NCBI GenBank assembly: GCA_964015495.1
Contig: CAXHDG010000006.1
Coordinates: 27,566-91,565, forward strand
From: an uncultured Magnetococcales bacterium
GTDB taxonomy: Bacteria; Pseudomonadota; Alphaproteobacteria; UBA2136; JAPKEQ01
Reading direction: 5' to 3'
Length of the DNA: 64,000 nucleotides
Shown here: piece by piece, positions 1 through 64,000 of the stretch
Position numbering within the stretch: position 1 is the first letter of the stretch
Layout of the letters: every line of letters starts with the position of its first letter
Notes under the pieces: generated by a model
Told to the model about the DNA's origin: nothing
What the model saw: the letters and a program-made list of their open reading frames with translations, nothing else
Database searches by the model: none
Translations under genes and position numbers: made by a program

Positions 1-308
1 TCGCACCAGATACATTTATGGGCGTGCAGCTACAAGTGCTGCATCACAATGCACTTGATCACCTTCCAAAAGCAGATTTTATGGCAGACGCTTGGTACCT
101 TGACGGCTTTGCCCCCACTAAAAACCCAGAACTTTGGGATGAAAAACTGATGCAAGCTATTGGCGCTCATACAAACCCTAAAGGAACCGTTGCCAGTTAC
201 AGCGCTGCACGAACAGTAAAAGACAGGCTCGCAGCTGCAGGGTTTGAAGTCTCTAAACAAGAAGGCTTTGGTAAAAAACGCGATATGGTTGTTGGTATTT
301 TAGCCTAA
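1..308 (+). CDS. mnmD: 3' end of tRNA mnm5s2U34 methyltransferase (MnmC N-domain/MnmD type, Methyltransf_30 family); 5' end off-window
   Basis: The frame is open to the window edge. The block DAWYLDGFAPTKNPELWD matches the conserved DAWFLDGFAP-KNP-MW signature of MnmC/MnmD. The ORF stops at 308 with no FAD domain after it. Confidence 0.6.
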   Translation, partial: APDTFMGVQLQVLHHNALDHLPKADFMADAWYLDGFAPTKNPELWDEKLMQAIGAHTNPKGTVASYSAARTVKDRLAAAGFEVSKQEGFGKKRDMVVGILA

Positions 309-353
309 ATCTTAATAAAACCTCTTAAATAAGAGTTTTTTCATATACTGCCA

Positions 354-382
354 TTGACAACGACCCCGTCCACCTTTATACC
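354..382 (+). promoter_or_regulatory. Candidate sigma70-type promoter for the 433-795 gene
   Basis: TTGACA (354-359), a 17-nt spacer, then TATACC (377-382), about 50 nt upstream of the start codon. Confidence 0.3.
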
Positions 383-432
383 TCGCCTACCTTTAAATCT
401 TCACCTTTTTCCCACCGAGCAACAATAGGAGA

Positions 433-795
433 ATGCTCATGACCAATATCACTCTTCCTCGCGCAGAATTGGTTGCCAAAATCATTGAAGCGAACAGCGC
501 CATTGTCGCTGAAACTGCTCGCTCTGCCGTAAAGGATGCGCTGCAAGCTATTCCTGCTGCTTCCAGCAACGTACAAAACCTGATGTATGATCAGGCATAC
601 TATGAAGTGCGCGACCAGATGGCCGTAAACCTCATGGATGATGAAAACCTTCCGACCAGCCAATTGCAGGCTTACGAAATTGCCTGCAAATCTGAACCTG
701 GTCTGAAAGAAACAATCAAACACCTTGGTCTTGCTGGTATTGCTGCCACTCACCAAAATGCCGCTCGCATGCGGATTTTGTCCAAGTTCAATTAA
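433..795 (+). CDS. Hypothetical protein (120 aa)
   Basis: Intact ORF. An AGGAG RBS sits at 427-431, so the ATG at 439 is better spaced than 433. A clean terminator follows at 813-841. No recognisable motif. Confidence 0.5.
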   Translation: MLMTNITLPRAELVAKIIEANSAIVAETARSAVKDALQAIPAASSNVQNLMYDQAYYEVRDQMAVNLMDDENLPTSQLQAYEIACKSEPGLKETIKHLGLAGIAATHQNAARMRILSKFN

Positions 796-812
796 CGCCA
801 ATCGATTTTGTG

Positions 813-841
813 AAAAACCCTCCTTCTTGGAGGGTTTTTTG
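813..841 (+). terminator. Rho-independent terminator
   Basis: Stem CCCTCC/GGAGGG (818-823/829-834) followed by a T-run. Confidence 0.7.
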
Positions 842-914
842 TATGCCTTGCAGAGCGCCATTTTTTCTTTCATACTGCCTCCCATAAATAAAAAGAACAA
901 AACAGAGATGCACC

Positions 915-1865
915 ATGCCTGAAGTCTATCTATATCCAGCTCTTGAGCCTTACGAATCTCATACATTGCAAGTCAGTGAAACTCATACACTCTACGTGGA
1001 AGAGTCTGGTAATCCTAATGGTATCCCTGTTCTGTTTATCCACGGCGGCCCTGGCGGCGGCACAGACCCCATGTACAGACGTTTCTTTGATCCGTCTCAA
1101 TATCGCATTATTATGTTTGATCAGCGCGGCTGCGGCAAAAGCACGCCATTTGCCTCCTTGGAAGACAATACAACAGATCACCTGATTGATGATATGGAGC
1201 AAATTCGCATTGAATTAAGCATCCCTAAATGGCACCTATTTGGAGGCAGCTGGGGCAGTACACTTGCTCTTGCTTATGCAGAATCTTACCCGCAGCATGT
1301 GAGCGGCATGATACTGCGCGGCATTTTCCTTTGCCGTAAAAAAGATATTCACTGGTTCTACCAAGAAGGTGCGTCCCATGTTTTCCCTGATGCTTTTGAA
1401 ACATATAGCCATCATATTCCTGTAGAAGAACGCCATGACCTTGTATTTGCTTACTATAAGCGCCTCACAAGCAACGATGATGCGGTGCGCCTTGAAGCCG
1501 CCAAACACTGGACCACATGGGAGATGGCTACAAGTAAGCTTATCCCAAGCCCTGAGCTTATAGAAAAAGGAGTAGACCCTCAGTTTGCCCTGCCTTTTGC
1601 ACGCATTGAAGCCCATTACTTTGTTAATGATGCCTTTTTGGATGATAATGAATTGATTCATTACATTGATAAAGTGCGCCACATTCCCTGCACCATTGTG
1701 CATGGCCGTTATGATGTGGTGTGCCCCGTTTCACAAGCTTATGAGCTCCATAAAGCTTGGCCTAGCTCTAAGCTTATCATTACGCCAAATGCAGGGCATA
1801 GCGCTACAGAACCCGGTACAGCAAAAGCCCTTGTAGCAGCCACAGACGAATTTTCAAATATCTAA
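915..1865 (+). CDS. pip: Prolyl aminopeptidase (proline iminopeptidase, S33 alpha/beta hydrolase)
   Basis: HGGPGGG block, GGSWGSTLALAYA nucleophile elbow, and length about 316 aa, as is typical of Pip. Confidence 0.85.
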   Translation: MPEVYLYPALEPYESHTLQVSETHTLYVEESGNPNGIPVLFIHGGPGGGTDPMYRRFFDPSQYRIIMFDQRGCGKSTPFASLEDNTTDHLIDDMEQIRIELSIPKWHLFGGSWGSTLALAYAESYPQHVSGMILRGIFLCRKKDIHWFYQEGASHVFPDAFETYSHHIPVEERHDLVFAYYKRLTSNDDAVRLEAAKHWTTWEMATSKLIPSPELIEKGVDPQFALPFARIEAHYFVNDAFLDDNELIHYIDKVRHIPCTIVHGRYDVVCPVSQAYELHKAWPSSKLIITPNAGHSATEPGTAKALVAATDEFSNI

Positions 1866-1949
1866 AGCCCTTGACGGCTATTTAAGGCTTCTGTAGAACG
1901 TGAGGGATTCATATATCTTCCTCTTTTCTTTTGCTTACTGGAGCCTTAC

Positions 1950-2246
1950 ATGCAGTTAATAAAACCTGAAGATGCCCTGAGCATGCCGCGCGGTTACTTA
2001 CTTGAAAGAGTTAAGCTAGCGATTGGAAGCAGTTACATTTCTGCCCGTAGACCTTTTACTCAAGAAGAGCTATTGAAGGCTGCACAGATTGCCATCCTTC
2101 ATGAAAAAACACTCTTCCAAACTCAATCTCATATTGTTGCCTATATTCGCAATTTTAATAAGCAGCTTAAAAGCCCGCAGGCTCCTGAGACCTTTCAAGC
2201 CACTGCTTCTAAAAAGTGGGCTGATAGATTTGGATCCATTCGATAA
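1950..2246 (+). CDS. Hypothetical protein (98 aa)
   Basis: Intact ORF followed directly by the terminator at 2248-2276. No recognised motif. Confidence 0.45.
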   Translation: MQLIKPEDALSMPRGYLLERVKLAIGSSYISARRPFTQEELLKAAQIAILHEKTLFQTQSHIVAYIRNFNKQLKSPQAPETFQATASKKWADRFGSIR

Positions 2247-2247
2247 T

Positions 2248-2276
2248 AAAAAGCCTCGCATTTGCGGGGCTTTTTG
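2248..2276. terminator. Bidirectional rho-independent terminator between convergent genes
   Basis: A-run, stem GCCTCGC/GCGGGGC, then T-run. Confidence 0.65.
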
Positions 2277-2286
2277 TTGCGTATGT

Positions 2287-2952
2287 TTAATGTAAGATTC
2301 GCGTACTTGGCGCTGAATCTTTAAGTAAGTCCTCAAGCGCTTCAAACAGATCTGCATCTTCGCGGTTACTGCCGGCATGAATGTGCCTGAGGCTTGCTTG
2401 GTAAATAACGCGGTGGCTTGGCGTTACATCCCCGCCAACTATTGCGAACTCAGGGATCGCCACCACTTCTGGGCCTTTTTTATGGGTGAGGCACAGCTCA
2501 GCTTGTTCAGGCGTAATTTGCATCATCCATACCAGAGCCTGTATTGGACGAATTTTGCCTGTAAACTTATCTTCATATTTAAACATTGGCGCACTGATAA
2601 CGCGGTCTACATCAAAAAGACGTTTGTTCACGGTTTTAATGAAAGACTCACCAAGAGCAATACGGCAGGTGTTCATCAGCGCAACTGATGGGCTTTCGTA
2701 TTTACCGCTATCAAGGCAACTTACAAAGCGGGCGCGGTTTTCATCTTGCTTCTCGCGCACCATAATAAATTTGCGTGTATTACCCTCAAAATACCAAAGA
2801 ATAAGAGATGACGCGACTGTACTTGAAGGCGTTGTGCTGATTGTCACAGGACGACCAATAAGAGCACTTGCCATTTTATGCGCAAGCTTTGAACGCAGCT
2901 GCGTTAGCTTTGCTGAAAATGTTTGCTTTTCTAGTGTTTGCACGTTTGTCAT
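2287..2952 (-). CDS. Hypothetical protein (221 aa)
   Basis: Long intact ORF convergent with the 1950-2246 gene. No motif recognised. Confidence 0.5.
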   Translation of the reverse strand: MTNVQTLEKQTFSAKLTQLRSKLAHKMASALIGRPVTISTTPSSTVASSLILWYFEGNTRKFIMVREKQDENRARFVSCLDSGKYESPSVALMNTCRIALGESFIKTVNKRLFDVDRVISAPMFKYEDKFTGKIRPIQALVWMMQITPEQAELCLTHKKGPEVVAIPEFAIVGGDVTPSHRVIYQASLRHIHAGSNREDADLFEALEDLLKDSAPSTRILH

Positions 2953-3090
2953 TGTTTTATATATCCTTTGTTAACTTCGGCAGAATCTCACGTTCTCTCT
3001 CCCGTAGCAAGGATATGTGAATGACTCAACTCACTTTCAAGGGGAAAAATTAAAAATAGTGGCTAAAATTCGCCACTATCATGCTTAACT

Positions 3091-5298
3091 ATGGACAAAA
3101 TAACACAAAATGCTACTCTATTTTTTATGCAAGATATTGTCTCAAGTTTAAACGATCCACAAAGAGAAGCTGTCCTCCATACAGAGGGCCCTCTTCTGGT
3201 GCTTGCAGGTGCAGGTACAGGTAAAACACGCGTACTCACAACGCGTCTTTCATATATTCTTATGCAAGGGCTTGCTGCGCCCTCTCAGGTGCTGGCTGTT
3301 ACCTTTACCAATAAAGCCGCCAAGGAAATGGCAGAACGCATTGAGCAAATGCTCGGTATGCCCGCATCTGGCATGTGGCTTGGTACCTTCCACAGCCTTG
3401 GGGCACGTATTTTACGCATTCATGCAGAAGCGGCTGGCTTTATAGACCGTAACTTTACAATTCTTGGCGCAGATGACCAGCTCAGCCTGTGTAAATCTCT
3501 TTTAAAGGATCGCGGTATTGACGATACCACCATGAGCGGCCGTCAGCTCACTTACCTCATTGGTAAATGGAAAGACAATGGCTGGCTTCCGCATCAAGTG
3601 CCCGAGAACGAAGTCTACGGGTTTGAAATCCCTGTTATTGATCTTTATAAGGCTTATGAAAAACGCCTTAAAGATGCCAACGCCGCAGATTTTGGGGATC
3701 TTCTCCTGCGCCCCATTGAGCTGTTTAAAAAGAATCCAGATATTCTCTCTCGCTACCAAACCCAGTTTAAGTATGTGCTGGTGGATGAGTACCAAGATAC
3801 CAACACCGTACAATACCTATGGCTGCGCCTGTTGGTGCAAACCCATAACAATATTTGTGTGGTGGGGGATGATGACCAGTCTATTTATGCATGGCGCGGC
3901 GCACAGGTGGGTAACATTTTGCGTTTTGATAGCGATTTCCCTGGCAGTAAATCTGTAAGGCTTGAGCAAAACTACCGCTCAACTGGACATATTCTAAATG
4001 CGGCATCAGGCCTGATTAAATACAACGAAGAGCGCCATGATAAAACCCTATGGACAGATGGTGATGACGGCGACAAAGTTGAAGTACACCCCGTTTTTGA
4101 TGATCGTGAAGAAGCGCGCTTTATTGGTGACCGTATTGAAAGCGACCTGAAGGGCGAAGCATGGGATGATTTTGCAATTCTTGTACGTACGGCCGCGCAA
4201 ACCCGCTCTATTGAGGAGCGTTTTATTCGCCAGAGTATTCCTTACCAAGTCATCGGCGGCTTGCGTTTTTATGAGCGCAAAGAAATCCGCGATGCCATTG
4301 CTTACCTGCGTCTTGTAAATAGCCCGCGCGATGATTTTGCATTTGAGCGCGTGGTGAACGTACCCAAACGCGGCATGGGCCCTGCGGCCATTGCAACGCT
4401 CACTCAGCTCGCACGCGAGCATCAAACAAGCCTGTTCCTTGCCACGCGCATGGCCATGGAAAATGGTATTTTGCAAAGCCGCATAGAAAACAAGCTTCGT
4501 CCGTTTATTACGCTTATTGATGAAGCGCATAAAACTTTAGAAACCACCTCTCCTGATAAGCTTATGGAGAACTTGCTTGAAGATAGTGGCTACCTTGAAA
4601 TGCTCCGCAGCGATAAAGACCCTGACGCCAAAAACCGTATTGATAACCTGAAAGAGCTGATTCGTGCTCTGCAAGATTTTAGCGATGTGGGCACTTTCCT
4701 TGAGCATATAAGCCTTGTAATGGACAGAGACGCTGACAGCACCAACACTGTAAAGATTACCACGGTGCACGCAGCCAAAGGGCTTGAGTTTGAAAATGTC
4801 TTCCTGCCAGGTTTTGAAGAGGGCCTCTTCCCCCACCAGCGCAGCCTCAATGAGGAAGGCCAAAAGGGCCTCGAAGAAGAACGCCGCCTTGCTTATGTGG
4901 CCGTCACCCGCGCACGTAAAACGCTGATTATTTCCTACGCCTTTTCGCGCCGTATGTACGGACAATTCCAGCCAGCAACGCCGTCTCGTTTCCTTGGGGA
5001 AATGCCGGACGAATCCCTCAATATGGTCTCTGCTATGCCAGATACGGGCTTTTTCCGCCCTCAGGTGAACTCTAGCGTGGATAGATATGAAAATACCGAG
5101 CCTGTGGTGTCTTACAAAAGCGCTGTAGAGGATAGCTGCATTCATGTGGGTAACCGCGTGTTCCATGATAAATTTGGGTATGGCGTTGTCAAAAATTCTG
5201 AAGGCCAAGGCGATGCTGCTCGCCTCACTATTGCGTTTGATAAAGCCGGCCAAAAGAAACTTGTGGCAGGGCTTGCTAAGCTAGAAGTGGTGCGATAG
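3091..5298 (+). CDS. uvrD: ATP-dependent DNA helicase, UvrD/Rep/PcrA family (SF1)
   Basis: Walker A AGAGTGKT, motif II VLVDEYQDTN, TTVHAAKGLEF and RRLAYVAVTRAR. The alternative start M13 at 3127 is possible. Confidence 0.9.
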   Translation: MDKITQNATLFFMQDIVSSLNDPQREAVLHTEGPLLVLAGAGTGKTRVLTTRLSYILMQGLAAPSQVLAVTFTNKAAKEMAERIEQMLGMPASGMWLGTFHSLGARILRIHAEAAGFIDRNFTILGADDQLSLCKSLLKDRGIDDTTMSGRQLTYLIGKWKDNGWLPHQVPENEVYGFEIPVIDLYKAYEKRLKDANAADFGDLLLRPIELFKKNPDILSRYQTQFKYVLVDEYQDTNTVQYLWLRLLVQTHNNICVVGDDDQSIYAWRGAQVGNILRFDSDFPGSKSVRLEQNYRSTGHILNAASGLIKYNEERHDKTLWTDGDDGDKVEVHPVFDDREEARFIGDRIESDLKGEAWDDFAILVRTAAQTRSIEERFIRQSIPYQVIGGLRFYERKEIRDAIAYLRLVNSPRDDFAFERVVNVPKRGMGPAAIATLTQLAREHQTSLFLATRMAMENGILQSRIENKLRPFITLIDEAHKTLETTSPDKLMENLLEDSGYLEMLRSDKDPDAKNRIDNLKELIRALQDFSDVGTFLEHISLVMDRDADSTNTVKITTVHAAKGLEFENVFLPGFEEGLFPHQRSLNEEGQKGLEEERRLAYVAVTRARKTLIISYAFSRRMYGQFQPATPSRFLGEMPDESLNMVSAMPDTGFFRPQVNSSVDRYENTEPVVSYKSAVEDSCIHVGNRVFHDKFGYGVVKNSEGQGDAARLTIAFDKAGQKKLVAGLAKLEVVR

Positions 5299-5423
5299 TT
5301 AAAGCCTCTAATCGGGGGGCTTTTTTTAATTCTATTTTTCGCTTGCAAATATGTATACCAAAGCATATCTTCACGTTGATTTGAATCTAACCTTTCTTTT
5401 TCCTCTTTTTATTGGAGTTTCCA

Positions 5424-5807
5424 ATGACTAATCAAAGCCCCCCCATCACCGTGGAAGAATTTGAAGCTGTTATGAATGCTATGCGCGCCCAAATGGATGC
5501 TGATAACTGGCACAAATCGCAAATTGCACTCAACACATTGAAGCTGCGCGGCGCACCAGACCCCTCCACCTACAGCTTGACGTCCCTTACGGCAGACGAT
5601 GAAGAAGACATGAACCTTAAAATGCACCTTTTAATGGTGCCCGGCATTCAAAAATTTTTGGCGGACGAAGCAACACTTGAGGACGCTGTGGCAGATATTA
5701 TGCCCATGCTGGAAGAAATGGCCCAGTGGGCAATGAACTTTGCCTTTGGCGGCACGCCAGAGTGGCCCGTCACCATTACCGTGGAAGATGAAAACGACGA
5801 GAATTAA
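5424..5807 (+). CDS. Hypothetical acidic protein (~127 aa)
   Basis: The ORF track starts at TTG 5412. ATG 5424 has a GGAG RBS 6 nt upstream. A terminator follows at 5817-5843. Confidence 0.5.
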   Translation: MTNQSPPITVEEFEAVMNAMRAQMDADNWHKSQIALNTLKLRGAPDPSTYSLTSLTADDEEDMNLKMHLLMVPGIQKFLADEATLEDAVADIMPMLEEMAQWAMNFAFGGTPEWPVTITVEDENDEN

Positions 5808-5816
5808 CCCTCACGC

Positions 5817-5843
5817 AAAAAGCCCCCGTTTGGGGGCTTTTTC
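5817..5843 (+). terminator. Rho-independent terminator
   Basis: Stem AGCCCCC/GGGGGCT with loop GTTT, followed by a T-run. Confidence 0.7.
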
Positions 5844-5906
5844 ATATGGATTTCATAGGCAATTTCAGGTACATTATCTCTATATAAATGAAAGGTTTTT
5901 CACCCC

Positions 5907-6782
5907 ATGACACAAGCCGCAAAAAAAGTTCAAATGAACGTTCCAGACCAGCACCTTCACTTGTTTGAAGATATGGTGCTTGGCCTTGCTACAGCCACAG
6001 ACATTGGAAAAACAAAGCAAGATGCATCTGAGTGGGTTGTGACTGCTTTTTTTGATCCACGTATTGATGATGCTGAGGTGCAAAACTGCATGAAAGAAGC
6101 CGCTGAAACATGTGGCCTTAGCACAGAAGAAAACGCCATCACAATTGTATCTGATGAAGACTGGCAGAGCAAAATGCGTGAAGATTTTCCTCCGCTTGAA
6201 GCTGGCGATTTCTTTATTCACTCTTTTGATGAAGCGGCCCCTGAAGGCAAAATAAGCCTGCATATTCCAGCGGGCATGGCCTTCGGTACAGGTGAGCACT
6301 CTACAACATACGGCTGTCTTGTGCTTTACAGCGAACTTAGCCAAAAAACGACATTTAAAAATGGCCTCGATATGGGCTGTGGTAGTGGCATTTTAGCCCT
6401 TGGCGCAACCAAAAAGCAAAACACACCTTTCCTTGCTGTGGATATTGACGCGCCTAGCATTGATATCTGCAAAGAGAACATGGACAACAACGATGCTTCA
6501 AGCACTGTCACCTCTATGGTTGGTAATGGTTTTAATACGGCTGAAGTTTCTAAAAGCGCACCGTATGATCTTATTTTTGCCAACATCCTAGCAAGCCCTC
6601 TTCTACAAATGGCAGATGGCCTTGTGAACGTTCTTGAAAAAAATGGCGTCGCCATCCTTTCTGGCTTCCTCACGCACCAAGAAGAGGCTATCATAAATGC
6701 CTATACAGCGCTTGGCATGGAAGTAACCGCCCGCGAGCAACGTGAAGAATGGGTTGCACTAGCGATGACGAAGGTAGGGTAA
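5907..6782 (+). CDS. prmA: Ribosomal protein L11 methyltransferase
   Basis: GTGEHSTT block and SAM-binding DMGCGSGILA; length about 290 aa. Confidence 0.85.
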   Translation: MTQAAKKVQMNVPDQHLHLFEDMVLGLATATDIGKTKQDASEWVVTAFFDPRIDDAEVQNCMKEAAETCGLSTEENAITIVSDEDWQSKMREDFPPLEAGDFFIHSFDEAAPEGKISLHIPAGMAFGTGEHSTTYGCLVLYSELSQKTTFKNGLDMGCGSGILALGATKKQNTPFLAVDIDAPSIDICKENMDNNDASSTVTSMVGNGFNTAEVSKSAPYDLIFANILASPLLQMADGLVNVLEKNGVAILSGFLTHQEEAIINAYTALGMEVTAREQREEWVALAMTKVG

Positions 6783-6807
6783 TAAAAATTATAAGGATAT
6801 GAGTGAT

Positions 6808-7485
6808 ATGAAAATCGGTGTTTTACTTTCAGGATGCGGCGTCAATGACGGCAGCGAAATCCATGAAGCCACACTTACCCTGCTTCATATTCTTAAAAAT
6901 GGCGGCACGCCTGTTTGCATTGCGCCTGATGACATGCAAATGCACACGGTAAACCATCTAAAAGGTTCAGAGGACGCAACAAACCGCAACATGATGGTAG
7001 AAGCGGCACGCCTTACCCGCGGTGATATTACCCCCCTCTCAGACATCTCAGCACAAGACCTTGATGCTCTTATGGTGCCGGGCGGCTTTGGCGCGGCTAA
7101 AAATCTTTCAAACTTTGCTGCGCTAGAAGATAAAATGTCTACCACAGTACGCAGCGATGTGGCCTCTCTTATTCAAGGCATGCATGCTGCAGGCAAGCCC
7201 ATGGGCTTTATGTGCATTGCGCCTGCTAGTGTTGCAGCCCCTGCTCTTTTTGGCAAAAAAATTAAGCTTACGATTGGCAGTGATGAAGGCACAAGCGGCG
7301 CGATTACAGCCCTTGGTAACATTGCTGTTCCAAGCACCGTGAGCGAAGTTGTGATTGATGAAACGCATAATATTGCCTCAACACCCGCTTATATGCTGGG
7401 TGAAAATATTGCAGATATTGAACTTGGGATAGCTAAACTCACCTCTTGGGTTTGCATGGCTGCTCACAATGTAAAGGCGGCTTGA
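6808..7485 (+). CDS. elbB: ElbB-type DJ-1/PfpI family protein (glyoxalase/isoprenoid biosynthesis-related)
   Basis: MKIGVLLSGCGVNDGSEIHEA and LMVPGGFGAAKNLSNFA closely resemble E. coli ElbB. The ORF track start at 6799 is too close to the AAGGA RBS, so 6808 is preferred. Confidence 0.8.
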   Translation: MKIGVLLSGCGVNDGSEIHEATLTLLHILKNGGTPVCIAPDDMQMHTVNHLKGSEDATNRNMMVEAARLTRGDITPLSDISAQDLDALMVPGGFGAAKNLSNFAALEDKMSTTVRSDVASLIQGMHAAGKPMGFMCIAPASVAAPALFGKKIKLTIGSDEGTSGAITALGNIAVPSTVSEVVIDETHNIASTPAYMLGENIADIELGIAKLTSWVCMAAHNVKAA

Positions 7486-7487
7486 CA

Positions 7488-8204
7488 ATGTTTCCAAAAA
7501 CAAAGACAGTGAGCACAAACAAATCTGGTTCTCTTTCCCGTTTTAAAAACCTTCATACCGTGCTTTTAGGCCTTCCTGAAAAACAGGGTCGTATTGCCAT
7601 GAGTCTCATTGTAATGACTCTTGTTTTGTTTGTTACACTTGTGCTCCCTGCTTGGATCTTTGGCTTTGCCATTGGTGTTGTCTCTGTGTTTATGGTACGA
7701 GAGCTTGGGCACATGTATAGAGGCAAACTTCCAGCAGTGCCTGTTCTTTTAATTATTTTCAGTGCTTTTTGCCTGTTTTTCATTCGTAATGAAAGTGGTG
7801 TTGGACATTTATTTATCTTGTACCTTATCGCTGTTATTTCAATGAATGATACAGGGGCTTACATTGTTGGAAAACGCATTGGGAAACGCCCACTCATGAA
7901 AACTGTTTCCCCAGGGAAAACAATTGAAGGCGCCGTTGCTGGTGTTTTTTCTGGTACGCTTATAAGCGGATTTCTCTTTAGCATTGCTGGGCAACCTCTC
8001 ATACTTGGGCTGCTCTCAGGCTTAATTCTCTCTGTTAGCGCCGTTGCTGGCGATCTGTATGAATCTAAACTTAAACGCACAGCTGGCGTTAAAGATAGCG
8101 GCACTGCGCTGCTTCACCATGGCGGCCTTTTAGACCGTTACGACAGCTATCTTTTTGCAGCGCCCCTACTGGCGCTTCCACTCTTCATTCTCTCTCTACT
8201 ATAA
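7488..8204 (+). CDS. cdsA: Phosphatidate cytidylyltransferase
   Basis: Multi-TM protein with SPGKTIEG, DLYESKLKR-AGVKDSG and HGGLLDRYDS signature. ATG 7488 lies just after the elbB stop, so the upstream ORF extension is rejected. Confidence 0.85.
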   Translation: MFPKTKTVSTNKSGSLSRFKNLHTVLLGLPEKQGRIAMSLIVMTLVLFVTLVLPAWIFGFAIGVVSVFMVRELGHMYRGKLPAVPVLLIIFSAFCLFFIRNESGVGHLFILYLIAVISMNDTGAYIVGKRIGKRPLMKTVSPGKTIEGAVAGVFSGTLISGFLFSIAGQPLILGLLSGLILSVSAVAGDLYESKLKRTAGVKDSGTALLHHGGLLDRYDSYLFAAPLLALPLFILSLL

Positions 8205-8215
8205 GGATATAGACT

Positions 8216-9403
8216 ATGAGCAAAACTGTTCACCTACTTATTGAAGCCCGTGACAACATCGGGTACGCCACTGGCACGCCTCACCATGACCCTGCGGTCT
8301 GGGTCGGCGATGAAAATGCCAAAGGCGTTCTTCTCACCTCTGCGCTTGATTTCGGTAGCATGACAAGCCATGTAAATAGCCGTACACAGGTTATTAACTA
8401 CTCTGTTTTGCTAAAGGACAATGCCACAGAAGATGAGCGCGCAAGCATCTCAGGTAATGTTGATATTGCTATTTGGTATCTCAAATATATTGGCGCGAGC
8501 GAAGTTGTTGTTCCTAAAAACGGTGGCCGTAGCGATGACGGCATGGCCGGCGATTACGTAGATGCTCTGCGTGATGCAGGCTTCAAAGTAACGTACGCTT
8601 CGCCGATGTTCCCCTGCCGTGAACGTAAGGACGCAAATGAAATTGCCATGATTGCAGAGGCGCAAGCCGTTAACGAACGCGGCTTTTACCGCGCATTTAA
8701 AATTTTGCAAGACGCAACCATTGCACCTGATAGCACACTCATGTGGAACGGTAATGTTCTGACAGCTGAAATTCTACGCGCTGAAATGTGCCTTGAAATT
8801 TATAAAAGCGGCAGCGGCACAATGGAGGCTGATGGCCCCATCATCGCCTGCGGCCTTTTAGGTTCTGACCCGCATGAGCGCGGCCATGGCCCGCTAAAAG
8901 CTGGCGAATTGATTGTGATGGATTGCTTCCCCCGTTTGCCAAATGGCTACTGGGGAGATTTGACCCGTACGATCATCAAAGGTGATATTCAGCCATGGCA
9001 GCAGGACATGTTTGACATGGTTCTTAAAGCCCATGACTGGGTTGAAACCCAAGTAAAAAATGGCGCTGACAGCAAAGCTATATATGACGGCGTCATGGCC
9101 ATGTATGAAAAAGCGGGTTACCCGACTGATACCAGCGTTCCGCATGGTATGTTCCATGGGGTTGGCCACAGTGTTGGCCTTGGCCTACATGAAAGCCCAG
9201 GCATTGGGTCTCGTGAAGGCACGCTTGAAACCGGCAATGTGGTTACCAATGAGCCAGGTCTCTACTACAAAGGCCATAACGGTATCACTGGCGGCGTTCG
9301 TATTGAGGATATCCTTGTGGTCACAGATACGGGCTGTGATAACATCACAAACCTACCCAAAGAGCTGGACGTGGATAAAATCAAAATTCCATCAGACTTC
9401 TAA
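8216..9403 (+). CDS. M24 family metallopeptidase (Xaa-Pro aminopeptidase/creatinase-like)
   Basis: Pita-bread metal ligand blocks HGVGHSVGLGLHESP, NEPGLY and GGVRIEDILVVT. Confidence 0.8.
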   Translation: MSKTVHLLIEARDNIGYATGTPHHDPAVWVGDENAKGVLLTSALDFGSMTSHVNSRTQVINYSVLLKDNATEDERASISGNVDIAIWYLKYIGASEVVVPKNGGRSDDGMAGDYVDALRDAGFKVTYASPMFPCRERKDANEIAMIAEAQAVNERGFYRAFKILQDATIAPDSTLMWNGNVLTAEILRAEMCLEIYKSGSGTMEADGPIIACGLLGSDPHERGHGPLKAGELIVMDCFPRLPNGYWGDLTRTIIKGDIQPWQQDMFDMVLKAHDWVETQVKNGADSKAIYDGVMAMYEKAGYPTDTSVPHGMFHGVGHSVGLGLHESPGIGSREGTLETGNVVTNEPGLYYKGHNGITGGVRIEDILVVTDTGCDNITNLPKELDVDKIKIPSDF

Positions 9404-9413
9404 CCGATTTACA

Positions 9414-9441
9414 AGCCACCCTTCGGGGTGGTTTGTTTTTA
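9414..9441 (+). terminator. Rho-independent terminator
   Basis: Stem CCACCC/GGGTGG with loop TTCG, followed by a T-rich run. Confidence 0.7.
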
Positions 9442-9518
9442 TTCTTGATGCCCTGTATACATAAATGCTATAAAGCCTTATCACATATCTATTTTTTCTT
9501 TTTAAAGGATACCTTCTG

Positions 9519-9812
9519 ATGGAACATCCTGTTTTATTTACGTTTATGGCCTTTTTTACAGCAGCAGGTTCAATGATTGCATTGATCCTTCTGTTAAATG
9601 TGGCAGGCCGTCTATTAAGAATAAAAAGTAATGCGCCCTTGGTAGGGGGCGCAATCGTCTTACTTATAGGAGTGCCTCTTCTTGCAGCTATTGTTTGGAC
9701 CCTCGTTCTTTTTTATACCCTTAGCCCCTACCCTTGGGTAACTCTTGTCTTTTACGTTTTTTTTGCGGCCTTAGGGCTCAAACAGATCAAAAAAGACATA
9801 AAATCCTCTTAA
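9519..9812 (+). CDS. Small integral membrane protein (97 aa, about 3 TM)
   Basis: Hydrophobic stretches run through the whole ORF. No known motif. Confidence 0.5.
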   Translation: MEHPVLFTFMAFFTAAGSMIALILLLNVAGRLLRIKSNAPLVGGAIVLLIGVPLLAAIVWTLVLFYTLSPYPWVTLVFYVFFAALGLKQIKKDIKSS

Positions 9813-9831
9813 TACTTGGAGCTTAAAAACC

Positions 9832-10404
9832 ATGACTCAACCTACAATTTACTTTGCTCACCCTATTTGCGACTATGGCACCCAGAAGGAAGCAGATATC
9901 ATCGCTTTTCTGGAAGGCAAAGGTTACACCGTGGTGAACCCTGCTGATTATCAGGATGCTTTTACTGACTGGCTTAAAGGCGTTCCGCTCAAAGAGCTGG
10001 GCACTGACGCTTCTGAATTTCCAACCTTTGATGCCACCAACAAAATGGCCTTTTGGGTGACACTTGCACAAAGCTGCGACGAATGCGCCTTTTGTGCATT
10101 TGATAGTGATCTTGAAGCTGAAGGTGTGCCTTCTGGTTACCTTGACACCTCTGATAGCGCTTTTCGCAACCGCCCTACTATTCGCATTGGCGCGGGTGTT
10201 TGGAAAGAGGTTGAAAGCTTTTGGCAGGCTAATAAGCTTACCTATTTTATGAGCTACCGAGCTATGATTGACTTTGAAACAGAGGAAGATATTCCTCCGC
10301 ACATATCAATCAGAGCAGCCGGTGAATGGCTAAACTGCTTCACTCTTCTCACCGTGGATCAAACCAGAGCACTCTTGCGTGCCTCTGGCCGCTACGACGG
10401 ATAA
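9832..10404 (+). CDS. Hypothetical protein, paralog A of a tandem pair
   Basis: Shares YFAHPICDYGTQKEADIIAFLEGKG and DSDLEAEGVPSGYL blocks with the next gene. Confidence 0.55.
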   Translation: MTQPTIYFAHPICDYGTQKEADIIAFLEGKGYTVVNPADYQDAFTDWLKGVPLKELGTDASEFPTFDATNKMAFWVTLAQSCDECAFCAFDSDLEAEGVPSGYLDTSDSAFRNRPTIRIGAGVWKEVESFWQANKLTYFMSYRAMIDFETEEDIPPHISIRAAGEWLNCFTLLTVDQTRALLRASGRYDG

Positions 10405-10414
10405 AGGAGGCTTT

Positions 10415-10888
10415 ATGCCCAAACATACCATTCTCTTGGTTCAACCCACCTGCGATTACGGCACTGAAAAAGAGGCCGACATCATCGCTAAAATGCAAAA
10501 AGAAGGCGTAGAGGTCATCAACCTCAATGGCGCCACTCAAAGCATCAGCGAACTTGTTGCACTTTGCGACAAGTGTTGTTTCAGCGGCTTTGATCATGAC
10601 CTTGAAGCTGATGAGGTTCCGAGCGGCTGGCTGAAAAGTGAAGCCGACGGTATCACTATAAGCAGACCTGCGCGGCGCATCCCGTTTGATGTTGCCAGTA
10701 TCGTGGAAGATTTCTACGAAGCTGATAAGCCTGTCTACTATATGGTCTATGAGATCGTTAAAGATAGCGGTCGCATGCTCTTGAAGCAGGTCTTTTCTCT
10801 TGAAGCAGATTCTTGGGACGATGAATATATTCTTCTGGATGAACCTCAAACAGAAGCTCTGCTTGAGGCAGCCACCGAAAACGTCTAA
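10415..10888 (+). CDS. Hypothetical protein, paralog B of a tandem pair
   Basis: LLVQPTCDYGTEKEADIIAKMQKEG and DHDLEADEVPSGWL blocks. ATG 10415 is preceded by an AAGGAGG RBS, so the ORF-track start at 10379 is rejected. Confidence 0.55.
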   Translation: MPKHTILLVQPTCDYGTEKEADIIAKMQKEGVEVINLNGATQSISELVALCDKCCFSGFDHDLEADEVPSGWLKSEADGITISRPARRIPFDVASIVEDFYEADKPVYYMVYEIVKDSGRMLLKQVFSLEADSWDDEYILLDEPQTEALLEAATENV

Positions 10889-10898
10889 ATAATCGATT

Positions 10899-10934
10899 AA
10901 AAACAGCCCTGCATATATTGCGGGGCTGTTTTTG
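10899..10934 (+). terminator. Rho-independent terminator
   Basis: Stem CAGCCCTGC/GCGGGGCTG followed by TTTTT. Confidence 0.65.
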
Positions 10935-10980
10935 TGGGCACTCTTTTACGCTAGGATGACACTGTTACAGTCCCCCCAAA

Positions 10981-11010
10981 CAAAAAGCCCCGCACTTGCG
11001 GGGCTTTTTA
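10981..11010 (-). terminator. Rho-independent terminator (likely the rpoC operon terminator; bidirectional shape)
   Basis: A-run, stem AGCCCCGC/GCGGGGCT, then T-run, about 135 nt downstream of the rpoC stop. Confidence 0.6.
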
Positions 11011-11144
11011 TATAAGTCAGATGTAAATTCGTTCAGCGGGAGCGAAAAGCTTTGCTGGGTGAGAACTGGCGCGCAATGTAAAACATACCTGAGCACTGGC
11101 TCGTAACCCAAGCAAGGCTTTGCAGCCCCGCCTGAATAGAATTT

Positions 11145-14100
11145 TTAGTCGATTTGGCCTGTTACGTCAGTTGCCAGTTGGCTTTTACGCATTGAGCTCA
11201 GCATCTTACCTGTTCCCGCAGGAATCAGACGTCCAACAATCACGTTTTCTTTCAGACCGTTAAGATCATCAACCTTACCGCTTGTGGCTGCATCCGTAAG
11301 AACCTTGGTGGTTTCTTGGAATGACGCCGCAGAGATGTAAGAGCGTGTTGTTAGGCTGGCTTTCGTAATACCCTGCAAGTGTCTTTCGAACTCAGCAGGT
11401 GTTTTACCTTGCGCAACAAGACGTGCGTTCTCTTCTTCAACTTCCTGTGCATCCGCAAGTTCGTTAGGAACAAACGTTGTCGCACCGGCACGTGTAATCA
11501 TCACTTTACGCATCATCTGGCGCATAATCACCTCAATGTGCTTATCGTTGATTGTTACACCCTGAAGACGATATACGCTCTGGATTTCAGCAATCATGTA
11601 TTCAGCAAGAGCTTCTACACCCTGAGTACGGAGAATATCCTGAGGTACACGCGCACCTTCAATCAGCATTTCACCGGCCTCAATGTAGTCACCGTCACGT
11701 ACGTTCAGGTGAACACCTTTAGGTACAAGATACTCACGGATATCGTCCATGCCGTCTTCTGTCTTACCGCTTACGATAATACGACGCTTACCTTTTAGGT
11801 CTTTACCAAATGATACTGCACCTTCAACTTCAGAGATCAGGGCACTATCTTTAGGCTTACGTGCTTCAAAGAGTTCAGCAACGCGTGGCAAGCCCCCGGT
11901 AATATCGCGAGACTTAAGAGATTCGCGAGGCATACGAGCGATCGTATCACCAGCTGCAACTTCTTTACCATCTTCTGCAGAAAGAATCGCATCTACAGGA
12001 AGGAAGTAAATCGCTTGCGCACCGTTTGGCAGTGTTACAACTTTACCTTTTTTGTCGATAAGAACCATAGCAGGCTTCATGTCAGCACCACGTGGGTTTT
12101 GCTTCCAGTCAAGAACTGTCTTAGATGACATACCAGTGGTTTCATCCATTTCTTCCTTGATAGAGACACCATCAACAAGATCCATAAATTGAACTGTACC
12201 TTGTGCTTCTACCATAATTGGAAGTGTATATGGATCCCAATCCGCTAGCGTTGTACCAAGTTCAGCAGTATCACCGTCTTTGACATGTACTTTAGAACCG
12301 TAAGGTAGTTTGTGCTCTTCACGCTCACGGCCAGATTTATCAATAATCTTCGCGTTTGCGTTACGGCTCATGATGATGTTGTTACCATCAGAGTTTGTCA
12401 CAGTGACTACGTTTTCAAGTTTTAGAGTACCTTCAGACTCAGATGTTGCTTTAGACTTCGCTGTACCAGCAGATGCTGTACCACCAATGTGGAACGTACG
12501 CATGGTCAGCTGTGTACCCGGTTCACCAATTGACTGTGCGGCAATTACACCTACAGCTTCACCGATGTTTACAGGTGTACCACGAGCAAGGTCACGTCCG
12601 TAACATTTCGCACATACACCTTCCTTGTTGTCACAAGTTAGTACAGAACGAACGTTAATTGTACCAATACCAGCGGTTTCAATTGCATCTACAAGCTCTT
12701 CATCAAGAAGTGTATCGCGGACAGCAATAATATCGCCAGTGAGTGGGTTTACAACATCTTCAGCTACGGTACGGCCAAGAATACGATCAGAAAGTGATTC
12801 CATCACGTTTCCGCTATCTGTAATAGCAGATACACTGATAGAGTTTTCTGTTCCACAGTCATCTTCAACAATCACACAGTCCTGAGATACATCTACAAGA
12901 CGACGTGTCAGGTAACCTGAGTTCGCTGTCTTTAGGGCTGTATCGGCAAGACCCTTACGCGCACCGTGAGTCGAGTTAAAGTACTGGAGTACGTTTAGCC
13001 CCTCGCGGAAGTTCGCTGTAATCGGCGTTTCGATAATCTCACCGTTCGGCTTGGCCATCAAACCACGCATACCAGCAAGCTGACGCATCTGAGTTACCGA
13101 ACCACGGGCTCCAGAGTTTGCCATCATGTAAACACTGTTTACAGAAGGCTGTGTGCGTTTTTCGCCGTCAATATCAAGCTGCTTGTCAGAAATTTCAGCC
13201 ATCATGACATCTTTAACCATATCGGTTGTACGCTGCCAAATATCGATGACTTTGTTATATTTCTCACCAGATGTAATCAGACCATCCATGTACTGCTGTT
13301 CCATGCGTTTCACTTCAGCTTCCGCGTCAGATACAAGCGTGTACTTAGAGTCAGGGATAACCATGTCATCTTTACCAAACGAGATACCCGCACGTGCCGC
13401 AAACTTAAATCCAAGCTGCATAAGGTGGTCAGCAAAGATACAAGTCACTTTCTGGCCGCACTTCAGGTAGACAGTATGAAGCAATGCTCCAACTTCTTTC
13501 TTCGTGAGGATTTTGTTGATTGCGTTAAAGCTAAGCTCTGGATGCTCAGGAAGCAGCTGCGCAAGAATCAAACGACCCACAGATGTGTCATATGTCTTAC
13601 CGCGGAAGCGACCTTTAATGCGTGTGTGAAGCGTTACACTTTTCTCATTAAGAGCGTGCTCAATTTCACCAATGTTTGCAAATACACTGCCTTCACCCAC
13701 TTCGCCAAAGCGAGCAAGAGATAGCCAGTATAGACCCAGAATAATATCCTGAGATGGAACAACAATCGGCTTACCAGAAGCTGGTGAGAGAATGTTGTTT
13801 GTAGACATCATCAATACGCGTGCTTCAATTTGGGCTTCCAGAGATAGAGGTACGTGTACCGCCATTTGGTCACCATCAAAGTCGGCGTTGAATGCTGTAC
13901 ATACAAGCGGGTGAAGCTGAATCGCTTTACCTTCAATAAGCTTAGGCTCAAAGGCTTGGATACCAAGACGGTGAAGTGTCGGTGCACGGTTAAGCATAAC
14001 CGGGTGCTCACGAATTACTTCTTCAAGTGCATCCCAAACTTCAATCTCACCATCTTCAACCATACGCTTAGCGGCTTTAATTGTTGTCGCGAGGCCTTTC

Positions 14101-15266
14101 AGCTCAAGGCGTTGGTAAATAAATGGTTTAAATAGCTCAAGTGCCATCTTCTTCGGCAAACCACATTGGTGAAGAAGTAGATCAGGACCAACGGTAATAA
14201 CCGAACGACCAGAGTAATCTACACGCTTACCAAGAAGGTTTTGACGGAAGCGACCTTGCTTACCTTTAAGCATGTCTGCAAGTGATTTAAGTGGGCGCTT
14301 GTTCGCACCTGTAATCACGCGTCCACGACGGCCGTTATCAAACAGCGCATCAACAGATTCTTGAAGCATACGCTTCTCGTTACGGATGATGATTTCTGGA
14401 GCACGAAGCTCTAGAAGGCGTTTTAGACGGTTGTTACGGTTAACGACGCGGCGATAAAGATCGTTAAGATCAGATGTCGCGAAGCGGCCACCATCAAGTG
14501 GTACAAGAGGACGAAGCTCTGGTGGAAGTACTGGAATAACATCCATAACCATCCACTCTGGCTTGTTACCAGAATCACAGAAAGCGTTTACAACTTTAAG
14601 ACGCTTAACAAGCTTACGACGACGTACATCAGGTAGATCATCAGATAGCTCAGCTTGCATATCAGCTTGAAGTGTTTTCAGATCAAGTTCTTTAAGCAGC
14701 GTACGGATCGCTTCCGCACCAATTTCTGCTGTAAATGAATCTTCACCAAACTCGTCTTGTGCGTCCATAAGCTCTTCATCAGTTAGCATCTGGTGCTTCT
14801 CAAGTGTTGTTACACCTGGGTCAGTCACAAGGAAAGATTCAAAGTAGAGAACCTTTTCAAGGTCTTTAAGCGTAAAGTCCAGAATCGCACTCATGCGGCT
14901 AGGAAGAAGTTTTAGGAACCAAATGTGTGCAACAGGCGCAGCAAGGTCAATGTGACCCATGCGCTCACGGCGTACTTTAGATTCAATAACTTCCACGCCA
15001 CATTTTTCACACACAATACCACGGTGCTTCATGCGTTTGTATTTACCACACAGACATTCGTAGTCTTTTACTGGGCCAAAGATACGGGCACAGAACAGAC
15101 CGCCATGCTCTGGCTTGAATGTACGGTAGTTAATCGTTTCTGGTTTCTTCACTTCACCAAACGAGCGAGAACGGATTTGTTCAGGTGCTGCGATTGAAAT
15201 TCGGAGAGCTTCAAAAAGCTTTTGGTTTTGTTGCTTGTTTCCGAACAGGTTTGCGATATCGTTCAT
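11145..15266 (-). CDS. rpoC: DNA-directed RNA polymerase subunit beta'
   Basis: 1373 aa with the catalytic [12 protein letters not shown] motif, a zinc-binding [20 protein letters not shown] block, and a position immediately downstream of rpoB. Confidence 0.98.
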
Positions 15267-15293
15267 ATGTCTATCTATCCTTTTTTCACCTGA

Positions 15294-18200
15294 TTAGTTT
15301 GAGTGTTCTGCTGATGTGGCATCAATCGCTTCCACACCGTCTGGTACAGGAAGAGCATCAAGCTCAGTCATATCATCTGCTGTGCCATCAACCATGTCTG
15401 GTGCTTCTTCCAGCATTTCAACGTTTAGACCAAGTGCCATCATCTCATGCACAAGTACGTTGAACGACTCAGGAATACCCGCTTCAAAGTTTTGCTCACC
15501 ACGAACAATTGCTTCGTAAGTCTTCGTACGACCCGAAACATCATCAGATTTCACAGTTAGCATCTCTTGAAGTGTATATGCTGCCCCGTAAGCTTGCAGA
15601 GCCCATACTTCCATCTCACCAAAACGCTGTCCACCAAACTGGGCTTTACCACCAAGAGGTTGCTGCGTTACCAGAGAGTACGGTCCAATAGAACGTGCGT
15701 GAATCTTCTCATCCACAAGGTGGTGCAGTTTCAGCATGTAGATGTAACCCACTGTGGTTCTACGATCAAACGCTTCCCCGCTGCGGCCATCAAACAGTTG
15801 AACCTGTCCATCTCTGTCAAGATCAGCATCATCAAGAAGGTCTGAGATATCTTTCTCAAGCAGACCATCAAACACAGGTGTTGCCATTGGCATACCTTTT
15901 TGCAGATTACCTGCAAGTTCCATGATTTCACCATCACTTAAAGCTTTTAGGCCTTTAGGATCTGTTCCATCTTTGTACATTTTCTCAAGATATGTGCGGA
16001 CTTCTTTCACATCACCATCTTCAAGAAGAGCTTTTACTTTTTTACCGATACCGGCAGCAGCCCAACCAAGGTGTGTTTCAAAAATCTGACCCACGTTCAT
16101 ACGAGATGGTACACCAAGAGGGTTAAGTACGATATCAACGTGCTCACCATCTTCCATAAACGGCATGTCTTCAATTGGGTTAACCTTAGAGATAACACCC
16201 TTGTTACCGTGACGACCAGCCATCTTATCACCAGGCTGAAGCTTACGCTTCACAGCGATGTAAACTTTAACCATCTTCAGAACGCCAGGTGAAAGCTCGT
16301 CCGCAGCACGGATTTTTTCGATCTTCTCTTCACGACGCTCATCAAGGGCTCTTACAGCGCTATCAAAGTGAGTTTTCAGGCCTTCAAGGTCTTTCATGAG
16401 TTTGTCATCACTGATAGCAATCTTCCACCAGTCAATCTTCTTCATATCCTCTAGCATATCGCCAGTGATTTCTTTGCCTTTAGTGATTGAGCCATCAATC
16501 TTGTTCGCCGCTTTCTGGCCAATAAGAGCTTCTCTAAGACGTCCGTATACGTCCGTCTCAAGAATACGGCGTTCATCCGCAAGGTCACTGCTAAGTTTTA
16601 GGATTTCCTGCTCTTCAATCTCAAGGGTACGGGCATCTTTTTCCCCGCCACGGCGGTTGAAGACTTTTACGCCAACAACAGTACCGATAAGCCCTGGAGG
16701 AACGCGCAGTGACGTATCACGTACATCTGCAGCCTTCTCACCAAAGATCGCGCGAAGAAGTTTTTCTTCAGGCGTCATTGGTGTTTCACCCTTAGGTGTA
16801 ATCTTACCAATAAGAATATCGCCAGGTTTAACATCTGCACCAATGCGGATGATACCAGCTTCATCTAGGTTTTTAAGAGCAACTTCACCTACGTTAGGAA
16901 TATCACGTGTGATTTCCTCAGCGCCAAGCTTTGTATCACGCGCTTGTACGTCGTACTCATCAATGTGAATCGATGTGAAGACGTCATCACGTACAATACG
17001 CTCAGAAATTAGGATTGAATCCTCAAAGTTGTAACCATTCCATGGCATGAAGGCCACAAGTACGTTACGGCCAAGCGCAAGCTCACCCATATCCGTAGAG
17101 GCACCATCCGCCATAATATCGCTTTTCTTCACAAGGTCACCCTTGCTCACAAGAGGACGTTGCGTCATGCAACTGTTTTGGTTAGAACGTTTGAATTTAT
17201 CCATACGGTACACGTCAACACCAGAAGCAGACGCATCTACATCTTCAGTTGCACGTACTACGATACGGTTCGCATCAACACTTTCAACAATACCGCCACG
17301 TTTTGCAACAACAGTAATACCACTGTCACGCGCTACGATAGCTTCCATACCTGTACCAACAAGTGGTGCTTCCGCACGCAGTAGTGGAACGGCCTGACGT
17401 TGCATGTTCGATCCCATAAGGGCACGGTTTGCATCATCGTTTTCTAGGAAAGGAATAAGTGCCGCCGCTACAGATACAATCTGCTTTGGTGCCACGTCCA
17501 TGTACGTTACTTCATCACGAGGCACAAATACAACTTCACCACGCTTACGACATACAACGAAATCTTCCGTCATTTTGCCAGCTTTATCCAGTGGGCTGTT
17601 TGCCTGTGCAATGTAGTGCTCGCCTTCTTCAATCGCGCTCATGTAGTGTACTTCGTCAGTCACCTTAGAAGCGTCAACCTTACGGTATGGCGTTTCAATG
17701 AAACCGTACTTGTTCACTTTAGCGTATGTAGAAAGTGAGTTAATTAGACCAATGTTTGGTCCCTCAGGCGTTTCAATCGGGCAAATACGGCCGTAGTGCG
17801 TGGTGTGTACATCACGTACTTCAAAACCAGCACGCTCACGTGTCAGACCGCCGGGCCCAAGCGCACTAATACGACGCTTGTGAGTCACTTCTGAAAGTGG
17901 GTTTGTTTGGTCCATAAACTGAGACAGCTGAGATGAGCTAAAGAACTCACGTAGCGCTGCGCTAAGTGGACGCGCGTTTACAAGGTCATGTGGCATCATT
18001 TGTGAAATTTCACTACTTGCCATACGCTCTTTTACTGAGCGCTCCATACGAAGGAGACCAACGCGGAACTGGTTTTCAAGAAGTTCACCAACACTACGTA
18101 CACGACGGTTACCAAGGTGGTCAATGTCATCTACGCTATCGTTACCATCACGGATGTCGATAAGTTTTTGAATCACAGCCAGCATATCTTCTTTACGAAG

Positions 18201-18641
18201 AACACTGATCTCTTCGCCAAGGTCTTTAAAGCCAAGGCGTGCGTTCATTTTCATACGACCAACATCAGAAAGGTCAAAACGCTCGCTATCAAAGAACATT
18301 GTGTTGAAAAGTTTGCTTGATGCTTCAAGGGTTGGCGGCTCACCTGGGCGCATAACCTTGTAAATTTCAGCAAGAGCTTTTTCACGTGAGTCTGTTTTAT
18401 CAATTTGAAGCGTGTTACGGATGTAACCACCAACGTTAAGGTGATCAATCTTGAGAATCTTGAAGCCTTTAAACTTCATTTCTTCTAGCTTCTCAATAAT
18501 TTCCATTGTAATTTCAGAACCGATTTCAAACAGAACTTCACCTGTTGATTTCTCAACAATCGCTTCACCAAGGTAGCGGCCAAGAAGATCTTCTTTTTCT
18601 TGAGAGATCCATTTTGTACCAGCTTCTTCAATTTGCTTCAT
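15294..18641 (-). CDS. rpoB: RNA polymerase beta subunit, C-terminal 1115-aa fragment (rpoB split by tandem duplication)
   Basis: Conserved beta blocks such as [16 protein letters not shown] and MRPGEPPT. It begins at an internal Met inside duplicated copy 1. Confidence 0.9.
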
Positions 18642-19052
18642 TTTGCGTTTTGTCGGCTTTTTACCAGCTCGCTATCAAAGAACATTGTGTTGAAAAGTTT
18701 GCTTGATGCTTCAAGGGTTGGCGGCTCACCTGGGCGCATAACCTTGTAAATTTCAGCAAGAGCTTTTTCACGTGAGTCTGTTTTATCAATTTGAAGCGTG
18801 TTACGGATGTAACCACCAACGTTAAGGTGATCAATCTTGAGAATCTTGAAGCCTTTAAACTTCATTTCTTCTAGCTTCTCAATAATTTCCATTGTAATTT
18901 CAGAACCGATTTCAAACAGAACTTCACCTGTTGATTTCTCAACAATCGCTTCACCAAGGTAGCGGCCAAGAAGATCTTCTTTTTCTTGAGAGATCCATTT
19001 TGTACCAGCTTCTTCAATTTGCTTCATTTTGCGTTTTGTCGGCTTTTTACCA
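18281..19052. repeat. Perfect 386-bp tandem direct duplication inside rpoB (copy 1 at 18281-18666, copy 2 at 18667-19052)
   Basis: The two copies read identically base for base by eye. A 3-bp GCT microhomology continues at 19053-19055. 386 is not a multiple of 3. Confidence 0.9.
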
Positions 19053-19918
19053 GCTTTAACAAGAACGTCTTTGTTATCGGCATCGATAAGGTCTTGTTCC
19101 AGCTTCACGCCCATGTAAAACATTGGCTCAAATCCAAGGGCGAATTTGCCAGACTTAATACGCACTTCTACAGTATCGTAGAATGTTTCAAGAATTTCTT
19201 CTTCGCTCATTTCAAGTGCACGAAGAACGTAAGTTGCAGGCAGCTTACGACGACGGTCAATACGTACGTACATGTTATCTTTGTGGTCAAACTCAAAATC
19301 AAGCCATGACCCGCGGAATGGAATCACGCGTGCTGAGAAGAGAAGCTTACCAGATGAGTGCGTTGAACCGTTATCGTGGTCAAAGAACACGCCCGGGCTA
19401 CGGTGCATCTGAGAGACAATAACACGCTCAGTACCGTTAATAACAAAGGTACCGTTACCTGTCATAAGAGGCACATCACAAAGATAGACTTCTTGCTCTT
19501 TAATATCCTGAACACTACGTGCGCCAGTTTCTTCGTTTTTCTCGTAAACAGTAAGACGAAGAACCACTTTTAGCGGCGTTGCGTATGTCATATCACGTTG
19601 TAGACATTCGTCTACATCAAATTTTGGCGCTTCGAGTACGTGAGACACGTAGTCAAGCTCTGCCAGGCCAGCACTGTCCTCAATAGGGAACATTGTGCTC
19701 AGTGCGCTTTTTACACCAGAGTTAACCTCTTGTGGTTTGCCACCTTTGCCTTTTTTGACGAATACTTCGCCAGAAAGAAACTTTTCAAATGATAGTTTTT
19801 GAATGTCGAGCAGATTTGGAAGTTCTGCTACAGATTGAATTGAACCGTAATTTTTGCGGATACGCTTTTTCTCAGTGAACGTATAAGACATGTTATGAGC
19901 CACCCTTTGCCTTGTCAC
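18638..19918 (-). CDS. rpoB: RNA polymerase beta subunit, N-terminal 426-aa fragment (frameshifted at the duplication junction)
   Basis: Canonical beta N-terminus ([12 protein letters not shown]). The last 14 codons (LVKSRQNAK and preceding) are out of frame after the junction at 18666/18667. Confidence 0.9.
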
Positions 19919-20155
19919 ATTAATATTAACTTCGGTATTTCTGCTTAAAAATGAAGCCCAGTCCGAATCTCTGGAGCACTTCTGGTGTGCTATCCCCTGC
20001 TATTAAGTAGGCATGCAGCGCCTTATCTTCAAGAGCGAAACTGTAGAATTTTAAGAAAAACCCCTAAACTTTGCTCTTTTGCTCTTTTTTCAAAAAGCAA
20101 AAGCACCCCAGTACGCTTAGACAGCGCACTGGAGAGCAATTATCGTGCCAAAGAA

Positions 20156-20527
20156 CTATTTAAGTTCAACTTTAGCACCAGCAGCTTCAAGTTTCTTCTG
20201 AATTTCTTCAGCGTCCGCTTTAGAAGCACCCTCTTTAACAACTTGAGGAGCGCCTTCAACCATGTCTTTAGCTTCTTTGAGGCCAAGACCAGTGATTGCA
20301 CGTACTTCTTTAATTACGCCGATTTTGTTTCCGCCTGTTTCAGCAAGAACAACGTCGAACTCAGTTTTTTCTTCTGCAGCAGCAGCATCGCCACCAGCAG
20401 CAGGAGCTGCAACAGCAGCAGCAGCGGCGCTAACGCCCCATGCTTCTTCTAGAAGTTTAGAAAGCTCTGCAGCTTCCATTACTGTAAGAGTTGATAGCTC
20501 TTCAACCATTTTGTTAAGATCAGCCAT
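20156..20527 (-). CDS. rplL: 50S ribosomal protein L7/L12
   Basis: 123 aa with an Ala-rich hinge and a C-terminal [15 protein letters not shown]...[12 protein letters not shown]. Confidence 0.97.
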
Positions 20528-20586
20528 AGCTGTTTCCTTTCTTAATCGGATTTATACGTTTTATTCTAAAGTTTAATACCTATTAC

Positions 20587-21090
20587 TTACTCAGGCTTCA
20601 TAGTCAGTACACGAGCGAGTTTGGCAGCTGGTTCAGCAGAAACACGTGCAATTTTCGTTGCTGGAGCTTGAAGAAGCCCAACAATTGTTCCACGTAGTTC
20701 GTCAAGGCTAGGCATAGAAGCAAGAGCTTGAACGCCAGCTTGGTCAAGAACCGTTTCGCCCATAGCTCCACCAAGAATCACGAAATCATCGTGCTCCTTA
20801 GCAAAGTTTTGAGCAACTTTAGCTGCGGCAACTGGATCTGCAGAGAATGAAAGGGCCGTAGGTCCAGTCATTAGCTCTGAGATGTTTGTGTACGGAGTGC
20901 CTTCGAAAGCAATTTTCGCAAGACGGTTCTTCGCAACTTTAACAGTTCCGACTTCACCGCGCATACGAGAGCGTAGGTCTGTCATCTTAGAGACAGTAAG
21001 GCCACGATAGTGCGCAACCACAACAACACTCGCATCTTGCAAGTTGGTATTCAGCTCAGAAACAAACGCTTGTTTTTGTGCTTTATCCAT
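20587..21090 (-). CDS. rplJ: 50S ribosomal protein L10
   Basis: L10-like sequence upstream of rplL. The MDKAQKQ start at 21090 has a GGAGA RBS at 5-nt spacing, whereas the ORF-track start is 21102. Confidence 0.9.
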
Positions 21091-21345
21091 TATGTTCTCC
21101 ATTTATTTGAAGGTAACCACTTAACGTTTTTACCTTCGTCCCAGTTACCTGCCGATAACGTAACTTACCGAATGGGTTATAAAACCTTTTCCATCTGTTA
21201 CGCCGTCTCTAGGGGGGCGGACTGCTGTCCAATTAACTCGTGGCCCGTGCCACGTCCCTTCCTTGTCTTCGACAGGGTGCTTCCATTGTTTCCTTTGGAA
21301 GCAGATTGACGGCACACCGAAATGCGCCGTCAAAACTTGTATTAA
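21091..21345 (-). promoter_or_regulatory. rplJ leader (possible L10/L12 autoregulatory leader)
   Basis: About 255 nt of non-coding spacer lies between rplA and rplJ, the place where L10 leaders occur in other bacteria. I did not verify a structure. Confidence 0.3.
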
Positions 21346-22032
21346 TTAGCCGTTTAGTGAAGCCATATCCACAGGAATACCAGGACCCATAGACGAGCTA
21401 AGAGTCAGTTTGTTCATGTAGTTAGCTTTTAGGCTTGCAGGCTTAGAACCTTTGATGAGGTCAAATACAGCTTGAATGTTTTCCTGTAGTTTTTTGTCAT
21501 CAAATGATTTTTTACCAACACTAATGTGAATGATACCGTTTTTCTCAGTCTTGTACTCAAGCATACCAGCCTTAAGATCAGCGACAGCTTTACCTACGTT
21601 AGGTGTAACTGTACCAAGCTTCGGGTTTGGCATAAGGCCTTTAGGGCCAAGTACTTTACCGATTTTACCAACAGTCGCCATGCAATCTGGAGAAGCAACA
21701 GCGTAGTCAAATTCAAACCAACCACCCTCAATTTTCTTCACTAGATCTTCTAGGCCAACCATGTCAGCGCCGGCTTTATTTGCTTCTTCAACCTTCTCGC
21801 CTTTAGCAAACACAACAACGCGTGCTGTTTTACCTGTACCATGTGGAAGAGAAATCATACCACGTAGCATTTGGTCGGCGTGACGTGGATCAAGACCAAG
21901 GTTAAATGAAAGCTCAACAGTTTCATCAAATTTAGCTGAAGTAGCACCCTTAAGTGTTTTAATCGCTTCAGAAATTTCATATACAGACTCTTTATTGATG
22001 GCTGTACGGTTCGCTTTTACACGTTTACTCAT
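21346..22032 (-). CDS. rplA: 50S ribosomal protein L1
   Basis: The MSKRVKANR start lies 16 nt after the rplK stop and has a [24 protein letters not shown] block. The ORF-track N-extension is rejected. Confidence 0.95.
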
Positions 22033-22048
22033 ATTCAATACTCCCCGA

Positions 22049-22480
22049 TTAACCGTCAATAACCTGAACACCCATAGAGCGGCAGCTACCAGCTAGCATG
22101 CTCACAGCGGCGTCAACGTCGTTTGCGTTCAAGTCTTTCATTTTCACTTCAGCAATCTCAGCAAGCTGAGAGCGCTTAATTTTACCTACAAAACCTTGAG
22201 AAGGTGTTGAAGAACCCTTCTTCAATTTAGCAGCTTGCTTAATAAGGAAGCTTGCTGGTGGTGTACGTGTTTCAAACGTAAATGTACGATCAGCGTAAGC
22301 GGTAATTGTTACAGGAATCGGTGTTCCTGGAGCAATGCTTTGCGTCTTCGCGTTAAACGCTTTACAAAATTCCATAATGTTTAGACCCTTTTGACCAAGA
22401 GCTGGTCCAACTGGAGGGCTAGGGTTGGCTTGACCTGCAGCAACCTGCAGCTTGATGTAGCCTGCGATTTTTTTCGCCAT
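22049..22480 (-). CDS. rplK: 50S ribosomal protein L11
   Basis: [23 protein letters not shown] signature; 143 aa. Confidence 0.97.
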
Positions 22481-22658
22481 ACTTAACTATCTTTCTATTG
22501 GTTATCCGCCGTTCGAACGTATATCTCCTATAGATACACTCCGGCAAACTAAAGGGTTTCATACCCCTTTTACGCACCCATGTCAAGCCTTTGCGCATAT
22601 AAACTTCAAATAAATTTTAATTTGTCAAGGGGGTGCAACATAGGGCAAACTCATTTTT

Positions 22659-23369
22659 ATGACTATGGAAACAGCACTTTTCTTCGGACTTATCGCACTG
22701 GGCATTCTCCTGTCCAAAGTACCTATTGTCAGGTCCCCCTTCGATTGGATGGAAACTTTTTTCCATGAACTCAGCCACGGACTTGTCGCCACATTCACCT
22801 TTGGATGGATGAAACGCATGAAGCTAAACTTTGACGGTAGCGGCCACTGCGTCACAATGGGCGGCATGCGCATCCCCACCCTTCTTGCGGGCTACTCGGG
22901 CGCAGTTCTTTTTGGCATGGCCATATACCTTGTGGGATGGCACATCGGAAAAGGTGCCTTTACTGCATTTGATCAGCTCTACGTGCTTCGTATTCTTATT
23001 GGCCTGTTTGCTGTTGTCACACTCATTTCTGTAAGAGACATCACCACACTTATTATTATGATTTTTATGATAGGCGCACTCGGACTCCCTATATATTACG
23101 CAAACTTTTTACAAAGCTTCCCCTGGTATCTAGAGTTCATCGGGCTTTATATTATGAAAGGTGCACTCATTGCGCCCCTACACTTGATTGACGGCAGGCA
23201 TGTAGGAGACGGTGCAGAACTCGCTGACCGTACCTTCATCCCAGAAATCATTTGGATTGTGCTCTGGCTTGCTTTTGCCCTCATGGGCATCTACTACCTC
23301 TACCTTGTGAACGTACACCAGGATACAGGCCATGCATGGTTCATGCTTACACAAAGCCTGCCATTTTAA
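22659..23369 (+). CDS. Membrane metalloprotease-like protein (Peptidase_M50B-like)
   Basis: Polytopic membrane protein with an HELSHG (HExxH) motif in the first cytoplasmic/TM boundary. Confidence 0.55.
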   Translation: MTMETALFFGLIALGILLSKVPIVRSPFDWMETFFHELSHGLVATFTFGWMKRMKLNFDGSGHCVTMGGMRIPTLLAGYSGAVLFGMAIYLVGWHIGKGAFTAFDQLYVLRILIGLFAVVTLISVRDITTLIIMIFMIGALGLPIYYANFLQSFPWYLEFIGLYIMKGALIAPLHLIDGRHVGDGAELADRTFIPEIIWIVLWLAFALMGIYYLYLVNVHQDTGHAWFMLTQSLPF

Positions 23370-24244
23370 GCGGCAAGTTTTTCAAGTACATCTTGCACAG
23401 AAATATCTGAAATATCCTGCTTTTGAAGAAGCTTCATCAAACTACCGCGCGGGGCAAAGGTTTCTGGGCTACTTCCCTCACCAAACAGCATCACACCTTC
23501 TGCGCCTACAGAGGCTGCCAGATGCGTTGAACCCGAATCATTACCAATCACAGCATTAGAAGCCCACATGAGCGCTGCTGATTCCTCTGGCGCCAAATCA
23601 AGCACCTTTAAACCATGTCCTGCCTCATGCTGAACTTCGCTCATCAAATCTTTTTCTACAGAAGTTCCAAGGAAAACAAGCTGCTCTAGATCCCTATCAA
23701 GCTCTTTTGCAAGCGCAGCGTAATGCGGCCAGCGCTTTTGCTTAAGGCGCTCAGACGAACCTGGCAAGAGAACAGTAAACTGCCCCTCATCTAACGCAAA
23801 GCGATCAAGCACGCGATCCACCGTATTTGCAGCCACTGAAATTTGTGGTGCAAGGGCAAAAGCATCCTCTGAAATATGCAGCCCCCTCTCATGCAGAGAG
23901 TCTAGCACCATATCACTCACATGCTTATGCTCTGGGTGCGCATAAGCTCCAAACAAATTCTGCTCCAACTTATCTTGAATCCCCATCACAAGGCGCGCAT
24001 CCCCAAAGTCTGAGTGTACATCGGCGTAAATATTCAAATCAAGCACCGCATCAAAAGAGCCCACAGCCTCAGGCCCTGCCTGCTTTGTGCATGGAAACAG
24101 GAAAGAAAGGAGCTTTGCATCCCCCCGCATAAGAGAGACATCATACACATCATCCAGCGCCTCAATAATACCTTTAAGTAAAATGTAATCCCCAAAGCCC
24201 GCAAGTGGCGCAATGAGTAACTTAAAATTCTGCATATCTGTCAT
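23366..24244 (-). CDS. Glycosyltransferase family 9 (heptosyltransferase-like)
   Basis: The C-terminal IGNDSGSTHLAA block is typical of GT9 ADP-heptose:LPS heptosyltransferases. Confidence 0.7.
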   Translation of the reverse strand: MTDMQNFKLLIAPLAGFGDYILLKGIIEALDDVYDVSLMRGDAKLLSFLFPCTKQAGPEAVGSFDAVLDLNIYADVHSDFGDARLVMGIQDKLEQNLFGAYAHPEHKHVSDMVLDSLHERGLHISEDAFALAPQISVAANTVDRVLDRFALDEGQFTVLLPGSSERLKQKRWPHYAALAKELDRDLEQLVFLGTSVEKDLMSEVQHEAGHGLKVLDLAPEESAALMWASNAVIGNDSGSTHLAASVGAEGVMLFGEGSSPETFAPRGSLMKLLQKQDISDISVQDVLEKLAA

Positions 24245-24273
24245 TGACTGACATCCTCCCGAGTATAAATAAT

Positions 24274-24696
24274 TTAACGCCCACCAAATTCACAGCTCAT
24301 ACCATTCCAGCGGTAGCCAGACATACAAACAATTCCGCCACCTGACGACGTTACAGAAAGACAACCACTACCATCAGCATTTGCATGGCCTGGCGCATAC
24401 AGCTTTGAGCTTTCAGCGCAAGCTATAGCCGAATCCAACTGCCCCCTCAGGCCAGAAACTTCAGCATTATTAGCCGCCTTATAAGCTGCCAAGTCTGCGT
24501 TTACAATGTTAATATCTGATTCAAGAACTGCAATGCTAGCATCCATAGCATCCTTGTAAGAGCTCATCATAGAATGCAATGACACCACCTGACGACTTAG
24601 CCCTTCAGCACTTGCAGGCCCAGCATGCACCTGCCCCAAGCAAGAAACAGCCATAACAGCGCCGCAAATTAAAATTTTTAAAGCATTCATAACCAT
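24274..24696 (-). CDS. Secreted hypothetical protein (140 aa)
   Basis: N-terminal signal peptide (ILICGAVMAVSCLGQVHA), a coiled-coil-like middle and a Cys-containing C-terminus. Confidence 0.5.
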   Translation of the reverse strand: MVMNALKILICGAVMAVSCLGQVHAGPASAEGLSRQVVSLHSMMSSYKDAMDASIAVLESDINIVNADLAAYKAANNAEVSGLRGQLDSAIACAESSKLYAPGHANADGSGCLSVTSSGGGIVCMSGYRWNGMSCEFGGR

Positions 24697-24802
24697 ACCC
24701 TTCTATAAAACATCTAAACCCATTTACTTCTTCTGCTCCCAAACAAAAACAAAAACTGACAAAAAACCCTCCTCTTACAATAAGAGAAGGGTTTTTAATC
24801 GA

Positions 24803-25531
24803 TTAATCCATGAAGCCCAACTTACGTTGTGCACGCAATACATGAAGGGCCCTACGCGCACGCGGCCCACGGTTCAGTGCTTCTTCATACATGTTACGGA
24901 AAACTTCTCCCTGAGCTGCCGCATCCTCTACAGCAATATGTGTATGAGGATAACAAGGATTACTCCAAGAATCCTTCCATGTTGATGCTTTCACATCTCC
25001 AAAATGTACCTTACGGCGCAACCCAAGAAGGTAAGACTGGATATCTAGCCCTTTATTACCAAAAGGGTTTTCCATATCAGACATCTCAAAAGCCGCACTA
25101 AACCAGTGAAAATCATAAGCGCCTGGACGCGCAACAGGAATAACGTCAACCAAATGAGGATCACGACACGACCAAGCCTTTGCTGATTTTAGCCAAGCCA
25201 GCATGCCTTGCATAGCAGCATCAACAGGGACTTGGTTAATTTGAGTGGCATGATACAAAGACATATAATGCTCATCTTGATGCCAAAATTTTTCCATCAC
25301 CTTCTCGTCTGGCATTGCGCCCTTTTGAGGACGGATATTCCGGCTATAAAACTCTGGAAATCGACGAAGCGCACGACACTTAATGCCCCAGCGACGGTTA
25401 ACAACATAAACGTCCGTTACATAAGCAACAGCACCAATTGATAGAAGATTATTTCGATAGGGCGCATGCCCATCAGCTTCCATATCTACACTCACAAAAA
25501 GTGTTGGATTGTAAATTCTTTCCCAATGCAT
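24803..25531 (-). CDS. DEDDh-type 3'-5' exonuclease-like protein
   Basis: Exo I-like VDMEADG near the N-terminus, YDFHW in the middle and H-IAVEDA (H-x4-D) near the C-terminus. Confidence 0.5.
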   Translation of the reverse strand: MHWERIYNPTLFVSVDMEADGHAPYRNNLLSIGAVAYVTDVYVVNRRWGIKCRALRRFPEFYSRNIRPQKGAMPDEKVMEKFWHQDEHYMSLYHATQINQVPVDAAMQGMLAWLKSAKAWSCRDPHLVDVIPVARPGAYDFHWFSAAFEMSDMENPFGNKGLDIQSYLLGLRRKVHFGDVKASTWKDSWSNPCYPHTHIAVEDAAAQGEVFRNMYEEALNRGPRARRALHVLRAQRKLGFMD

Positions 25532-25616
25532 GAGAGATTTACCTCATAAAAAGAAACATAAGATGACTTTATATATCCTTTATAAGGGGGAATACACACA
25601 TGAAGCAAAATGAATC

Positions 25617-26393
25617 TTACTTTTTAGAAAACTTTCTTTGACGCTGCACTTCATAAAGCGCAACACCAGAGCTAACCGACACATTAAGAGATTCCACAGA
25701 TCCTGCCATTGGAATTTTAGCCAGATCATCGCAGTTTTTGGCAACCAGATCACGTATACCCTCACCTTCGCTGCCCATAACAAGTGCGATTTTTCCGGTC
25801 AAACGCTTTGCGCTTAAAGGCTCTGTTGCTTCACCTGCAAGACCAATAACCCAAAAACCTGCCTTTTGCAGTTTTTCTATTGCGCGGTTCATGTTACCTG
25901 CTTGCACAAGCGGCACTGTTTCTAGTGCACCGCTAGCAGCCTTTGCCACAACGTCACTAATACCCGCACTGTTATAGCTTGGCACCAAAACTCCGCCACA
26001 GCCAAAAGCATCAGCGCTTCTCAGGCAGGCGCCAAGGTTATGCGGATCAGTCACCTGATCTAAAATCAAAAGCACATCACTTTCCAGCACATCCTCTACA
26101 AACATTTCAGGAAGCGGCGCGACACGCGCAGCCACGCCCTGATGCGGACGGCCTTCAAACTTATTATCAAACTCTTGCTTTTTTAAAATAGCAGGACGGT
26201 AACCGTATTGTTTAATCCAACCTTCTTGCTGATCCGTTGAGAGAAGCTCAATCACATCTCGCTTACCTTTTGCAAGCACAGCCTCAACCGCATGACGGCC
26301 AATTAACCACGAACTACCTTCACCCTGCTTTTTAGGGGCGTTTCTCTTATCTTGTGGCTTTGCTTTGCGTTCATGCTTTGGGCGGAAACTCAT
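25617..26393 (-). CDS. rlmB: 23S rRNA (guanosine-2'-O-)-methyltransferase, SpoU/TrmH family (RlmB-like)
   Basis: N-terminal basic tail plus a SpoU substrate-binding region, then LVMGSEGEGIR and IPMAGSVESLNVSVSSGVALYE motifs. Confidence 0.8.
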   Translation of the reverse strand: MSFRPKHERKAKPQDKRNAPKKQGEGSSWLIGRHAVEAVLAKGKRDVIELLSTDQQEGWIKQYGYRPAILKKQEFDNKFEGRPHQGVAARVAPLPEMFVEDVLESDVLLILDQVTDPHNLGACLRSADAFGCGGVLVPSYNSAGISDVVAKAASGALETVPLVQAGNMNRAIEKLQKAGFWVIGLAGEATEPLSAKRLTGKIALVMGSEGEGIRDLVAKNCDDLAKIPMAGSVESLNVSVSSGVALYEVQRQRKFSKK

Positions 26394-26489
26394 CTGTCAG
26401 GTCACTCCATACTATTTGTGTATTTGGTATGTATCATAAAAGAAAATAAGTGCCGAGAAAAAAAATTCAAGCCCCACACACCTAAAAAT

Positions 26490-26520
26490 GCAAAAAGCCT
26501 CACTAAAAGCGAGGCTTTTT
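26490..26520 (-). terminator. Rho-independent terminator
   Basis: Stem AGCCTC/GAGGCT flanked by A- and T-runs, directly downstream of the 26543 gene. Confidence 0.65.
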
Positions 26521-26542
26521 GAAAAACACACAGAAACCAAAC

Positions 26543-27091
26543 TTACGGGTTTGGCACAATCACAAATGTAATTGTATCTGTATAAGTTCCATTTGGCACA
26601 CCAAGCGGCGCGCCAGTATCCGTTACCGTCACACGAATATCAGATGTATCACCACCAGCTGTCACGCAGTCATCATCTGTGCCCGTTGCCGTTGTTACAG
26701 TATAAGTTACTGTTTCATTTAGCGCGGAGTAAGCACCTGCACCAAGCGTATCATTCTGATACTCAAGTCCATATACAATGTTATTGGCACCAAGATTCAT
26801 TTGGTAACCCGGACCTGCCGAGTTTGCTGAGGTTGCTGTAATATCGTACTGGTTTGCATTATTGTAATAAATACAAGCTCCAGAAGTACCAATCACATCA
26901 CCGCCACCAGGAACATATTGCGCAAGAACAACATCAGCAAGATTACTGACCTTTACTTCTTCTAGTACATCCATAGTGACAACAAGCGTACCTGTTGATG
27001 TGACACCAGCAATACCTTGAGTTGCTGCCTGCGCAGACGCAGCCATGAGAACTCCAGCACATATTGCTGTTAGCGATTTTATGGGGGTCAT
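26543..27091 (-). CDS. Secreted beta-rich protein, SCPU/Csu-pilin-like or DUF4402-like (paralog 1, 182 aa)
   Basis: Signal peptide ending ASAQA. The C-terminal G-Y-DTIT-V-V strand resembles pilin/SCPU termini. About three-quarters identical by eye to the next gene. Confidence 0.4.
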   Translation of the reverse strand: MTPIKSLTAICAGVLMAASAQAATQGIAGVTSTGTLVVTMDVLEEVKVSNLADVVLAQYVPGGGDVIGTSGACIYYNNANQYDITATSANSAGPGYQMNLGANNIVYGLEYQNDTLGAGAYSALNETVTYTVTTATGTDDDCVTAGGDTSDIRVTVTDTGAPLGVPNGTYTDTITFVIVPNP

Positions 27092-27237
27092 CGCATTTTC
27101 CTTTTCTTTTTATTATATATGCCTGACTACCTGTAGACATATATTCACACCAAAGAGGGCATAAACCAGCCACCTTCCATGCACCTTATCAACCACAACA
27201 AATGATCAACAAGTAGGAATTATCCATTCTTTAGAGG

Positions 27238-27267
27238 TAAAAAGCCCCACGACTGCGGGGCTTTTTA
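27238..27267 (-). terminator. Rho-independent terminator
   Basis: Stem AGCCCC/GGGGCT flanked by A- and T-runs. Confidence 0.65.
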
Positions 27268-27286
27268 AGCATAGACAGTCTTCGGC

Positions 27287-27835
27287 TTATGGGTTTGGAA
27301 CCACTACAAGCGTAATTGTATCTGTGTATGTACCGTTGGCTACACCAAGTGGAGAACCAGTATCTGTCACAGTTACACGAAGATCAGATGTATCACCTGT
27401 CGCTGTTACACAGTCATCATCAACTGATGTTGCTGTGTTAACAGTGTATACCGTTGTCTCGTTCATAGCAGAATACGCACCTGCACCAAGAGCATCGTTT
27501 TGGTATTCTACAGCATATGGAATAACATCCGCACCAAGGATCATTTGGTAACCAGGACCTGCTGAGTTAGCTGATGTCGGTGTTATGTCATATTGAGTAG
27601 CGTTGTTATAGTAAACACATACAGGAGAACTGCCTGTAATGTTACCACCACCAGGGACATACTGCGTTAGCGGGATATCTACTAGGTTACTAATTTTAAC
27701 TTCCTCAAGTACATCCATAGTGACAACAAGCGTACCTGTTGATGTTGGACCAGCAATACCTTGAGTTGCTGCCTGTGCAGACGCTGCGGCCATTACACCG
27801 GCACACGTTGCTGAAAGTAGCTTCATGAGTTTCAT
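27287..27835 (-). CDS. Secreted beta-rich protein, SCPU/Csu-pilin-like or DUF4402-like (paralog 2, 182 aa)
   Basis: The MKLMKLLSATCAG start at 27835 has an AAGGA RBS, whereas the ORF-track start at 27865 is GTG. Same length and architecture as paralog 1. Confidence 0.4.
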   Translation of the reverse strand: MKLMKLLSATCAGVMAAASAQAATQGIAGPTSTGTLVVTMDVLEEVKISNLVDIPLTQYVPGGGNITGSSPVCVYYNNATQYDITPTSANSAGPGYQMILGADVIPYAVEYQNDALGAGAYSAMNETTVYTVNTATSVDDDCVTATGDTSDLRVTVTDTGSPLGVANGTYTDTITLVVVPNP

Positions 27836-28175
27836 CGCGATTTTCCTTTTCATTTTTATTGGCACATGTCTTACCTACCTGCTCGACATATATGTGCACC
27901 AAAGAGATTAACACATTATTTTCTCTCCTGTGCATATTATTCGACTCCGAGAAGTCATATTATTATGTACTTTGTAACAAATGGTTACAGCCTGTTGCAT
28001 ACTTGCACACAGTATTTATGGATATACAGGAGCAAGATAAATGCCGATTTCCCTAGGATTTCCGCAAAAAATATATATTGTCAGGAATCTGTCAGAAATT
28101 TATTGCATGCAACACCACGCTCAGCAAGGTTTTTACTAAAAATATGTCAGGAGTAATTTTTTTTCATATTCCCCA

Positions 28176-28202
28176 TTGACGTATACAGAGAGTTTCTATA
28201 AA
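28176..28202 (+). promoter_or_regulatory. Candidate promoter for tRNA-Cys
   Basis: TTGACG (28176-28181) and TATAAA (28197-28202), about 20 nt upstream of the tRNA. The 15-nt spacer is short. Confidence 0.3.
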
Positions 28203-28221
28203 AGTATTCAACGTAACCCAC

Positions 28222-28296
28222 AGGCCGGATGGCGAAGTGGTAACGCTGCGGATTGCAAATCCGCCATGCGTGGGTTCGAATCCCACTCCGGCCTCC
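28222..28296 (+). tRNA. tRNA-Cys (GCA)
   Basis: Cloverleaf read by hand: acceptor GGCCGGA/TCCGGCC, anticodon stem GCGGA/TCCGC with loop TTGCAAA, T-arm GTGGG-TTCGAAT-CCCAC and an encoded CCA. Confidence 0.9.
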
Positions 28297-28574
28297 ATTG
28301 GTTCCCAAACCAAAGGGAAGCCAAGGGATACAAACCTTTTCATTAAGGTTTTACACTAAAAATTTGGGAAATATAACCTGAGTTTTTGCAACTGAACTAC
28401 AAAAAGTGTCCAAAACTGTACACAATTTGTAACGGGAAGCAAATAACACTGGACATTTCGCAAATATTGGGGAAAATTGGCAAGAATACTTTGATTTTTG
28501 AAAAGCAAATGTACACCTTGTACATAAGCGATAAGAAAAACAAAAGATTTACACCAAGCTAACCAAAACACTGT

Positions 28575-28650
28575 TCCGATGTAGCTCAGTTGGTAGAGCA
28601 AATGACTGTTAATCATTGGGTCACAGGTTCGAGTCCTGTCATCGGAGCCA
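28575..28650 (+). tRNA. tRNA-Asn (GTT)
   Basis: Acceptor TCCGATG/CATCGGA, anticodon loop CTGTTAA, T-arm ACAGG-TTCGAGT-CCTGT and an encoded CCA. Confidence 0.9.
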
Positions 28651-28653
28651 TTT

Positions 28654-28685
28654 AAAACCCCTAGGAAACTGGGGGTTTTAATTTT
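28654..28685 (+). terminator. Rho-independent terminator after tRNA-Asn
   Basis: Stem AACCCC/GGGGTT followed by a T-rich run. Confidence 0.55.
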
Positions 28686-28738
28686 CTCCTCCCTCAAAAA
28701 AAGTAAAACACCCCGCCTAAGCGGAGTGTTTTTTCGAT

Positions 28739-28969
28739 TTAGTCGCCCCATTTCCATTGTTGCGTGCTTTCACGCAGATCCTTTTGGGCTGCGTTGAACT
28801 CGTTCAGAGAGTATCCCAACATGCAAAGCGCCAGCACAACGAGGATGGCGTATACCTCTGCACCAATGTTGATGCCAACGAGCATCAACACAACTGCGAT
28901 GGCGCAGAGCGCCATCATAATCCATAGTACGTTTGTGAAGAGTTCCATCAAAGCCATGGCGTTTTCCAT
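28739..28969 (-). CDS. Small membrane protein (76 aa, 2 TM)
   Basis: Two hydrophobic helices, followed on its strand by a hairpin/T-run at about 28706-28735. Confidence 0.45.
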   Translation of the reverse strand: MENAMALMELFTNVLWIMMALCAIAVVLMLVGINIGAEVYAILVVLALCMLGYSLNEFNAAQKDLRESTQQWKWGD

Positions 28970-29083
28970 TTTATTTCTCCCGAAAAAAACGTACCTTCAT
29001 CCCCAGAATAGGGACGACAAAAAAGGTACGCTTTAAAAGATGTTTAGTACATACTTATAAAATGAGACATTAGAAAAAACTGT

Positions 29084-30454
29084 CTATAGAAGCAGAATCG
29101 CCGCTAGCCCTAAAAACGCAAAGAAGCCGCCCACATCTGTAATGGTGGTGAGAAGTACACCTGAGGAAATGGCAGGGTCTTTGCCAAGCTTATTGAGCGT
29201 CACTGGAATTACATAGCCCGCCACAGCCGCCAATACATGCACAATAATTGTTGAAAGCGCAATAACCACGCCCAGCATAAAGTTGCCGTACACAACCCAT
29301 GCGCCAATAGCGAGTAAAAACGCCAAAAGCAGGCCGTTAAAGCTACCTACGGTAAGTTCCTTTTTAAGAAGCATAAAAGCATTTTGCCATGTTACCTGCC
29401 CCATACCAATGGCACGGACAGTTACAGTTAACGTTTGCGTGCCTGCATTTCCGCCCATGCTTGCCACAATTGGCATCAGCACGGCAAGAGCGACCAGCGT
29501 TGCAATTTGCTCTTCAAACAGTGCAATTACCATAGAGGCCAGCACTGCGGTAAATAAGTTTACAATCAGCCATGGTAAGCGCTGTTTCGTAATAACTGCA
29601 ACGGGAGCAAATACGTCTTGAGATTCATTCAAACCGGCACTTCTTAGCTGCTCTTTCTCATGACGTTCTTCAACTTCATCAATAACATCATCAATGGTAA
29701 TCATACCAACTAACCGCCCTGCTTCATCAACCACGGCGCAATCAATCAGGTCGTATTTCTCAAATTTTTCAATCACATCATCAACGTTTTCACCTGTAAG
29801 AGAGCGATACGTATTCTGGCGCATAACATTTAAAAGTTTTTCCTTCGCTTTAAGGCGCACAAGGCGAGACAGCGAAATGCTCCCCACAAGTACATTATCT
29901 GGCGAGGTAATAAACACGCTATGAATATTGTCGGGCAGACTATCGTGAGGTTTTTGAAAATCACTCATCACGTCGCCCACAGACCAGTTAAGTGGCACTT
30001 TATACACTTCAAGCTGCATAAGAGAGCCGGCCGTATCATCCTCATACTTAACCAGCTGCTTTTCTTCTTTGGACAGCGCTTTAATGGCTTTTTCAGCCAC
30101 GTCCCCATCCATATTTTGGACAATATCAACAACATCATCACTATCTAGCTGCTTAAAAGCGGTTTTAAGATCTTTATTTGGCAGCTGTTCAACCAGGCTC
30201 TCTTGTGCAGCGTCAGATGTTTCAGCAATCACATCTCCCAGTACGCCTTTAGGAATAAACGGTACTAAAAGCTCGCGCTTTTCTGGCGGTAGCTTATCAA
30301 TAAGTTCGGCAATATCACTCGGGTGAAGCGTGAGAAGAACATCAGAAACCCCTTCCCCCTCAGCTTTTAGGGCGTCCCAGACCTCTTTATAGAGGCTATC
30401 AGTCAGGGGCTGAACATCATGGCGTGCTTGTTTTGGATCTGATGGTGCTGTCAT
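29084..30454 (-). CDS. mgtE: Magnesium transporter MgtE
   Basis: MgtE N-domain, a CBS pair region, and a C-terminal TM domain with the MGGNAGTQ motif. Confidence 0.9.
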   Translation of the reverse strand: MTAPSDPKQARHDVQPLTDSLYKEVWDALKAEGEGVSDVLLTLHPSDIAELIDKLPPEKRELLVPFIPKGVLGDVIAETSDAAQESLVEQLPNKDLKTAFKQLDSDDVVDIVQNMDGDVAEKAIKALSKEEKQLVKYEDDTAGSLMQLEVYKVPLNWSVGDVMSDFQKPHDSLPDNIHSVFITSPDNVLVGSISLSRLVRLKAKEKLLNVMRQNTYRSLTGENVDDVIEKFEKYDLIDCAVVDEAGRLVGMITIDDVIDEVEERHEKEQLRSAGLNESQDVFAPVAVITKQRLPWLIVNLFTAVLASMVIALFEEQIATLVALAVLMPIVASMGGNAGTQTLTVTVRAIGMGQVTWQNAFMLLKKELTVGSFNGLLLAFLLAIGAWVVYGNFMLGVVIALSTIIVHVLAAVAGYVIPVTLNKLGKDPAISSGVLLTTITDVGGFFAFLGLAAILLL

Positions 30455-30616
30455 GATCTACCCCCCTTTAAATGTGTGCTGCGTACTGCTATTGAATGAA
30501 TTCTGTATTCAGATGCCTTTAAGCTAACAAGGATCAACGCTTACTTCAAGGGGGCATTATGGGTTTTCCATAAAAAATGCCCCCTGCTGTTGCGCAGGAG
30601 ACATGAATTTTCGTTT

Positions 30617-31036
30617 TTAGCTCGGCGGCTGAAAGTTTTTCAAGACCTGCCACATTTGGGAAAAATGATCCTCTGAAAACTGATACTGTTTCACTTTACT
30701 AAACTCATCAGACATAACAGACAAGTGGCGCACACCCTCCATATTATCTAGAACATTATGCAGTTCATGCAAAACAAATGGCGAAATTTGCGCTTGGCTT
30801 AGGCCATGGGATAATGCTTGCTGCATAAAATGAAGAGAAACGTTCATGCCCCTATCCATTGACGGCTGAATATCCACATAGATGGCTTCCTCAGTTGGTG
30901 TAAAGGGCGTTTCATAAACTTCGGGTGATACCGCCTGAAACTGACCAAGACAAACACCATCAAGTGAGTATCGCATGGTATAAAGCATACCATTCAATGC
31001 CGGGGTTTTTAGGGTTAATACGGTAAGCGTTTTCAT
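30617..31036 (-). CDS. Hypothetical protein (139 aa)
   Basis: Intact ORF with a hairpin/T-run downstream (about 30573-30606). No motif recognised. Confidence 0.45.
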   Translation of the reverse strand: MKTLTVLTLKTPALNGMLYTMRYSLDGVCLGQFQAVSPEVYETPFTPTEEAIYVDIQPSMDRGMNVSLHFMQQALSHGLSQAQISPFVLHELHNVLDNMEGVRHLSVMSDEFSKVKQYQFSEDHFSQMWQVLKNFQPPS

Positions 31037-31133
31037 AAGAGATACACTCCATTACTAAGAAAACAGGCAGAAAGGTAAGAGTTTTCTCTTTATAACAGAA
31101 GTTTTACTGAAGCGCAATAAGTGTATACACTAC

Positions 31134-33413
31134 CTATTTAGACTGAGCCTCAACAACGGCAAGCGCTGTCATATTTACAATCTGGCGCACACTTGCACTC
31201 ACATTTAAAATATGCACAGGTTTTTCCATGCCAAGCAGAATAGGTCCAACCGTCTCTCCGCTGCGCATAATACTGCGTACCATATTAAAGGCAATGTTTG
31301 CACTATCAAGGTTTGGCATCATCAGCACATTGGCGGGCTCTTGCAGTTTACTGTCAGGGAAAGTTCGCTCCATAATATCCATGTTGAGCGCTGCATCTGC
31401 CTGCATTTCACCTTCCACAAGAATCTCTGGGTGATTATCACGAATTAAACGATACGCCTGACGCATTTTTTCTGCGCTAGCATTTTCATGAGAGCCAAAG
31501 TGAGAGTGACTCAGCAGCGCAAAGCGTGGCTCCATACCAAAGTGTTTCACTTCCTCATGGGCAAGTTTTGTCATTTCTGCAATTTGCTCTGGCGTCGGGT
31601 CTACGTTCACGTTGGTATCCCCAATAAAGAACATGCGCCCTTTGTGCATAACAAGCTGAAGGGCATAAAGGTTCTGAATCCCATCGCGCGCTTTAATAAT
31701 AGGCTGAATGGCACGAGAGAATTTACTAAAGCGACCCGTAACACCAACCACCATAGCATCTGCATCATTCTCATGCAGCATCACAGCGCCAAGGGCTGTC
31801 CAGCGGCTACGCAGTGCAATGGCGGCTTCTGGCGGCAGCATTCCGCTACGCTTACGCATGCTGTAATAAATCTCTGCGTAATGGTCTAGCTTGTCGTATG
31901 TGTTGGGGTCAATAAACTCAAAATCTTTGCCTGGCTTAATGGTCACACCAGATTTTTTCAGCTGCTCTTTTACAATTTTTTCACGGCCAATAATAATAGG
32001 GCGAGCAATCCCTTCATTGATAACTTGCTGCGCTGCACGTAAAACGCGCTCATCTTCACCTTCTGGGAAAATTACACGCTGCGGTGCACTTTTAGCTTTC
32101 ATGAATACTTGACGCATAATACCAAAGCTCTGATCTACACGGCCACGCAGGCTTTCTGTATAAGCGCTTAAATCTGCTAAAGGCTTACGGGCTACGCCAC
32201 TCTCCATAGCGGCCTTTGCAACAGCAGGAGAAACAACGCTCAGTAAACGTGGGTCAAATGGTTTTGGAATAATATATTCAGGGCCAAACTTAAGCTGCTC
32301 TGCGTTTTTATAACTGCTTGTCAGGCTATGATCTGCCGTTTGACGCGCAAGACCTGCAATAGCTTCTGCTGCGGCAATTTTCATTTCATCATTGACGCAA
32401 GTGGCTTCTACATCTAATGCCCCACGGAACATATACGGGAAACACAACACATTGTTAATTTGGTTAGGAAAATCACTGCGGCCTGTTCCAATAATGGCAT
32501 CTGGGCGCGCTTTTTTAGCAACCTCTGGCATAATCTCAGGCGTAGGGTTCGCCATAGCAAAAATGACTGGATTTTTAGCCATTTTCTTTACCATTTCCGG
32601 CTTAAGAACATTGCCAACAGATACGCCGAGGAAGATATCTGCGCCGTCAATGACCTGCGTAAGCGTACGCTTTTTAGTTTTGACGGCAAACTCTTCAATG
32701 TACTCGTTCATTTGCTCACGGCCCTGATAGACAACGCCGTCAATATCTACCATGGTAATGTTCTTTTTAGGAACACCCCACGCATGCAGCATTTTCATGC
32801 AGGCAAGGCCTGCTGCGCCCGCGCCATTGCAGACAACTTTAAGGGCAGATTTTTTCTTCTTATTGAGTTTTGTCGCGTTAATAATACCTGCAAGGAAAAT
32901 AATAGCTGTGCCGTGTTGGTCATCATGGAAAACTGGAATATCTAGGCGTTTTTGAAGCTCTTTTTCTACAATAAAGCACTCAGGGGCTTTAATATCTTCT
33001 AGGTTAATACCGCCAAATGTAGGTGCAATGCCAGCACAAATATCAATAAGTTTATGCGGGTCGTTTTCTTCCACCTCAATGTCAAAACAGTCTACCTGCG
33101 CAAAGTTTTTAAACAGAACGGCCTTGCCTTCCATAACAGGTTTACTGGCAAGAGGGCCAATGTTACCAAGGCCAAGCACTGCTGTACCGTTAGTGATAAC
33201 CGCAACCAAATTACTTTTAATTGTAAGGTTCCCTGCCTGAGACGGGTCATCTTTAATCACGTTACATACGTCTGCCACGCCCGGCGTATAAGCAAGGCTT
33301 AGGTCATCCTGCGTAATAAGGGGTTTTGATGGGAAAACTTCAAGCTTACCTGGCTTAGGGTGGCTATGGTAGGCAAGGGCATCTAAGGATGGTTTAGGTG
33401 TCTTTTTTGGCAT
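31134..33413 (-). CDS. maeB: NADP-dependent malic enzyme (malic enzyme domain fused to a PTA-like domain)
   Basis: 759 aa. The N-terminal [10 protein letters not shown]...[27 protein letters not shown] is typical of MaeB, and the C-terminal half is phosphate-acetyltransferase-like. Confidence 0.9.
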
Positions 33414-33589
33414 TTATTTTTCTTACTTTGCGGTTAACCGTCTTTACTATACCGAAAACAGATAGCTTTCCCAATCAGCATCCTTCTTTTTACTCAATTG
33501 TAGCATTAAGGTTGACGCCGTAATGCAACAGGTAGTATACAGCGTATCATACATACACTTCCCTTCCCTTTTTTTCTGGAGATCGCACA

Positions 33590-33877
33590 ATGATCCTGCT
33601 TAACACTCAAACAGACGGCGTTGCCGTGTATGAAAGCCGCGATGCCATACCTGCAGGCCTGCAGGTGGAAACGCTTGGCGTGAGTTATAACTATGGCTTT
33701 GAATCTGATTATCACGATGAACCTGCGGATGCAAAACAGAAACTCTTGGCTGATATTGCAGCTTGCACAGGCTGCAATGCCATCATTATTCAGAGCTCAG
33801 GCTTTGAGATGATATCCCACAGCGCCACAGGCTTTGTTATTCGCGCCGCTTTGCTGCATGTAAAACCCGCCGAATAA
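33590..33877 (+). CDS. Hypothetical protein (95 aa)
   Basis: Intact ORF followed by the terminator at 33888-33915. Confidence 0.45.
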   Translation: MILLNTQTDGVAVYESRDAIPAGLQVETLGVSYNYGFESDYHDEPADAKQKLLADIAACTGCNAIIIQSSGFEMISHSATGFVIRAALLHVKPAE

Positions 33878-33887
33878 ATCGACTCTA

Positions 33888-33915
33888 TAAAAGCACCTTC
33901 GGGTGCTTTTTATTT
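33888..33915 (+). terminator. Rho-independent terminator
   Basis: Stem AGCACC/GGTGCT with loop TTCG, followed by a T-run. Confidence 0.7.
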
Positions 33916-34062
33916 TTATAACATTCTTGACACACCACAACCTCAATCCGTATACATAGGGGGTTGTTTATCTCTTTCCCTTTCATATTGGAGCACTCGT
34001 TACAGCACAAGCTCCATCCCAACGCCATATCGCCCTATGCGATAAAGCAGAGGAGTATTACT

Positions 34063-34662
34063 ATGAAATCCATTTTTTCCCGTAGAACTTTTCTTGCGGC
34101 CAGTACTGCACTTGTTGCAACAGCCGCAGCTGCCCCCATGGCGCTTGCCAGCACAGCCAAGGCACAGGAACAAACTGAAAAACTTTTTGCCGACATGCTT
34201 AATGCAGTAAACCTTGCCAAAGACGAGCGCACCCAATCATTTAGGAGCATTCTCGGCCGTTATGGCAACCCTTCAAGCATGGCAGGCTACGCACTCGGCC
34301 CTCTCAGGCGCATGTTCACTCCTGTTCAGCAAGAACAATTTACCCCAGTATTTCAAACATATCTTGCCCGTAAATATGGCAGGACTCTCTCCAAGTTGGG
34401 CATTCAAGGCCTTGAGATTGTTAAGATTGAAGAAAAAAGCAGAAGAGGTAAGGCCTACTTTGTTGTCCATGGAAAAATCTCAACCCGCAAATACGGAAAA
34501 GTCTTTGCCAAATTTTTCTTGGATAAGCGCGGCAGACAGTTGAAGTTTTATGACCTCCATATTGAACACCGCGGCATGCTAATTGCTGAACGCAATGAAA
34601 TGGGCACGCTATTTGACCAAAACCAACGGAACTTTAACAAGTTTCTCCAAGCGCTTTCTTGA
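34063..34662 (+). CDS. MlaC/Ttg2D-family periplasmic lipid-binding protein with a Tat-type signal
   Basis: MKSIFSRRTFLAAS twin-arginine signal. The body resembles toluene-tolerance Ttg2D/MlaC proteins. The ORF-track N-extension is rejected. Confidence 0.5.
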   Translation: MKSIFSRRTFLAASTALVATAAAAPMALASTAKAQEQTEKLFADMLNAVNLAKDERTQSFRSILGRYGNPSSMAGYALGPLRRMFTPVQQEQFTPVFQTYLARKYGRTLSKLGIQGLEIVKIEEKSRRGKAYFVVHGKISTRKYGKVFAKFFLDKRGRQLKFYDLHIEHRGMLIAERNEMGTLFDQNQRNFNKFLQALS

Positions 34663-34673
34663 TAATCGTAAAA

Positions 34674-34706
34674 TAAAAACACCCTGCAGATGCAGGGTGT
34701 TTTTAT
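34674..34706. terminator. Bidirectional rho-independent terminator
   Basis: 10-bp stem ACACCCTGCA/TGCAGGGTGT flanked by A- and T-runs, between convergent genes. Confidence 0.75.
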
Positions 34707-34801
34707 TTCGCGAGTGTCGTTTTTATCTTCACTTAAACGCAAAGCAGAGCATCAAACCTTATGCCGCTATAACTCTAGCATGCATAGAATCAATCACGGC
34801 T

Positions 34802-35476
34802 CTATTTGTACGCATATTGTAAAACACCATCCCTAATAACTTCTGGGCTAGCTTCATGTTTAAAGAAACCAATGTTTGTCACGCCGTCTGTATCCATCAA
34901 ATAAATATAAGAACTATGGTTTAATAGATAGTTACCAAGTGCATCCAGATCTTCTCTTTCATCCTTGGCGTAATATACTTTATAAGCTTTTGCAGCATCT
35001 TTAACTTGTTTTTGCGTCCCTGTAAGGCCGATCATGTTTTCGCTAAAGTTTGGCAGGTAATGAGAAAGGAGCTCAGGATCATCTCGCTCTGGATCAACCG
35101 TTACAAATACAAGATTAACTTTGTCCTGCACTTCCTTTGGCAGCTGGTCGTGGGCATCTGCCATGGCCTGAAGACCGATAGGACAAACATCCGGGCAGTA
35201 AGTAAAGCCAAAGTAAATAAGGCTGTGCTTACCCTTTAGATTTTCTTGTGTAAACACATGGCCATGATTATCAACAAGCTCAAATGCGCCACCAATAATA
35301 GGGCTTCCCTGCCCCATGTGCCCCGTAACTGCGCCTGTCTCATCGCCTGCAATTATTGTTCCTGCCTTTTGTGCAATACTCTCTGGTGTGTAGTATTGGC
35401 CGTAAATAAGGTACATCATGCAAATAAGAACAAGACTTAAAAATGTATATTTATGCTGGGCGATAATATGACGCAT
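34802..35476 (-). CDS. SCO1/SenC family copper chaperone (thioredoxin fold)
   Basis: N-terminal TM anchor and an FGFTYCPDVCP (CxxxCP) copper-binding motif. Confidence 0.85.
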   Translation of the reverse strand: MRHIIAQHKYTFLSLVLICMMYLIYGQYYTPESIAQKAGTIIAGDETGAVTGHMGQGSPIIGGAFELVDNHGHVFTQENLKGKHSLIYFGFTYCPDVCPIGLQAMADAHDQLPKEVQDKVNLVFVTVDPERDDPELLSHYLPNFSENMIGLTGTQKQVKDAAKAYKVYYAKDEREDLDALGNYLLNHSSYIYLMDTDGVTNIGFFKHEASPEVIRDGVLQYAYK

Positions 35477-35494
35477 AAGAAGGACTCCTTTAAA

Positions 35495-35528
35495 ATAAAA
35501 TGCTACACATTATGTGTAGCATTTTACA
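35495..35528 (-). terminator. Rho-independent terminator
   Basis: Stem ATGCTACAC/GTGTAGCAT followed by a T-run on the minus strand, after the 35555 gene. Confidence 0.65.
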
Positions 35529-35554
35529 GTTATTATTCCAAGTAAAGACACAAA

Positions 35555-37393
35555 TTAAGTGCCACCCAGCGTCATAACAGAGATATCATCCCAATCTCCA
35601 GTATTACCATGTACATTGGTTGTATAAATCGTTACACCTGTTGTTGTTTTAGCATGCAAATAAGGGTTACTCCGCTCATCTGCTGCTGTTAAAGCATTAC
35701 CATGGTAAATAAATATGGCGTAATCTGTATTGCTCATAGCCGTTGAAAAGTTAACGCGGTAATACCCCACGCCAAGATCTGTCACACTTGATACATTATG
35801 AGACCCACGAACAGATACCGTACCCTGGCCATTAAAGTTTACCCAAGAACTAATGCCTCCACCGCCTGTACGATCATCTACATATTTTTTAGTAGCCGCA
35901 TGTTGATTAGATGTTGGGTCTGTTAGGTTTTTAATAACACCAACAACACGCACACCATCACTTGTAGTTCTAAATTTTTCAGTGCCATTATAATAAAGAC
36001 GGGTATTATTATCAGGATCAGCCAAAATCATAGTCCTGTCTGTTCCGCCACCATCTTCTGCCGTTATATAAATTGGAACACCATGAGTATAACCGCGTAT
36101 AACATGGTTTGTGCCATCATGACGAATACGAAAATCTGCATTGTTACCTAAACGGACCTCATAACTGTCTTGCCATTCAGTATGTCCTGTTATGTTATCA
36201 TTGGCATCTGCGCGAATAAATGATGCCGCATGAAGACTATCAACCGTATCTGCATTGGCTGCTGCTGTATCTACATAAGCCTTTGTGGCTGCATCTTGGT
36301 TACCTGTTGGGTCTGTCAGGCCTGAAATACGCCCAGCTACAGTAACACCAGTATTTGCCGTTTCAAATTTTTTAGCTCCTGCATAATATAAAGCTACATT
36401 ATTGTCAGGATCAGCAATAAAAAGATTACGATTGGTCCCGGCAGCGTCCTCACCCTGCACGATCACTCGTGCACCATGAGTGTAGCTTCTCATAACAGTA
36501 TCAGCACCGTTAAAGTCCATCCTAAAGTCAGCATCTGTACCAAGGCGAACATCCATATTATCTTGCCATTCCGTATGCCCCGCCACAGTATCGTTGGCAT
36601 CTGCGCGAATAAATGAAGCACTGTCAATGCCATCTACTGTTGCGGCATCTAGTGCAGAGGGCGCAGTTGTACAGTTTACGGCTGTGCCATCCGTTGTACA
36701 GAAATTTGTATTTGTAAGCGTGCCGACTTGCGGATCAGTTTCTGCAATAGGCAATAGAGAGGTTCCACCAAACGTAACATCACTTGGCGTTACAACAAGA
36801 GAGCTTCCCCACGTGACTGGTTGATCATTACCTGCACCAGGGTTAGAAGAAACTTTAAATGTAAGGGCTGTATTAGCGACTGCATCAATGTTAGACGTCA
36901 TAACAACCGCACCACCACCATGGGTAAAACGCTCATCACCTGTTGTAAAATCGTGCCCCATACGCATTTGAACATTACCGCCACCATCGTTATAAGTAAG
37001 ACTGTTCACACCGTTTTCCCATAGAAGGCCTGTAGCTGCAGTTGAAGCAAGCGTACCTGCGGTATAAGTTCCAGTACCTGTAATATCATTAGCACCCATA
37101 GCAAGGGTCTGCGTAGCTGTATGGTTACCAAGGTCATCAGATCCACCGATCGCACCAAGCGTAATCCAGTTTGTGCCATCACAATAAGCTATGGCATTAG
37201 CGGCATCATCCCAAACAAGAGCGCCCTCTTCTGTTGAAGTTAAAAAATTAGCTGCACCAAGTCCTGCCTTGCTGTCTGCATTAAGACGAAGCTGAAGTAC
37301 AGGATCACTCGCTGTGCCCACTGGCGCTGCTGGACAAATTGCGTAAGCATTAAAGCTTATTAAAGAAATTCCAACTAACAAAAGAAAACGCAT
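35555..37393 (-). CDS. Secreted repeat protein with phage tail-fibre-like modules (612 aa)
   Basis: Signal peptide MRFLLLVGISLISFNAYA. Two repeats with 131-aa spacing each end in L-DPT-NQ-AATK-YVD, a motif seen in tail-fibre/tailspike proteins. Confidence 0.5.
   Translation of the reverse strand: MRFLLLVGISLISFNAYAICPAAPVGTASDPVLQLRLNADSKAGLGAANFLTSTEEGALVWDDAANAIAYCDGTNWITLGAIGGSDDLGNHTATQTLAMGANDITGTGTYTAGTLASTAATGLLWENGVNSLTYNDGGGNVQMRMGHDFTTGDERFTHGGGAVVMTSNIDAVANTALTFKVSSNPGAGNDQPVTWGSSLVVTPSDVTFGGTSLLPIAETDPQVGTLTNTNFCTTDGTAVNCTTAPSALDAATVDGIDSASFIRADANDTVAGHTEWQDNMDVRLGTDADFRMDFNGADTVMRSYTHGARVIVQGEDAAGTNRNLFIADPDNNVALYYAGAKKFETANTGVTVAGRISGLTDPTGNQDAATKAYVDTAAANADTVDSLHAASFIRADANDNITGHTEWQDSYEVRLGNNADFRIRHDGTNHVIRGYTHGVPIYITAEDGGGTDRTMILADPDNNTRLYYNGTEKFRTTSDGVRVVGVIKNLTDPTSNQHAATKKYVDDRTGGGGISSWVNFNGQGTVSVRGSHNVSSVTDLGVGYYRVNFSTAMSNTDYAIFIYHGNALTAADERSNPYLHAKTTTGVTIYTTNVHGNTGDWDDISVMTLGGT
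35876..36616 (-). repeat. Intragenic tandem repeat (unit 1 at 36269-36616, unit 2 at 35876-36223)
   Basis: Residues 260-375 and 391-506 align along their full length (SFIRADAND..GHTEWQD..RLG..ADFR...YTHG...DPDNN..LYY.G..KF....G V.V.G....LTDPT.NQ.AATK.YVD). Confidence 0.8.
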
Positions 37394-37619
37394 GCTATCC
37401 CACCATCTTTATATATATTTACCAAATCAAGTATAACTCAACGCTTTAAAATAGCACCTTCTGTGGCTATGAAACAATCCATATGCTTATAGTTGGTAAC
37501 ATTAAAGACACACTTTACTAAACTGACAAAAAAGCTTATTTCTTTTCAAAAGATGTACTTGCATCCCCCCCTCTTTTAAAGGCAACATATTTATGTAAAC
37601 CATAAATTAAAGAAAACCT

Positions 37620-38159
37620 ATGAACCTATTTTTTCGCCTTGTTATTCTCACCCTTAAAAGGCTTCTATTTTCCAGCCCCCTTAACCCTTTTGAGCCATGC
37701 ACAACACGCTTTCGTGTTAACCCTTTAGATCTAGATCTAAACTTTCATATGAATAATGGGCGTTATCTTTCCATCATGGACCTTGGCCGTATTGACCTCA
37801 TGCTTCGCGCTGGTATCTTTTGGAAACTTACCAAAAAAGGCTTTTACCCCGTTGTAACATCGGAAAGCATCCGCTTTAGAAAATCCCTCAACCTCTTTCA
37901 ATCATTTCATGTCATTACTCATATTGAATCTTGGGATGAGAAAGATTTTTATATCACTCAAAAATTTATGCGCAGCGGACAAACCATTGCTGAAGCGAGC
38001 ATTAAAGGACGCTTCAAACAGCGCGGCAAAGGGTCTGTTTCTACGTTAGATACCTTTGATGCCATGGGTATCCCCCATACAGAAAGCGATCTTTCAGACC
38101 TTGCAAAGGCTCAAAAAAGTATTGAGCAGTTACTTGCTCCCACAAAAAAAAGCGCATAA
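37620..38159 (+). CDS. Hotdog-fold acyl-CoA thioesterase-like protein (4HBT_2-like)
   Basis: The block NPLDLDLNFHMNNGRYLSIMDLGRIDL resembles the thioesterase superfamily. Confidence 0.5.
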   Translation: MNLFFRLVILTLKRLLFSSPLNPFEPCTTRFRVNPLDLDLNFHMNNGRYLSIMDLGRIDLMLRAGIFWKLTKKGFYPVVTSESIRFRKSLNLFQSFHVITHIESWDEKDFYITQKFMRSGQTIAEASIKGRFKQRGKGSVSTLDTFDAMGIPHTESDLSDLAKAQKSIEQLLAPTKKSA

Positions 38160-38457
38160 AATAGGCCCTTGACAGTTTTAGTTCCATTTTGTTAAACTAA
38201 CCTCATAAGTAACAGAAGCTAATAGCCTTTTCTGGCTGGTAAATTTCTATTTAAATCTACACATAACGTTTTTTACGTGCGTTTGTCGCACACCTACTCA
38301 GATTTATGAGCTGTTTTTCAGTCATAATCTTTCACCCTTAACTCAAACTCATGAGTAAGTTGTGGATGAATTTTTTCTCTTTTATGAATGCGAAGCGTGC
38401 TTTATGTACGCGAGCAGACATAAAAAGTAAAAAGTCGCCGCAAGACACCAGGAGAAC

Positions 38458-39834
38458 ATGGAGGCATTATTGCTTGGACTTAACGCTGTAACCCTACTCG
38501 TTGTTCTCACAACGGCTCTGCTGATCTTTAACAAAAAGGTCCTTAAACTTCACCCCACTATTGGCCTTATGCTGTCTGCGGTGCTGACCAGTATTATATT
38601 TTTGGCTGTCAACGCCCTCGGTTGGATTGACGCAACCACCCATGTCACCACACTTGTGGGTGCTATGGATTTCCCCAACCTGCTCATGAACTGGGTCATG
38701 CCCTTCCTGCTGTTTGCAGGGGCACTCAAAGTAAATGTGGCTTACCTGAAAAGCCATCGCTGGGCGATTGGTGTTCTTTCTACTGTTGGCGTGCTGGCAA
38801 GCTCCATAATGCTGGGCATTATGCTGTGGCTTACATCCTTTGTTATGGGGCTGCCGCTTACGTTTTTGCACTGCTGGCTGCTGGGCTCTATTTTGATGCC
38901 CACCGACCCTGTAGTTGTGAGTTCGCTCCTTAAAAAGCTGAAAGTTCCACGCAAACTGAGCGCTAAAATTTCTGGCGAATCGCTGTTTAACGACGGCGTG
39001 GCGGTTATTTTGTTCTTGGCGCTTGCTGGCGCTGTATCTGGCACCCATGAGGTCGCCGGCGGCGTAACGGGCATTCATGATTTGAGCCTTTTGCAGCTGC
39101 TTTCTCTTCCCTTTGTGGAAATTGGCGGCGCTGTGATTATTGGCCTGATTCTCGGACAAGTGGCCTGCTGGCTACTGCACCACAACACAGACCTCATCAT
39201 TGAGCTGTTTATTACCATAAGCCTTGTGCTTGTGGGCGTGCTACTGACCAACGGCCCGACCAACGCCTTTGGCCTTGGCCCGAACATGCCGCTTACGGTG
39301 GTCATTGCGGGTCTGTTTATTGGCAATCATGGACGCAAAACCAACAAGCTGACGTGGGAAAACCGCGCTGAGCTCTCTAAAATTTGGGAGATCATTGACG
39401 AGTTTCTGGTGACGCTGCTCTTTGTGCTCATGGGCATGATGCTTGTGATTATTAACCTAAGCGCGGTTTACATAGTGGCAGGTCTTCTCACCAGCATATT
39501 TGTGCTGATCGCTCGCTACGTGGCGGTAACACAGACCATCAAATGGCTGGAAAGCAGAGATATGGAAACCTTTACCGAGGGCTCACTTCCTATTCTCGTT
39601 TGGGGCGGTATGCGCGGTACCATCTCCTTTGCTATGGTGATGATGCTGCCCATCAGCCCCGCCAGAGACGCCATGCTCGCCATAACCTTTATCGTGGTGG
39701 CGCTGTCTATTTTTGTGCAGGGCCTCACCATGGAGTCGGTGATCAAAAAAGCCCTTCCCAAAGCAACAGAGGAAGAGCGGGCACCCAAGCCCAAAAAAGA
39801 AGCCCAAGAGGCGAACAAAAAAGCGGAGAATTAA
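38458..39834 (+). CDS. Na+/H+ (cation:proton) antiporter, CPA1/NhaP type
   Basis: About 12 TM, with the hallmark GESLFNDGVAVILF motif and a Lys/Glu-rich tail. Confidence 0.8.
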   Translation: MEALLLGLNAVTLLVVLTTALLIFNKKVLKLHPTIGLMLSAVLTSIIFLAVNALGWIDATTHVTTLVGAMDFPNLLMNWVMPFLLFAGALKVNVAYLKSHRWAIGVLSTVGVLASSIMLGIMLWLTSFVMGLPLTFLHCWLLGSILMPTDPVVVSSLLKKLKVPRKLSAKISGESLFNDGVAVILFLALAGAVSGTHEVAGGVTGIHDLSLLQLLSLPFVEIGGAVIIGLILGQVACWLLHHNTDLIIELFITISLVLVGVLLTNGPTNAFGLGPNMPLTVVIAGLFIGNHGRKTNKLTWENRAELSKIWEIIDEFLVTLLFVLMGMMLVIINLSAVYIVAGLLTSIFVLIARYVAVTQTIKWLESRDMETFTEGSLPILVWGGMRGTISFAMVMMLPISPARDAMLAITFIVVALSIFVQGLTMESVIKKALPKATEEERAPKPKKEAQEANKKAEN

Positions 39835-39856
39835 AAAACTCCGCCCCAAAAAATCG

Positions 39857-39886
39857 AAAAAAAAAGCGCCCCATGGGCGCTTTTTA
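39857..39886. terminator. Bidirectional rho-independent terminator between convergent genes
   Basis: A-run, stem GCGCCC/GGGCGC, then T-run. Confidence 0.7.
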
Positions 39887-39892
39887 TTGCCG

Positions 39893-42800
39893 TTAACCTT
39901 TCCCCAACCTCAGCGCCTTTCTCATATAAAGTGCGTACACCACAGGAATCAAAATCAGTGTTAAAATCAGCGTACTGAACATGCCGCTGACCATAGGGAG
40001 GGCGATGCGGCGCATTACATCTGCCCCCGGGCCGTTTGTGAAAAACACTGGCAGCAGGCCAAACACGATGGTGCTGACAGTCATCAGTTTTGGACGCATA
40101 CGCAGCACCGCTCCTTGGGTGATGGCTTCCAGCAGAGCAGTATAAGTTTTTGGCTTTTTGAGGCTTACTTGCTGGTCGATATAGATGAGCATCACGATAG
40201 CTGTTTCTACCGCAATACCTGCCAGCGCAATAAAGCCCACCGCCACGGCAACAGAGATATTATACCCCGCCAAATACACGCCCCAAAAGCCGCCAACAAG
40301 GCCAAACGGCACAGCCAGCATAATCAGGCAGGTGCGATCCCATCTGCCAAAATGCATATACAAAAGCGTAATAATAATGAGTAATGCCGCAGGGATGGCA
40401 AAGCTGAAGCGTTTATTGGCTTCTTGCATTTGCTCAAACTGACCAGAAAAACTAATACTATAGCCAGACGGCAGTTTTAGTCCTTGCGTCAGCGCCGCGC
40501 GCATATCGTCAATATAGCCGAGGATGTCCCTGCCCTCTATATCCACAAACACCCAGCCGCTCAGACGGGCGTTTTCAGATTTAATCAGCGGCGGGCCTTC
40601 TACAAAACTGATGTTTGCTAGCTCCGCAAGCGTAATATGCGCACCCGAGGGCGCTGGCACCAGCACGTTTTCAAGGTCGGTAATATCCTCTCTAAATGGC
40701 CTGTCATAGCGCACCATAATGGCGTAGCGTTCGCGTCCTTCAATGGCCTCTGTCAGCTTAACGCCCCCAAGCGCCGTTTGGATAATTTTTTGTACCGTAC
40801 CGATTTCTATGCCGTAGCGTGCCAGCGCACGGCGGTTGGGTACAATATCAATATATTTGCCCCCCTGTACGCGGTCTGCAATGGCGCTACGAGTGCCAGA
40901 TACACCCTTGGCAAGGCGCTCCACATCCTTGGCAATTTTATCAATGCCTTTTAAATTCGGTCCAGAAATTTTGATCCCCACGGGGGTTCTTATCCCTGTT
41001 GTCAGCATATCGAGGCGGGTTTTAATGGGATACCCCCAGCTGTTCATCATCCCTGGCAGGCGCACTTTCTCGTTCATCTCTGCCATGAGTTTTTCTGGCG
41101 TCATACCTGCGCGCCATTTATCTATGGGCTTCAGTTCAATCCATGTCTCTATCATAGAGAGCGGTGCGGGGTCGGTGGCGGTATCAGCTCTGCCCGCCTT
41201 ACCAAACACGTGTTTAACTTCGGGAAACTCTTTGATCATTTTATTGCTGGTTTGCAGAATTTGACGGGTCTGTGACGGCGTTACCCCCGGCAGTGTCATG
41301 GGCATATAAAGCAGATCTCCTTCATATAGCGGCGGCATAAATTCATGTCCTGTTTTTAAAGTGGGCCAAAGGGTACTTGCGCCCAAAACACATGCAAAAA
41401 TAAGCGTTGCCATTGGTTTTTGCAGCGCCTTTTTAAGGACAGGTTTATAGAGCCTCACAAAGAAACGATTGATAGGGTTTTCGCCCTCGGATTTAACTGT
41501 GCCTTTCATCAGCCAGACCATCAGCACAGGCACCAATGTAATAGACAAAACCGCCGCCCATGCCATGGCATACGTTTTAGTATATGCCAGCGGCGTAAAG
41601 AGCTTTTCTGATTGGCCTGTGAGCGCAAACACAGGCAGGAAGCTAACAGTAATAATAAGTAAGCTAAAGAACAGCCCAGGGCCGACTTCCTTGGCGGCTG
41701 AGAGCACTATATCTCTATGCTGTTTTTTGCTCGGCGTACCTTTAAATGCGGCAAGGCGGCGGTGGGCATTTTCCACCATCACAATGCTGGCATCCACCAT
41801 AGCGCCAACAGCAATAGCAATACCGCCAAGGCTCATAATATTAGCGGTAATCCCTTGGGCATACATCAACAAAAACGCCCCTAAAATACCAAGCGGCAGC
41901 GTGATAATAGCCACCAGTGCACTACGTACATGCAGTAAAAATATGAAGCACACCAAAGCGACCATAAGGCTTTCTTCCAGCAGCTTATTACGCAGGTATT
42001 CTATAGAGCCGTTAATGAGTTTAGAGCGATCATATACCACCTTAACGTCCACACCCTCTGGCAGGCCAGAGCGCAGCTCCTCTAGGCGAGTTTTGACGTC
42101 TTCAATAACGGTGAGCGCATTGGCGCCGGGGCGCATCACAACAATACCGCCGACGGTTTCGCCTTCTCCGTCGTATTCTGCAACGCCGCGCCTTTGGGCA
42201 GGGCCTTCCTGTACGGTAGCAATATCGGTGAGCAGTACAGGCACGCCATTTCTACTGCCGACCACAGTTTCTTTGAGGTCTTTTAATGCGGATACGTACC
42301 CGCGGGAGCGGATCATAAATTCGCTTTCTGCAAGCTCCATTGTGCGGCCGCCAACTTCCGCGTTGGCTTCACTCACTGCTTTAGAAACTTGAGTGAGATG
42401 GATATTAAAGGCGCGCAATCTATTCGGGTCTACAAGAATTTGGTACTCTTTCACAAATCCGCCAATGGAGGCCACTTCAGCAACGCCATCAACTGTGAGA
42501 AGTTCAAATTTTAAAAACCAATCTTGTAAGCTTCTTAAGTTCGCAAGATCATGCTTTCCTGATGTATCTACCAGTGCATATTGGAATACCCAGCCAACCC
42601 CTGTGGCATCTGGCCCCAACTGCGCAGAGATACCTTCTGGCAATTTATTTTGCACTTGGGAGAGGGCTTCAAGCACGCGGCTGCGCGCCCAGTACATATC
42701 AATCTTATCTTCAAAAATGACATAAACAAAGCTAGTGCCAAACATAGAGTATCCACGCACCACTTTTGTATGAGGCAGCCCAAGCATTTGGCTCGCCAGC

Positions 42801-43045
42801 GGATAAGTCAGCTGGTCTTCCACCACCTGAGGCGCTTGCCCGGGGTAGTCGGTTCTGATAATAACCTGGGTATCAGATAAATCTGGGATGGCATCAAGTG
42901 GCGTACGCATTGCAGAAAGAGCACCGAGCAAGAGCAGCAATACAGCCCCAAGCAGTACAAAGAATTTATGAGCGACAGACCAGTCAATGACGCGGGTCAC
43001 GAAGGTTTCTTTTTCGCCTTTATAAAGTGGATTAGTGTTCAGCAT
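39893..43045 (-). CDS. Heavy-metal efflux RND transporter, CusA/CzcA family
   Basis: About 1050 aa and 12 TM with RND architecture. The MLNTNPLYKGEKETF start at 43045 overlaps the adaptor gene stop by 14 nt. Confidence 0.85.
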   Translation of the reverse strand: MLNTNPLYKGEKETFVTRVIDWSVAHKFFVLLGAVLLLLLGALSAMRTPLDAIPDLSDTQVIIRTDYPGQAPQVVEDQLTYPLASQMLGLPHTKVVRGYSMFGTSFVYVIFEDKIDMYWARSRVLEALSQVQNKLPEGISAQLGPDATGVGWVFQYALVDTSGKHDLANLRSLQDWFLKFELLTVDGVAEVASIGGFVKEYQILVDPNRLRAFNIHLTQVSKAVSEANAEVGGRTMELAESEFMIRSRGYVSALKDLKETVVGSRNGVPVLLTDIATVQEGPAQRRGVAEYDGEGETVGGIVVMRPGANALTVIEDVKTRLEELRSGLPEGVDVKVVYDRSKLINGSIEYLRNKLLEESLMVALVCFIFLLHVRSALVAIITLPLGILGAFLLMYAQGITANIMSLGGIAIAVGAMVDASIVMVENAHRRLAAFKGTPSKKQHRDIVLSAAKEVGPGLFFSLLIITVSFLPVFALTGQSEKLFTPLAYTKTYAMAWAAVLSITLVPVLMVWLMKGTVKSEGENPINRFFVRLYKPVLKKALQKPMATLIFACVLGASTLWPTLKTGHEFMPPLYEGDLLYMPMTLPGVTPSQTRQILQTSNKMIKEFPEVKHVFGKAGRADTATDPAPLSMIETWIELKPIDKWRAGMTPEKLMAEMNEKVRLPGMMNSWGYPIKTRLDMLTTGIRTPVGIKISGPNLKGIDKIAKDVERLAKGVSGTRSAIADRVQGGKYIDIVPNRRALARYGIEIGTVQKIIQTALGGVKLTEAIEGRERYAIMVRYDRPFREDITDLENVLVPAPSGAHITLAELANISFVEGPPLIKSENARLSGWVFVDIEGRDILGYIDDMRAALTQGLKLPSGYSISFSGQFEQMQEANKRFSFAIPAALLIIITLLYMHFGRWDRTCLIMLAVPFGLVGGFWGVYLAGYNISVAVAVGFIALAGIAVETAIVMLIYIDQQVSLKKPKTYTALLEAITQGAVLRMRPKLMTVSTIVFGLLPVFFTNGPGADVMRRIALPMVSGMFSTLILTLILIPVVYALYMRKALRLGKG

Positions 43046-44111
43046 GACCGCTCTCCTCCATGCTACCAAAGCCGCTTCTCAGGTTTGTTTCAGCATCCAG
43101 TAAAAACTGTCCAGAGGTCACAATTTCTTGTCCTTTTTTAAGGCCAGATACCACCTCAATAAAGTTATCAGATTTTGCGCCCGTGGTTACCATTTTGCTT
43201 TTAAAGCGTCCATTTCCAAACCAAAGCAGCACATAGCTACCCATACTGCTGCGCAAAATCGCTTCATGGGGCACAGCGAGACGCTGGCGTTTTTCAGCAC
43301 TAAATATTACATCCACAAAACTATCAGGTTTAAGTTCACCCTTAGGGTTTTCAAGCTCGATTCTTACCTGCCCTGTGCGGGTAACAGGGTCAACACTTGG
43401 GTGAATAAAGTTTACGATGCCAACGCGATTTTTGCCAATTTCTGGCAAAGAAATACGAACCTTATCGCCTTTTTTTAAACTTAAAATATCGCGCTCTGGC
43501 ACATCTGCCTCAACCCAAACCATGCTTAAATCCTGCACAGAGAGCAGCGGCATCCCTGGCTTTACATATTCACCACTACGGATATGAAGCTGCGTTATAA
43601 AACCTGATGCAGGCGCATGAAATGGCACTGCGGTTAAAGGCTCTTTTAAAGAACTTATAAGCTTTAAAGCGCGCGCATCTACGCCAAGTTGTTTTAGGCG
43701 TCTAAAGGCTGCTTCTTCAATGCCTTTATTACCAAGTTTTTTAGCTGTTATATAATCTGTTTGTGCGCTAATAAGCTCTGGGCTATTAAGCGTAAAAACC
43801 TGTTGCCCTTTATTAACAATATCCCCAATTGCGCTGGCGTTAAGCTCTTCAACCCACCCCCCAAGTCGCAAAGTTAGCTTGCTCTCAACCCTTGTGCTTG
43901 GTACCACACGGCCGTAAGCACGAATATCATTGCCGAACACTTCAAACTGTACCTGCGCTGTTTTTATGCCAATGGTTTGCACCAAAGATGGATCAATAAA
44001 CATGGCATTTTCTATATCATGCGTAGCAGCGTCTTGCTTTTTCATGGGCGTAAGAGCCATACCGCAAATGGGGCAGCTATCCCCCTTCTCTCCATGAATA
44101 TGGGGGTGCAT
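43032..44111 (-). CDS. RND periplasmic adaptor (CusB/CzcB-like), 5'-truncated by an in-frame TAA
   Basis: HlyD/MFP-like body. The N-terminal HPHIHGEKGDSCPICGMAL is the second half of a CPMHP...CP-CGM heavy-metal-binding domain, whose first residues lie upstream of the annotated ATG. Confidence 0.75.
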   Translation of the reverse strand: MHPHIHGEKGDSCPICGMALTPMKKQDAATHDIENAMFIDPSLVQTIGIKTAQVQFEVFGNDIRAYGRVVPSTRVESKLTLRLGGWVEELNASAIGDIVNKGQQVFTLNSPELISAQTDYITAKKLGNKGIEEAAFRRLKQLGVDARALKLISSLKEPLTAVPFHAPASGFITQLHIRSGEYVKPGMPLLSVQDLSMVWVEADVPERDILSLKKGDKVRISLPEIGKNRVGIVNFIHPSVDPVTRTGQVRIELENPKGELKPDSFVDVIFSAEKRQRLAVPHEAILRSSMGSYVLLWFGNGRFKSKMVTTGAKSDNFIEVVSGLKKGQEIVTSGQFLLDAETNLRSGFGSMEESGHAEH

Positions 44112-44126
44112 TGGGCATATATAGCT

Positions 44127-44234
44127 TTACGTTTTTTCGTCTTGCAAATTGTGGTGGCGAGACGCCTCAGAAAATGCAAGGTTCCCTCTCGCAGCCAGAA
44201 GGCTTAAAACAATAAATAAGAATGTATATTTCAT
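44127..44234 (-). other. Orphan 35-codon ORF encoding the adaptor signal peptide, in frame with 43032-44111 but cut off by TAA (44127-44129)
   Basis: The hand translation reads MKYTFLFIVLSLLAARGNLAFSEASRHHNLQDEKT-stop-SYICPMHPHIHGE. Confidence 0.7.
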
Positions 44235-44240
44235 AATGGT

Positions 44241-45486
44241 TTATTCTCCTGTTTGAGATGCCTGCTGCGGCATTTTTTGAAAAGCTGATTGATACTGACT
44301 GACGCGGGAAATGTACTCTGCCTCAAGCTCTGCCAGTTCCATTTTTAATGCGATCAAATCTCTCTTTGCCGTAATGAGTCGGTTAAGCTCTCCGCCAGAC
44401 TCGTAAGCACTTTGAAGGCTTGAAACTTGTGTTTGAATAGAAGATTTTTTTACGCTCAAGCGCTTCTTTTGTTAGGACGGTCTGCTTGATGTAGGCACGC
44501 ATCGTTTGCATTTTTTTTTGCCAAACACTTTGCGTATCCCTCAGCTGAGCCTCTGCCTGTTTAACAGCTGCACTTGCCGCGCTCAGTTTTGGTTTTTGCG
44601 AGTTTTTAGCCCAAATGGGCAATGTAAACCCAACCTTGGCTGATACAAAATCACCGCCATCAAAATTGCCAGAATTTTCTCTTTGTGCATAAGTTAGCCC
44701 CATTTTATAACTTGGGGAAAAAGCACTTTTTGCACCGCGCTGATTTGCGCGTGCCACTTGTACATTTTTCTCTGCCATAAGCACCATATAAAGAGGAATA
44801 TCTGAAGGCCATGGATGAGCTATAAGCTTTGGCATTTTTATAGAATAGTTAGTACCAACAAGTCTTTTAAGCTCTGCATCAGATTCTGCTTTTTCCGCAT
44901 CTAAAAATGCATATACCACTTGAATTTGTGCAAGTTCTGCATCCACACGGCTACTCTCGTCTAATACACTTTCTCCAGATTCAAGACGTCCCCTCCAAAA
45001 AGCTGCTTCTTGTTGTAGAAGCTTTTTACCTTCTTGAACCAACTTAAGCTGAGCATCAATACGTCTTTGCTTTGAGATTGCAATATTCAACTGAGAGATA
45101 AGTTGCGCATATATATAGCTAGCAGAAATATTTGCCTGTGCAGCAAGCACTTCTTTTACTTCAACAGAAGATGCTCTCACGCCGAAATTTGGAATACTTT
45201 GACTCAATTCAATAGACTTACTACTCATAGCAAAGCGATCAAATCCGCCACTGCCATCTGCTGGATAATTATTTAAACCAAGCGTAACCATAGGGTCTGG
45301 CAGGGCACCTGCACCAAGAGCAGCATGCTTATATGAGAGCACGCCCTCCCTTGCAGCTTCTAGTGATGGGTGTGCGTTTAAGCGGGCAACAGCAGCCTCA
45401 TAGCTCAGCGTTTGTTTTTCTGTTTTTTCTTGTGCTTGCGCCGTAAAGGTTATCACTGCGAGCGCTAAAAATATGTAATGTTTCAT
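44241..45486 (-). pseudogene. Outer-membrane efflux factor (CzcC/CusC/TolC family) with a +1 frameshift in an A7 run
   Basis: ORFs 44383-45486 and 44241-44459 are the consecutive N- and C-terminal parts. Removing one A from the run at 44445-44451 gives one 414-codon ORF. Confidence 0.7.
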
Positions 45487-45571
45487 AGGTCTTTATCTTA
45501 TCTGTTATTGCAGCCTATATAGGCCAATAGATGCCAAAGATATTTTTGGCGAATGTAAGTAAAGATAAAAG

Positions 45572-45970
45572 TTAAATGCGGAAACGCTGCGTGGTACGCA
45601 GAAGAGAGAGTAACGTGCGTTGTTTATCGCTATGAATGATGGGCGGTGCACGAGCACCCTTGTGCGTAAGACCCTCTTGCATAACAAGGCTTGTCGTATA
45701 AAGCGCGTCCATACCAGTATCTAGCTGAGGCAGTTTAAACGTAGGATTATCAGATAAAGCCATGCCATCTACATCGAAGCAATCTGCAACAGACATCACC
45801 CCATCACAAGGTTTAGAAAATTCTACCTTTGCCATGTTTTGATGGTTTGGACAAGGCATCTCCATTTGCGAAGAAGGCGCGCTCATATCCATAGAGCAAG
45901 GCACAGCCTGCGCCATCACAGGGGATACCAGTGTCATTAGAATAAAAATATTTTTTAGCCATTGCTTCAT
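45572..45970 (-). CDS. Small periplasmic Met/Cys/His-containing protein at the head of the efflux operon (CzcI-like position)
   Basis: Signal peptide ending VMAQA, then CSMDMSAPSSQMEMPCPNHQNM. The function is inferred from position only. Confidence 0.4.
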   Translation of the reverse strand: MKQWLKNIFILMTLVSPVMAQAVPCSMDMSAPSSQMEMPCPNHQNMAKVEFSKPCDGVMSVADCFDVDGMALSDNPTFKLPQLDTGMDALYTTSLVMQEGLTHKGARAPPIIHSDKQRTLLSLLRTTQRFRI

Positions 45971-46021
45971 ATCTTTATTATGAGGCGCTATACAAATCCC
46001 TACAAGTTTTATTTACAGACG

Positions 46022-46050
46022 TAAAAAAGCCCGCTTTCGCGGGCTTTAAA
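46022..46050 (-). terminator. Rho-independent terminator
   Basis: Stem AGCCCGC/GCGGGCT with a T-run on the minus strand. Confidence 0.7.
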
Positions 46051-46069
46051 AATCGCTTTAAGGTATGCA

Positions 46070-46333
46070 TTACCAGTCACAACGCCACCAGCTACTGCGC
46101 GTATTGTAGATATTAAACCAATACGTGTAACCAGGAGGTACACTAGCATTGCTCCAAACCCCGTTGCTACCACGAATCCTGCAATACAGGGTAGTGTAGC
46201 CATCGTTATAAATATGCAAACGGTGATTACCCCAACCATCTGAAGTATACCAGCTCTGTGCCGCAGTAGCAGGAACAGCACTGACAGCAAGCGTAAGTGA
46301 AACCAAAATAGCCATCGAAATTTTCTTAAGCAT
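46070..46333 (-). CDS. Small secreted aromatic-rich protein (~87 aa precursor)
   Basis: The MLKKISMAILVSLTLAVSAVPATAAQ signal has a GAGGAG RBS 7 nt upstream. The mature part is rich in W/Y/N and has two Cys. Confidence 0.5.
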   Translation of the reverse strand: MLKKISMAILVSLTLAVSAVPATAAQSWYTSDGWGNHRLHIYNDGYTTLYCRIRGSNGVWSNASVPPGYTYWFNIYNTRSSWWRCDW

Positions 46334-46567
46334 ATGAATGCTCCTCAAGAAAGAGAAAAAAGGTAGATATAAGATATGTCTAACTTATCGACTCGCGGAC
46401 AATACGCAAACACACCTAAAAATGCAATAGATAAAACACGTTTATTGGAAAGTTAATCCATAACAGATTATATAAAATATCACTTAAATTTAATGGACAC
46501 AAACTACCACAAAAGCTTTTTTACAAAAGAATAATTGAACTCTACTGGATGATAAAAAATAAATAAA

Positions 46568-46590
46568 TGGTGCGTCGAAAGGACTCGAAC
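46568..46590. repeat. Direct repeat of the tRNA-Leu 3' end (distal att-like boundary of the island)
   Basis: TGGTGCGTCGAAAGGACTCGAAC matches TGGTGCCGTCGAAAGGACTCGAAC at 61559-61582, with a single 1-nt gap. Confidence 0.75.
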
Positions 46591-46674
46591 ACAGGGCCTA
46601 ATTCACTGTTATTTAATCGATTCAAACATCACACAGACGAATAGCACCCCCAAACACACCCCTAAAGGTCTGCT

Positions 46675-49600
46675 CTATCCGACTACTTTCTCATATATAT
46701 GATTTTTAGCGTCTATATACTGATCATAAAAATGCTCAAATAAAGAGGCACACTTTGACATAAAAATATGCTCATCATAGGCATCAGGAAGTTTACTGTC
46801 GCAGATTTCCTCGATAGTATCTCTAACTTTAGCTCTGGAAGATTGTTTCTTCCTCCAGTCATAGACTAACTTTTCCGCTTTGAGCGTCTCTAATAACTCT
46901 TTTGCTGTCTCCTTAACCACCTCGATATCCTTTTTAGACATCTTTGGTTCAGGCTTGGTTAATATATCAAAAAGAACTAATTCTTCCTCAGTTAGGTTTT
47001 CTTTAATGTGCCTATGTTCTTCTGCATCAAGATCTCTTGAGAATTTTACAAGTTCAAGAAATATTTTTTCTAGGTCAATATTACCAGAGTTATAGTCTGC
47101 TATAAGATTTTCAAATCTTTCAAGGTAGCTTTTTCTGTGTTTATTCGCCTCTAGCATGCTTGATAACCTTTTTCCTAGCGAGCTCTTGAGGCTTTCTAAT
47201 AGAGTTCTTTGATTTTCTTTATTGAAGAAGCGCTCTTGCAGTTCCTCAAAATCAATTTTAGCAAGATTGAATGGTGTTGTACCTGTGATTTGGTAGCTAT
47301 CGAGACTAACTGACTCATTGAGCAGCGTTTCCACCCTTTCAGCAAGACCTTCTATTTGCTGTTTGTTAATAGGGGTTTTTGTTATTTCGTATACCTTAGC
47401 TGTTAAGATCGTAACGATCAGGCTTTGCTTTAGGTAGCTTTCGGCTCTAACATCAGGCAATACGGCCTTGAGGGATTTTTGTAGGTGTGAGGTTAATTCT
47501 AAAAACTTCTGTTTTGAATCTTCAGTGTGCAAAATTCGATCAACTGCATCATCAGTCATTTGAATTTTTACAAAGTTATCTTTTTCTACATAAATTTCTT
47601 GAGTACTAATAGATTGCTTAGATAAGTATTCATCCATTTTTTTCGATGATTGACTAAGCATAGTAACAAGTGCCTCTTTATCTTCAACAGGACTGTGTTC
47701 TCCCTCACCACCATTACTAGGGTTGCCATATATGGCTAGTGCTTTTTGTAGAGATTTAAAAATACCTATATAGTCAACAATGATCCCACTAGGCTTCTCA
47801 CCCCATACCCTGTTCGCTCGTGCAATTGTTTGCATAAGCGTATGGTCTTTTAGGATTTTATCGAGATATAGAGTAGAAATTGCGGGAGCATCAAAACCTG
47901 TAATCCACATTGCACATACAAATACAATTCTTAGTGGATCTTCTGGCTTTTTAAACTTAACATCAAGCTCTTCTTTATTGCTTCTTTCCCTATGAGGCTT
48001 AATATCTACGCCTTTTTTCTTAAGCGTTTCTATTTCATTTTGAGCAGAAGAAACAATAACAGCCATGTCTGTTTCTTCCATATATCGTACTTTATCCTCG
48101 ATAGAGGCTTTAATACTTGGGCTACAAGATAAAAGCTGTTTCTTTAAACCATCGATATAAGCTTGCCAATGCAATTTGACTTTATCATGCATTTTAATGG
48201 CTGTGGCTTTATCAATCGCTACATACATAGCCTTGCCCATAAACCCGCGATTCATAAAATGGTCAACTACATCTTTAGCAATGCTGTCTAATCTATGATC
48301 CCTGGTTATTAACTGGTATGTTGAGGCATATTCTTTTTCAAAACGCTCCTCTTCTTCGTCTGTTAAGCCTGCTTCAGAGATAATTTCTTTGATATCTTCT
48401 TCAAGATTGTCATTGATAATTTGGAGGTCTGGTCTACGATTTTCATAAAATAGCTCAACCGTGGCTTTATCCTCTACAGACTCTGCATAGTTATAGGTAC
48501 TAATATAATCTCCAAATACCTCCTTAGTGCGCTCATCACCTCTCATGAGAGGCGTACCAGTAAATGCTAGAAAAGATGCGTTAGGAAGGGCTTTACGCAT
48601 GTTCATTGCCAGGACATTATATTGACTACGGTGTGCTTCATCTGTGATGACAATAATATCACCTCGATCGGAAAGCATTTCGTACTCCTGACCTTTTTCC
48701 TCTGTACCAAATTTTTGAATCATTGTGAATACGTTGCGGTGATCTTCAGTCAAAAGCTTTTTCAAATCAGCTCTATTTTTAGCTCTAACACCTTTTTCTG
48801 TAACGGCACCTGAATTAACAAAATTTTTATAAATTTGGCTATCTAAATCTTCTCGATCAGTGACGATGAGAAACGTCCAATTCCCTGGAATTTTGCGAAG
48901 AATTTTTTGAGTTAAAAAGACCATGGAGAAGCTTTTACCACTTCCTTGAGTATGCCAGAACACGCCAAGCTTTCCATGCTTATTGTCTTTATCTTTAACG
49001 CTTCCAACAGCATCGTTAACTCCGAGAAATTGGTGATTTTTAGCTAAAATCTTTGCTGTACCACCCTTACTGTCCATATATAGGATAAAGTTTTCTATAA
49101 GGTCTAAAAGGTTCCCTTTCTCTAAAGCACCTTTAATCACTGTATCAAGTGAGATAAGGCCCTGCTCACCATCAGAGTTGATTTTTTTCCAATCTGCAAA
49201 GTGCTCCCAAGCGGATGTAATTGTTCCCAGCCTGCTTTCTGTGCCATTAGAGACAACAATAAAAGCGTTATGCCAAAAAGCTTGTGGGATAGCTTCCTTG
49301 TAATGCGTGATGTTGTCTTTGTAGGCATTTATAAGCTGCTTATGCGATGCCTTGAGTTCAATAAAGATAAGAGGAAGCCCGTTAATGAAAATAACCAAAT
49401 CTGCCCTGCAGTTATACATTTCGCCAGATATTTTGAACTGTCGCACAACAAGGAAATCATTATTATCTGGATTTTTCCAGTCAATTACGTTCACAACATC
49501 CTCTGTTTCGATGCCATTTTCATCTTTATAGGAAACAGTAATTCCATCTTTAATAAGCTTGTAGAGCTCTTTGTTTGCTGTAACAGGGTTAAGTGTGCTT

Positions 49601-49842
49601 TTCCCTTCGGAAAGGGCATAAATGGCTGAATCAATCGCCTCAATTGGAATATCAGGATTAATACTGGTTAAAGCATTACGTAACCTAGCAGGTAACACAA
49701 CTTCAGAAGGTATATTACGCTCAAAAAGAGATCCCTCGCCATACGTCTCACTGTTTGCATTCTCAGACGCATAACCCAGCTCTTCAAGCCGCTGTATCAC
49801 AGCAAGCTCTAGCGATTCTTCTGAAAAGTCATTTCTCGTCAT
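46675..49842 (-). CDS. hsdR: Type I restriction enzyme, R subunit
   Basis: 1055 aa with Walker A TQGSGKS and the DEAH box ITDEAHRSQ, in an operon with hsdM/hsdS. Confidence 0.9.
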   Translation of the reverse strand: MTRNDFSEESLELAVIQRLEELGYASENANSETYGEGSLFERNIPSEVVLPARLRNALTSINPDIPIEAIDSAIYALSEGKSTLNPVTANKELYKLIKDGITVSYKDENGIETEDVVNVIDWKNPDNNDFLVVRQFKISGEMYNCRADLVIFINGLPLIFIELKASHKQLINAYKDNITHYKEAIPQAFWHNAFIVVSNGTESRLGTITSAWEHFADWKKINSDGEQGLISLDTVIKGALEKGNLLDLIENFILYMDSKGGTAKILAKNHQFLGVNDAVGSVKDKDNKHGKLGVFWHTQGSGKSFSMVFLTQKILRKIPGNWTFLIVTDREDLDSQIYKNFVNSGAVTEKGVRAKNRADLKKLLTEDHRNVFTMIQKFGTEEKGQEYEMLSDRGDIIVITDEAHRSQYNVLAMNMRKALPNASFLAFTGTPLMRGDERTKEVFGDYISTYNYAESVEDKATVELFYENRRPDLQIINDNLEEDIKEIISEAGLTDEEEERFEKEYASTYQLITRDHRLDSIAKDVVDHFMNRGFMGKAMYVAIDKATAIKMHDKVKLHWQAYIDGLKKQLLSCSPSIKASIEDKVRYMEETDMAVIVSSAQNEIETLKKKGVDIKPHRERSNKEELDVKFKKPEDPLRIVFVCAMWITGFDAPAISTLYLDKILKDHTLMQTIARANRVWGEKPSGIIVDYIGIFKSLQKALAIYGNPSNGGEGEHSPVEDKEALVTMLSQSSKKMDEYLSKQSISTQEIYVEKDNFVKIQMTDDAVDRILHTEDSKQKFLELTSHLQKSLKAVLPDVRAESYLKQSLIVTILTAKVYEITKTPINKQQIEGLAERVETLLNESVSLDSYQITGTTPFNLAKIDFEELQERFFNKENQRTLLESLKSSLGKRLSSMLEANKHRKSYLERFENLIADYNSGNIDLEKIFLELVKFSRDLDAEEHRHIKENLTEEELVLFDILTKPEPKMSKKDIEVVKETAKELLETLKAEKLVYDWRKKQSSRAKVRDTIEEICDSKLPDAYDEHIFMSKCASLFEHFYDQYIDAKNHIYEKVVG

Positions 49843-49858
49843 AATTGATTACCTGTTG

Positions 49859-50731
49859 CTAAGTTCTATCTTCAAAGTAGTGCGTCACGATAAAATTTGC
49901 TAGTGTTTTTGATGTATTTACCGCCAGCAATGCATCTTTCTGCGTCGGTTCAAAAGTAATATTGTGTGAATCGCTCATACCGTGCCTTAAGAGGTTCATA
50001 CCTTGGCCCAGAGTATTAAACCCTTCTTCTAGCTTCTCATACCCCTTCTTAATCTTTAAGTCGAACCCATTAGGTAGCTTTAAAACGTCTAGAACTGTTT
50101 TGAGAAGCTTATCAAAATCCCCTCCATATCTCCCCCTTCTACCAGAGGGAATTTTATCGATTTGGATTTCTCTGAGAATCTGCTCTAGAAGTGAACGAGA
50201 ACTTGTAATGGCTCCTGAATAATCCCCCTCTAATATCCTGCCAACACATTTTTTATTATGTTCAGCAATCAGGTGATGCTGACCTTGCAAGTTCTCAGCA
50301 AAAAGACAATCATAGCTCACTAAACAATCTAGTAATGAATGTATTGAGTAACGTTCTAACGCTTCTACATAGATGATTTCATAATCATCCTCTATAAATG
50401 ATTCATTGATTTTAGCAACCAACTCTTCAGCAAGGTCTGAACAGACTAATATTGAGAGAAAATTTTCGGTAAAAACCCTTAATTCTCCAGTTCCATTCAA
50501 CTCAGATATCTTTAGCTTTGCATAACTGTTTATCTTGAAGTGTTTATTCGCATATAGTTGACTATTTTTTACCTCATCTACGCCTTCAAAAGCTTTGTCA
50601 TAGGTTTCAACCCTAACAGAAGTGCCATTTAAATACTGCTCAAACCCTTTTTTGGTTACATCAAGGCCAAAGCCTTCATCAGTCGTTAAGATTTTTGAAA
50701 GCCTATCAATGGATGCGTAACCTAATAGCAT
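49859..50731 (-). CDS. Abi_C (abortive infection C-terminus) domain protein embedded in the R-M operon
   Basis: The C-terminal half, EGDYSGAITSSRSLLEQILREI...LLRHGMSDSH...ALLAVNTSKTLANFIV, follows the Abi_C consensus pattern. Confidence 0.55.
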   Translation of the reverse strand: MLLGYASIDRLSKILTTDEGFGLDVTKKGFEQYLNGTSVRVETYDKAFEGVDEVKNSQLYANKHFKINSYAKLKISELNGTGELRVFTENFLSILVCSDLAEELVAKINESFIEDDYEIIYVEALERYSIHSLLDCLVSYDCLFAENLQGQHHLIAEHNKKCVGRILEGDYSGAITSSRSLLEQILREIQIDKIPSGRRGRYGGDFDKLLKTVLDVLKLPNGFDLKIKKGYEKLEEGFNTLGQGMNLLRHGMSDSHNITFEPTQKDALLAVNTSKTLANFIVTHYFEDRT

Positions 50732-51936
50732 TACATTTTAATTTCTAGGTTTGAAACGTCTAACTCACCAGAAATAAGCTTAGGTAATAGCATATCTCTA
50801 GTTCTTTCTAGGTTAAAATTACACTCTTTTAATTTATCCATTTGACTCAATAGATCAATGATTTTCAAATTATATTCTTGCTGTAAGTTTTCGCTAGGTA
50901 ATATTATTTCCTTACTTACCAGTTCTGACCAGTGACGTTTATACTCTTTTGTACTCACAAGGCTTGAAATTAAATAATATAAGAATGATGTTGGCATTGA
51001 TGATTTAAGCGGCACAAACGGAATAACATTTGCCCCTACAGAAAATGGCTTGATTAGGATTTGCATTTTACAAGTGTGGTCACCAAATATAATGATAGGG
51101 TTATCAGTGCTGGCGGCTTGGTCAGCCTTATTATTATGATAACCAAGGACATCATTAGTAGACTGGTCAATAACAGGAGTACTGCCAGAACTCCCTACAT
51201 TCTTTTGTGTATATTTCAAGCCCGCAGGTTTTCTTTTTAGAATACCTCCCACACTTTCACACGACCACCCTTCAGGAATAAGCCCAAGTTCAGACCCAAC
51301 AAATTTAGCACGTTCATGACCAGGGAATTTAAAATCAACAAACCAGTGTTTATAAAGTTTTTGCGCCACCTCTTCTAAAATTTGAATGCGCTTGTTGTTA
51401 TTTTCAATCAAATCATCATAAGCCGATAGAACTCCAGCGATTTTATTTTGGATTTTAATATCTTTTGGGTATGATATTTCAAAGCCTTCTAGGGACTCTT
51501 TTGTCAAGGCTTCACGTGTAGCACCACCTTGAGCAATGGATAGTAAACGTTGTTTGTTTTTACTGCTCACTAAAGAGTAATAGGCAAATTTAGAGAGTAT
51601 CTTGTCTTGATTCAACCTAATAATGGCTACATGCTGATTCACACGTGCAGGTAAAGCCTCTTCTGGAACTATACAGCAACGAGCAACTGAAGCTCCTGTA
51701 ATATTAAGCAGGACATCATTTTTCAGAACATTAACATTATCTAATTTTTTCGATTGTTTTTCATCTATACATGCTAAATCGTTCCATTTAAATGAATAAT
51801 CATGAACATTCATACTCCTGATTAAAAATACACCAACTTCCTTATAAGCCCCTTTACCTCCTGTAGGAGTAGCACCACTTCCAATCTTTAACGTTAAGCC
51901 TTTTAAAGTAGATGATTTCCATGCTTGCGTAGGCAT
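50731..51936 (-). CDS. hsdS: Type I restriction-modification specificity subunit
   Basis: 401 aa with two target-recognition halves separated by conserved helical spacers, located between hsdM and hsdR. Confidence 0.85.
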   Translation of the reverse strand: MPTQAWKSSTLKGLTLKIGSGATPTGGKGAYKEVGVFLIRSMNVHDYSFKWNDLACIDEKQSKKLDNVNVLKNDVLLNITGASVARCCIVPEEALPARVNQHVAIIRLNQDKILSKFAYYSLVSSKNKQRLLSIAQGGATREALTKESLEGFEISYPKDIKIQNKIAGVLSAYDDLIENNNKRIQILEEVAQKLYKHWFVDFKFPGHERAKFVGSELGLIPEGWSCESVGGILKRKPAGLKYTQKNVGSSGSTPVIDQSTNDVLGYHNNKADQAASTDNPIIIFGDHTCKMQILIKPFSVGANVIPFVPLKSSMPTSFLYYLISSLVSTKEYKRHWSELVSKEIILPSENLQQEYNLKIIDLLSQMDKLKECNFNLERTRDMLLPKLISGELDVSNLEIKM

Positions 51937-51938
51937 AG

Positions 51939-53510
51939 CTATACCCCCAATAATTTCTTAACATTATGTGAAATCTTACTTTCTAAATCATGTGCGTTTG
52001 AATTTAATCCTAGCAACTCATCATTCAACTCTTTGAGGCGTTCTTCGAAAATGTAATCTTCTTCTTCAGCCTCTGCTACATCCACATAACGGCCAGCGTT
52101 TAAGCTCCAGTCTTGTTTTTCAATAGCTTCTTTATCTACAACCTTACAAAGCCCTGCAATATCCCTGTATTCAAGGTTAGGGAACTCAGCTTCCAAGTCT
52201 TTTTTCTTTGTATGGTTAAACTCTAATGAGTCTTGGTCCCCCCTATAAAGCTTCACAATGTTAGCAATACGCTCCACATGAGCTTCTGTGAACTCTCTAT
52301 GCGCCCTATCAACCTGTTTGTAAATTTCACGTACATCTAAGAATAAAGTCTTATCAGCTCTGTCCGTACGTGGTTTACCATTATCAAAGAACCAGAGTGT
52401 ACAAGGGAGGGTTACATTGTGGAAGAAGTTTGAACCGACAGACACCATGACATCAACCACTCCACTTTGAATGATTTTCTTACGTATTTCTTGCTCTGAC
52501 TGCCTTGCATCACTTGCTGAGTTCGGCATAACAAAACCTGCACGGCCATCCTCAGCTAGTGCTGTATAAAAATCCTGAATCCACAGATAGTTTGCATTAT
52601 CAACCTTTGGAATACCCAGACTATAACGAGGGTCACCCTTTACACGGTCTTTATCGATACCACTTACGTTAAATGGAGGATTGGCCATTACAAAGTTAAA
52701 CTTACCAACACTGTTGTGCATATCCTCATAGAAGGTGTTACCCTGCTTGATGTCACCCTCTAAGCCGTGAACAGCAAGGTTCATTTTACCAAGCTTCACC
52801 GTTTCTTCTGTTTTCTCCTGCCCATAAATAGTGATTTTATCATTAGGGTTGAATTTATGACGCTTAACAAATTCAGCGGACTGAACAAACATACCACCCG
52901 AACCACAAGCAGGGTCAAATACTGAGCCTTGTATGGGCTTAAGAATTTCTACAATAAGACGAACAATAGAGGTTGGAGTGAAAAATTCACCGCCACGTTG
53001 ACCTTCAGCTCCAGCAAACTTGCCAAGGAAGTATTCATAGATCTTACCAAAAGCATCTCCTTCAAGTTCTCCAATTTTCATTTCAGAGAACGTTTTAAGG
53101 AGTGCTATAAGGAGTTCTTTTTCAATACGGAGGTAGTTTTTAGGTAGAACATCTTTCAATGAAGGGTTACCAGATTCAATCTTACTCATAGCTTCATTGA
53201 TGATTTTACCGATATTATCACTTTCAGTGAGTGATCGCAGGTAAGAAAAGCGAGCTTCTTCAGGTAGGTATAACACACCCTCTGCATGGTACTTAACCTT
53301 TTCATCGGTTGCAGCCCGACGGCGGCTTGATACTTTTTCGCCTGCTTTATCAAACTTCTCTTTAGCTTGGGTAAACTTAAAGTCTGCATATCTCAGGAAG
53401 ATCAGCCCTAAAACAGGTGTTGAGAATTCTGCAGTTTTAAGATTAGATGCAGCTCTTAGCTGATTAGCAGCCGCCCACAAATCATTCTTTACTTTATTGA
53501 TATCACTCAT
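51939..53510 (-). CDS. hsdM: Type I restriction-modification N6-adenine DNA methyltransferase subunit
   Basis: Motif [12 protein letters not shown] and motif IV MANPPFN. Confidence 0.9.
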
Positions 53511-53757
53511 TGTTCTTAATTACCTGATTATGTATCTGGCAAACACTCTACTAAAAATAGTAGAAGATGTCATTAAGTTGGGGGCTTCTGCATGCATGGA
53601 AAATGTTAAAGCGTGGTTATAATACATCAACATACCTCCCCCACCTTACACAATACCAATTACTGTCTCAAACTCTGGCTCTGGTAACCGACCTTCAACT
53701 AGACATATATAGCGGCTTTAGGGTAGGAAGACAGATTAAGATTTAAAATGCCCCCAA

Positions 53758-54549
53758 TTATTCCATAACCTCTTTAATATATTCCCTATGAATCGCATGA
53801 CCATCAATCGTCCATGAGTTGGGAACATTAATCTCATCATCAGTATAAGGGATGCCAAAGTAGTTATAGTACTCTTCTAATAATAGGTAGAACGTTCGGT
53901 TCATTTCACCTTTGGGGTAAGGAATAAAAATCGCTTTCTTTTTGGCAAGAGTATATAGAGCATCCTCAATATAATGGATTTTGCCTGCCACATCATCGAA
54001 ATGCTCAGGGTTTTCTATAGGCCTCATAATCGCATCGAAAATATCATCATATGAAAGACTGTTAAACCATTCAGATAGGTTAAACTTTTTAATAACATGC
54101 CTTACAAAGGCATCTCCCTGACTTGGTTTATTGGTAGCGCTGCAATATCGAGGCGTAACCAAACCATATCGCTCATCTTCAGTGATATCAAAACTCTGTT
54201 TGCTAGGAATAGCAATATCTTCCTTAGAGTATTCAATGCCATAAAAAATATAAAATTCTTCCAGAATGCATTTATATAGTAACTGAACTGCACCTTGTCC
54301 ATCAGGGATATACACGCCCCGCATGCCATGATACCTATGGAAAGTCTCTTCTAGGTCGCTCACATGATCAGAAATATCCAGAAAATCTTCAGCACCAATA
54401 GGTAAGAAAAATTCAACGAGCTCAACTATCTCATCAAAACCCACCCCCAACTGTTGCTCTAATTTAAACTTTATAACAATGTGCTCTGCGAAGTCTAAAA
54501 TACTGTCTAATTGCGCCTTTTTATCTTCTGGTATATCTCCGTATTTCAT
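53758..54549 (-). CDS. Hypothetical protein with internal duplication, co-transcribed downstream of the radical-SAM gene
   Basis: It starts 15 nt after the rSAM gene stop. The two halves share the pattern F-D-------E----------IP-------L----LEE-Y--YGI-Y---DI--P. Confidence 0.5.
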   Translation of the reverse strand: MKYGDIPEDKKAQLDSILDFAEHIVIKFKLEQQLGVGFDEIVELVEFFLPIGAEDFLDISDHVSDLEETFHRYHGMRGVYIPDGQGAVQLLYKCILEEFYIFYGIEYSKEDIAIPSKQSFDITEDERYGLVTPRYCSATNKPSQGDAFVRHVIKKFNLSEWFNSLSYDDIFDAIMRPIENPEHFDDVAGKIHYIEDALYTLAKKKAIFIPYPKGEMNRTFYLLLEEYYNYFGIPYTDDEINVPNSWTIDGHAIHREYIKEVME

Positions 54550-54564
54550 ACTCTTTCCCTACTC

Positions 54565-55527
54565 TTACTGCTCATCTATTAAAAATTTTATCTTTGATCG
54601 GGATTTAATAGCTGGCGCCACTTGCATAAGGTCATCTTTTACAGAGTCTTTTATGTGCCCGGATACCAACATAGGCTCTTTAACCAACTCACCATCGCTG
54701 TTTTCATAAAAGTTCTCAGGGCTGGTGATTTGTCCAAATGCATCTACCATGACATAGTGATTTTTGCGCATGGCATTAGTTTTTGCTTGCACCTCAAAGC
54801 GATAGTGATTTTGCCTAATTAAATCTAAGGCAGATAAAAAATGGTCATCACTTAGCATGAAGTGCTTTCGGTTTTTATAACCCAACTCTCCAATAGGCAT
54901 ATACTGAAAGAGCTGAACGTTTTTAACGCTTGAATACCTATTTAAAATATCTAGTATTTTATATACTCCGTGAACATTCCCTTTGTGAACCACGGTATTA
55001 ATATCTAATGGTACACCATCCTTTTCAGCCATCTCTATAATTTGGAGAGACTCCTCAAATAAAGACTTTCTACCCTTTCTAAAATATGAAACAGATTCTT
55101 GGTCCCAACCATCTAGAGGAATTGATAAGCAATCAACTAATCTAGATAGGTCCTTAAGGCTAACAGCAGGCATATCCATCTTAACTGGGTAAATTGCTTT
55201 ATTTGCTCCCAAAAAGACAGTACCAACAGTATCAACCTTAACCCGCAGCCCTAAATCCTTACAAAGTTTAATAACTTCAATCACGTGCGGATAAGTAAAG
55301 GGGTCGCCTCCACATAAAGTGACCTGACCTAAAGGTTGTTTAGCCATAACCTTTCTTAGAAATTTGGAAATTTCATCAACAGTGAGTATTGAACTAGAGC
55401 TACTGCACCCCTTTAAACCCTTAAGATTTTCTTTGGGAAAATTAAAATAGCATCCTTTACAAACAACAGGGCAAGACAAGCCAATTGCTAAGGATATTTT
55501 ATTAAAAATTATATCATCTAAAACCAT
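54565..55527 (-). CDS. Radical SAM enzyme, viperin-like (candidate prokaryotic viperin)
   Basis: CPVVCKGC (CxxxCxxC) and a GGDPF SAM block. The region after the core aligns by eye with human viperin (INTVVHKGNV, LFQYMPIGE, FMLSDDHF, KTNAMRKNHYVMVDAFG). The MVLDD start is preferred over the ORF-track start at 55632. Confidence 0.6.
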   Translation of the reverse strand: MVLDDIIFNKISLAIGLSCPVVCKGCYFNFPKENLKGLKGCSSSSSILTVDEISKFLRKVMAKQPLGQVTLCGGDPFTYPHVIEVIKLCKDLGLRVKVDTVGTVFLGANKAIYPVKMDMPAVSLKDLSRLVDCLSIPLDGWDQESVSYFRKGRKSLFEESLQIIEMAEKDGVPLDINTVVHKGNVHGVYKILDILNRYSSVKNVQLFQYMPIGELGYKNRKHFMLSDDHFLSALDLIRQNHYRFEVQAKTNAMRKNHYVMVDAFGQITSPENFYENSDGELVKEPMLVSGHIKDSVKDDLMQVAPAIKSRSKIKFLIDEQ

Positions 55528-55537
55528 AACTTGATAA

Positions 55538-55570
55538 CTTCCGCCCAAAAGCTTGCTTTTCAAACGGAAG
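55538..55570. promoter_or_regulatory. Nested inverted repeat in the divergent rSAM/HIT-like intergenic region (candidate operator or 5'-UTR hairpin)
   Basis: CTTCCG (55538-43)/CGGAAG (55565-70) enclose AAAAGC-TT-GCTTTT (55547-60). Confidence 0.35.
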
Positions 55571-55626
55571 GGATGGTATACCGTACCTGGATGATATTCA
55601 AGAAAAAACAACCTAAAGTAATAAGC

Positions 55627-56247
55627 ATGCAATACTTTGATGTAACAAAACTGGAAGATCTACCTCCCCTTCAGGAAGGCTATCGATATTTTGACTTTAT
55701 TGGAGGAACAAAAGAGTACAGATGTTTCCGTGCACCAATAGATCTGTCTAGAGGCACTTTTATGAACCAGCATGGTCACCTTCTTGATGAGTGCGTTCAG
55801 CCTATTTATAAACATAATGGTATCACAATTTCGCAAGATACTTCATGTCCTTTACCAGGGTTTTATATAGTTAGCCCCGACAAACAATTTAGATCAATTG
55901 ATGAAGTTGATCCCATTACCCACCAAAGACTTTCTTTCCTAACCCGTGAAATTAGAAAATTAATGAGAGAACACCTAAATATCCAGTTCACACATATTTA
56001 CTATGAAGAAAAAGCCAATAAAGGCTGTCATGTACACTACTGGATATTACCGATTAATGATATTAAGCAGAACCCAAGGCTCTACAAATTTGATGTTAAG
56101 GACTATATGGACCAGTTTACATTCAGAGATAATAAACAAACTATTTTAGATTTTAATAAAAAGATGAAAGACGCTATCGAGAAAAGCAATCTCTACCAGA
56201 GAGATCAAATCCTTGAGAAAGGCCTGAATCAGCTGGAAATTTTTTAA
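55627..56247 (+). CDS. HIT-superfamily-like protein with a degenerate histidine triad
   Basis: GCHVHYWILP sits where HIT proteins carry H-x-H-x-H-x-x, and an upstream LPGFYIVSP strand resembles the nucleotide-binding strand. ATG 55627 is preferred. Confidence 0.4.
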   Translation: MQYFDVTKLEDLPPLQEGYRYFDFIGGTKEYRCFRAPIDLSRGTFMNQHGHLLDECVQPIYKHNGITISQDTSCPLPGFYIVSPDKQFRSIDEVDPITHQRLSFLTREIRKLMREHLNIQFTHIYYEEKANKGCHVHYWILPINDIKQNPRLYKFDVKDYMDQFTFRDNKQTILDFNKKMKDAIEKSNLYQRDQILEKGLNQLEIF

Positions 56248-56831
56248 GAAATTTCTTCATAGTTTCCATTTAAGTCTGCCCATATTGCATGACCATCTTT
56301 TAAAGGGTAGTAGTTCTGCTCTCTTAACTTACCTATAAACTCATCAACAAAATGCGGAACGATCGAAAACGGTAAAATACCGTAACCAGATGTGTTTAAA
56401 AGTTTTATATTATTTTCATCCATACCAATATCCCCTAACGCCTGAATATCCAGCCCAAGCACAGAACTTCCTGCAGAGACCCCAATATAAAGGCCGCCGC
56501 CTTTTAAAAATTTTTGGATATTTTCTTTGGTATGTTTGTTTTGGAAACTCTTAAGGAGCCTGAAGGTATTTCCACCGTTTACATACAAGATATTAAACTG
56601 AGTCAAATCTACTAAAGGATCATTTTCAAAATCTATAAACTGTACGCCCTGCACACCAAAACTCGTGAGCTGCTCTTTCGCAAGCATGGCCCACTCGTTT
56701 TTTTCTTTTTTTGATGATGCTGTTGTCACAATAGCTGCTCGACCTTGTACCCTCAATTGCACAAGCTGTTTTGCGTGATTATAAACACTCGCATGAGAAA
56801 ACCCTGTTGATGTTAAGAGTATGTTTTGCAA
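56244..56831 (-). CDS. Peptidase S51 (dipeptidase E/PepE-like)
   Basis: ILYVNGGNTFRLLK, the nucleophile block LYIGVSAGS, and VPHF matching PepE Ser/His positions. Confidence 0.7.
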   Translation of the reverse strand: MQNILLTSTGFSHASVYNHAKQLVQLRVQGRAAIVTTASSKKEKNEWAMLAKEQLTSFGVQGVQFIDFENDPLVDLTQFNILYVNGGNTFRLLKSFQNKHTKENIQKFLKGGGLYIGVSAGSSVLGLDIQALGDIGMDENNIKLLNTSGYGILPFSIVPHFVDEFIGKLREQNYYPLKDGHAIWADLNGNYEEIS

Positions 56832-56863
56832 CTTAACGTTCCCTTCTTTGGACTTTATCTAAC

Positions 56864-56892
56864 TTGACACTTATAACGAACTCTCTTAGATT
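56864..56892 (+). promoter_or_regulatory. Candidate sigma70-type promoter for the AlaRS-like/kinase operon
   Basis: TTGACA (56864-69), a 17-nt spacer, then TAGATT (56887-92). Confidence 0.35.
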
Positions 56893-56945
56893 GAGCAAAC
56901 TTTCTTAACTTCTCGTACCATTTTCATACTAATAAGGGGCCGACA

Positions 56946-57917
56946 ATGGCTCAACTATCCAAGCAACAGGCGCACAAGTGCCTTGAGCAAGCCTGCTCTC
57001 AATTTAGAACCTTCTTTGAAGGTAAAAATTATCAACACCGAAAATCAGCTCTTATGAGCTCTGGTATTGACCCAACCGTTAGGTTTGTTGGGTCACATAT
57101 GAACACACTTAAAGCAGATATGAATAACAGAGACATACATTCACCTATCTACATTGTTCAGCCCTGCTTAAAAACAAAAAATATTAGCTCTTATGAGGAT
57201 CCTCACTTTTACCCACGCTATGGATCGTATTATATGAGCTTAGGATTACTGGCACCAGCAAACTGCCTTGAGCAGATTTGTTTAGACACCCATGAGTACT
57301 TACTTTCATGCAAGAGCATTCATGATCAAAACATCTCTTATTTGGTATCTTCATCAGATACGGAGATGCTTACCGCATTAAAGCGCTCCCTTCCGAAAGG
57401 TATCATTCATGTAGATACTCTCCCTGAACACAAATATGATCACCAATACGGCATTAATCGTGTTTCAGGTAGAGTTATCAGAGTCATGCTCCAAAATGAC
57501 TCTGATAAAGAAGCAGAGATGATCGCAGTCATTGCTTTACTCACACATGAAGAGGAAGGGCATCTTTTTACAGAGGCCACAATTGGTATTGCTTCTATTC
57601 TTAAGCTCACCGAAAATCTGAGCAATGTTATGGATGTTTATCCTCTCTCACCTCTTGGAAATTCCTGTCTTCATTTGCAGGTCGAGGATATTCTGGTTGC
57701 AACTATCGAGCTTTATCAAGAAGGTCTCCGGCCTTCCAATAAGCACAATAGGAACAGGATACTCAAAAAGTATATCAAGCACCTTTTTGCACTTTGTGAG
57801 AAACTGCAGCTCACGCCAGAGAGTATCAAAAACAGAATTGTGGAATATGAGGCTTCAACAGGACAGCAGGAAACTATTTCAGCTACTCTTATTGAAGACC
57901 TTTTTAAAGCGAAATAA
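56946..57917 (+). CDS. Stand-alone, highly divergent alanyl-tRNA synthetase catalytic-core homolog (323 aa)
   Basis: Collinear by eye with the E. coli AlaRS N-terminal domain. F--FFE-K, IDPTVRFVGSHMN (vs NDPTLLFTNAGMN), QPCLK (vs QRCVR) and GLRPSNKHNRNRILKKYIK (vs GVMPSNENRGYVLRRIIRR) line up. No tRNA-binding, editing or C-Ala domains are present. Confidence 0.5.
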   Translation: MAQLSKQQAHKCLEQACSQFRTFFEGKNYQHRKSALMSSGIDPTVRFVGSHMNTLKADMNNRDIHSPIYIVQPCLKTKNISSYEDPHFYPRYGSYYMSLGLLAPANCLEQICLDTHEYLLSCKSIHDQNISYLVSSSDTEMLTALKRSLPKGIIHVDTLPEHKYDHQYGINRVSGRVIRVMLQNDSDKEAEMIAVIALLTHEEEGHLFTEATIGIASILKLTENLSNVMDVYPLSPLGNSCLHLQVEDILVATIELYQEGLRPSNKHNRNRILKKYIKHLFALCEKLQLTPESIKNRIVEYEASTGQQETISATLIEDLFKAK

Positions 57918-57990
57918 AGCTTACCCTTTTATGGGTAGGCTTTTTTACTTTTTCATATATGATATACCTCTACTTAAAGGGGCAAGAAAG

Positions 57991-58635
57991 ATGAATTCAG
58001 CACTATTTATTGTTATTGAGGGTATGGATGGTGTTGGCAAAACAACGACAATTCAACAACTCGCTTATAATATGAATGCCAAAGTATTAAGGCATATGGA
58101 TTCTCATGAACTTGAAACATTAGAGCAGCTTATTTCAGACAAGGCACCATCTGCTGACATTCATAACTTTGCACTTGAATGCTTACACAAAAAGTCTGAA
58201 GAAGTTAACAAGCTTAACCAAAACGATACTCCTGTTATCATGGATAGATACATCTATTCAGCAATCGCGTATTACCTGGCAAATGCTAAACTTATTGACG
58301 AGCCTATTAAAGCATTTAATATTGATGCCCTACAGCTCAGACAGCCCGACGTTGCATTTTATCTATATTTAGACTCTGATTCCCACCTAAAAAGAATCCA
58401 GGAAAGAGGCACACAAAACGATGCCAATGACCAAAAAATTATTTCTAACAACCTATACCGAGATCAACTCAGGCAATACTTTTTAAAGTTTACAGATGAA
58501 CAGCACTTCAAAGCAGTCGATATAGAAAACAAAACAGTCCAAGAAGTATGCAAAGAAATAGAAATCCAATCACTTGAAATTAAGCCCAATGAACAGCATA
58601 CTAACCTCGCTGGCTTAGGGAAATACTATGAATAA
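57991..58635 (+). CDS. Thymidylate kinase family nucleotide kinase (Tmk/CMPK2-like)
   Basis: P-loop IVIEGMDGVGKTT and a DRYIYSAIAY block. ATG 57991 has an AAAGGGG RBS, and the long ORF-track N-extension (57625) is rejected. Confidence 0.7.
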   Translation: MNSALFIVIEGMDGVGKTTTIQQLAYNMNAKVLRHMDSHELETLEQLISDKAPSADIHNFALECLHKKSEEVNKLNQNDTPVIMDRYIYSAIAYYLANAKLIDEPIKAFNIDALQLRQPDVAFYLYLDSDSHLKRIQERGTQNDANDQKIISNNLYRDQLRQYFLKFTDEQHFKAVDIENKTVQEVCKEIEIQSLEIKPNEQHTNLAGLGKYYE

Positions 58636-58650
58636 AGAAAAGTACTTTGC

Positions 58651-58872
58651 ATGACAGAGCAAGATAGAAGAAAAGCGCACCAGCCCACAGATGCTAAGCT
58701 CTACAAAGAGTTTAAAACCGGTAAGCGCATTAAGCACGAGCGCCGATCTGACGAACTCTCTCGTTTGCAAGAAATTCATTCACAAAAAGTGCTCTGGTGG
58801 AAAGTCATCACAGCTTGCTTTGCGCTCAATATTATTTTTATTGGGCTCGCTATATGGGGAATAAAAAATTGA
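58651..58872 (+). CDS. Small single-TM protein (73 aa)
   Basis: A basic N-terminal half followed by one C-terminal TM helix. It overlaps the next gene's start. Confidence 0.4.
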   Translation: MTEQDRRKAHQPTDAKLYKEFKTGKRIKHERRSDELSRLQEIHSQKVLWWKVITACFALNIIFIGLAIWGIKN

Positions 58873-60542
58873 TTGATAAAAAGTATCTGGGCTGGATACA
58901 AGCATTTTTTAGTGTCCTTGTTCTTTGGGGACTTAACAATGTAATGATTGGGTATAGCGCCCAAATTTTAGATGCCAACTATATCCTTTATACATGCTGT
59001 GCTTTTGCAAGCTGCTCTTTTACATTACTCCTGATCAGCGGCCCAGGGAAACTTGGTAAAGAAACCATACGCTCTATTGATACGTGGCTATTTGGGTTGG
59101 TCATGCTCCTTGGATATATTGTAACCCTCGCACTCTTTTCTATTGTTTCATCAACAGAAGGATCCCTCTTGCAGCGCATAAGCCTATTTTTTGGGATATT
59201 TGCAAGTTGGATTTTCTTACACCGTTCGCCAACGTTCAATCAACTTGCAGGACTTTTACTTGTTCTTATTGGTGTTGCAATTATATGCAAAGATATACCA
59301 GAAGAGTCTCGAGGCATTGTTTACTTTTTAATGCTTCTAGAAGGTATGATTCTCAGTGCTCGCATGTTCATTGCCGAAATGCACAGACCACACAACCACG
59401 CCCTCAACTCTAACGAAGGCTATCGTTCTAGATGCCGTGTTGTTGGCTTTGTCATGTTTATCATGAGCATGTTTTTCATGGCCGTTTCTTTTATTATCTC
59501 TGTTCTTAATACTGTCGCCCCTCTGCCTTTTGAATCTAATATCATCCCTACACTCAGCTCGATGACACATACCCCTACACTTGTTGCAGGCATTGTTGCA
59601 GGTGTATGCCTTGTAGCCCCTCTTCGTGTTATCGAATTTTCAAGCGCCTCTCTCATTAAAACCGAAAATTTTTTAGCGGTGGCAGCCCTTTCATCTCTTG
59701 CAACGTACTTCTGGGAGTGGCTGCTTTACCCTATTACAGGCATGCCCCTTAAAAACTTTAACAGTGGAGAGATGATTGCAATTGCCCTTATCACTTTTGG
59801 CTCAATGATTGCTGTTTTAAAACACAGTAAAGCAAAAGATGCATCATGGAAGAATCATTTAGAAATAAAACCTCATGACCCTGAGTTGATATCAGATAGC
59901 AGGGATATTTTTGCGGAAACGCTCACGCACTTTGATGGGTCCCTTAAAAAGGCATCAGATGCGCTTAAACTTCCCCAAAGCACATTAAAGATTATTCTAC
60001 AAGACCATGAACGTATTTATGCCTTCAAAAACCTTGATAAAATACAAAGACACTTCAGACAGAATGTTGCTGGACAAGATGCTCTGACAGGTCTTCTAAA
60101 TAGAAATGCCTTTAAAAGGCTCTCAACAGACCTCTTAGACACATGCAAGAGCTGCACACTTCTTTATATCGACCTAGATAAGTTCAAGCCGGTTAATGAT
60201 ACATACGGCCATGATGCAGGTGATGCCATTCTTACCCAAACAGCGATCCGTCTGCAAAAACAGCTCCCTGAAGGCTCGCTAATTTGCCGCATGGGTGGAG
60301 ATGAGTTTTGCGCCATCCTCCCTCATAAGGCAACACAAGCAAAACACATCACGCCGTTACAAAAAGCAATACAAGCTCCTGTAGCCATTCAAGGCATCTC
60401 AGAAGAGATAAGTGTCGGTGCTTCTGTCGGCATTGCACACTACCCTAAAGATGGAGAGACACTAAATGACCTTATCTCGCATGCTGATGAAGGTATGTAC
60501 GGGGTTAAGCATTCAAGAGACACAAAAACCCGTAAGGCCTAA
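58854..60542 (+). CDS. Membrane diguanylate cyclase: EamA/DMT-like ~10-TM domain fused to GGDEF
   Basis: The C-terminal domain has LTGLLNRNAF, DLDKFKPVNDTYGHDAGD and RMGGDEFCAIL. The N-terminal half is polytopic. The start at 58854 (MGNKK) is inferred. Confidence 0.75.
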   Translation: MGNKKLIDKKYLGWIQAFFSVLVLWGLNNVMIGYSAQILDANYILYTCCAFASCSFTLLLISGPGKLGKETIRSIDTWLFGLVMLLGYIVTLALFSIVSSTEGSLLQRISLFFGIFASWIFLHRSPTFNQLAGLLLVLIGVAIICKDIPEESRGIVYFLMLLEGMILSARMFIAEMHRPHNHALNSNEGYRSRCRVVGFVMFIMSMFFMAVSFIISVLNTVAPLPFESNIIPTLSSMTHTPTLVAGIVAGVCLVAPLRVIEFSSASLIKTENFLAVAALSSLATYFWEWLLYPITGMPLKNFNSGEMIAIALITFGSMIAVLKHSKAKDASWKNHLEIKPHDPELISDSRDIFAETLTHFDGSLKKASDALKLPQSTLKIILQDHERIYAFKNLDKIQRHFRQNVAGQDALTGLLNRNAFKRLSTDLLDTCKSCTLLYIDLDKFKPVNDTYGHDAGDAILTQTAIRLQKQLPEGSLICRMGGDEFCAILPHKATQAKHITPLQKAIQAPVAIQGISEEISVGASVGIAHYPKDGETLNDLISHADEGMYGVKHSRDTKTRKA

Positions 60543-60544
60543 AG

Positions 60545-61422
60545 CTACCTACAGTGCCATAAAAGCTGATAGTATTTAATAGCTTCAGGGTTAGGCTGAG
60601 GAAGACGCCCTTCAACTAAGCACATATAGCTACTTTCGGGTGGAGAGAGCTGAGGTATAGACTCTTCTCTTATGCCGTAGTTTAGCACAAACTGCTTCCA
60701 CGCTTCTTTTAAGTTTGAAACCCTTTGTAGGAATATCAACCCTTCTTCTATTTCCTGCTCTCGTGCAATTGTGTATAGAAAGAGGTTTTCTCTTATCTCA
60801 CATGCAACAATCATAGAGACAAGTGCCCCTTTTAAATCTGCTGCGGGGTTGTAGCTGACTCGACCCGTCACGATGCCATAACGAAATATTGCTGTGCATA
60901 TTTGTAGAATACGTTGAGAAATCTCAGTCGTACCCTTCTTCTCTATTGCCCTTATAAGATTCAAAACATCCATAGGCTTTATAGTTTGAATAGGCATAGC
61001 GCCAAGTTTAGGTACTAAGTGCAGCTCTATTCGGCGCCAAATTTTAGCAACATGCTTCTCTGACCATTTATTTAAGCTGTGTCGTGCCACTCCTTAACAA
61101 TAAGTGAGAATGAGTTTCCTGCCGCTATCACAGCATCAGTCTTTTCTTCTTTTCTGTGCTGAGTAGGGTTAATGCCTTTATCTAGTAATTTACGTGCTTC
61201 AAATTTTTTCTCTCTTGTTTCTTGCAGGGATATTTCTGGGTACTTCCCAAATGCAATAAGCTTCTCACTTCCATGAAAGTAATATTTCATTCGCCATAGC
61301 ATTGAACCACTCTTATTAATCTGGATAAAGGTACCATCACAATCAAACAGCTTGTAGGGATTTTCTTTTGCTTTAGCACTTTTGATAGCAATATTCGTTA
61401 GCGGCATAGGGCTACCTTTCAT
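60545..61422 (-). pseudogene. P4-type tyrosine integrase remnant (frameshifted, catalytic domain missing)
   Basis: 61072-61422 encodes the DUF4102 arm-binding domain (PYKLFDCDG...LWRMKYYF). 60545-61090 continues in another frame through the SAM-like core-binding domain up to NPAADLKGAL, then switches to unrelated sequence. No R-HxxR-Y catalytic residues are present. Confidence 0.7.
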
Positions 61423-61558
61423 TTGACACCCCTAACAGCACCCCTAAATGAGTGAGCTTGCAATAGATAGCAAGAGATGCCAAAAGACAGGATCCTTGGC
61501 TCTTACTGTTGTTTTATATTGATTTTTAGATTTTATGAGACTTAGAGAGACCAATTAT

Positions 61559-61643
61559 TGGTGCCGTCGAAAGGACTCGAACCTTCACACCTTGCGGCAC
61601 TAGCACCTCATGCTAGCGTGTCTACCAATTCCACCACGACGGC
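61559..61643 (-). tRNA. tRNA-Leu (GAG), type II with a long variable arm
   Basis: Hand-folded: acceptor GCCGTCG/CGACGGC, anticodon stem CTAGC/GCTAG with loop ATGAGGT, long variable arm, T-arm GAAGG-TTCGAGT-CCTTT and an encoded CCA. Confidence 0.85.
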
Positions 61644-61756
61644 ACAAACTCGGTTTGTTTTCCTTTTGTTTCCACTAACATCCCATGCAGGTTGTCTGCC
61701 CAAACAAAAAGAAGTACACTTCGCTTATACCCACGATTTATAGCAAGGAAACGCCT

Positions 61757-62437
61757 GTGACGCAAGCCCCAATCCGTATTATCCACATAGGACAAGATGT
61801 CCCTTACGAGGACGTTGTACAGATGCAAGAGGACGCTGTACAAAATGTAATAAACGGCGGCGAAGAAGTTATATTTTTTGTAGAGCACACGCCTGTTTAT
61901 ACCGCAGGCACATCCTTTGAACAATCTGCTGTGGGTGCAATTGGCGATATTCCTCTTATTCATACAGGCCGCGGCGGCAACGTAACGTACCACGGGCCTG
62001 GACAGCGTGTTATTTACCCGATTCTCGATCTCAAAAAACGTGGGCGCGATATCCGTGCTTACGTTTGCATGTTACAAAAATGGATGGTGGATGTACTAAA
62101 TGAGTACGATATTCCCACAGATATATGCGATGAAATTGGTGTATGGGTTCCTATGCCGAAACAAAGTGAAAAGGCGCAAAAAACGCCCCTACTCCTCCAA
62201 CAAAAAACCCCACAAGTGGGCAAAATTGCCGCTATTGGTGTGCGTGTGCGCAAATGGGTAACCTTCCACGGCATTGCCCTTAACGTAGACCCAATTATGG
62301 AGCACTTTACCCGTATTACCCCTTGCGGCATTACTGATAAAGGCGTGTGTAGTATTAAAAACTTTGCGCCCGATGTAACAATGGAAGAAGTAGACGGCAA
62401 ACTAAAACGGCACATGATGACGCATTTAGGGCTTTAA
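61757..62437 (+). CDS. lipB: Octanoyltransferase (lipoyl(octanoyl) transferase)
   Basis: FFVEHTPVYTAG, RGGNVTYHGPGQRVIYP and KIAAIGVRVRKWVTFHG blocks. GTG 61757 with an AAGGAA RBS is preferred over ATG 61685. Confidence 0.85.
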   Translation: MTQAPIRIIHIGQDVPYEDVVQMQEDAVQNVINGGEEVIFFVEHTPVYTAGTSFEQSAVGAIGDIPLIHTGRGGNVTYHGPGQRVIYPILDLKKRGRDIRAYVCMLQKWMVDVLNEYDIPTDICDEIGVWVPMPKQSEKAQKTPLLLQQKTPQVGKIAAIGVRVRKWVTFHGIALNVDPIMEHFTRITPCGITDKGVCSIKNFAPDVTMEEVDGKLKRHMMTHLGL

Positions 62438-62483
62438 CACCCTGGTCATTTCATTAAAAACTTCATCTGAAAAATCAATCAAG

Positions 62484-62511
62484 AAAAAGAGCCCCGCAAG
62501 GCTCTTTTTTC
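62484..62511. terminator. Bidirectional rho-independent terminator
   Basis: Stem AGAGCC/GGCTCT flanked by A- and T-runs, between convergent genes. Confidence 0.65.
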
Positions 62512-62513
62512 AT

Positions 62514-63437
62514 TTAAAGAAGTGCATCCACACTAGATGTACTGCTGTTTTGAATGCCTGTTAGGAGCGCCGCAAATGGATCTTCGCTCCCAGAATCATT
62601 ACCGTTAAGAATACTTAAAAAGAGCGATGTACTCTGCGCGCGAGATTCAAGCAGGAAAGAACTGAGCGATGCAGATTCTGCCTGTTCAAAAAGTTCTGCA
62701 AGCTCCTCTACCAGCTTATCAGCCTTATTTTGTTCAGCCTCGCTTAGTTCACGCGCTGGCTTTTCAGTGCCGTACTCCGTAAAGGCATTATCAATATTCT
62801 GTGCAATAGCTGCGGCTGTTTCTGCTTGGGTGGCCGTAAGAGTATCACTACTTGCAAGGAGCTCTGTAAGGGCTGCAAACTGCGCAATAACTTCTTCCCC
62901 AATATCTGCCGGCAAATCTGCAATATTATGGCTAGATCGCACACGGCTCTGATCTAGAAGTGTATCAAGCTCTCCCGTAAGGCGGTCAAGATCTGCCTGC
63001 TGGGCATCTGTTGGCAGCGCCCCATCTGGAATGCTTTCATAGATGCTAGAAATTTCAGAAATAAGGCGTGTACCCACCTCTCTATTAGCCTCTGTCATAT
63101 ACAGGAAAGATTCAGACGGCGGCACACTTTCAATGTCGTAAATATCATCAAGCTGCGCGGTAATTTCAGAAATTTGTGCAATTTCAGACTCAGAAAGCTC
63201 ACGCCCGCCAAGCTGCGCTTGAAGAAGAGAAAGCTTACTGGTGAGGTCATCAATACGCTCAAGAACGGCCTTTGCCTCTGGCGAAAGAGAAATCGCATCA
63301 TCCTTCCAGCCGCCCTCTTCAACCACAGTTCCTTCCTGCATATTGATACGCACGCCGCCAATCACGGTCGTATCCTTATTGCCCGTAAGCAGGTTATTTG
63401 TGTAGCTGGTTAAACTTTGTAATGAAGACGAAATCAT
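62514..63437 (-). CDS. Hypothetical acidic, helix-rich protein (307 aa)
   Basis: Intact ORF, rich in Glu/Asp/Leu/Ser. No motif recognised. Confidence 0.5.
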   Translation of the reverse strand: MISSSLQSLTSYTNNLLTGNKDTTVIGGVRINMQEGTVVEEGGWKDDAISLSPEAKAVLERIDDLTSKLSLLQAQLGGRELSESEIAQISEITAQLDDIYDIESVPPSESFLYMTEANREVGTRLISEISSIYESIPDGALPTDAQQADLDRLTGELDTLLDQSRVRSSHNIADLPADIGEEVIAQFAALTELLASSDTLTATQAETAAAIAQNIDNAFTEYGTEKPARELSEAEQNKADKLVEELAELFEQAESASLSSFLLESRAQSTSLFLSILNGNDSGSEDPFAALLTGIQNSSTSSVDALL

Positions 63438-63496
63438 CTTATGGCCTCTATTTTTTGTATATACAGAGGGGAATACGCAAGATATAGGCCAAAAAT

Positions 63497-63522
63497 AAAG
63501 AGCCCCGCAGGGCTCTTTTTTA
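63497..63522. terminator. Rho-independent terminator
   Basis: Stem AGAGCCC/GGGCTCT flanked by A- and T-runs. Confidence 0.65.
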
Positions 63523-63523
63523 A

Positions 63524-63997
63524 TTAGTCATCTTCCTGCTTGCGCAGAAAATCAAACAGGTCATCTATGTTAGCCTTATCTGGCGCATCTTCTTTTTTAG
63601 CGTCGGCCTTTTTAGCACCGCCACGTACAATCGGGATAGGTTCTGTTTTCGGAAGGTCCATTAGCTTATCATCAGATGAAGCTTCAGCTTTTTCACCGCC
63701 GTCCTTTTTCAAAAAGTTCGTTGGGCGCTCTTCTGTACCAACACTCATGGCTTTTTCTACAAGCTCTTCGTTAGAGCGCGTTTTTGTTGGTGCAGCGTCT
63801 GAGCCCTCTGGCACAAATAGGAAGCACTCTTTAGTAAAGCCATGTGGCGGCACTTTACCAACTTGTGCGCGCTTACCTACCCAATCTTCAAATTCGTTGA
63901 GCACGCGGTCCTTTGTACCAATCGTGTTTTTAAGGCCCACACCAACACTACTGTTAAAGGAAACGACGTCAGCAAGCTTCGCTTCTTTGGCTTCCAT
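63524..63997 (-). CDS. Hypothetical protein (at least 157 aa; the 5' end may extend past the window edge)
   Basis: The ORF runs to within 3 nt of the window end. It has a Lys/Asp/Glu-rich C-terminus and no recognised motif. Confidence 0.4.
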   Translation of the reverse strand: MEAKEAKLADVVSFNSSVGVGLKNTIGTKDRVLNEFEDWVGKRAQVGKVPPHGFTKECFLFVPEGSDAAPTKTRSNEELVEKAMSVGTEERPTNFLKKDGGEKAEASSDDKLMDLPKTEPIPIVRGGAKKADAKKEDAPDKANIDDLFDFLRKQEDD

Positions 63998-64000
63998 CAG

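Follow-up and report, generated by a model that had tools for sequence, protein, structure and literature searches.

Spontaneous tandem duplications are frequent in bacteria, and they are unstable. Genes for RNA polymerase subunits, in turn, can be divided into adjacent reading frames on the same strand, as in the archaeal rpoB'/rpoB'' and the cyanobacterial and plastid rpoC1/rpoC2 pairs, the RNA polymerases of jumbo phages, and engineered forms of the Escherichia coli beta subunit. In work attributed to Severinov and colleagues (1995 and 1996), fragments of E. coli beta that had been split within dispensable regions or at the archaeal split sites reportedly reassemble and are active in vitro.

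Within the E. coli beta subunit, the insert beta-i4 (SI1, or "dispensable region I") spans residues 225 to 343 and consists of two tandem BBM2 modules, and both deletions and insertions in it are compatible with growth (PMC2939025). Beta-i4 has expanded by tandem BBM2 modules, with one to six repeats depending on the phylum (PMC2939025). Repeats of a different kind have been documented as errors in metagenome-assembled genomes, where false tandem duplications have been described (Chen, Anantharaman, Shaiber, Eren, and Banfield, 2020, Genome Res; PMC7111523).

Here, we describe a 386-bp tandem duplication inside rpoB of an uncultured alphaproteobacterium with a GC content of 43.7%. Among the systems above, it most resembles the false tandem duplications of metagenome-assembled genomes: the copies are identical, lie head to tail, are hundreds of base pairs long, and are found by a repeat finder, a protein-coding gene is corrupted, and other assemblies contradict the extra copy. 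Judging from sequence comparisons, we consider it probable (about 0.8) that this copy is an artefact of assembly, scaffolding, or library preparation. Throughout, "the window" refers to the whole stretch of DNA that was analysed, 64,000 nucleotides (nt) in length; the coordinates of its features are collected in Table 1.

A perfect tandem repeat within rpoB

The duplication lies inside a gene on the minus strand. Deleting one copy restores a single open reading frame (ORF) of 1412 codons plus a stop codon, as an earlier note on this DNA had proposed (4239 nt). The start implied by that ORF, however, does not appear to be the true one. Translation almost certainly begins at an ATG that lies nine codons further downstream and yields a protein of 1403 amino acids (aa), because gene callers picked that ATG in other assemblies and because residue 1 of the 1403-aa version aligns with residue 1 of solved beta subunits. 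The collapsed 1403-aa protein contains all six Pfam domains of beta (Rpb2_1, Rpb2_2, Rpb2_3, Rpb2_45, Rpb2_6, and Rpb2_7), in order and above the curated cut-offs. Its best match in the Protein Data Bank pairs residues 1 to 1364 with residues 1 to 1353 of 7ye1_C (1934.6 bits), and it aligns with E. coli beta over the full length of the latter (residues 1 to 1341). The order of the cluster is canonical (rplKAJL-rpoBC), with L11, L1, L10, and L7/L12 encoded upstream of rpoB and rpoC beginning 27 nt downstream. By all of this, the gene is an ordinary rpoB, and the identification made in the earlier note is borne out by the Pfam domains and the end-to-end match to solved beta subunits. The protein ends in an acidic C-terminal tail of about 37 residues, past any part that aligns to solved beta subunits, which appears to be a lineage-specific C-terminal extension.

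Direct string comparison of the two 386-bp copies gave 0 mismatches, and Tandem Repeats Finder reported a single array at 18281 to 19055 with a period of 386, 2.0 copies, 100% matches, and 0 indels. Both results uphold the earlier claim of two identical copies. The GCT microhomology that the same note placed at the junction is also real, since the period-386 identity extends over 389 nt. There are zero N bases at the join. A perfect repeat of 386 bp cannot have arisen by chance, and by our own calculation the probability that at least three ambiguous junction bases occur by chance is approximately 0.05. Such microhomology is typical of real illegitimate recombination and equally of in vitro template switching or chimeras. 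Within the 64,000-nt window there is no second perfect repeat of similar size; long direct repeats are otherwise limited to one diverged pair with 70 to 79% identity.

Because 386 equals 3 × 128 + 2, the insertion produces a +2 frameshift. The earlier note had reasoned that a unit not divisible by three would break the beta frame, and two ORFs, of 417 and 1115 aa, are indeed what is found. Along the gene, translation stays in frame through its first copy as far as Glu408 (...NTMFFDSE), after which the shifted frame runs into the second copy, encodes LVKSRQNAK, and ends at a TGA. The 417-aa product starts at the ATG at 19891; if a GTG start is used instead, the N-terminal ORF extends to 18638 to 19918 and encodes 426 aa. 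The ATG of the C-terminal fragment is the native, in-frame Met289, and no Shine-Dalgarno core precedes this codon (18641), as opposed to 26 of the 53 called genes of this genome, which have one. The two fragments do not abut but share residues 289 to 408 (120 residues). The N-terminal fragment, in which beta ends at residue 408, has none of the fork, flap, and catalytic domains (Rpb2_3, Rpb2_45, Rpb2_6, and Rpb2_7), and together the two fragments hold every domain of beta.

Aligned to E. coli beta, Met289 corresponds approximately to residue 274 and Glu408 to residue 393. Within the duplicated unit, about 50 residues, MRPGEPPT among them, belong to the conserved beta-2 lobe and the others to the second half of beta-i4, and the N-terminal fragment ends inside this conserved lobe rather than at a domain boundary. 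The duplicated codons (approximately 281 to 408) therefore agree with the earlier description of the unit as the MRPGEPPT block plus a less conserved stretch upstream. Inclusion of the second half of beta-i4, itself made of tandem repeats, is reminiscent of BBM2 expansion. Unlike such expansions, however, the duplication in rpoB is out of frame and runs into the conserved lobe, and we rejected an in-frame gain of a beta-i4 module for these two reasons.

Table 1. Positions of rpoB-associated and other features in the 64,000-nt window
Feature	Coordinates	Strand	Remarks
GC-rich hairpin	2245-2275		
GC-rich hairpin	10979-11009		
rpoC	11145-15266	-	beta prime, 1373 aa, intact; directly downstream of rpoB
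Acidic tail of RpoB	15294-15410		RpoB residues ~1367-1403
rpoB C-terminal fragment ORF	15294-18641	-	1115 aa; residues 289-1403 of the intact protein, 100% identical
Duplicated unit, plus-strand copy 1	18281-18666	-	second copy in gene direction; identical to 18667-19052
rpoB N-terminal fragment ORF	18638-19891	-	417 aa; 408 residues of native beta, then LVKSRQNAK (9 residues, out of frame)
ATGA overlap	18638-18641	-	TGA of N-terminal fragment (18640-18638) on ATG of C-terminal fragment (18641-18639)
Novel junction 38-mer	18650-18687		made by the duplication alone; 1 occurrence in the window
Duplicated unit, plus-strand copy 2	18667-19052	-	first copy in gene direction; native rpoB frame, codons ~281-408
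GCT microhomology	19053-19055		same 3 bases open each copy (18281-18283 and 18667-18669)
rplL	20156-20527	-	ribosomal protein L7/L12; upstream of rpoB
ORF of paralogous pair	26543-27091	-	182 aa
GC-rich hairpin	27236-27266		
ORF of paralogous pair	27287-27865	-	192 aa
133-aa ORF	28356-28757	-	overlaps tRNA-Asn
tRNA-Asn	28575-28650	+	
GC-rich hairpin	28702-28732		
Genomic island	46568-61643		~15 kb
Far bound of island	46568-46590		24-nt imperfect direct repeat of the 3' end of tRNA-Leu(gag)
hsdR	46675-49842		type I restriction-modification
Abi_C gene	49859-50731		between hsdS and hsdR
hsdS	50731-51936		type I restriction-modification
hsdM	51939-53510		type I restriction-modification
Truncated integrase	61072-61422		116 aa; Arm-DNA-binding domain only; adjoins tRNA-Leu(gag)
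tRNA-Leu(gag)	61559-61643	-	insertion site of the island

The organism and the rest of the window

Assemblies of many samples in ENA, JGI, NCBI, and Logan contain the organism at 97 to 100% nucleotide identity, one of them as a scaffold of 884,597 bp, so that the population is very clonal and widespread. Against GTDB species representatives, its RpoB reaches about 65% identity at best among the matches listed.

Elsewhere in the window, a genomic island with a GC content of 36 to 40%, compared with 42 to 50% in the remainder, is inserted at tRNA-Leu(gag). Along with a type I restriction-modification system and an Abi_C gene, it holds a radical SAM gene, a GGDEF protein, and a deoxynucleoside kinase. 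The diverged direct repeat mentioned above corresponds to two adjacent paralogous ORFs, with a start-to-start spacing of 744 bp and no precomputed Pfam match. Whereas the duplication in rpoB is perfect, this pair is an old tandem duplication of a gene and has diverged. A family of GC-rich hairpins between A-runs and T-runs (AAAAAGCCCCGCAnnTGCGGGGCTTTTT) occurs four times, once just downstream of rpoC, and its members look like bidirectional intrinsic terminators. The 133-aa ORF that overlaps tRNA-Asn is probably spurious.

Single-copy rpoB in other assemblies

In a collection of 15 billion proteins, the exact 417-aa and 1115-aa products are present with NCBI and ENA as their sources, and they come from one 97,044-bp contig only. 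The duplication is thus part of a contig on deposit, evidently the one from which the window was taken, and we rejected the possibility of an oddity specific to the window, given that the exact broken products are on record. Among RpoB clusters of at least 90% identity, the two products of the 97,044-bp contig are the only broken members. The other nine distinct RpoB sequences in these clusters, from 14 contigs, are either 1402 to 1403 aa long or truncated where their contigs end, and these positions bear no relation to the boundaries of the unit.

Independent assemblies of the locus were found by using the exact RpoC product, and then the exact L7/L12 product, as look-up keys. Eight public contigs encode the exact RpoC of the window, and in every one shown, rpoB next to it is a single gene: five are complete at 1403 aa, and a sixth stops at 1242 aa, where its contig ends. 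The L7/L12 key added the contigs from five JGI metagenomes, from NCBI assembly GCA_028821995.1, and from run SRR22098079 that reach the site. In total, 13 distinct contigs, drawn from six ENA assemblies, the five JGI metagenomes, the metagenome-assembled genome GCA_028821995.1, and the Logan assembly of SRR22098079, align without gaps from one flank through the unit to the other, with 97.4 to 100% nucleotide identity and a single copy in each. Judged by contig names, they include both MEGAHIT-style (k141_) and SPAdes-style (NODE_) assemblies. A comparison with rpoB of related strains, as proposed in the earlier note, is provided by these 13 contigs and comes out in favour of one copy throughout.

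The largest of the contigs with the exact RpoC is scaffold_1 of ENA assembly ERZ23496338 (884,597 bp). Once one copy is removed from the window, 61,980 bp of it (positions 1145 to 63510) match this scaffold, compared as three overlapping pieces, with 0 mismatches. The extra copy is the sole difference in 62 kb, and there is no other indel.

The 38-mer that spans the novel junction occurs in none of the 13 contigs, nor in any of 16 related loci. Relatives with 94.7 to 99.9% amino acid identity all have one uninterrupted rpoB. Over the same 506-bp stretch, natural strain variation reaches 10 to 13 differences, whereas the two copies in the window differ at 0 positions. None of the contigs and partial products that end within rpoB does so at a boundary of the unit. 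The junction 38-mer was likewise not found in GTDB genome contigs, a result of little weight because the species is apparently absent there. A scan of JGI metagenome contigs matched neither the 38-mer nor an exact wild-type 43-mer control and is uninformative on the junction, and a protein search with the junction peptide returned one 59%-identical fragment while also missing known close relatives and is likewise uninformative.

Origin of the extra copy

The earlier note had offered two readings of the repeat, either an artefact or a duplication that is very recent or heterogeneous. This two-way framing is supported by our results, and the 13 single-copy contigs favour the artefact. That reading is favoured, moreover, because one of those contigs is identical to the window over 62 kb, because the copies differ at 0 of 386 positions when up to 10 to 13 natural differences are found in 506 bp, because the frameshift cuts a single-copy essential subunit and would be lethal unless rescued, and because the class of error is documented for metagenome-assembled genomes. 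The extra copy would then be an error in one deposited contig and not a feature of the organism, and it would have arisen during assembly, scaffolding, gap closing, or contig merging; alternatively, a chimeric library molecule may have been followed by the assembler. The rpoB of the organism would be an ordinary, uninterrupted gene for a 1403-aa beta subunit in a standard rplKAJL-rpoBC cluster. We infer that no cell, or no viable lineage, carries the duplication and that the junction is without support in the source reads.

Several points run in the other direction. A pure de Bruijn assembler would write a junction with 3 bp of overlap only if some reads, real or chimeric, carried it. The absence of Ns at the join counts against an artefact, as it sets this case apart from the commonest scaffolding error, the duplicated overlap at a scaffold join. 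The 3-bp microhomology, though equally typical of in vitro template switching, and the ATGA overlap also speak against it, the latter making rescue by split expression conceivable. In addition, the samples behind the other assemblies may differ from the source sample, and a variant confined to the source sample is compatible with them; these assemblies show that the population normally carries one copy, with the source sample itself outside that comparison. We rejected an old or fixed duplication because the copies differ at 0 of 386 positions and because relatives lack the extra copy. It is also unlikely that a true duplication was collapsed by short-read assemblers, for a real loop longer than k should break contigs at the unit boundaries, and the k141_, NODE_, and Logan contigs are unbroken there.

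A real and very recent duplication confined to one sample is, in all its versions together, unlikely. The rpoB repeat shares with spontaneous microhomology-mediated tandem duplications its head-to-tail arrangement and the perfect identity of a very recent event, and its 3-bp microhomology fits them as it fits in vitro chimeras; known stable cases, in contrast, do not frameshift a single-copy essential gene, and this one is missing from every related assembly. One version, which we consider improbable, places the duplication in a minority of the sampled DNA, whether in nonviable or transient cells or as an unstable duplication, with the assembler having walked the graph loop once, so that the contig would show a variant absent from most cells. 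In favour of this version are the single-copy form in all other assemblies and the frequency and instability of spontaneous duplications in bacteria. It also accommodates the junction: with only 3 bp shared at the join, a pure de Bruijn assembler is unable to invent it and needs junction k-mers in the reads, so that, if such an assembler was used, some reads carried the junction, be it real or chimeric. However, a specific 386-bp duplication at a 3-bp microhomology in an essential gene should be far too rare to attain the minimum k-mer multiplicity at metagenomic depth unless it is tolerated, and in assembled sequence such a variant looks the same as a chimeric library molecule.

A version that we regard as very improbable, more so than a minority variant, is that the duplication is real in the one sample and has made rpoB a translationally coupled split gene, whose 417-aa and 1115-aa fragments form a working RNA polymerase. 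The duplication is, after all, present in the deposited record, its microhomology fits real illegitimate recombination, and the fragments meet in an ATGA stop-start overlap, with the C-terminal one beginning at Met289, inside the change-tolerant beta-i4. Engineered E. coli beta fragments that reportedly reassemble in vitro lend this reading some plausibility, and the locus resembles split polymerase genes in its adjacent same-strand ORFs, in its complete set of beta domains, and in a break in or near beta-i4. Yet the arrangement is missing from the 13 other contigs, including the one that is identical over 62 kb of the window. Translation start signals are lacking in the second fragment, whose internal ATG is without the Shine-Dalgarno core that about half of this genome's genes possess. 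Both fragments would contain an identical stretch of 120 residues from the beta-2 lobe and beta-i4, so that one copy must remain unassembled, and the N-terminal fragment stops within the conserved lobe. Known natural split sites of polymerase genes lie elsewhere, and we know of no bacterium with an rpoB naturally split at this position. We rejected membership in the naturally split polymerase genes on the grounds that the split is not conserved in any relative, that the fragments overlap, and that the core is lacking.

Taken together, the comparisons argue that the duplication is probably not a real feature of this organism. In the case of an artefact, the broken rpoB of a public contig will enter annotations as a pseudogene or a pair of fragments. 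This can distort phylogenies built on marker genes, estimates of completeness, and searches for pseudogenes or genome reduction in this uncultured alphaproteobacterial lineage. If the duplication were real, which is unlikely on this evidence, an essential bacterial polymerase subunit would have withstood an internal duplication that breaks its frame, its gene having become split, which would be relevant to the modularity of the polymerase. A functional split rpoB of this kind would capture the beginning of a split polymerase gene or of a beta-i4 expansion.

Follow-up and report, generated by a model that had tools for sequence, protein, structure and literature searches.

Four neighbouring genes on a tRNA-Leu island in the 64,000-nucleotide window (the whole stretch of DNA analysed), which comes from an uncultured alphaproteobacterium, may tentatively be read as one module that makes and handles an amino-acid-bearing modified nucleotide or nucleoside. 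They encode a viperin-like radical-SAM enzyme (B), a HIT-like partner (C), an S51-family peptidase (D) and a truncated AlaRS-like protein (E). The favoured reading is a small-molecule cluster with peptidase self-protection whose product would be an aminoacylated nucleotide, modified by radical chemistry, of an undescribed kind; it would be nearer to the logic of ascamycin and microcin C than to canonical pVip defence; no description of such a cluster was found in the literature searched. The features are as follows.

46573-46590, no strand: att-like repeat of the tRNA-Leu 3′ end, distal copy, left island border (sequence comparison)
53758-54549, minus strand: accessory gene A, a 263-aa protein with an internal duplication, lying 15 nt downstream of B
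54565-55527, minus strand: core gene B, viperin-like radical-SAM enzyme, 320 aa (Pfam, PADLOC, profile, Foldseek)
55627-56247, plus strand: core gene C, uncharacterised HIT-like partner, 206 aa (gene caller start 55627)
56244-56831, minus strand: core gene D, serine peptidase of the S51 family, 195 aa when read from a TTG start (Pfam)
56946-57917, plus strand: core gene E, truncated AlaRS-like protein, 323 aa (family profile, hhalign)
57916-57943, plus strand: putative terminator-like hairpin, 11-bp stem and T run, between the AlaRS-like gene and Tmk (consensus scan)
57991-58635, plus strand: accessory gene F, thymidylate-kinase-family (Tmk) nucleotide kinase, 214 aa (TIGR00041)
58651-60542, plus strand: small TM gene (58651-58872) and EamA-GGDEF membrane protein, context (ortholog comparison)
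60545-61643, minus strand: degraded P4-type integrase and tRNA-Leu(GAG), right island border (Pfam, ARAGORN)

Island and gene layout

Copies of the tRNA 3′ end border the island of about 15 kb, those at 46573-46590 and 61565-61582 being identical over 18 nt and matching at 23 of 24 positions with one indel. The G+C content between the repeats is 0.36-0.40, against about 0.45 in the flanks. ARAGORN places the tRNA-Leu at 61559-61643, and the integrase remnant consists of two ORF fragments without a catalytic domain, matched in Pfam by Arm-DNA-bind_3 and Phage_int_M only. The island is described as mobile and also as fixed; among its genes are those of a Type I R-M system and Abi_C, which directly adjoin the cluster.

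The coordinates and orientations of every gene of the cluster in the initial annotation were confirmed, including the divergence of the HIT-like gene from the radical-SAM gene and its convergence with the S51 gene, which overlaps it tail to tail by 4 nt. The AlaRS-like, Tmk, TM and EamA-GGDEF genes that had been grouped as a divergent operon are all present, but the hairpin between the first two means that one uninterrupted operon is not assured.

Recurrence in other genomes

In 33 fetched loci, a homologue of C adjoins one of the radical-SAM gene, commonly in translational adjacency; the loci span many phyla (Alphaproteobacteria, Chlamydiae, Verrucomicrobia, Oligoflexia, Actinomycetes, Clostridia, Mollicutes-like bacteria and Bacteroidales). 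In L147 the two are fused in a single 490-aa ORF; B and C are tightly coupled. An aminoacyl-tRNA synthetase (aaRS) or aaRS-like gene is present in 24 of the 33 loci, its type being ProRS, TyrRS (often in two copies), GlyRS, Asp/Asn/Lys-type or AlaRS-like (similar to E). Homologues of C, B and E occur together in L006, B and E are convergent in L009/L010 (identical in sequence to L142), and an independent metagenome operon (L152) encodes, one after another, a HIT-like protein, a radical-SAM enzyme, an AlaRS-like protein and an S51 peptidase, the last being only distantly related to D. The gene linkage first noticed in the window is thus found elsewhere, as far as the peptidase.

These data bear on the view that the locus is a mosaic of unrelated island cargo genes without joint function. 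It would fit the four transcription directions within 5 kb, the hairpin that splits E from Tmk, and the Tmk, duplicated and EamA-GGDEF genes, which are not conserved with the radical-SAM gene; against it stand the B-C adjacency and fusion, the operon of L152 and the arrangements in L006 and L009/L010. As an account of the whole, a mosaic is very improbable. The co-occurrence data already speak against it for B, C, D and E; for A, F, G and H it is possible.

Enzymes acting on nucleotide phosphates recur around B, which favours the module reading: RelA/SpoT-type, HD and HAD enzymes, NDK and CYTH in Bacillus and Paenibacillus loci, and Tmk in the window. Related clusters contain MFS and ABC exporters, while sister loci hold glycosyltransferases, phosphatases, PIG-L deacetylases and peptidases of antibiotic-immunity classes, with their aaRS genes occurring as tandem paralogues. 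The co-encoded synthetases of these loci could be biosynthetic ligases and not resistant targets.

Alternatively, B and C might build a modified nucleoside that E aminoacylates on tRNA, in which case the neighbouring synthetases would mirror the tRNA concerned; such hypermodification has a precedent in GluQRS (YadB), a shortened paralogue of GluRS by which the queuosine of tRNA-Asp is aminoacylated. The aaRS genes adjoining B and C are of a single specificity per locus, and the beginning of the tRNA-recognition helix of AlaRS is preserved in E (see below), as this alternative would have it. It is nevertheless improbable, considering the patchy, island-borne distribution of the module, the exporters, immunity-class peptidases, glycosyltransferases and PIG-L deacetylases of sister loci, and the tandem paralogy of the aaRS genes; no locus is tied to a known tRNA-modification pathway.

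The radical-SAM enzyme and its HIT-like partner

By profile and predicted fold, viperins are the closest relatives of B. The protein has a CX3CX2C motif (CPVVCKGC, residues 19-26) and GGDPF at residues 73-77 (GGDP 73-76), and is matched by Pfam Radical_SAM at 5e-12 and by PADLOC pVip models at 2e-18. The nine best PDB matches of the B-family profile are all viperins (E=1e-10), as are the 24 best Foldseek PDB matches (best E=5.7e-14) of the AlphaFold model (pLDDT 89), with TM-scores to viperin structures of 0.65-0.77 normalised to target. Blocks previously aligned with viperin by eye (INTVVHKGNV, LFQYMPIGE...FMLSDDHF and KTNAMRKNHYVMVDAFG) were reproduced by HMMER as aligning with the corresponding blocks of the Trichoderma virens viperin-like enzyme 9dfu, and B does not group with PFL-AE, NrdG-AE or QueE.

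The viperin-like identity proposed for B is supported by profile and fold, but B fails the curated threshold of the NCBIfam viperin model (56 bits, cut-off 180), and by alignment it lacks the N-x-H motif and some triphosphate-binding lysines of viperin. It is no canonical viperin but a member of a separate family of about 300 aa, and its substrate need not be an NTP, because the threshold is failed and some nucleotide-binding residues are missing. The PADLOC pVip match is non-discriminating, since pVip models are the sole PADLOC matches for 40 of 40 sampled family members, including those of Streptomyces ProRS/glycosyltransferase cassettes.

C has a single conserved histidine within an H-phi-W-phi-L-P motif (CHVHYWILP in the window) and may be assigned, weakly, to HIT (Pfam E=0.065, PDB profile E=0.09, hhalign probability 13%), a weakness that counts against the module reading; its predicted model (pLDDT 49) is unusable. 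In four loci (L037, L150, L151 and L152), a HAD phosphatase is fused to the C homologue.

The S51 peptidase and the AlaRS-like protein

D has the nucleophile motif GVSAGS and His160, and scores 85.9 bits with Pfam Peptidase_S51 (cut-off 23.9). Among solved structures, Lmo0363 and PepE come nearest to it (E about 1e-10). The B. subtilis PepE, which belongs to the MccG clade, is less close to D than these two, a point that also counts against the module reading; E. coli PepE gives no protection against microcin C (PMC9239234).

E consists of the AlaRS catalytic domain plus the beginning of the helical domain; the editing and C-Ala domains are absent. A Pfam search with E as a single sequence is marginal (E=0.042), whereas the sole matches of the E-family profile are AlaRS structures (E=5e-9), and hhalign of the family with residues 1-343 of a provisional E. 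coli AlaRS sequence gives a probability of 96.6% over 262 columns. In this alignment, the E family has Glu in place of AlaRS Asp235 and has lost the motif-3 Arg; E retains the start of the tRNA-recognition helix (GLRPSNKHNRNRILKKY versus G-x-MPSNE-x-RGYVLRRI). The family is genuinely AlaRS-derived yet non-canonical. In 14-15 of 17 other loci, E adjoins an S66 peptidase of the MccF type together with an AsnA/AsnRS-like gene, and a GNAT gene lies on a 19,951-bp E-family contig (L051).

Accessory genes and the case for defence

The kinase (F) has the P-loop GMDGVGKTT, scores 91.5 bits with TIGR00041 (cut-off 83.25), and is matched in PADLOC by PDC-M51B (1e-22, a defence candidate) and VakA (3e-16). 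No Tmk homologue lies beside the B family in any other fetched locus, so the analogy drawn with viperin and CMPK2 was not borne out. The internal duplication of A is real (the halves align with BLASTP E=1e-14 and 25% identity); Pfam, NCBIfam and PADLOC searches with A gave no match, and in a related MAG a CYTH gene precedes its sole relative (P0096). Orthologues of the small TM and EamA-GGDEF genes (86% and 56% identity) form a pair in a related MAG locus (L045) that has no gene of the radical-SAM, HIT-like or AlaRS-like kind; the two are probably lineage genes outside the module. None of these accessory and context genes recurs with the module. The window holds no extra full-length AlaRS or obvious dedicated exporter and its EamA-GGDEF protein looks unrelated, observations that do not favour the module reading.

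Anti-phage defence of the pVip type, in which B would make a chain-terminating ddh-nucleotide during infection from NTPs supplied by the Tmk-like kinase while C, D and E tune, mask or detoxify it for the host, is rather unlikely. The mobile island with its adjoining Type I R-M and Abi_C genes favours it, as do the PADLOC matches of B and the kinase, an E-family locus (L005) surrounded by CBASS-E2, Fic, BrxR-like and further conflict-system genes, and a close B homologue (P0003) that is solitary beside a recombinase/ORF6N element. Set against these are the low viperin score of B, its non-discriminating pVip match, the kinase, which is no conserved partner, PADLOC searches with C, D and E that gave no match, and comparative contexts that resemble biosynthetic clusters (extra aaRS genes, exporters, glycosyltransferases and phosphatases). 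The interpretation in the initial annotation is supported in part: defence is weakened by these contexts, and the idea of an aminoacylated nucleotide with self-immunity gains support.

Proposed pathway

What the analysis established is gene content, family assignments, likeness of fold, gene fusion and repeated co-occurrence; the steps that follow are a proposal. If B, C, E and D do form one module, NTPs would be supplied with the aid, here, of the Tmk-family kinase. With its [4Fe-4S] cluster and SAM, B would carry out radical chemistry of the viperin type on the sugar; 4′-H abstraction with 3′-dehydration is the simplest guess. C might then use its lone conserved histidine as a nucleotidyl acceptor to trim the triphosphate or transfer the modified NMP, and the HAD phosphatase fused to it in other genomes would complete dephosphorylation. 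E might attach a small amino acid, taken from aminoacyl-tRNA as by AcmF in ascamycin synthesis or via an adenylate, giving a mimic of an aminoacyl-adenylate or of the aminoacyl end of tRNA. Finally, D may cleave the aminoacyl-nucleotide bond for producer protection or product processing, as MccG does with microcin C. The product would likely serve, in the manner of an antibiotic, to inhibit a tRNA synthetase or translation, and would be directed against competitors and possibly phages. Independent support for an aminoacylated nucleotide with self-immunity comes from the four known immunity classes against toxic aminoacyl-nucleotides, S51, S66, HIT and GNAT (PMC9239234), and from AcmF, a truncated AlaRS-like enzyme that alanylates a nucleoside antibiotic (PMC12945691).

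Comparison with known systems

Viperin and the pVips (NCBIfam NF038283, PADLOC PDLC02903/02904) share with B the radical-SAM core with CX3CX2C and GG(D/E)P, an aligning C-terminal extension (W-x-x-F-Q, F-x-I-S-D-x-x-F and Y-L-L-I-D blocks), the best structural matches, and nucleotide kinases or phosphatases nearby. B differs in having no N-x-H motif before the cluster cysteines, non-basic residues in its family at the positions of viperin K220 and K247, an obligate HIT-like partner (once fused), and linkage to tRNA-synthetase genes instead of standing alone or with a CMPK-type kinase.

Some antibiotic clusters carry a resistant copy of the target synthetase (SerRS for albomycin, LeuRS for agrocin 84, IleRS for mupirocin). 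The B/C sister operons resemble them in holding an extra ProRS, ThrRS, TyrRS, GlyRS or Asp/Asn/Lys-type synthetase, whereas the window holds a truncated AlaRS-like gene only.

In the ascamycin pathway, AcmF and AcmD are a truncated AlaRS-like aminoacyl-tRNA-dependent transferase and an AlaRS (PMC12945691). E, set beside AcmF by published description alone, is shorter (323 aa). Sulfamate genes are absent from the window, where a radical-SAM/HIT-like pair would provide the nucleoside part. In both cases a truncated AlaRS-like protein lies inside a nucleoside-modifying cluster and canonical class II residues are lost: for AcmF, a D232E exchange and the absence of most residues that bind ATP and alanine have been reported (PMC12945691), and the E family has Glu at the alanine-binding Asp. 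Sister loci likewise combine a full aaRS with a second aaRS-like gene.

The microcin C immunity enzymes are MccG (S51), MccF (S66), MccH (HIT) and MccE2 (GNAT) (PMC9239234). The window differs from microcin C clusters in having no MccB (ThiF-like) nucleotidyltransferase or MccA peptide, D, as noted above, is less close to the MccG clade than to PepE and Lmo0363, and C, given its fusions, is a biosynthetic-looking radical-SAM partner and not a stand-alone phosphoramidase. The likeness lies in the company of aaRS-like genes, which are found beside S51 (the window and L152), S66 (15 E-family loci), GNAT (L051) and the HIT-like protein, and in the logic of a toxic aminoacyl-nucleotide coupled with enzymatic self-protection.

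Gene content and island context

Every gene that the initial annotation had named in this cluster was recovered by an ORF listing and family scans of the window. The cluster and the integrase remnant beside it are laid out as follows.

Genes of the cluster (A-H) and the adjoining integrase remnant
53758-54549, minus strand: A, internally duplicated protein, 263 aa, without family match
54565-55527, minus strand: B, radical-SAM enzyme, 320 aa
55627-56247, plus strand: C, weakly HIT-like protein, 206 aa
56244-56831, minus strand: D, S51 peptidase, 195 aa
56946-57917, plus strand: E, AlaRS-like protein, 323 aa
57991-58635, plus strand: F, Tmk family protein, 214 aa
58651-58872, plus strand: G, small membrane protein, 73 aa
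ending at 60542, plus strand: H, EamA-GGDEF protein, 562-581 aa
60545-61422: P4-type integrase remnant adjoining tRNA-Leu, two ORFs (Arm-DNA-binding and central domain)

The 3′ ends of C and D overlap over 4 nt, and a strong terminator-like hairpin (57916-57943) separates E from F. Promoter matches in a scan of the window were no more numerous than in shuffled sequence. One public record for the contig starts B at Met61, with loss of the Fe-S cysteines, and public calls make D 48 residues too short; the longer forms of B and D match their family profiles from position 1.

Genes A-H are part of an island of about 15 kb, with a G+C content of 0.36-0.40 versus about 0.45 outside. The 3′ end of tRNA-Leu is repeated exactly over 18 nt at 46573-46590 and 61565-61582, the latter copy lying inside the tRNA gene; when the repeat is extended, 23 of 24 positions match with one indel. 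A Pfam scan found the catalytic domain in neither integrase fragment, and the island is therefore probably immobile. The hsdR, hsdS and hsdM genes on the same tRNA-Leu island (46675-53510) make up a complete Type I restriction-modification system, hsdR being separated from hsdS by an inserted Abi_C-domain gene. The host is an alphaproteobacterium that has not been cultured; a topoisomerase gene near the island has 98% identity to MAG ANT-120, the next relative having 52%.

The radical-SAM enzyme

B contains the motifs CPVVCKGC (residues 19-26) and GGDPF (residues 73-77) and matches Pfam PF04055 at 5e-12. The protein collection holds about 90 homologues of approximately 300 aa, on none of which the source annotation reads viperin. 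The initial annotation had aligned blocks of the C-terminus of B with viperin by eye, and an HMMER alignment with a fungal viperin-like enzyme reproduced them. When a profile of 40 B-family members was compared with the PDB, the nine best matches were viperins (E=1e-10, 43-44 bits), aligned nearly end-to-end as far as viperin residue ~262, and the next matches (PqqE, SkfB and MoaA) covered the core only. In a Foldseek search of the PDB, the 24 matches ranked highest for the AlphaFold model of B computed from the 40-member family alignment (pLDDT 89) were likewise all viperins (E=5.7e-14 to 3e-11; target-normalised TM-score 0.65-0.77), with DesII and SkfB following at about 4e-11.

On the NCBIfam viperin model NF038283, B scores 56.4 bits, below the curated cut-off of 180, and its scores on unrelated radical-SAM models (TIGR04053, 56.9 bits; AhbD, 56.6 bits) are no worse. 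The conserved nucleotide-binding residues of mouse viperin are N77/H79, K120, K220, K247 and Y302. In alignments read by eye, the viperin N-x-H motif and the positions of the triphosphate-binding lysines K220 and K247 are not conserved in the B family; the tyrosine of a Y-L-L-I-D motif is invariant, and the lysine preceding V-T-L-x-G-G-D-P is found in most members, its place being taken by glutamine in the B of the window. By its profile matches and predicted fold, B is viperin-like; by its score on the curated model, it is not a canonical viperin.

In PADLOC, the pVip models alone were matched by the B-family members sampled, and all 40 matched them; as this match is common to the family, it is no evidence of defence in the window. 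A GTDB scan with the window B alone found only a Bdellovibrionaceae gene (26% identity). No relative of B was found in PLSDB or among the INPHARED phages, and an IMG/VR search returned nothing beyond radical-SAM genes at 21-24% identity.

The HIT-like protein and its coupling to the radical-SAM enzyme

Thirty-four loci from species-representative genomes were fetched by the B-family pattern, and a homologue of C adjoins B in 23 of them; with metagenome loci added, 33 loci contain both genes. Their hosts are Alphaproteobacteria, Chlamydiae, Verrucomicrobia, Oligoflexia, Mycobacterium, Streptomyces, Kitasatospora, Clostridia, a Mollicutes-like MAG and Bacteroidales. The end of C and the start of B are often no more than a few bases apart, and in one locus (L147, 9398-10867) the two form a single ORF of 490 aa, in which the sequence reads the C motifs, then CX3CX2C and GGDPL; two tandem TyrRS paralogues follow this ORF. 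In four loci (L037, L150, L151 and L152), C bears an N-terminal HAD phosphatase. The pair of B and C is the conserved core of the module. Five alphaproteobacterial loci (L012, L014 and L018-L020) have B-family members without a HIT-like partner; their neighbours are a LuxR/NB-ARC/TPR STAND protein of 1250 aa and a conserved protein of 200 aa without family match.

C has no dedicated Pfam family and no relative in PLSDB. Its motif in the window is C-H-V-H-Y-W-I-L-P, not the full H-phi-H-phi-H-phi-phi. Of the three histidines of the triad, HIT enzymes use the central one as nucleotidyl acceptor; in the C family it is the only one conserved, and it is nearly invariant, occurring in 90% or more of the 17 members aligned. 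The Pfam HIT model gives C 14.3 bits, below the cut-off of 21.5, and weakly matches four of the 17 members (best E=0.039). Four of the five top matches of the C profile in the PDB are HIT proteins, weak at E=0.09-0.5, and hhalign against approximate HIT sequences puts the motif in register at a probability of 13%. The single-sequence model of C is poor (pLDDT 49), and Foldseek matches obtained from it are meaningless. The resemblance of C to HIT proteins is thus repeated but weak.

The AlaRS-like protein

A profile of 11 E-family members matched 12 PDB sequences, all of them AlaRS (best E=5.4e-9), although E as a single sequence gave noise only. Aligned by hhalign with an approximate E. coli AlaRS sequence, E has a probability of 96.6% over AlaRS residues 4-317. 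On these alignments, the catalytic domain of E is homologous to AlaRS. At 323 aa, E does not have the full AlaRS architecture (tRNA-recognition, editing and C-Ala domains); the position of AlaRS Asp235 is a conserved glutamate, and the motif-3 arginine is not conserved.

An indexed search found three relatives of E, and the species-representative genomes yielded 14 more. In 14-15 of these 17 non-window loci, E stands in a cassette of HD, methyltransferase, E, S66 peptidase and AsnA/AsnRS-like genes, hosted by CPR bacteria, gammaproteobacterial MAGs, a Calothrix plasmid and Draconibacterium. This tightly conserved cassette, with its S66 enzyme of MccF type, occurs in L005 and L048-L061 (for example L054, 8527-13169); it is apparently uncharacterised, and none of its copies there includes a radical-SAM gene.

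The window and two other loci combine E with the B/C pair. In L006 the order is the end of a GlyRS gene, E and C, followed on the opposite strand by a TLC-like transporter gene and B; in L152, the most telling locus, a single operon encodes the HAD-C protein, B, an E-like protein (hhalign probability 99.9%) and an S51 peptidase. In L009/L010, E is convergent with the closest homologue of B (41% identity). The initial annotation had suggested searching genomes for AlaRS-core, viperin-like and Tmk genes that occur together: the first two do recur, in L006, L152 and L009/L010, but outside the window Tmk homologues are absent from all the loci fetched with B, C or E.

Neighbours of the B/C pair in other genomes

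A tRNA synthetase or synthetase-like gene lies within the fetched stretch in 24 of the 33 C-bearing loci, several of the other nine being short contigs. Streptomyces and Kitasatospora share a cassette in the order HIT-like, GT4, radical-SAM, PIG-L, ProRS and methyltransferase, in which ProRS scores 721 bits, above the equivalog cut-off; a short divergent ProRS is present in the loci of an Oligoflexia MAG and a Clostridia MAG. Other loci have TyrRS (often two tandem paralogues), an Asp/Asn/Lys-type synthetase pair or a GlyRS C-terminus, and a Paenibacillus locus with B and without C has ThrRS. Enzymes acting on nucleotide phosphates are a second recurrent group of neighbours: in Bacillus and Paenibacillus, a CYTH gene precedes B and an NDK gene directly follows it. 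RelA/SpoT-type and HD enzymes, HAD phosphatases and an APH-like kinase are encoded near B and C, and loci of this type also contain MFS and ABC exporters, a Mur-ligase-like enzyme, a PLP decarboxylase, a TPP enzyme and PEP mutase. With these contents they look like small-molecule biosynthetic clusters.

These comparative contexts bear on whether the cluster serves in anti-phage defence. The location of the window's copy in an island and the pVip-like fold of B would suit such a role, but the gene neighbourhoods elsewhere favour biosynthesis, and we consider defence unlikely. Some "pVip" calls of genome surveys may be biosynthetic enzymes and not defence genes, given the breadth of the PADLOC match.

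A Chlamydiae MAG has, immediately upstream of its HIT-like and radical-SAM genes, an ORF of 115 aa (L021, 9006-9350) with weak similarity to NHLP/Frankia peptides, which are RiPP precursor-like; this hints that a peptide may be the substrate in some versions.

Genes outside the conserved module

F scores 91.5 bits on TIGR00041 (cut-off 83.25), has the P-loop GMDGVGKTT and is by this score a member of the dTMP kinase family; it may simply be how this island supplies nucleotides. The internal duplication ascribed to A is borne out by alignment of its halves at E=1e-14. The sole relative of A is in a related MAG (L045), after a CYTH (triphosphate tunnel) gene and near a SUKH immunity-type gene; the regions concerned are 9426-10771 and 4014-5887. 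CYTH is common to two contexts, preceding the A homologue in L045 and the radical-SAM gene in the Bacillus loci. A few kb from the A homologue are orthologues of G (86% identity) and H (56% identity), and L045 has none of B, C, D, E and F, which indicates that G and H are lineage genes. The EamA-GGDEF protein was considered as an exporter for the module, a role left unsupported by the occurrence of the G/H pair without the module in L045.

Proposed function and significance

The best-supported reading of these linked genes is a module for the synthesis of a nucleotide or nucleoside that is both radical-modified and aminoacylated, with protection of the producer from this compound; the linkage is observed directly, whereas the substrate, the target, a chemistry of ddh type and transfer of the aminoacyl group are predicted. 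A wider proposal, which we advance only tentatively and regard as rather doubtful, is that B/C loci are a widespread uncharacterised class of biosynthetic clusters that convert ordinary nucleotides, by radical modification and aminoacylation, into mimics of aminoacyl-adenylates, the partner synthetase (Pro, Tyr, Thr, Gly, Asp/Asn/Lys or Ala-like) naming both the amino acid and the target. If so, they would constitute a modular family of natural tRNA-synthetase inhibitors extending from Streptomyces to Chlamydiae, of which the cluster in the window, borne by a mobile island, would be an AlaRS-like and S51-immune version. From the synthetase partnership, the target of a given cluster could be predicted, which would open a route to new tRNA-synthetase inhibitors; tRNA synthetases are a validated class of antibiotic targets. 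To our knowledge, viperin-type chemistry is known solely as an antiviral chain-terminator factory, and B would be the first viperin relative to serve as a building-block enzyme in small-molecule synthesis. The uncharacterised HIT-like family and the truncated AlaRS-like family would also gain a testable role.

Comparison with known systems

The open-access literature searched contains no description of this gene set, nor does a paper on tRNA-deacylase mining (PMC13149037). The 4'-thiothymidine cluster of Photorhabdus, which combines a radical-SAM enzyme with a nucleoside kinase and an NTPase, was considered as a counterpart and is set apart by its gene content, having no HIT-like or aaRS-like gene (PMC12691670).

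Microcin C-type aminoacyl-nucleotides are toxic, and four classes of enzyme detoxify them: GNAT (MccE2), S66 peptidase (MccF), HIT phosphoramidase (MccH) and S51 peptidase (MccG) (PMC9239234). Members of the S66, GNAT and S51 families and the weakly HIT-like C are encoded in the E-family loci and the window. D belongs to the S51 family (Pfam PF03575, 85.9 bits against a cut-off of 23.9) and falls under the cut-off of the PepE model NF003642 (70.8 bits against 156); its phmmer matches are Lmo0363 (6e-11), PepE (1.6e-10) and B. subtilis PepE (6a4t, 1.4e-6). The S51 gene of L152 is just distantly related to D, so that an S51 enzyme seems to have been recruited twice. Since D is closer by phmmer to PepE and Lmo0363 than to MccG clade V (B. 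subtilis PepE), and E. coli PepE gives no protection from microcin C (PMC9239234), the analogy with MccG is functional and not a family assignment. A microcin C-type cluster also encodes MccB, a ThiF-like nucleotidyltransferase, and an MccA precursor ending in asparagine, a combination that the window lacks; none of the eight cluster proteins matches the ThiF family in Pfam or NCBIfam.

A parallel to E is found in ascamycin biosynthesis, where AcmF, a truncated AlaRS-like protein with a D232E change and without most of the ATP- and alanine-binding residues, moves alanine from Ala-tRNA to a nucleoside sulfamate, a full AlaRS (AcmD) being encoded in the same cluster (PMC12945691). Set beside this published description, E appears analogous to AcmF in both its architecture and its Asp-to-Glu change.

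What the first reader, a model, noticed from the sequence alone, without database searches (positions are those of the whole stretch)
56946..57917. Stand-alone, strongly diverged AlaRS catalytic-core paralog on a mobile island
The 323-aa protein is collinear by eye with the aminoacylation domain of AlaRS. Matching blocks are FFE-K, IDPTVRFVGSHMN, QPCLK and the very characteristic G--PSN--R---L------ helix. It stops before the tRNA-recognition, editing and C-Ala domains. Several canonical residues are substituted, for example QRCVR to QPCLK, and the GPCGPC zinc-like block is not visible. Truncated aaRS paralogs are known to act as amino-acid ligases towards non-tRNA acceptors in other families. 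An AlaRS-core version next to a viperin-like enzyme and a nucleotide kinase suggests amino-acid activation onto a nucleotide or small molecule.
Basis: partly seen in the sequence, partly recalled or inferred. Interest (0 to 1): 0.7.

Follow-up and report, generated by a model that had tools for sequence, protein, structure and literature searches.

The report
Stand-alone AlaRS-core paralog in nucleotide cassette
The gene really encodes a shortened, remodelled copy of the catalytic core of alanyl-tRNA synthetase; it belongs to a large, unnamed protein family that almost always sits beside enzymes known to destroy aminoacyl-nucleotide poisons, so it most likely helps build such a compound rather than charging tRNA.

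Summary
ORF 56946-57917 (+, 323 aa) is intact. A 137-member family profile matches only AlaRS among solved structures (E=2e-20). A confident model (pLDDT 95.8) has AlaRS catalytic fragments as its top 19 fold matches (TM about 0.75).

It is not an AlaRS. It ends about 80 residues into the tRNA-recognition domain. The motif-3 arginine is lost. The alanine-binding Asp is Glu. In this protein's subclade the motif-2 Arg is Lys, and the Glu/Asn pair on the adenylate strand is lost.

It belongs to an unannotated family of at least 575 clusters. An S66 (MccF-type) peptidase lay within 900 bp in 30 of 34 genome loci, and the two are fused in one. Extra GlyRS copies often lie nearby.

In the window the family gene sits with an S51 peptidase, a HIT-fold protein, a radical-SAM enzyme and a dTMP-kinase-like kinase. 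All lie in a low-GC island at tRNA-Leu.

The closest characterised analogue is AcmF from the ascamycin pathway, a truncated AlaRS-like enzyme that uses aminoacyl-tRNA and carries the same Asp-to-Glu change.

Best reading: it forms the aminoacyl bond of an aminoacyl-nucleoside or -nucleotide antimetabolite. This is a new variant of a recently discovered kind.

The parts
56946..57917 (+). AlaRS catalytic-core paralog, 323 aa. Residues 1 to about 240 are the class II core; residues about 241-321 are the first four helices of the tRNA-recognition domain.
   Evidence: ORF. Profile against PDB: AlaRS takes the 15 best places, best E=2.4e-20. AF2 model pLDDT 95.8. Foldseek top 19 matches are all AlaRS. 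Key residues are K76, Y164, H166, R176, V195, E210, P263-S264-N265.
56864..56892 (+). Promoter-like site (TTGACA, 17 nt spacer, TAGATT) 54 nt upstream of the ATG. An AAGGGG ribosome-binding site lies at 56935-56940.
   Evidence: Best-scoring site (10 of 12) in the 8.2-kb scan; sequence read. This is a consensus match only.
57916..57943 (+). Terminator-like hairpin (11-bp stem followed by a T-run) that overlaps the stop codon, between this gene and the kinase.
57991..58635 (+). dTMP-kinase-like nucleotide kinase, 214 aa.
   Evidence: Pfam Thymidylate_kin 1.5e-18. NCBIfam DTMP_kinase 91.5 bits against a cut-off of 83. PADLOC PDC-M51B 1e-22 and VakA 3e-16. Start chosen from the gene call in L005 and the RBS.
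56244..56831 (-). S51-family peptidase (PepE/MccG class), divergent from the AlaRS-like gene.
   Evidence: Pfam Peptidase_S51 3.9e-24. NCBIfam PepE 1e-19, below its cut-off. GVSAG, PH and EE motifs at 117, 159 and 192. S51 MccG enzymes cleave aminoacyl-nucleotides (PMC9239234).
55630..56247 (+). HIT-fold protein, 206 aa, with the altered motif H-V-H-Y-W (third His replaced by Trp).
   Evidence: A 73-sequence profile hits HIT proteins (3lb5, E=0.0018). AF2 pLDDT 95.5. All the best-scoring Foldseek matches (E <= 1e-3) are HIT superfamily: Rv2613c, Fhit, Hint. Orthologues lie next to AlaRS-like genes in L004, L041 and L042.
54565..55527 (-). Radical-SAM enzyme, 320 aa, CxxxCxxC, in the viperin/MoaA/PqqE neighbourhood.
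   Evidence: Pfam Radical_SAM 7e-12. PADLOC pVip 3e-18. NCBIfam viperin 55.9 bits against a cut-off of 180. Profile against PDB: PqqE 6e-10, viperin-like 7n7h 6e-8, viperin 5vsl 4e-6. Orthologues are paired with the HIT-like gene in L004, L041 and L125-L127.
53758..54549 (-). 263-aa protein of unknown family, an internal tandem duplication, directly downstream of the radical-SAM gene.
   Evidence: No Pfam, NCBIfam or PADLOC hit. The two halves align with score 128 against 29 +/- 4.5 for shuffles.
58651..60542 (+). 73-aa membrane ORF followed by an EamA-transporter/GGDEF fusion, downstream of the kinase. A possible exporter; membership of the cassette is uncertain.
   Evidence: Pfam EamA 1e-9 and GGDEF 6e-37. 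Same gene order in L005-L007. Sister loci carry TLC or MFS transporters instead.
60545..61643 (-). Island edge: a P4-type integrase broken into two ORFs, then tRNA-Leu(gag).
   Evidence: NCBIfam integrase domain 2.9e-22 and 3.8e-4. tRNA-Leu at 61559-61643.

Best explanation
The protein is a functional, non-tRNA-charging descendant of the AlaRS catalytic core. It is a member of a divergent subclade of a large unannotated family. It most likely uses the old alanyl-adenylate pocket to hold a nucleoside or nucleotide acceptor and joins an amino acid to it, producing an aminoacyl-nucleoside(tide) antimetabolite that mimics an aminoacyl-adenylate.

The donor is more likely an aminoacyl-tRNA, as in AcmF, than an amino acid activated with ATP.

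Proposed roles of the neighbours in the window:
- The radical-SAM/HIT-fold pair and the kinase would prepare the modified nucleotide.
- The S51 peptidase (S66 in relatives) would cleave the aminoacyl-nucleotide bond, protecting the producer or tuning the product.
- A transporter would export the product.

Shown: the fold, the homology, the residue changes and the gene associations. Inferred: the chemistry, the donor, the acceptor and the biological role.
For: 1. AlaRS-type core established.

2. The protein is under selection as an enzyme-like protein. The family has 575 clusters at E<=1e-3. Near-invariant residues are D42, K56, Q72, S94, Y164, H166, G169, G175, R176, E210, D248 and Y276, and all are kept in this protein. 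An identical copy occurs on 6 contigs.

3. The active site is remodelled in the same direction as AcmF. The alanine-amino-binding Asp is Glu (E210), a change that is essential in AcmF. The motif-3 Arg is lost (PMC12945691).

4. Gene associations mirror the ascamycin trio AcmF/AcmE/AcmD plus the MFS transporter AcmC:
- An S66 peptidase lies within 900 bp in 30 of 34 genome loci, and there is one in-frame fusion.
- S66 also accompanies most of the 79 metagenome loci.
- Full-length extra GlyRS copies occur in about 15 loci, twice as pairs.
- Transporters are present in sister loci.

5. S66 (MccF) and S51 (MccG) are the two peptidase classes shown to cleave aminoacyl-nucleotide warheads (PMC9239234). 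Here S51 takes the place of S66.

6. Two unrelated lineages of the family assemble the same parts list: radical SAM, P-loop kinase, HIT, AlaRS-like and peptidase. One is the window with L004 and L041; the other is the alphaproteobacterial loci L009-L014 and L048-L050.

7. The HIT fold of the neighbour is confirmed. From my own knowledge, HIT enzymes act on acyl-adenylates and nucleoside phosphoramidates.
Against: - There are no biochemical data for any member of this family.
- I could not obtain the AcmF sequence, so kinship with AcmF beyond shared features is untested. AcmF has Asn to Gln, whereas this protein has Val.
- The protein lacks most of the tRNA-recognition domain, so aminoacyl-tRNA binding is not assured.
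- No extra aaRS gene lies in the window's cassette.
- The motif-2 Arg to Lys change and the loss of the acidic/Asn pair could mean loss of catalysis rather than a new substrate.
- The window genes are divergently arranged. The AlaRS-like gene has its own promoter-like and terminator-like signals, so co-regulation is not shown.
- The radical-SAM/HIT pair also occurs without any AlaRS-like gene.
- The S51 protein could be an ordinary dipeptidase.
Confidence: 0.45

Rival explanations
1. The core still activates an amino acid with ATP to make an aminoacyl-adenylate, then passes it to a non-tRNA acceptor. This would resemble the amino acid:carrier-protein ligases, AsnA or PoxA-type paralogs of other class II synthetases.
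For: The main family keeps the motif-2 Arg (125 of 128), the acidic residue (D192, 114 of 128) and the Asn (125 of 128) of the adenylate-binding strand, plus the conserved DPxxxFxGxxxxxK block. A new near-invariant Arg (R176) could stand in for the motif-3 Arg. The main cassette also carries a second truncated class II core (tRNA-synt_2), which fits tRNA-independent ligase chemistry.
Against: The motif-3 Arg is lost family-wide and the Asp is Glu. In this protein's subclade the Arg is Lys (9 of 9), D192 is non-acidic and N195 is Val, Ala or Thr. AcmF, with similar losses, does not form adenylate (PMC12945691).
Confidence: 0.22
2. The cassette is an anti-phage defence system of the prokaryotic-viperin type. 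The kinase and radical-SAM enzyme would make a chain-terminating ddh-nucleotide. The AlaRS-like, HIT and S51 proteins would modify it, store it or detoxify it. This concerns the biological role and can coexist with either chemistry above.
For: The radical-SAM enzyme matches PADLOC pVip models (3e-18) and the kinase matches VakA and PDC-M51B. Viperin-like structures are among the top PDB profile hits. The genes lie in an island next to a type I RM system and an AbiJ-like gene. Twelve per cent of bacterial viperins have an adjacent nucleotide kinase (bioRxiv 10.1101/2023.09.13.557418).
Against: The viperin model score is 55.9 bits against a curated cut-off of 180, and PqqE scores better than viperin. 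Sister loci carry exporters (TLC, MFS) and lie in biosynthesis-like surroundings with glycosyltransferase, deacetylase and SDR genes. The wider family sits mostly in CPR bacteria beside extra GlyRS copies, which suggests a translation-targeting compound with self-resistance. PADLOC has no model for the AlaRS-like, HIT or S51 proteins.
Confidence: 0.25
3. It is a non-catalytic pseudo-enzyme. It would either bind and sequester an aminoacyl-nucleotide or act as a regulatory or scaffold subunit, as HisZ does for HisG.
For: Four canonical catalytic positions are changed in this subclade. It is tightly paired with a hydrolase that could be the real catalyst.
Against: Many polar residues lining the former active site are invariant across a very divergent family, including new ones (H166, R176, Y164). 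This is typical of an enzyme with a changed reaction. AcmF shows that such a remodelled core can be catalytic.
Confidence: 0.08

Closest known systems
AcmF, the AlaRS-like aminoacyl-tRNA-dependent transferase of ascamycin biosynthesis (Zheng et al. 2024, reviewed in PMC12945691; 370 aa in PMC4257720)
   Same: - A truncated stand-alone AlaRS core of similar size.
- The amino-group-binding Asp is replaced by Glu.
- Canonical ATP and alanine activation residues are lost.
- The former adenylate site is proposed to hold a nucleoside acceptor.
- It is clustered with a hydrolase that removes the aminoacyl group (AcmE, compared with S51/S66 here), with an extra aaRS copy (AcmD, compared with GlyRS in relatives) and with a transporter.
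   Different: - AcmF keeps the motif-2 Arg and has Asn to Gln. This protein has Lys and Val.
- This protein is about 50 residues shorter at the C-terminus.
- Its partners differ: radical SAM, HIT and dTMP-kinase-like, not the sulfamate machinery.
- The hydrolase is a serine peptidase of family S51 or S66, not an alpha/beta hydrolase.
- No family member among the top 137 has Gln at the Asn position, so AcmF is at best a distant relative.
Canonical alanyl-tRNA synthetase catalytic fragment (e.g. 1riq, 3hxu)
   Same: The fold and the order of all core elements. Shared blocks are DPTxxF, QxCxR/K, the core beta-strands and the first helices of the tRNA-recognition domain, including the PSN motif.
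   Different: About 15% identity. It lacks the GPCGP loop, the motif-3 Arg, the Asp, most of the tRNA-recognition domain, the editing domain and C-Ala. It is therefore not expected to charge tRNA-Ala.
Microcin C-type aminoacyl-nucleotide systems, with immunity enzymes MccF (S66), MccG (S51) and MccH (HIT)
   Same: The same three classes of enzymes known to cleave aminoacyl-nucleotide warheads accompany the AlaRS-like family: S66 in most loci, S51 and a HIT-fold protein in the window (PMC9239234).
   Different: No MccB-type (ThiF-like) adenylyltransferase and no precursor peptide gene were seen. The bond-forming enzyme would be an aaRS paralog instead. The HIT protein here has a non-canonical motif.
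Prokaryotic viperin (pVip) with an associated kinase
   Same: A small radical-SAM enzyme beside a nucleotide kinase in a defence-type island, with matches to the PADLOC pVip and VakA models.
   Different: The radical-SAM enzyme scores well below the curated viperin threshold. Its constant partner is a HIT-fold protein, not a kinase.

Membership tests
Alanyl-tRNA synthetase (canonical) | AlaRS-type class II catalytic core fold | tested here: met
   Foldseek top 19 matches are all AlaRS, TM 0.69-0.75. Profile E=2.4e-20.
Alanyl-tRNA synthetase (canonical) | Motif-2 arginine (last R of QRCVR) and motif-3 arginine (GxGxER) for ATP binding | tested here: not met
   Motif 2 is QPCLK, with Lys76. The motif-3 position is Ser217 here and Thr in the family consensus.
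Alanyl-tRNA synthetase (canonical) | Asp that binds the alanine amino group, and Asn on the neighbouring strand | tested here: not met
   The Asp is Glu210 and the Asn is Val195.
Alanyl-tRNA synthetase (canonical) | Complete tRNA-recognition domain, editing domain and C-Ala | tested here: not met
   The protein ends at residue 323, aligned to about residue 321 of A. aeolicus AlaRS. Only four helices follow the core.
AcmF-type AlaRS-like aminoacyl transferases | Stand-alone truncated AlaRS core of about 370 aa | tested here: met
   323 aa here and typically 320-390 aa in the family. AcmF is 370 aa (PMC4257720).
AcmF-type AlaRS-like aminoacyl transferases | Asp to Glu at the amino-group-binding position (Glu232 is essential in AcmF) | tested here: met
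   E210 is present in 130 of 137 family members and in this protein (PMC12945691).
AcmF-type AlaRS-like aminoacyl transferases | Asn to Gln, and a retained motif-2 Arg that contacts the acceptor | tested here: not met
   Val195 and Lys76 here. The main family has Asn and Arg. No member has Gln.
AcmF-type AlaRS-like aminoacyl transferases | Sequence or phylogenetic grouping with AcmF | not tested
All family members found are named 'hypothetical protein'.
AcmF-type AlaRS-like aminoacyl transferases | Aminoacyl-tRNA-dependent transfer to a nucleoside acceptor | not testable with these tools
   This needs biochemistry.
Prokaryotic viperin system (neighbouring radical-SAM enzyme) | Score above the curated viperin model threshold | tested here: not met
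   NCBIfam viperin_w_prok scores 55.9 bits against a cut-off of 180. The PADLOC pVip E-value of 3e-18 has no curated cut-off.
Prokaryotic viperin system (neighbouring radical-SAM enzyme) | CxxxCxxC radical-SAM core with viperin as the nearest structural relative | tested here: inconclusive
   The motif is present. In the PDB profile ranking PqqE comes first, a viperin-like enzyme second and MoaA third.
HIT superfamily (neighbouring 206-aa protein) | HIT fold | tested here: met
   All the best-scoring Foldseek matches (E <= 1e-3) are HIT proteins. Profile hit 3lb5, E=0.0018.
HIT superfamily (neighbouring 206-aa protein) | HxHxHxx histidine triad | tested here: not met
   The motif is H-V-H-Y-W here and N-V-H-Y-W in most homologues. 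The central His is invariant and the third position is Trp in at least 90%.
S51 peptidases of the MccG type (neighbour) | S51 domain with a Ser-His-Glu triad | tested here: met
   Pfam 3.9e-24. GVSAG, PH and EE at the expected spacing. The triad positions come from my own knowledge of PepE.
S51 peptidases of the MccG type (neighbour) | Membership of clade V and cleavage of aminoacyl-nucleotides | not tested
   No MccG sequence was at hand. Activity needs an assay.

The most novel reading that the evidence does not exclude
The cassette may be a peptide-independent route to a microcin-C-like warhead. The radical-SAM enzyme and kinase would supply a modified nucleoside triphosphate. The Trp-variant HIT enzyme would turn it into a nucleoside 5'-phosphoramidate through a His-NMP intermediate. 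The AlaRS-like protein would then acylate that nitrogen with an amino acid, perhaps glycine, taken from aminoacyl-tRNA. The product would be a non-hydrolysable aminoacyl-adenylate mimic that poisons an aaRS. The S51 or S66 peptidase would be the matching antidote. More broadly, the roughly 575-cluster family would be a widespread class of aaRS-derived 'aminoacyl-nucleotide synthases', especially in CPR bacteria and intracellular bacteria.
Probability: 0.12. Interest if true: 0.85.

Novelty: new variant of a known kind. Interest (0 to 1): 0.68.

Why it matters
Truncated synthetase paralogs are a recurring source of new chemistry, yet AlaRS had only one characterised example, AcmF (2024).

This gene belongs to a large and entirely unannotated AlaRS-core family. 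Its gene neighbourhood is strikingly constant: a peptidase of the classes that cleave aminoacyl-nucleotides, phosphohydrolases and extra GlyRS copies.

If the family makes aminoacyl-nucleotide antimetabolites, it would point to many new aaRS-inhibitor pathways in CPR bacteria and in the intracellular or predatory lineages where the partner HIT-like gene was found. It would also offer a new enzymatic way to make aminoacyl-adenylate mimics.

The window's version adds a radical-SAM/HIT pair. It sits in a defence-type island, so it could also link such compounds to phage defence.

Tried and rejected
- A single-sequence search of the PDB gave nothing relevant.
- Single-sequence Pfam gave only E=0.042. 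Profiles were needed.
- PADLOC and NCBIfam have no model for the protein.
- The 137-sequence alignment was too diverse for the locus finder (error). A 30-sequence alignment worked.
- A split or housekeeping AlaRS was rejected. The catalytic residues are changed, no partner half is present, the gene is on an island, and it has its own family with hundreds of members.
- The subclade profile, used on metagenome contigs, returned only main-family loci.
- I tried to tie the HIT-like protein to HIT by sequence with 4 homologues. This failed. It succeeded only with 73 homologues and a structure model.
- I tried to name the organism. The ribosomal protein L11 cluster gave only 'Pseudomonadota bacterium'.
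- The viral structure library gave only giant-virus AlaRS.
- Literature searches found no paper linking AlaRS-like proteins with viperins or with this cassette.
- The window's radical-SAM, kinase and S51 proteins are not detectably orthologous to the radical-SAM, kinase and S66 proteins of the alphaproteobacterial cassette. That parallel is one of composition, not descent.
Full report
**1. Observation**

The window has an intact ORF at 56946-57917 (+, ATG, 323 aa). On its own it barely touches the Pfam AlaRS model: tRNA-synt_2c, E=0.042, residues 19-78. It finds nothing relevant in the PDB.

Three homologues at 31-35% identity gave a profile whose only significant PDB hits were AlaRS catalytic fragments, at E=1e-5 to 4e-4. 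A weaker second segment was collinear with these.

An exhaustive profile search found 575 clusters at E<=1e-3 and 226 at E<=1e-30. Most members are 320-390 aa. A 137-member profile matched A. aeolicus AlaRS (1riq) at E=2.4e-20, over profile positions 18-304 and AlaRS residues 6-321. The 15 best-scoring distinct PDB sequences are all AlaRS; four unrelated chains follow at E >= 0.02.

The AlphaFold2 model is confident (pLDDT 95.8, pTM 0.92). Its top 19 Foldseek matches are all AlaRS catalytic fragments (TM 0.69-0.75, E about 1e-15 to 1e-12). GlyRS-alpha and other class II enzymes follow.

The by-eye collinearity is therefore real. One correction is needed: the protein keeps the first four helices of the tRNA-recognition domain (residues about 241-321), including the PSN motif. 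It lacks the rest of that domain, the editing domain and C-Ala.

**2. What has changed in the core**

This mapping uses the HMMER alignment to A. aeolicus AlaRS and column counts over 137 members.

| AlaRS feature | Main family (128 reps) | This protein's subclade (9 reps) |
|---|---|---|
| Motif-2 Arg | Arg in 125 | Lys in 9 |
| Acidic residue of the adenylate-binding strand (ExWN) | Asp in 114 | non-acidic (Met here) |
| Asn of the same strand | Asn in 125 | Val, Ala or Thr (Val here) |
| Asp that binds the alanine amino group | Glu, near-invariant | Glu (E210 here) |
| Motif-3 Arg | absent | absent (Ser217 here) |
| GPCGP loop | GRNFN | GRVIR here |

New near-invariant residues appear: Y164, H166 and R176. 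The subclade members are P0001, P0003, P0015, P0023, P0027, P0070, P0089, P0115 and P0144.

This pattern fits an enzyme with a re-specified pocket better than a decaying gene. Identical copies of the protein occur on six contigs from several samples.

From my own knowledge, E. coli AlaRS fragments shorter than about 461 residues do not charge tRNA. A 323-aa protein is therefore not expected to be an AlaRS.

**3. Surroundings in the window**

The window is chromosomal: rpoBC, rplKAJL, uvrD, gyrA and recO are present. The organism is an uncultured Pseudomonadota bacterium, on an 885-kb scaffold.

From about 46.7 kb to 61.6 kb the GC content falls to 0.36-0.40. This stretch holds:

- a type I RM system with an AbiJ-like gene wedged inside it;
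- the cassette described below;
- a P4-type integrase broken into two ORFs;
- tRNA-Leu(gag).

The cassette has these genes:

| Coordinates | Strand | Product |
|---|---|---|
| 53758-54549 | - | 263-aa internally duplicated protein |
| 54565-55527 | - | radical-SAM enzyme |
| 55630-56247 | + | 206-aa HIT-fold protein |
| 56244-56831 | - | S51 peptidase |
| 56946-57917 | + | AlaRS-like gene |
| 57991-58635 | + | dTMP-kinase-like kinase |
| 58651-58872 | + | 73-aa membrane ORF |
| 58854-60542 | + | EamA-GGDEF fusion |

The AlaRS-like gene has the best promoter-like site in the region, an RBS, and a strong terminator-like hairpin right after its stop codon.

The HIT assignment needed depth. Four homologues gave nothing. 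Seventy-three homologues gave HIT proteins as the top PDB hits. A confident model matched only HIT-superfamily structures among its best-scoring hits (E <= 1e-3): Ap4A phosphorylase Rv2613c, Fhit and Hint. Its motif is H-V-H-Y-W. The central, nucleophilic His is invariant and the third His is replaced by Trp.

The radical-SAM enzyme is 'viperin-like' only loosely:

- PADLOC pVip gives 3e-18.
- NCBIfam viperin gives 55.9 bits against a cut-off of 180.
- In PDB profile searches PqqE ranks above the viperin-like enzymes and MoaA.

**4. Relatives elsewhere**

*Main family.* I examined 34 loci from species-representative genomes and 79 from metagenomes. They come mostly from CPR/Patescibacteria. 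A few come from gamma- and alphaproteobacterial MAGs, a Calothrix plasmid and an archaeon.

The dominant cassette is HD phosphohydrolase, SAM methyltransferase, AlaRS-like, S66 peptidase, then a truncated tRNA-synt_2 core.

- S66 lies within 900 bp in 30 of 34 genome loci.
- In L032 the two proteins are fused in frame as a 692-aa product.
- Other members carry fused GNAT, receiver, methyltransferase or HD domains.
- Full-length GlyRS genes lie next to the cassette in about 15 loci, twice as pairs.

*Alphaproteobacterial type* (L009-L014, L048-L050). The order is radical SAM, P-loop kinase, canonical HIT, AlaRS-like, S66. This is the same parts list as the window. However, the radical-SAM, kinase and peptidase proteins are not detectably orthologous to the window's.

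*The window's subclade.*

- L004: GlyRS fragment, AlaRS-like, HIT-like, TLC transporter, radical SAM.
- L041: AlaRS-like, HIT-like, radical SAM, MFS transporter.
- L042: S66 fragment, AlaRS-like, HIT-like.
- L043: TLC transporter, AlaRS-like.

The radical-SAM/HIT-like pair, orthologous to the window's, also occurs without any AlaRS-like gene. Those loci have other biosynthesis-like surroundings (L125-L127). The pair is therefore a core module and the AlaRS-like gene is an add-on.

Where a source names its organism, homologues of the HIT-like protein come from Babeliaceae, Rickettsiales, Alphaproteobacteria and Bdellovibrionota.

Every family member found carries the name 'hypothetical protein'.

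**5. Mechanism**

The only characterised truncated AlaRS-like enzyme is AcmF, from the ascamycin pathway.

- It is 370 aa (PMC4257720).
- It lacks the ATP and alanine activation residues.
- It has Asn to Gln and Asp to Glu changes, and the Glu is essential.
- It transfers the alanyl group of Ala-tRNA to the sulfamate nitrogen of a nucleoside held in the old adenylate site.
- Its cluster also encodes a hydrolase that removes the alanyl group (AcmE), an extra resistant AlaRS that supplies Ala-tRNA (AcmD) and an MFS transporter (PMC12945691, PMC4257720).

The family studied here shows the same Asp to Glu change and the same kind of company: a hydrolase, an extra aaRS and a transporter. The hydrolases are S66 (MccF) and S51 (MccG), the two peptidase classes shown to cleave aminoacyl-nucleotide warheads (PMC9239234).

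I therefore favour a role as the aminoacyl-bond-forming enzyme of an aminoacyl-nucleoside(tide) antimetabolite pathway. The donor is more likely an aminoacyl-tRNA than an ATP-activated amino acid, and this holds most strongly for the window's subclade. The radical-SAM/HIT pair and the kinase would prepare the nucleotide. The S51 peptidase would be the antidote.

All of this is inference from residues and gene associations. No step is shown biochemically.

The main weaknesses are:

- most of the tRNA-recognition domain is missing;
- the window has no aaRS gene in the cassette;
- Lys76 and Val195 could equally mean lost activity;
- the window genes are loosely arranged.

**6. Rivals**

It is possible for the main family and less likely here.
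- A pVip-type defence system. This concerns the biological role and is compatible with either chemistry. The island context favours it. The low viperin score, the exporters and the biosynthesis-like sister loci count against it.
- A non-catalytic binder or scaffold.
- A housekeeping or split AlaRS. This is rejected.

**7. Novelty and verdict**

The protein is not an AlaRS. It resembles AcmF in how it probably works, but membership of AcmF's lineage could not be tested. It represents a large unannotated family, and within it a distinct subclade tied to a radical-SAM/HIT module. I rate it a new variant of a recently discovered kind, of clear interest to people working on aaRS evolution, nucleoside natural products and defence islands.

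Noticed in passing
window 53758-54549 (-): A 263-aa protein with no family match, made of two homologous halves of about 115 aa each (local score 128 against 29 +/- 4.5 for shuffles). It lies directly downstream of the radical-SAM gene.
   Followed up: partly
window 46675-53510 (-): A type I restriction-modification operon (hsdR, hsdS, hsdM) has an AbiJ-like / Abi_C gene (49859-50731) inserted between hsdR and hsdS.
   Followed up: no
window 60545-61422 (-) and 61559-61643 (-): A P4-type integrase is broken into a 116-aa ORF and a 181-aa ORF beside tRNA-Leu(gag). The island is probably no longer mobile.
   Followed up: partly
window 58651-60542 (+): A 73-aa membrane ORF is followed by a fusion of an EamA transporter domain to a GGDEF diguanylate cyclase domain, just downstream of the kinase. 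The same order is seen on other contigs (L005-L007).
   Followed up: no
L032 5245-7323 (+): An in-frame fusion of an AlaRS-like domain and an S66 peptidase (692 aa) in a Parcubacteria genome. This argues that the two proteins work together.
   Followed up: partly
L021, L084 and about 13 other loci: Full-length GlyRS genes lie next to the AlaRS-like/S66 cassette. L021 and L084 each have two copies within about 10 kb. This suggests a resistant or supplying GlyRS and perhaps a glycyl product.
   Followed up: partly
L119-L122: In hot-spring metagenome contigs every cassette gene except S66 is split into 2-3 ORFs under the standard bacterial code. This could be an alternative genetic code or gene decay.
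   Followed up: no
L125, L126, L127: Orthologues of the window's radical-SAM and HIT-like genes form an adjacent or near-adjacent pair with no AlaRS-like gene. In L127 the pair lies beside a glycosyltransferase, a PIG-L deacetylase, GDPD and a class II aaRS gene.
   Followed up: partly
P0043, P0063, P0066, P0130 (family members elsewhere): The AlaRS-like domain is fused to an N-terminal GNAT acetyltransferase, a response-regulator receiver, a C-terminal SAM methyltransferase or a C-terminal HD domain.
   Followed up: no
window 39893-45486 (-): An RND efflux operon (outer-membrane factor, CusB/CzcB-like adaptor, ACR_tran pump) with GC of about 0.50 abuts the low-GC island.
   Followed up: no
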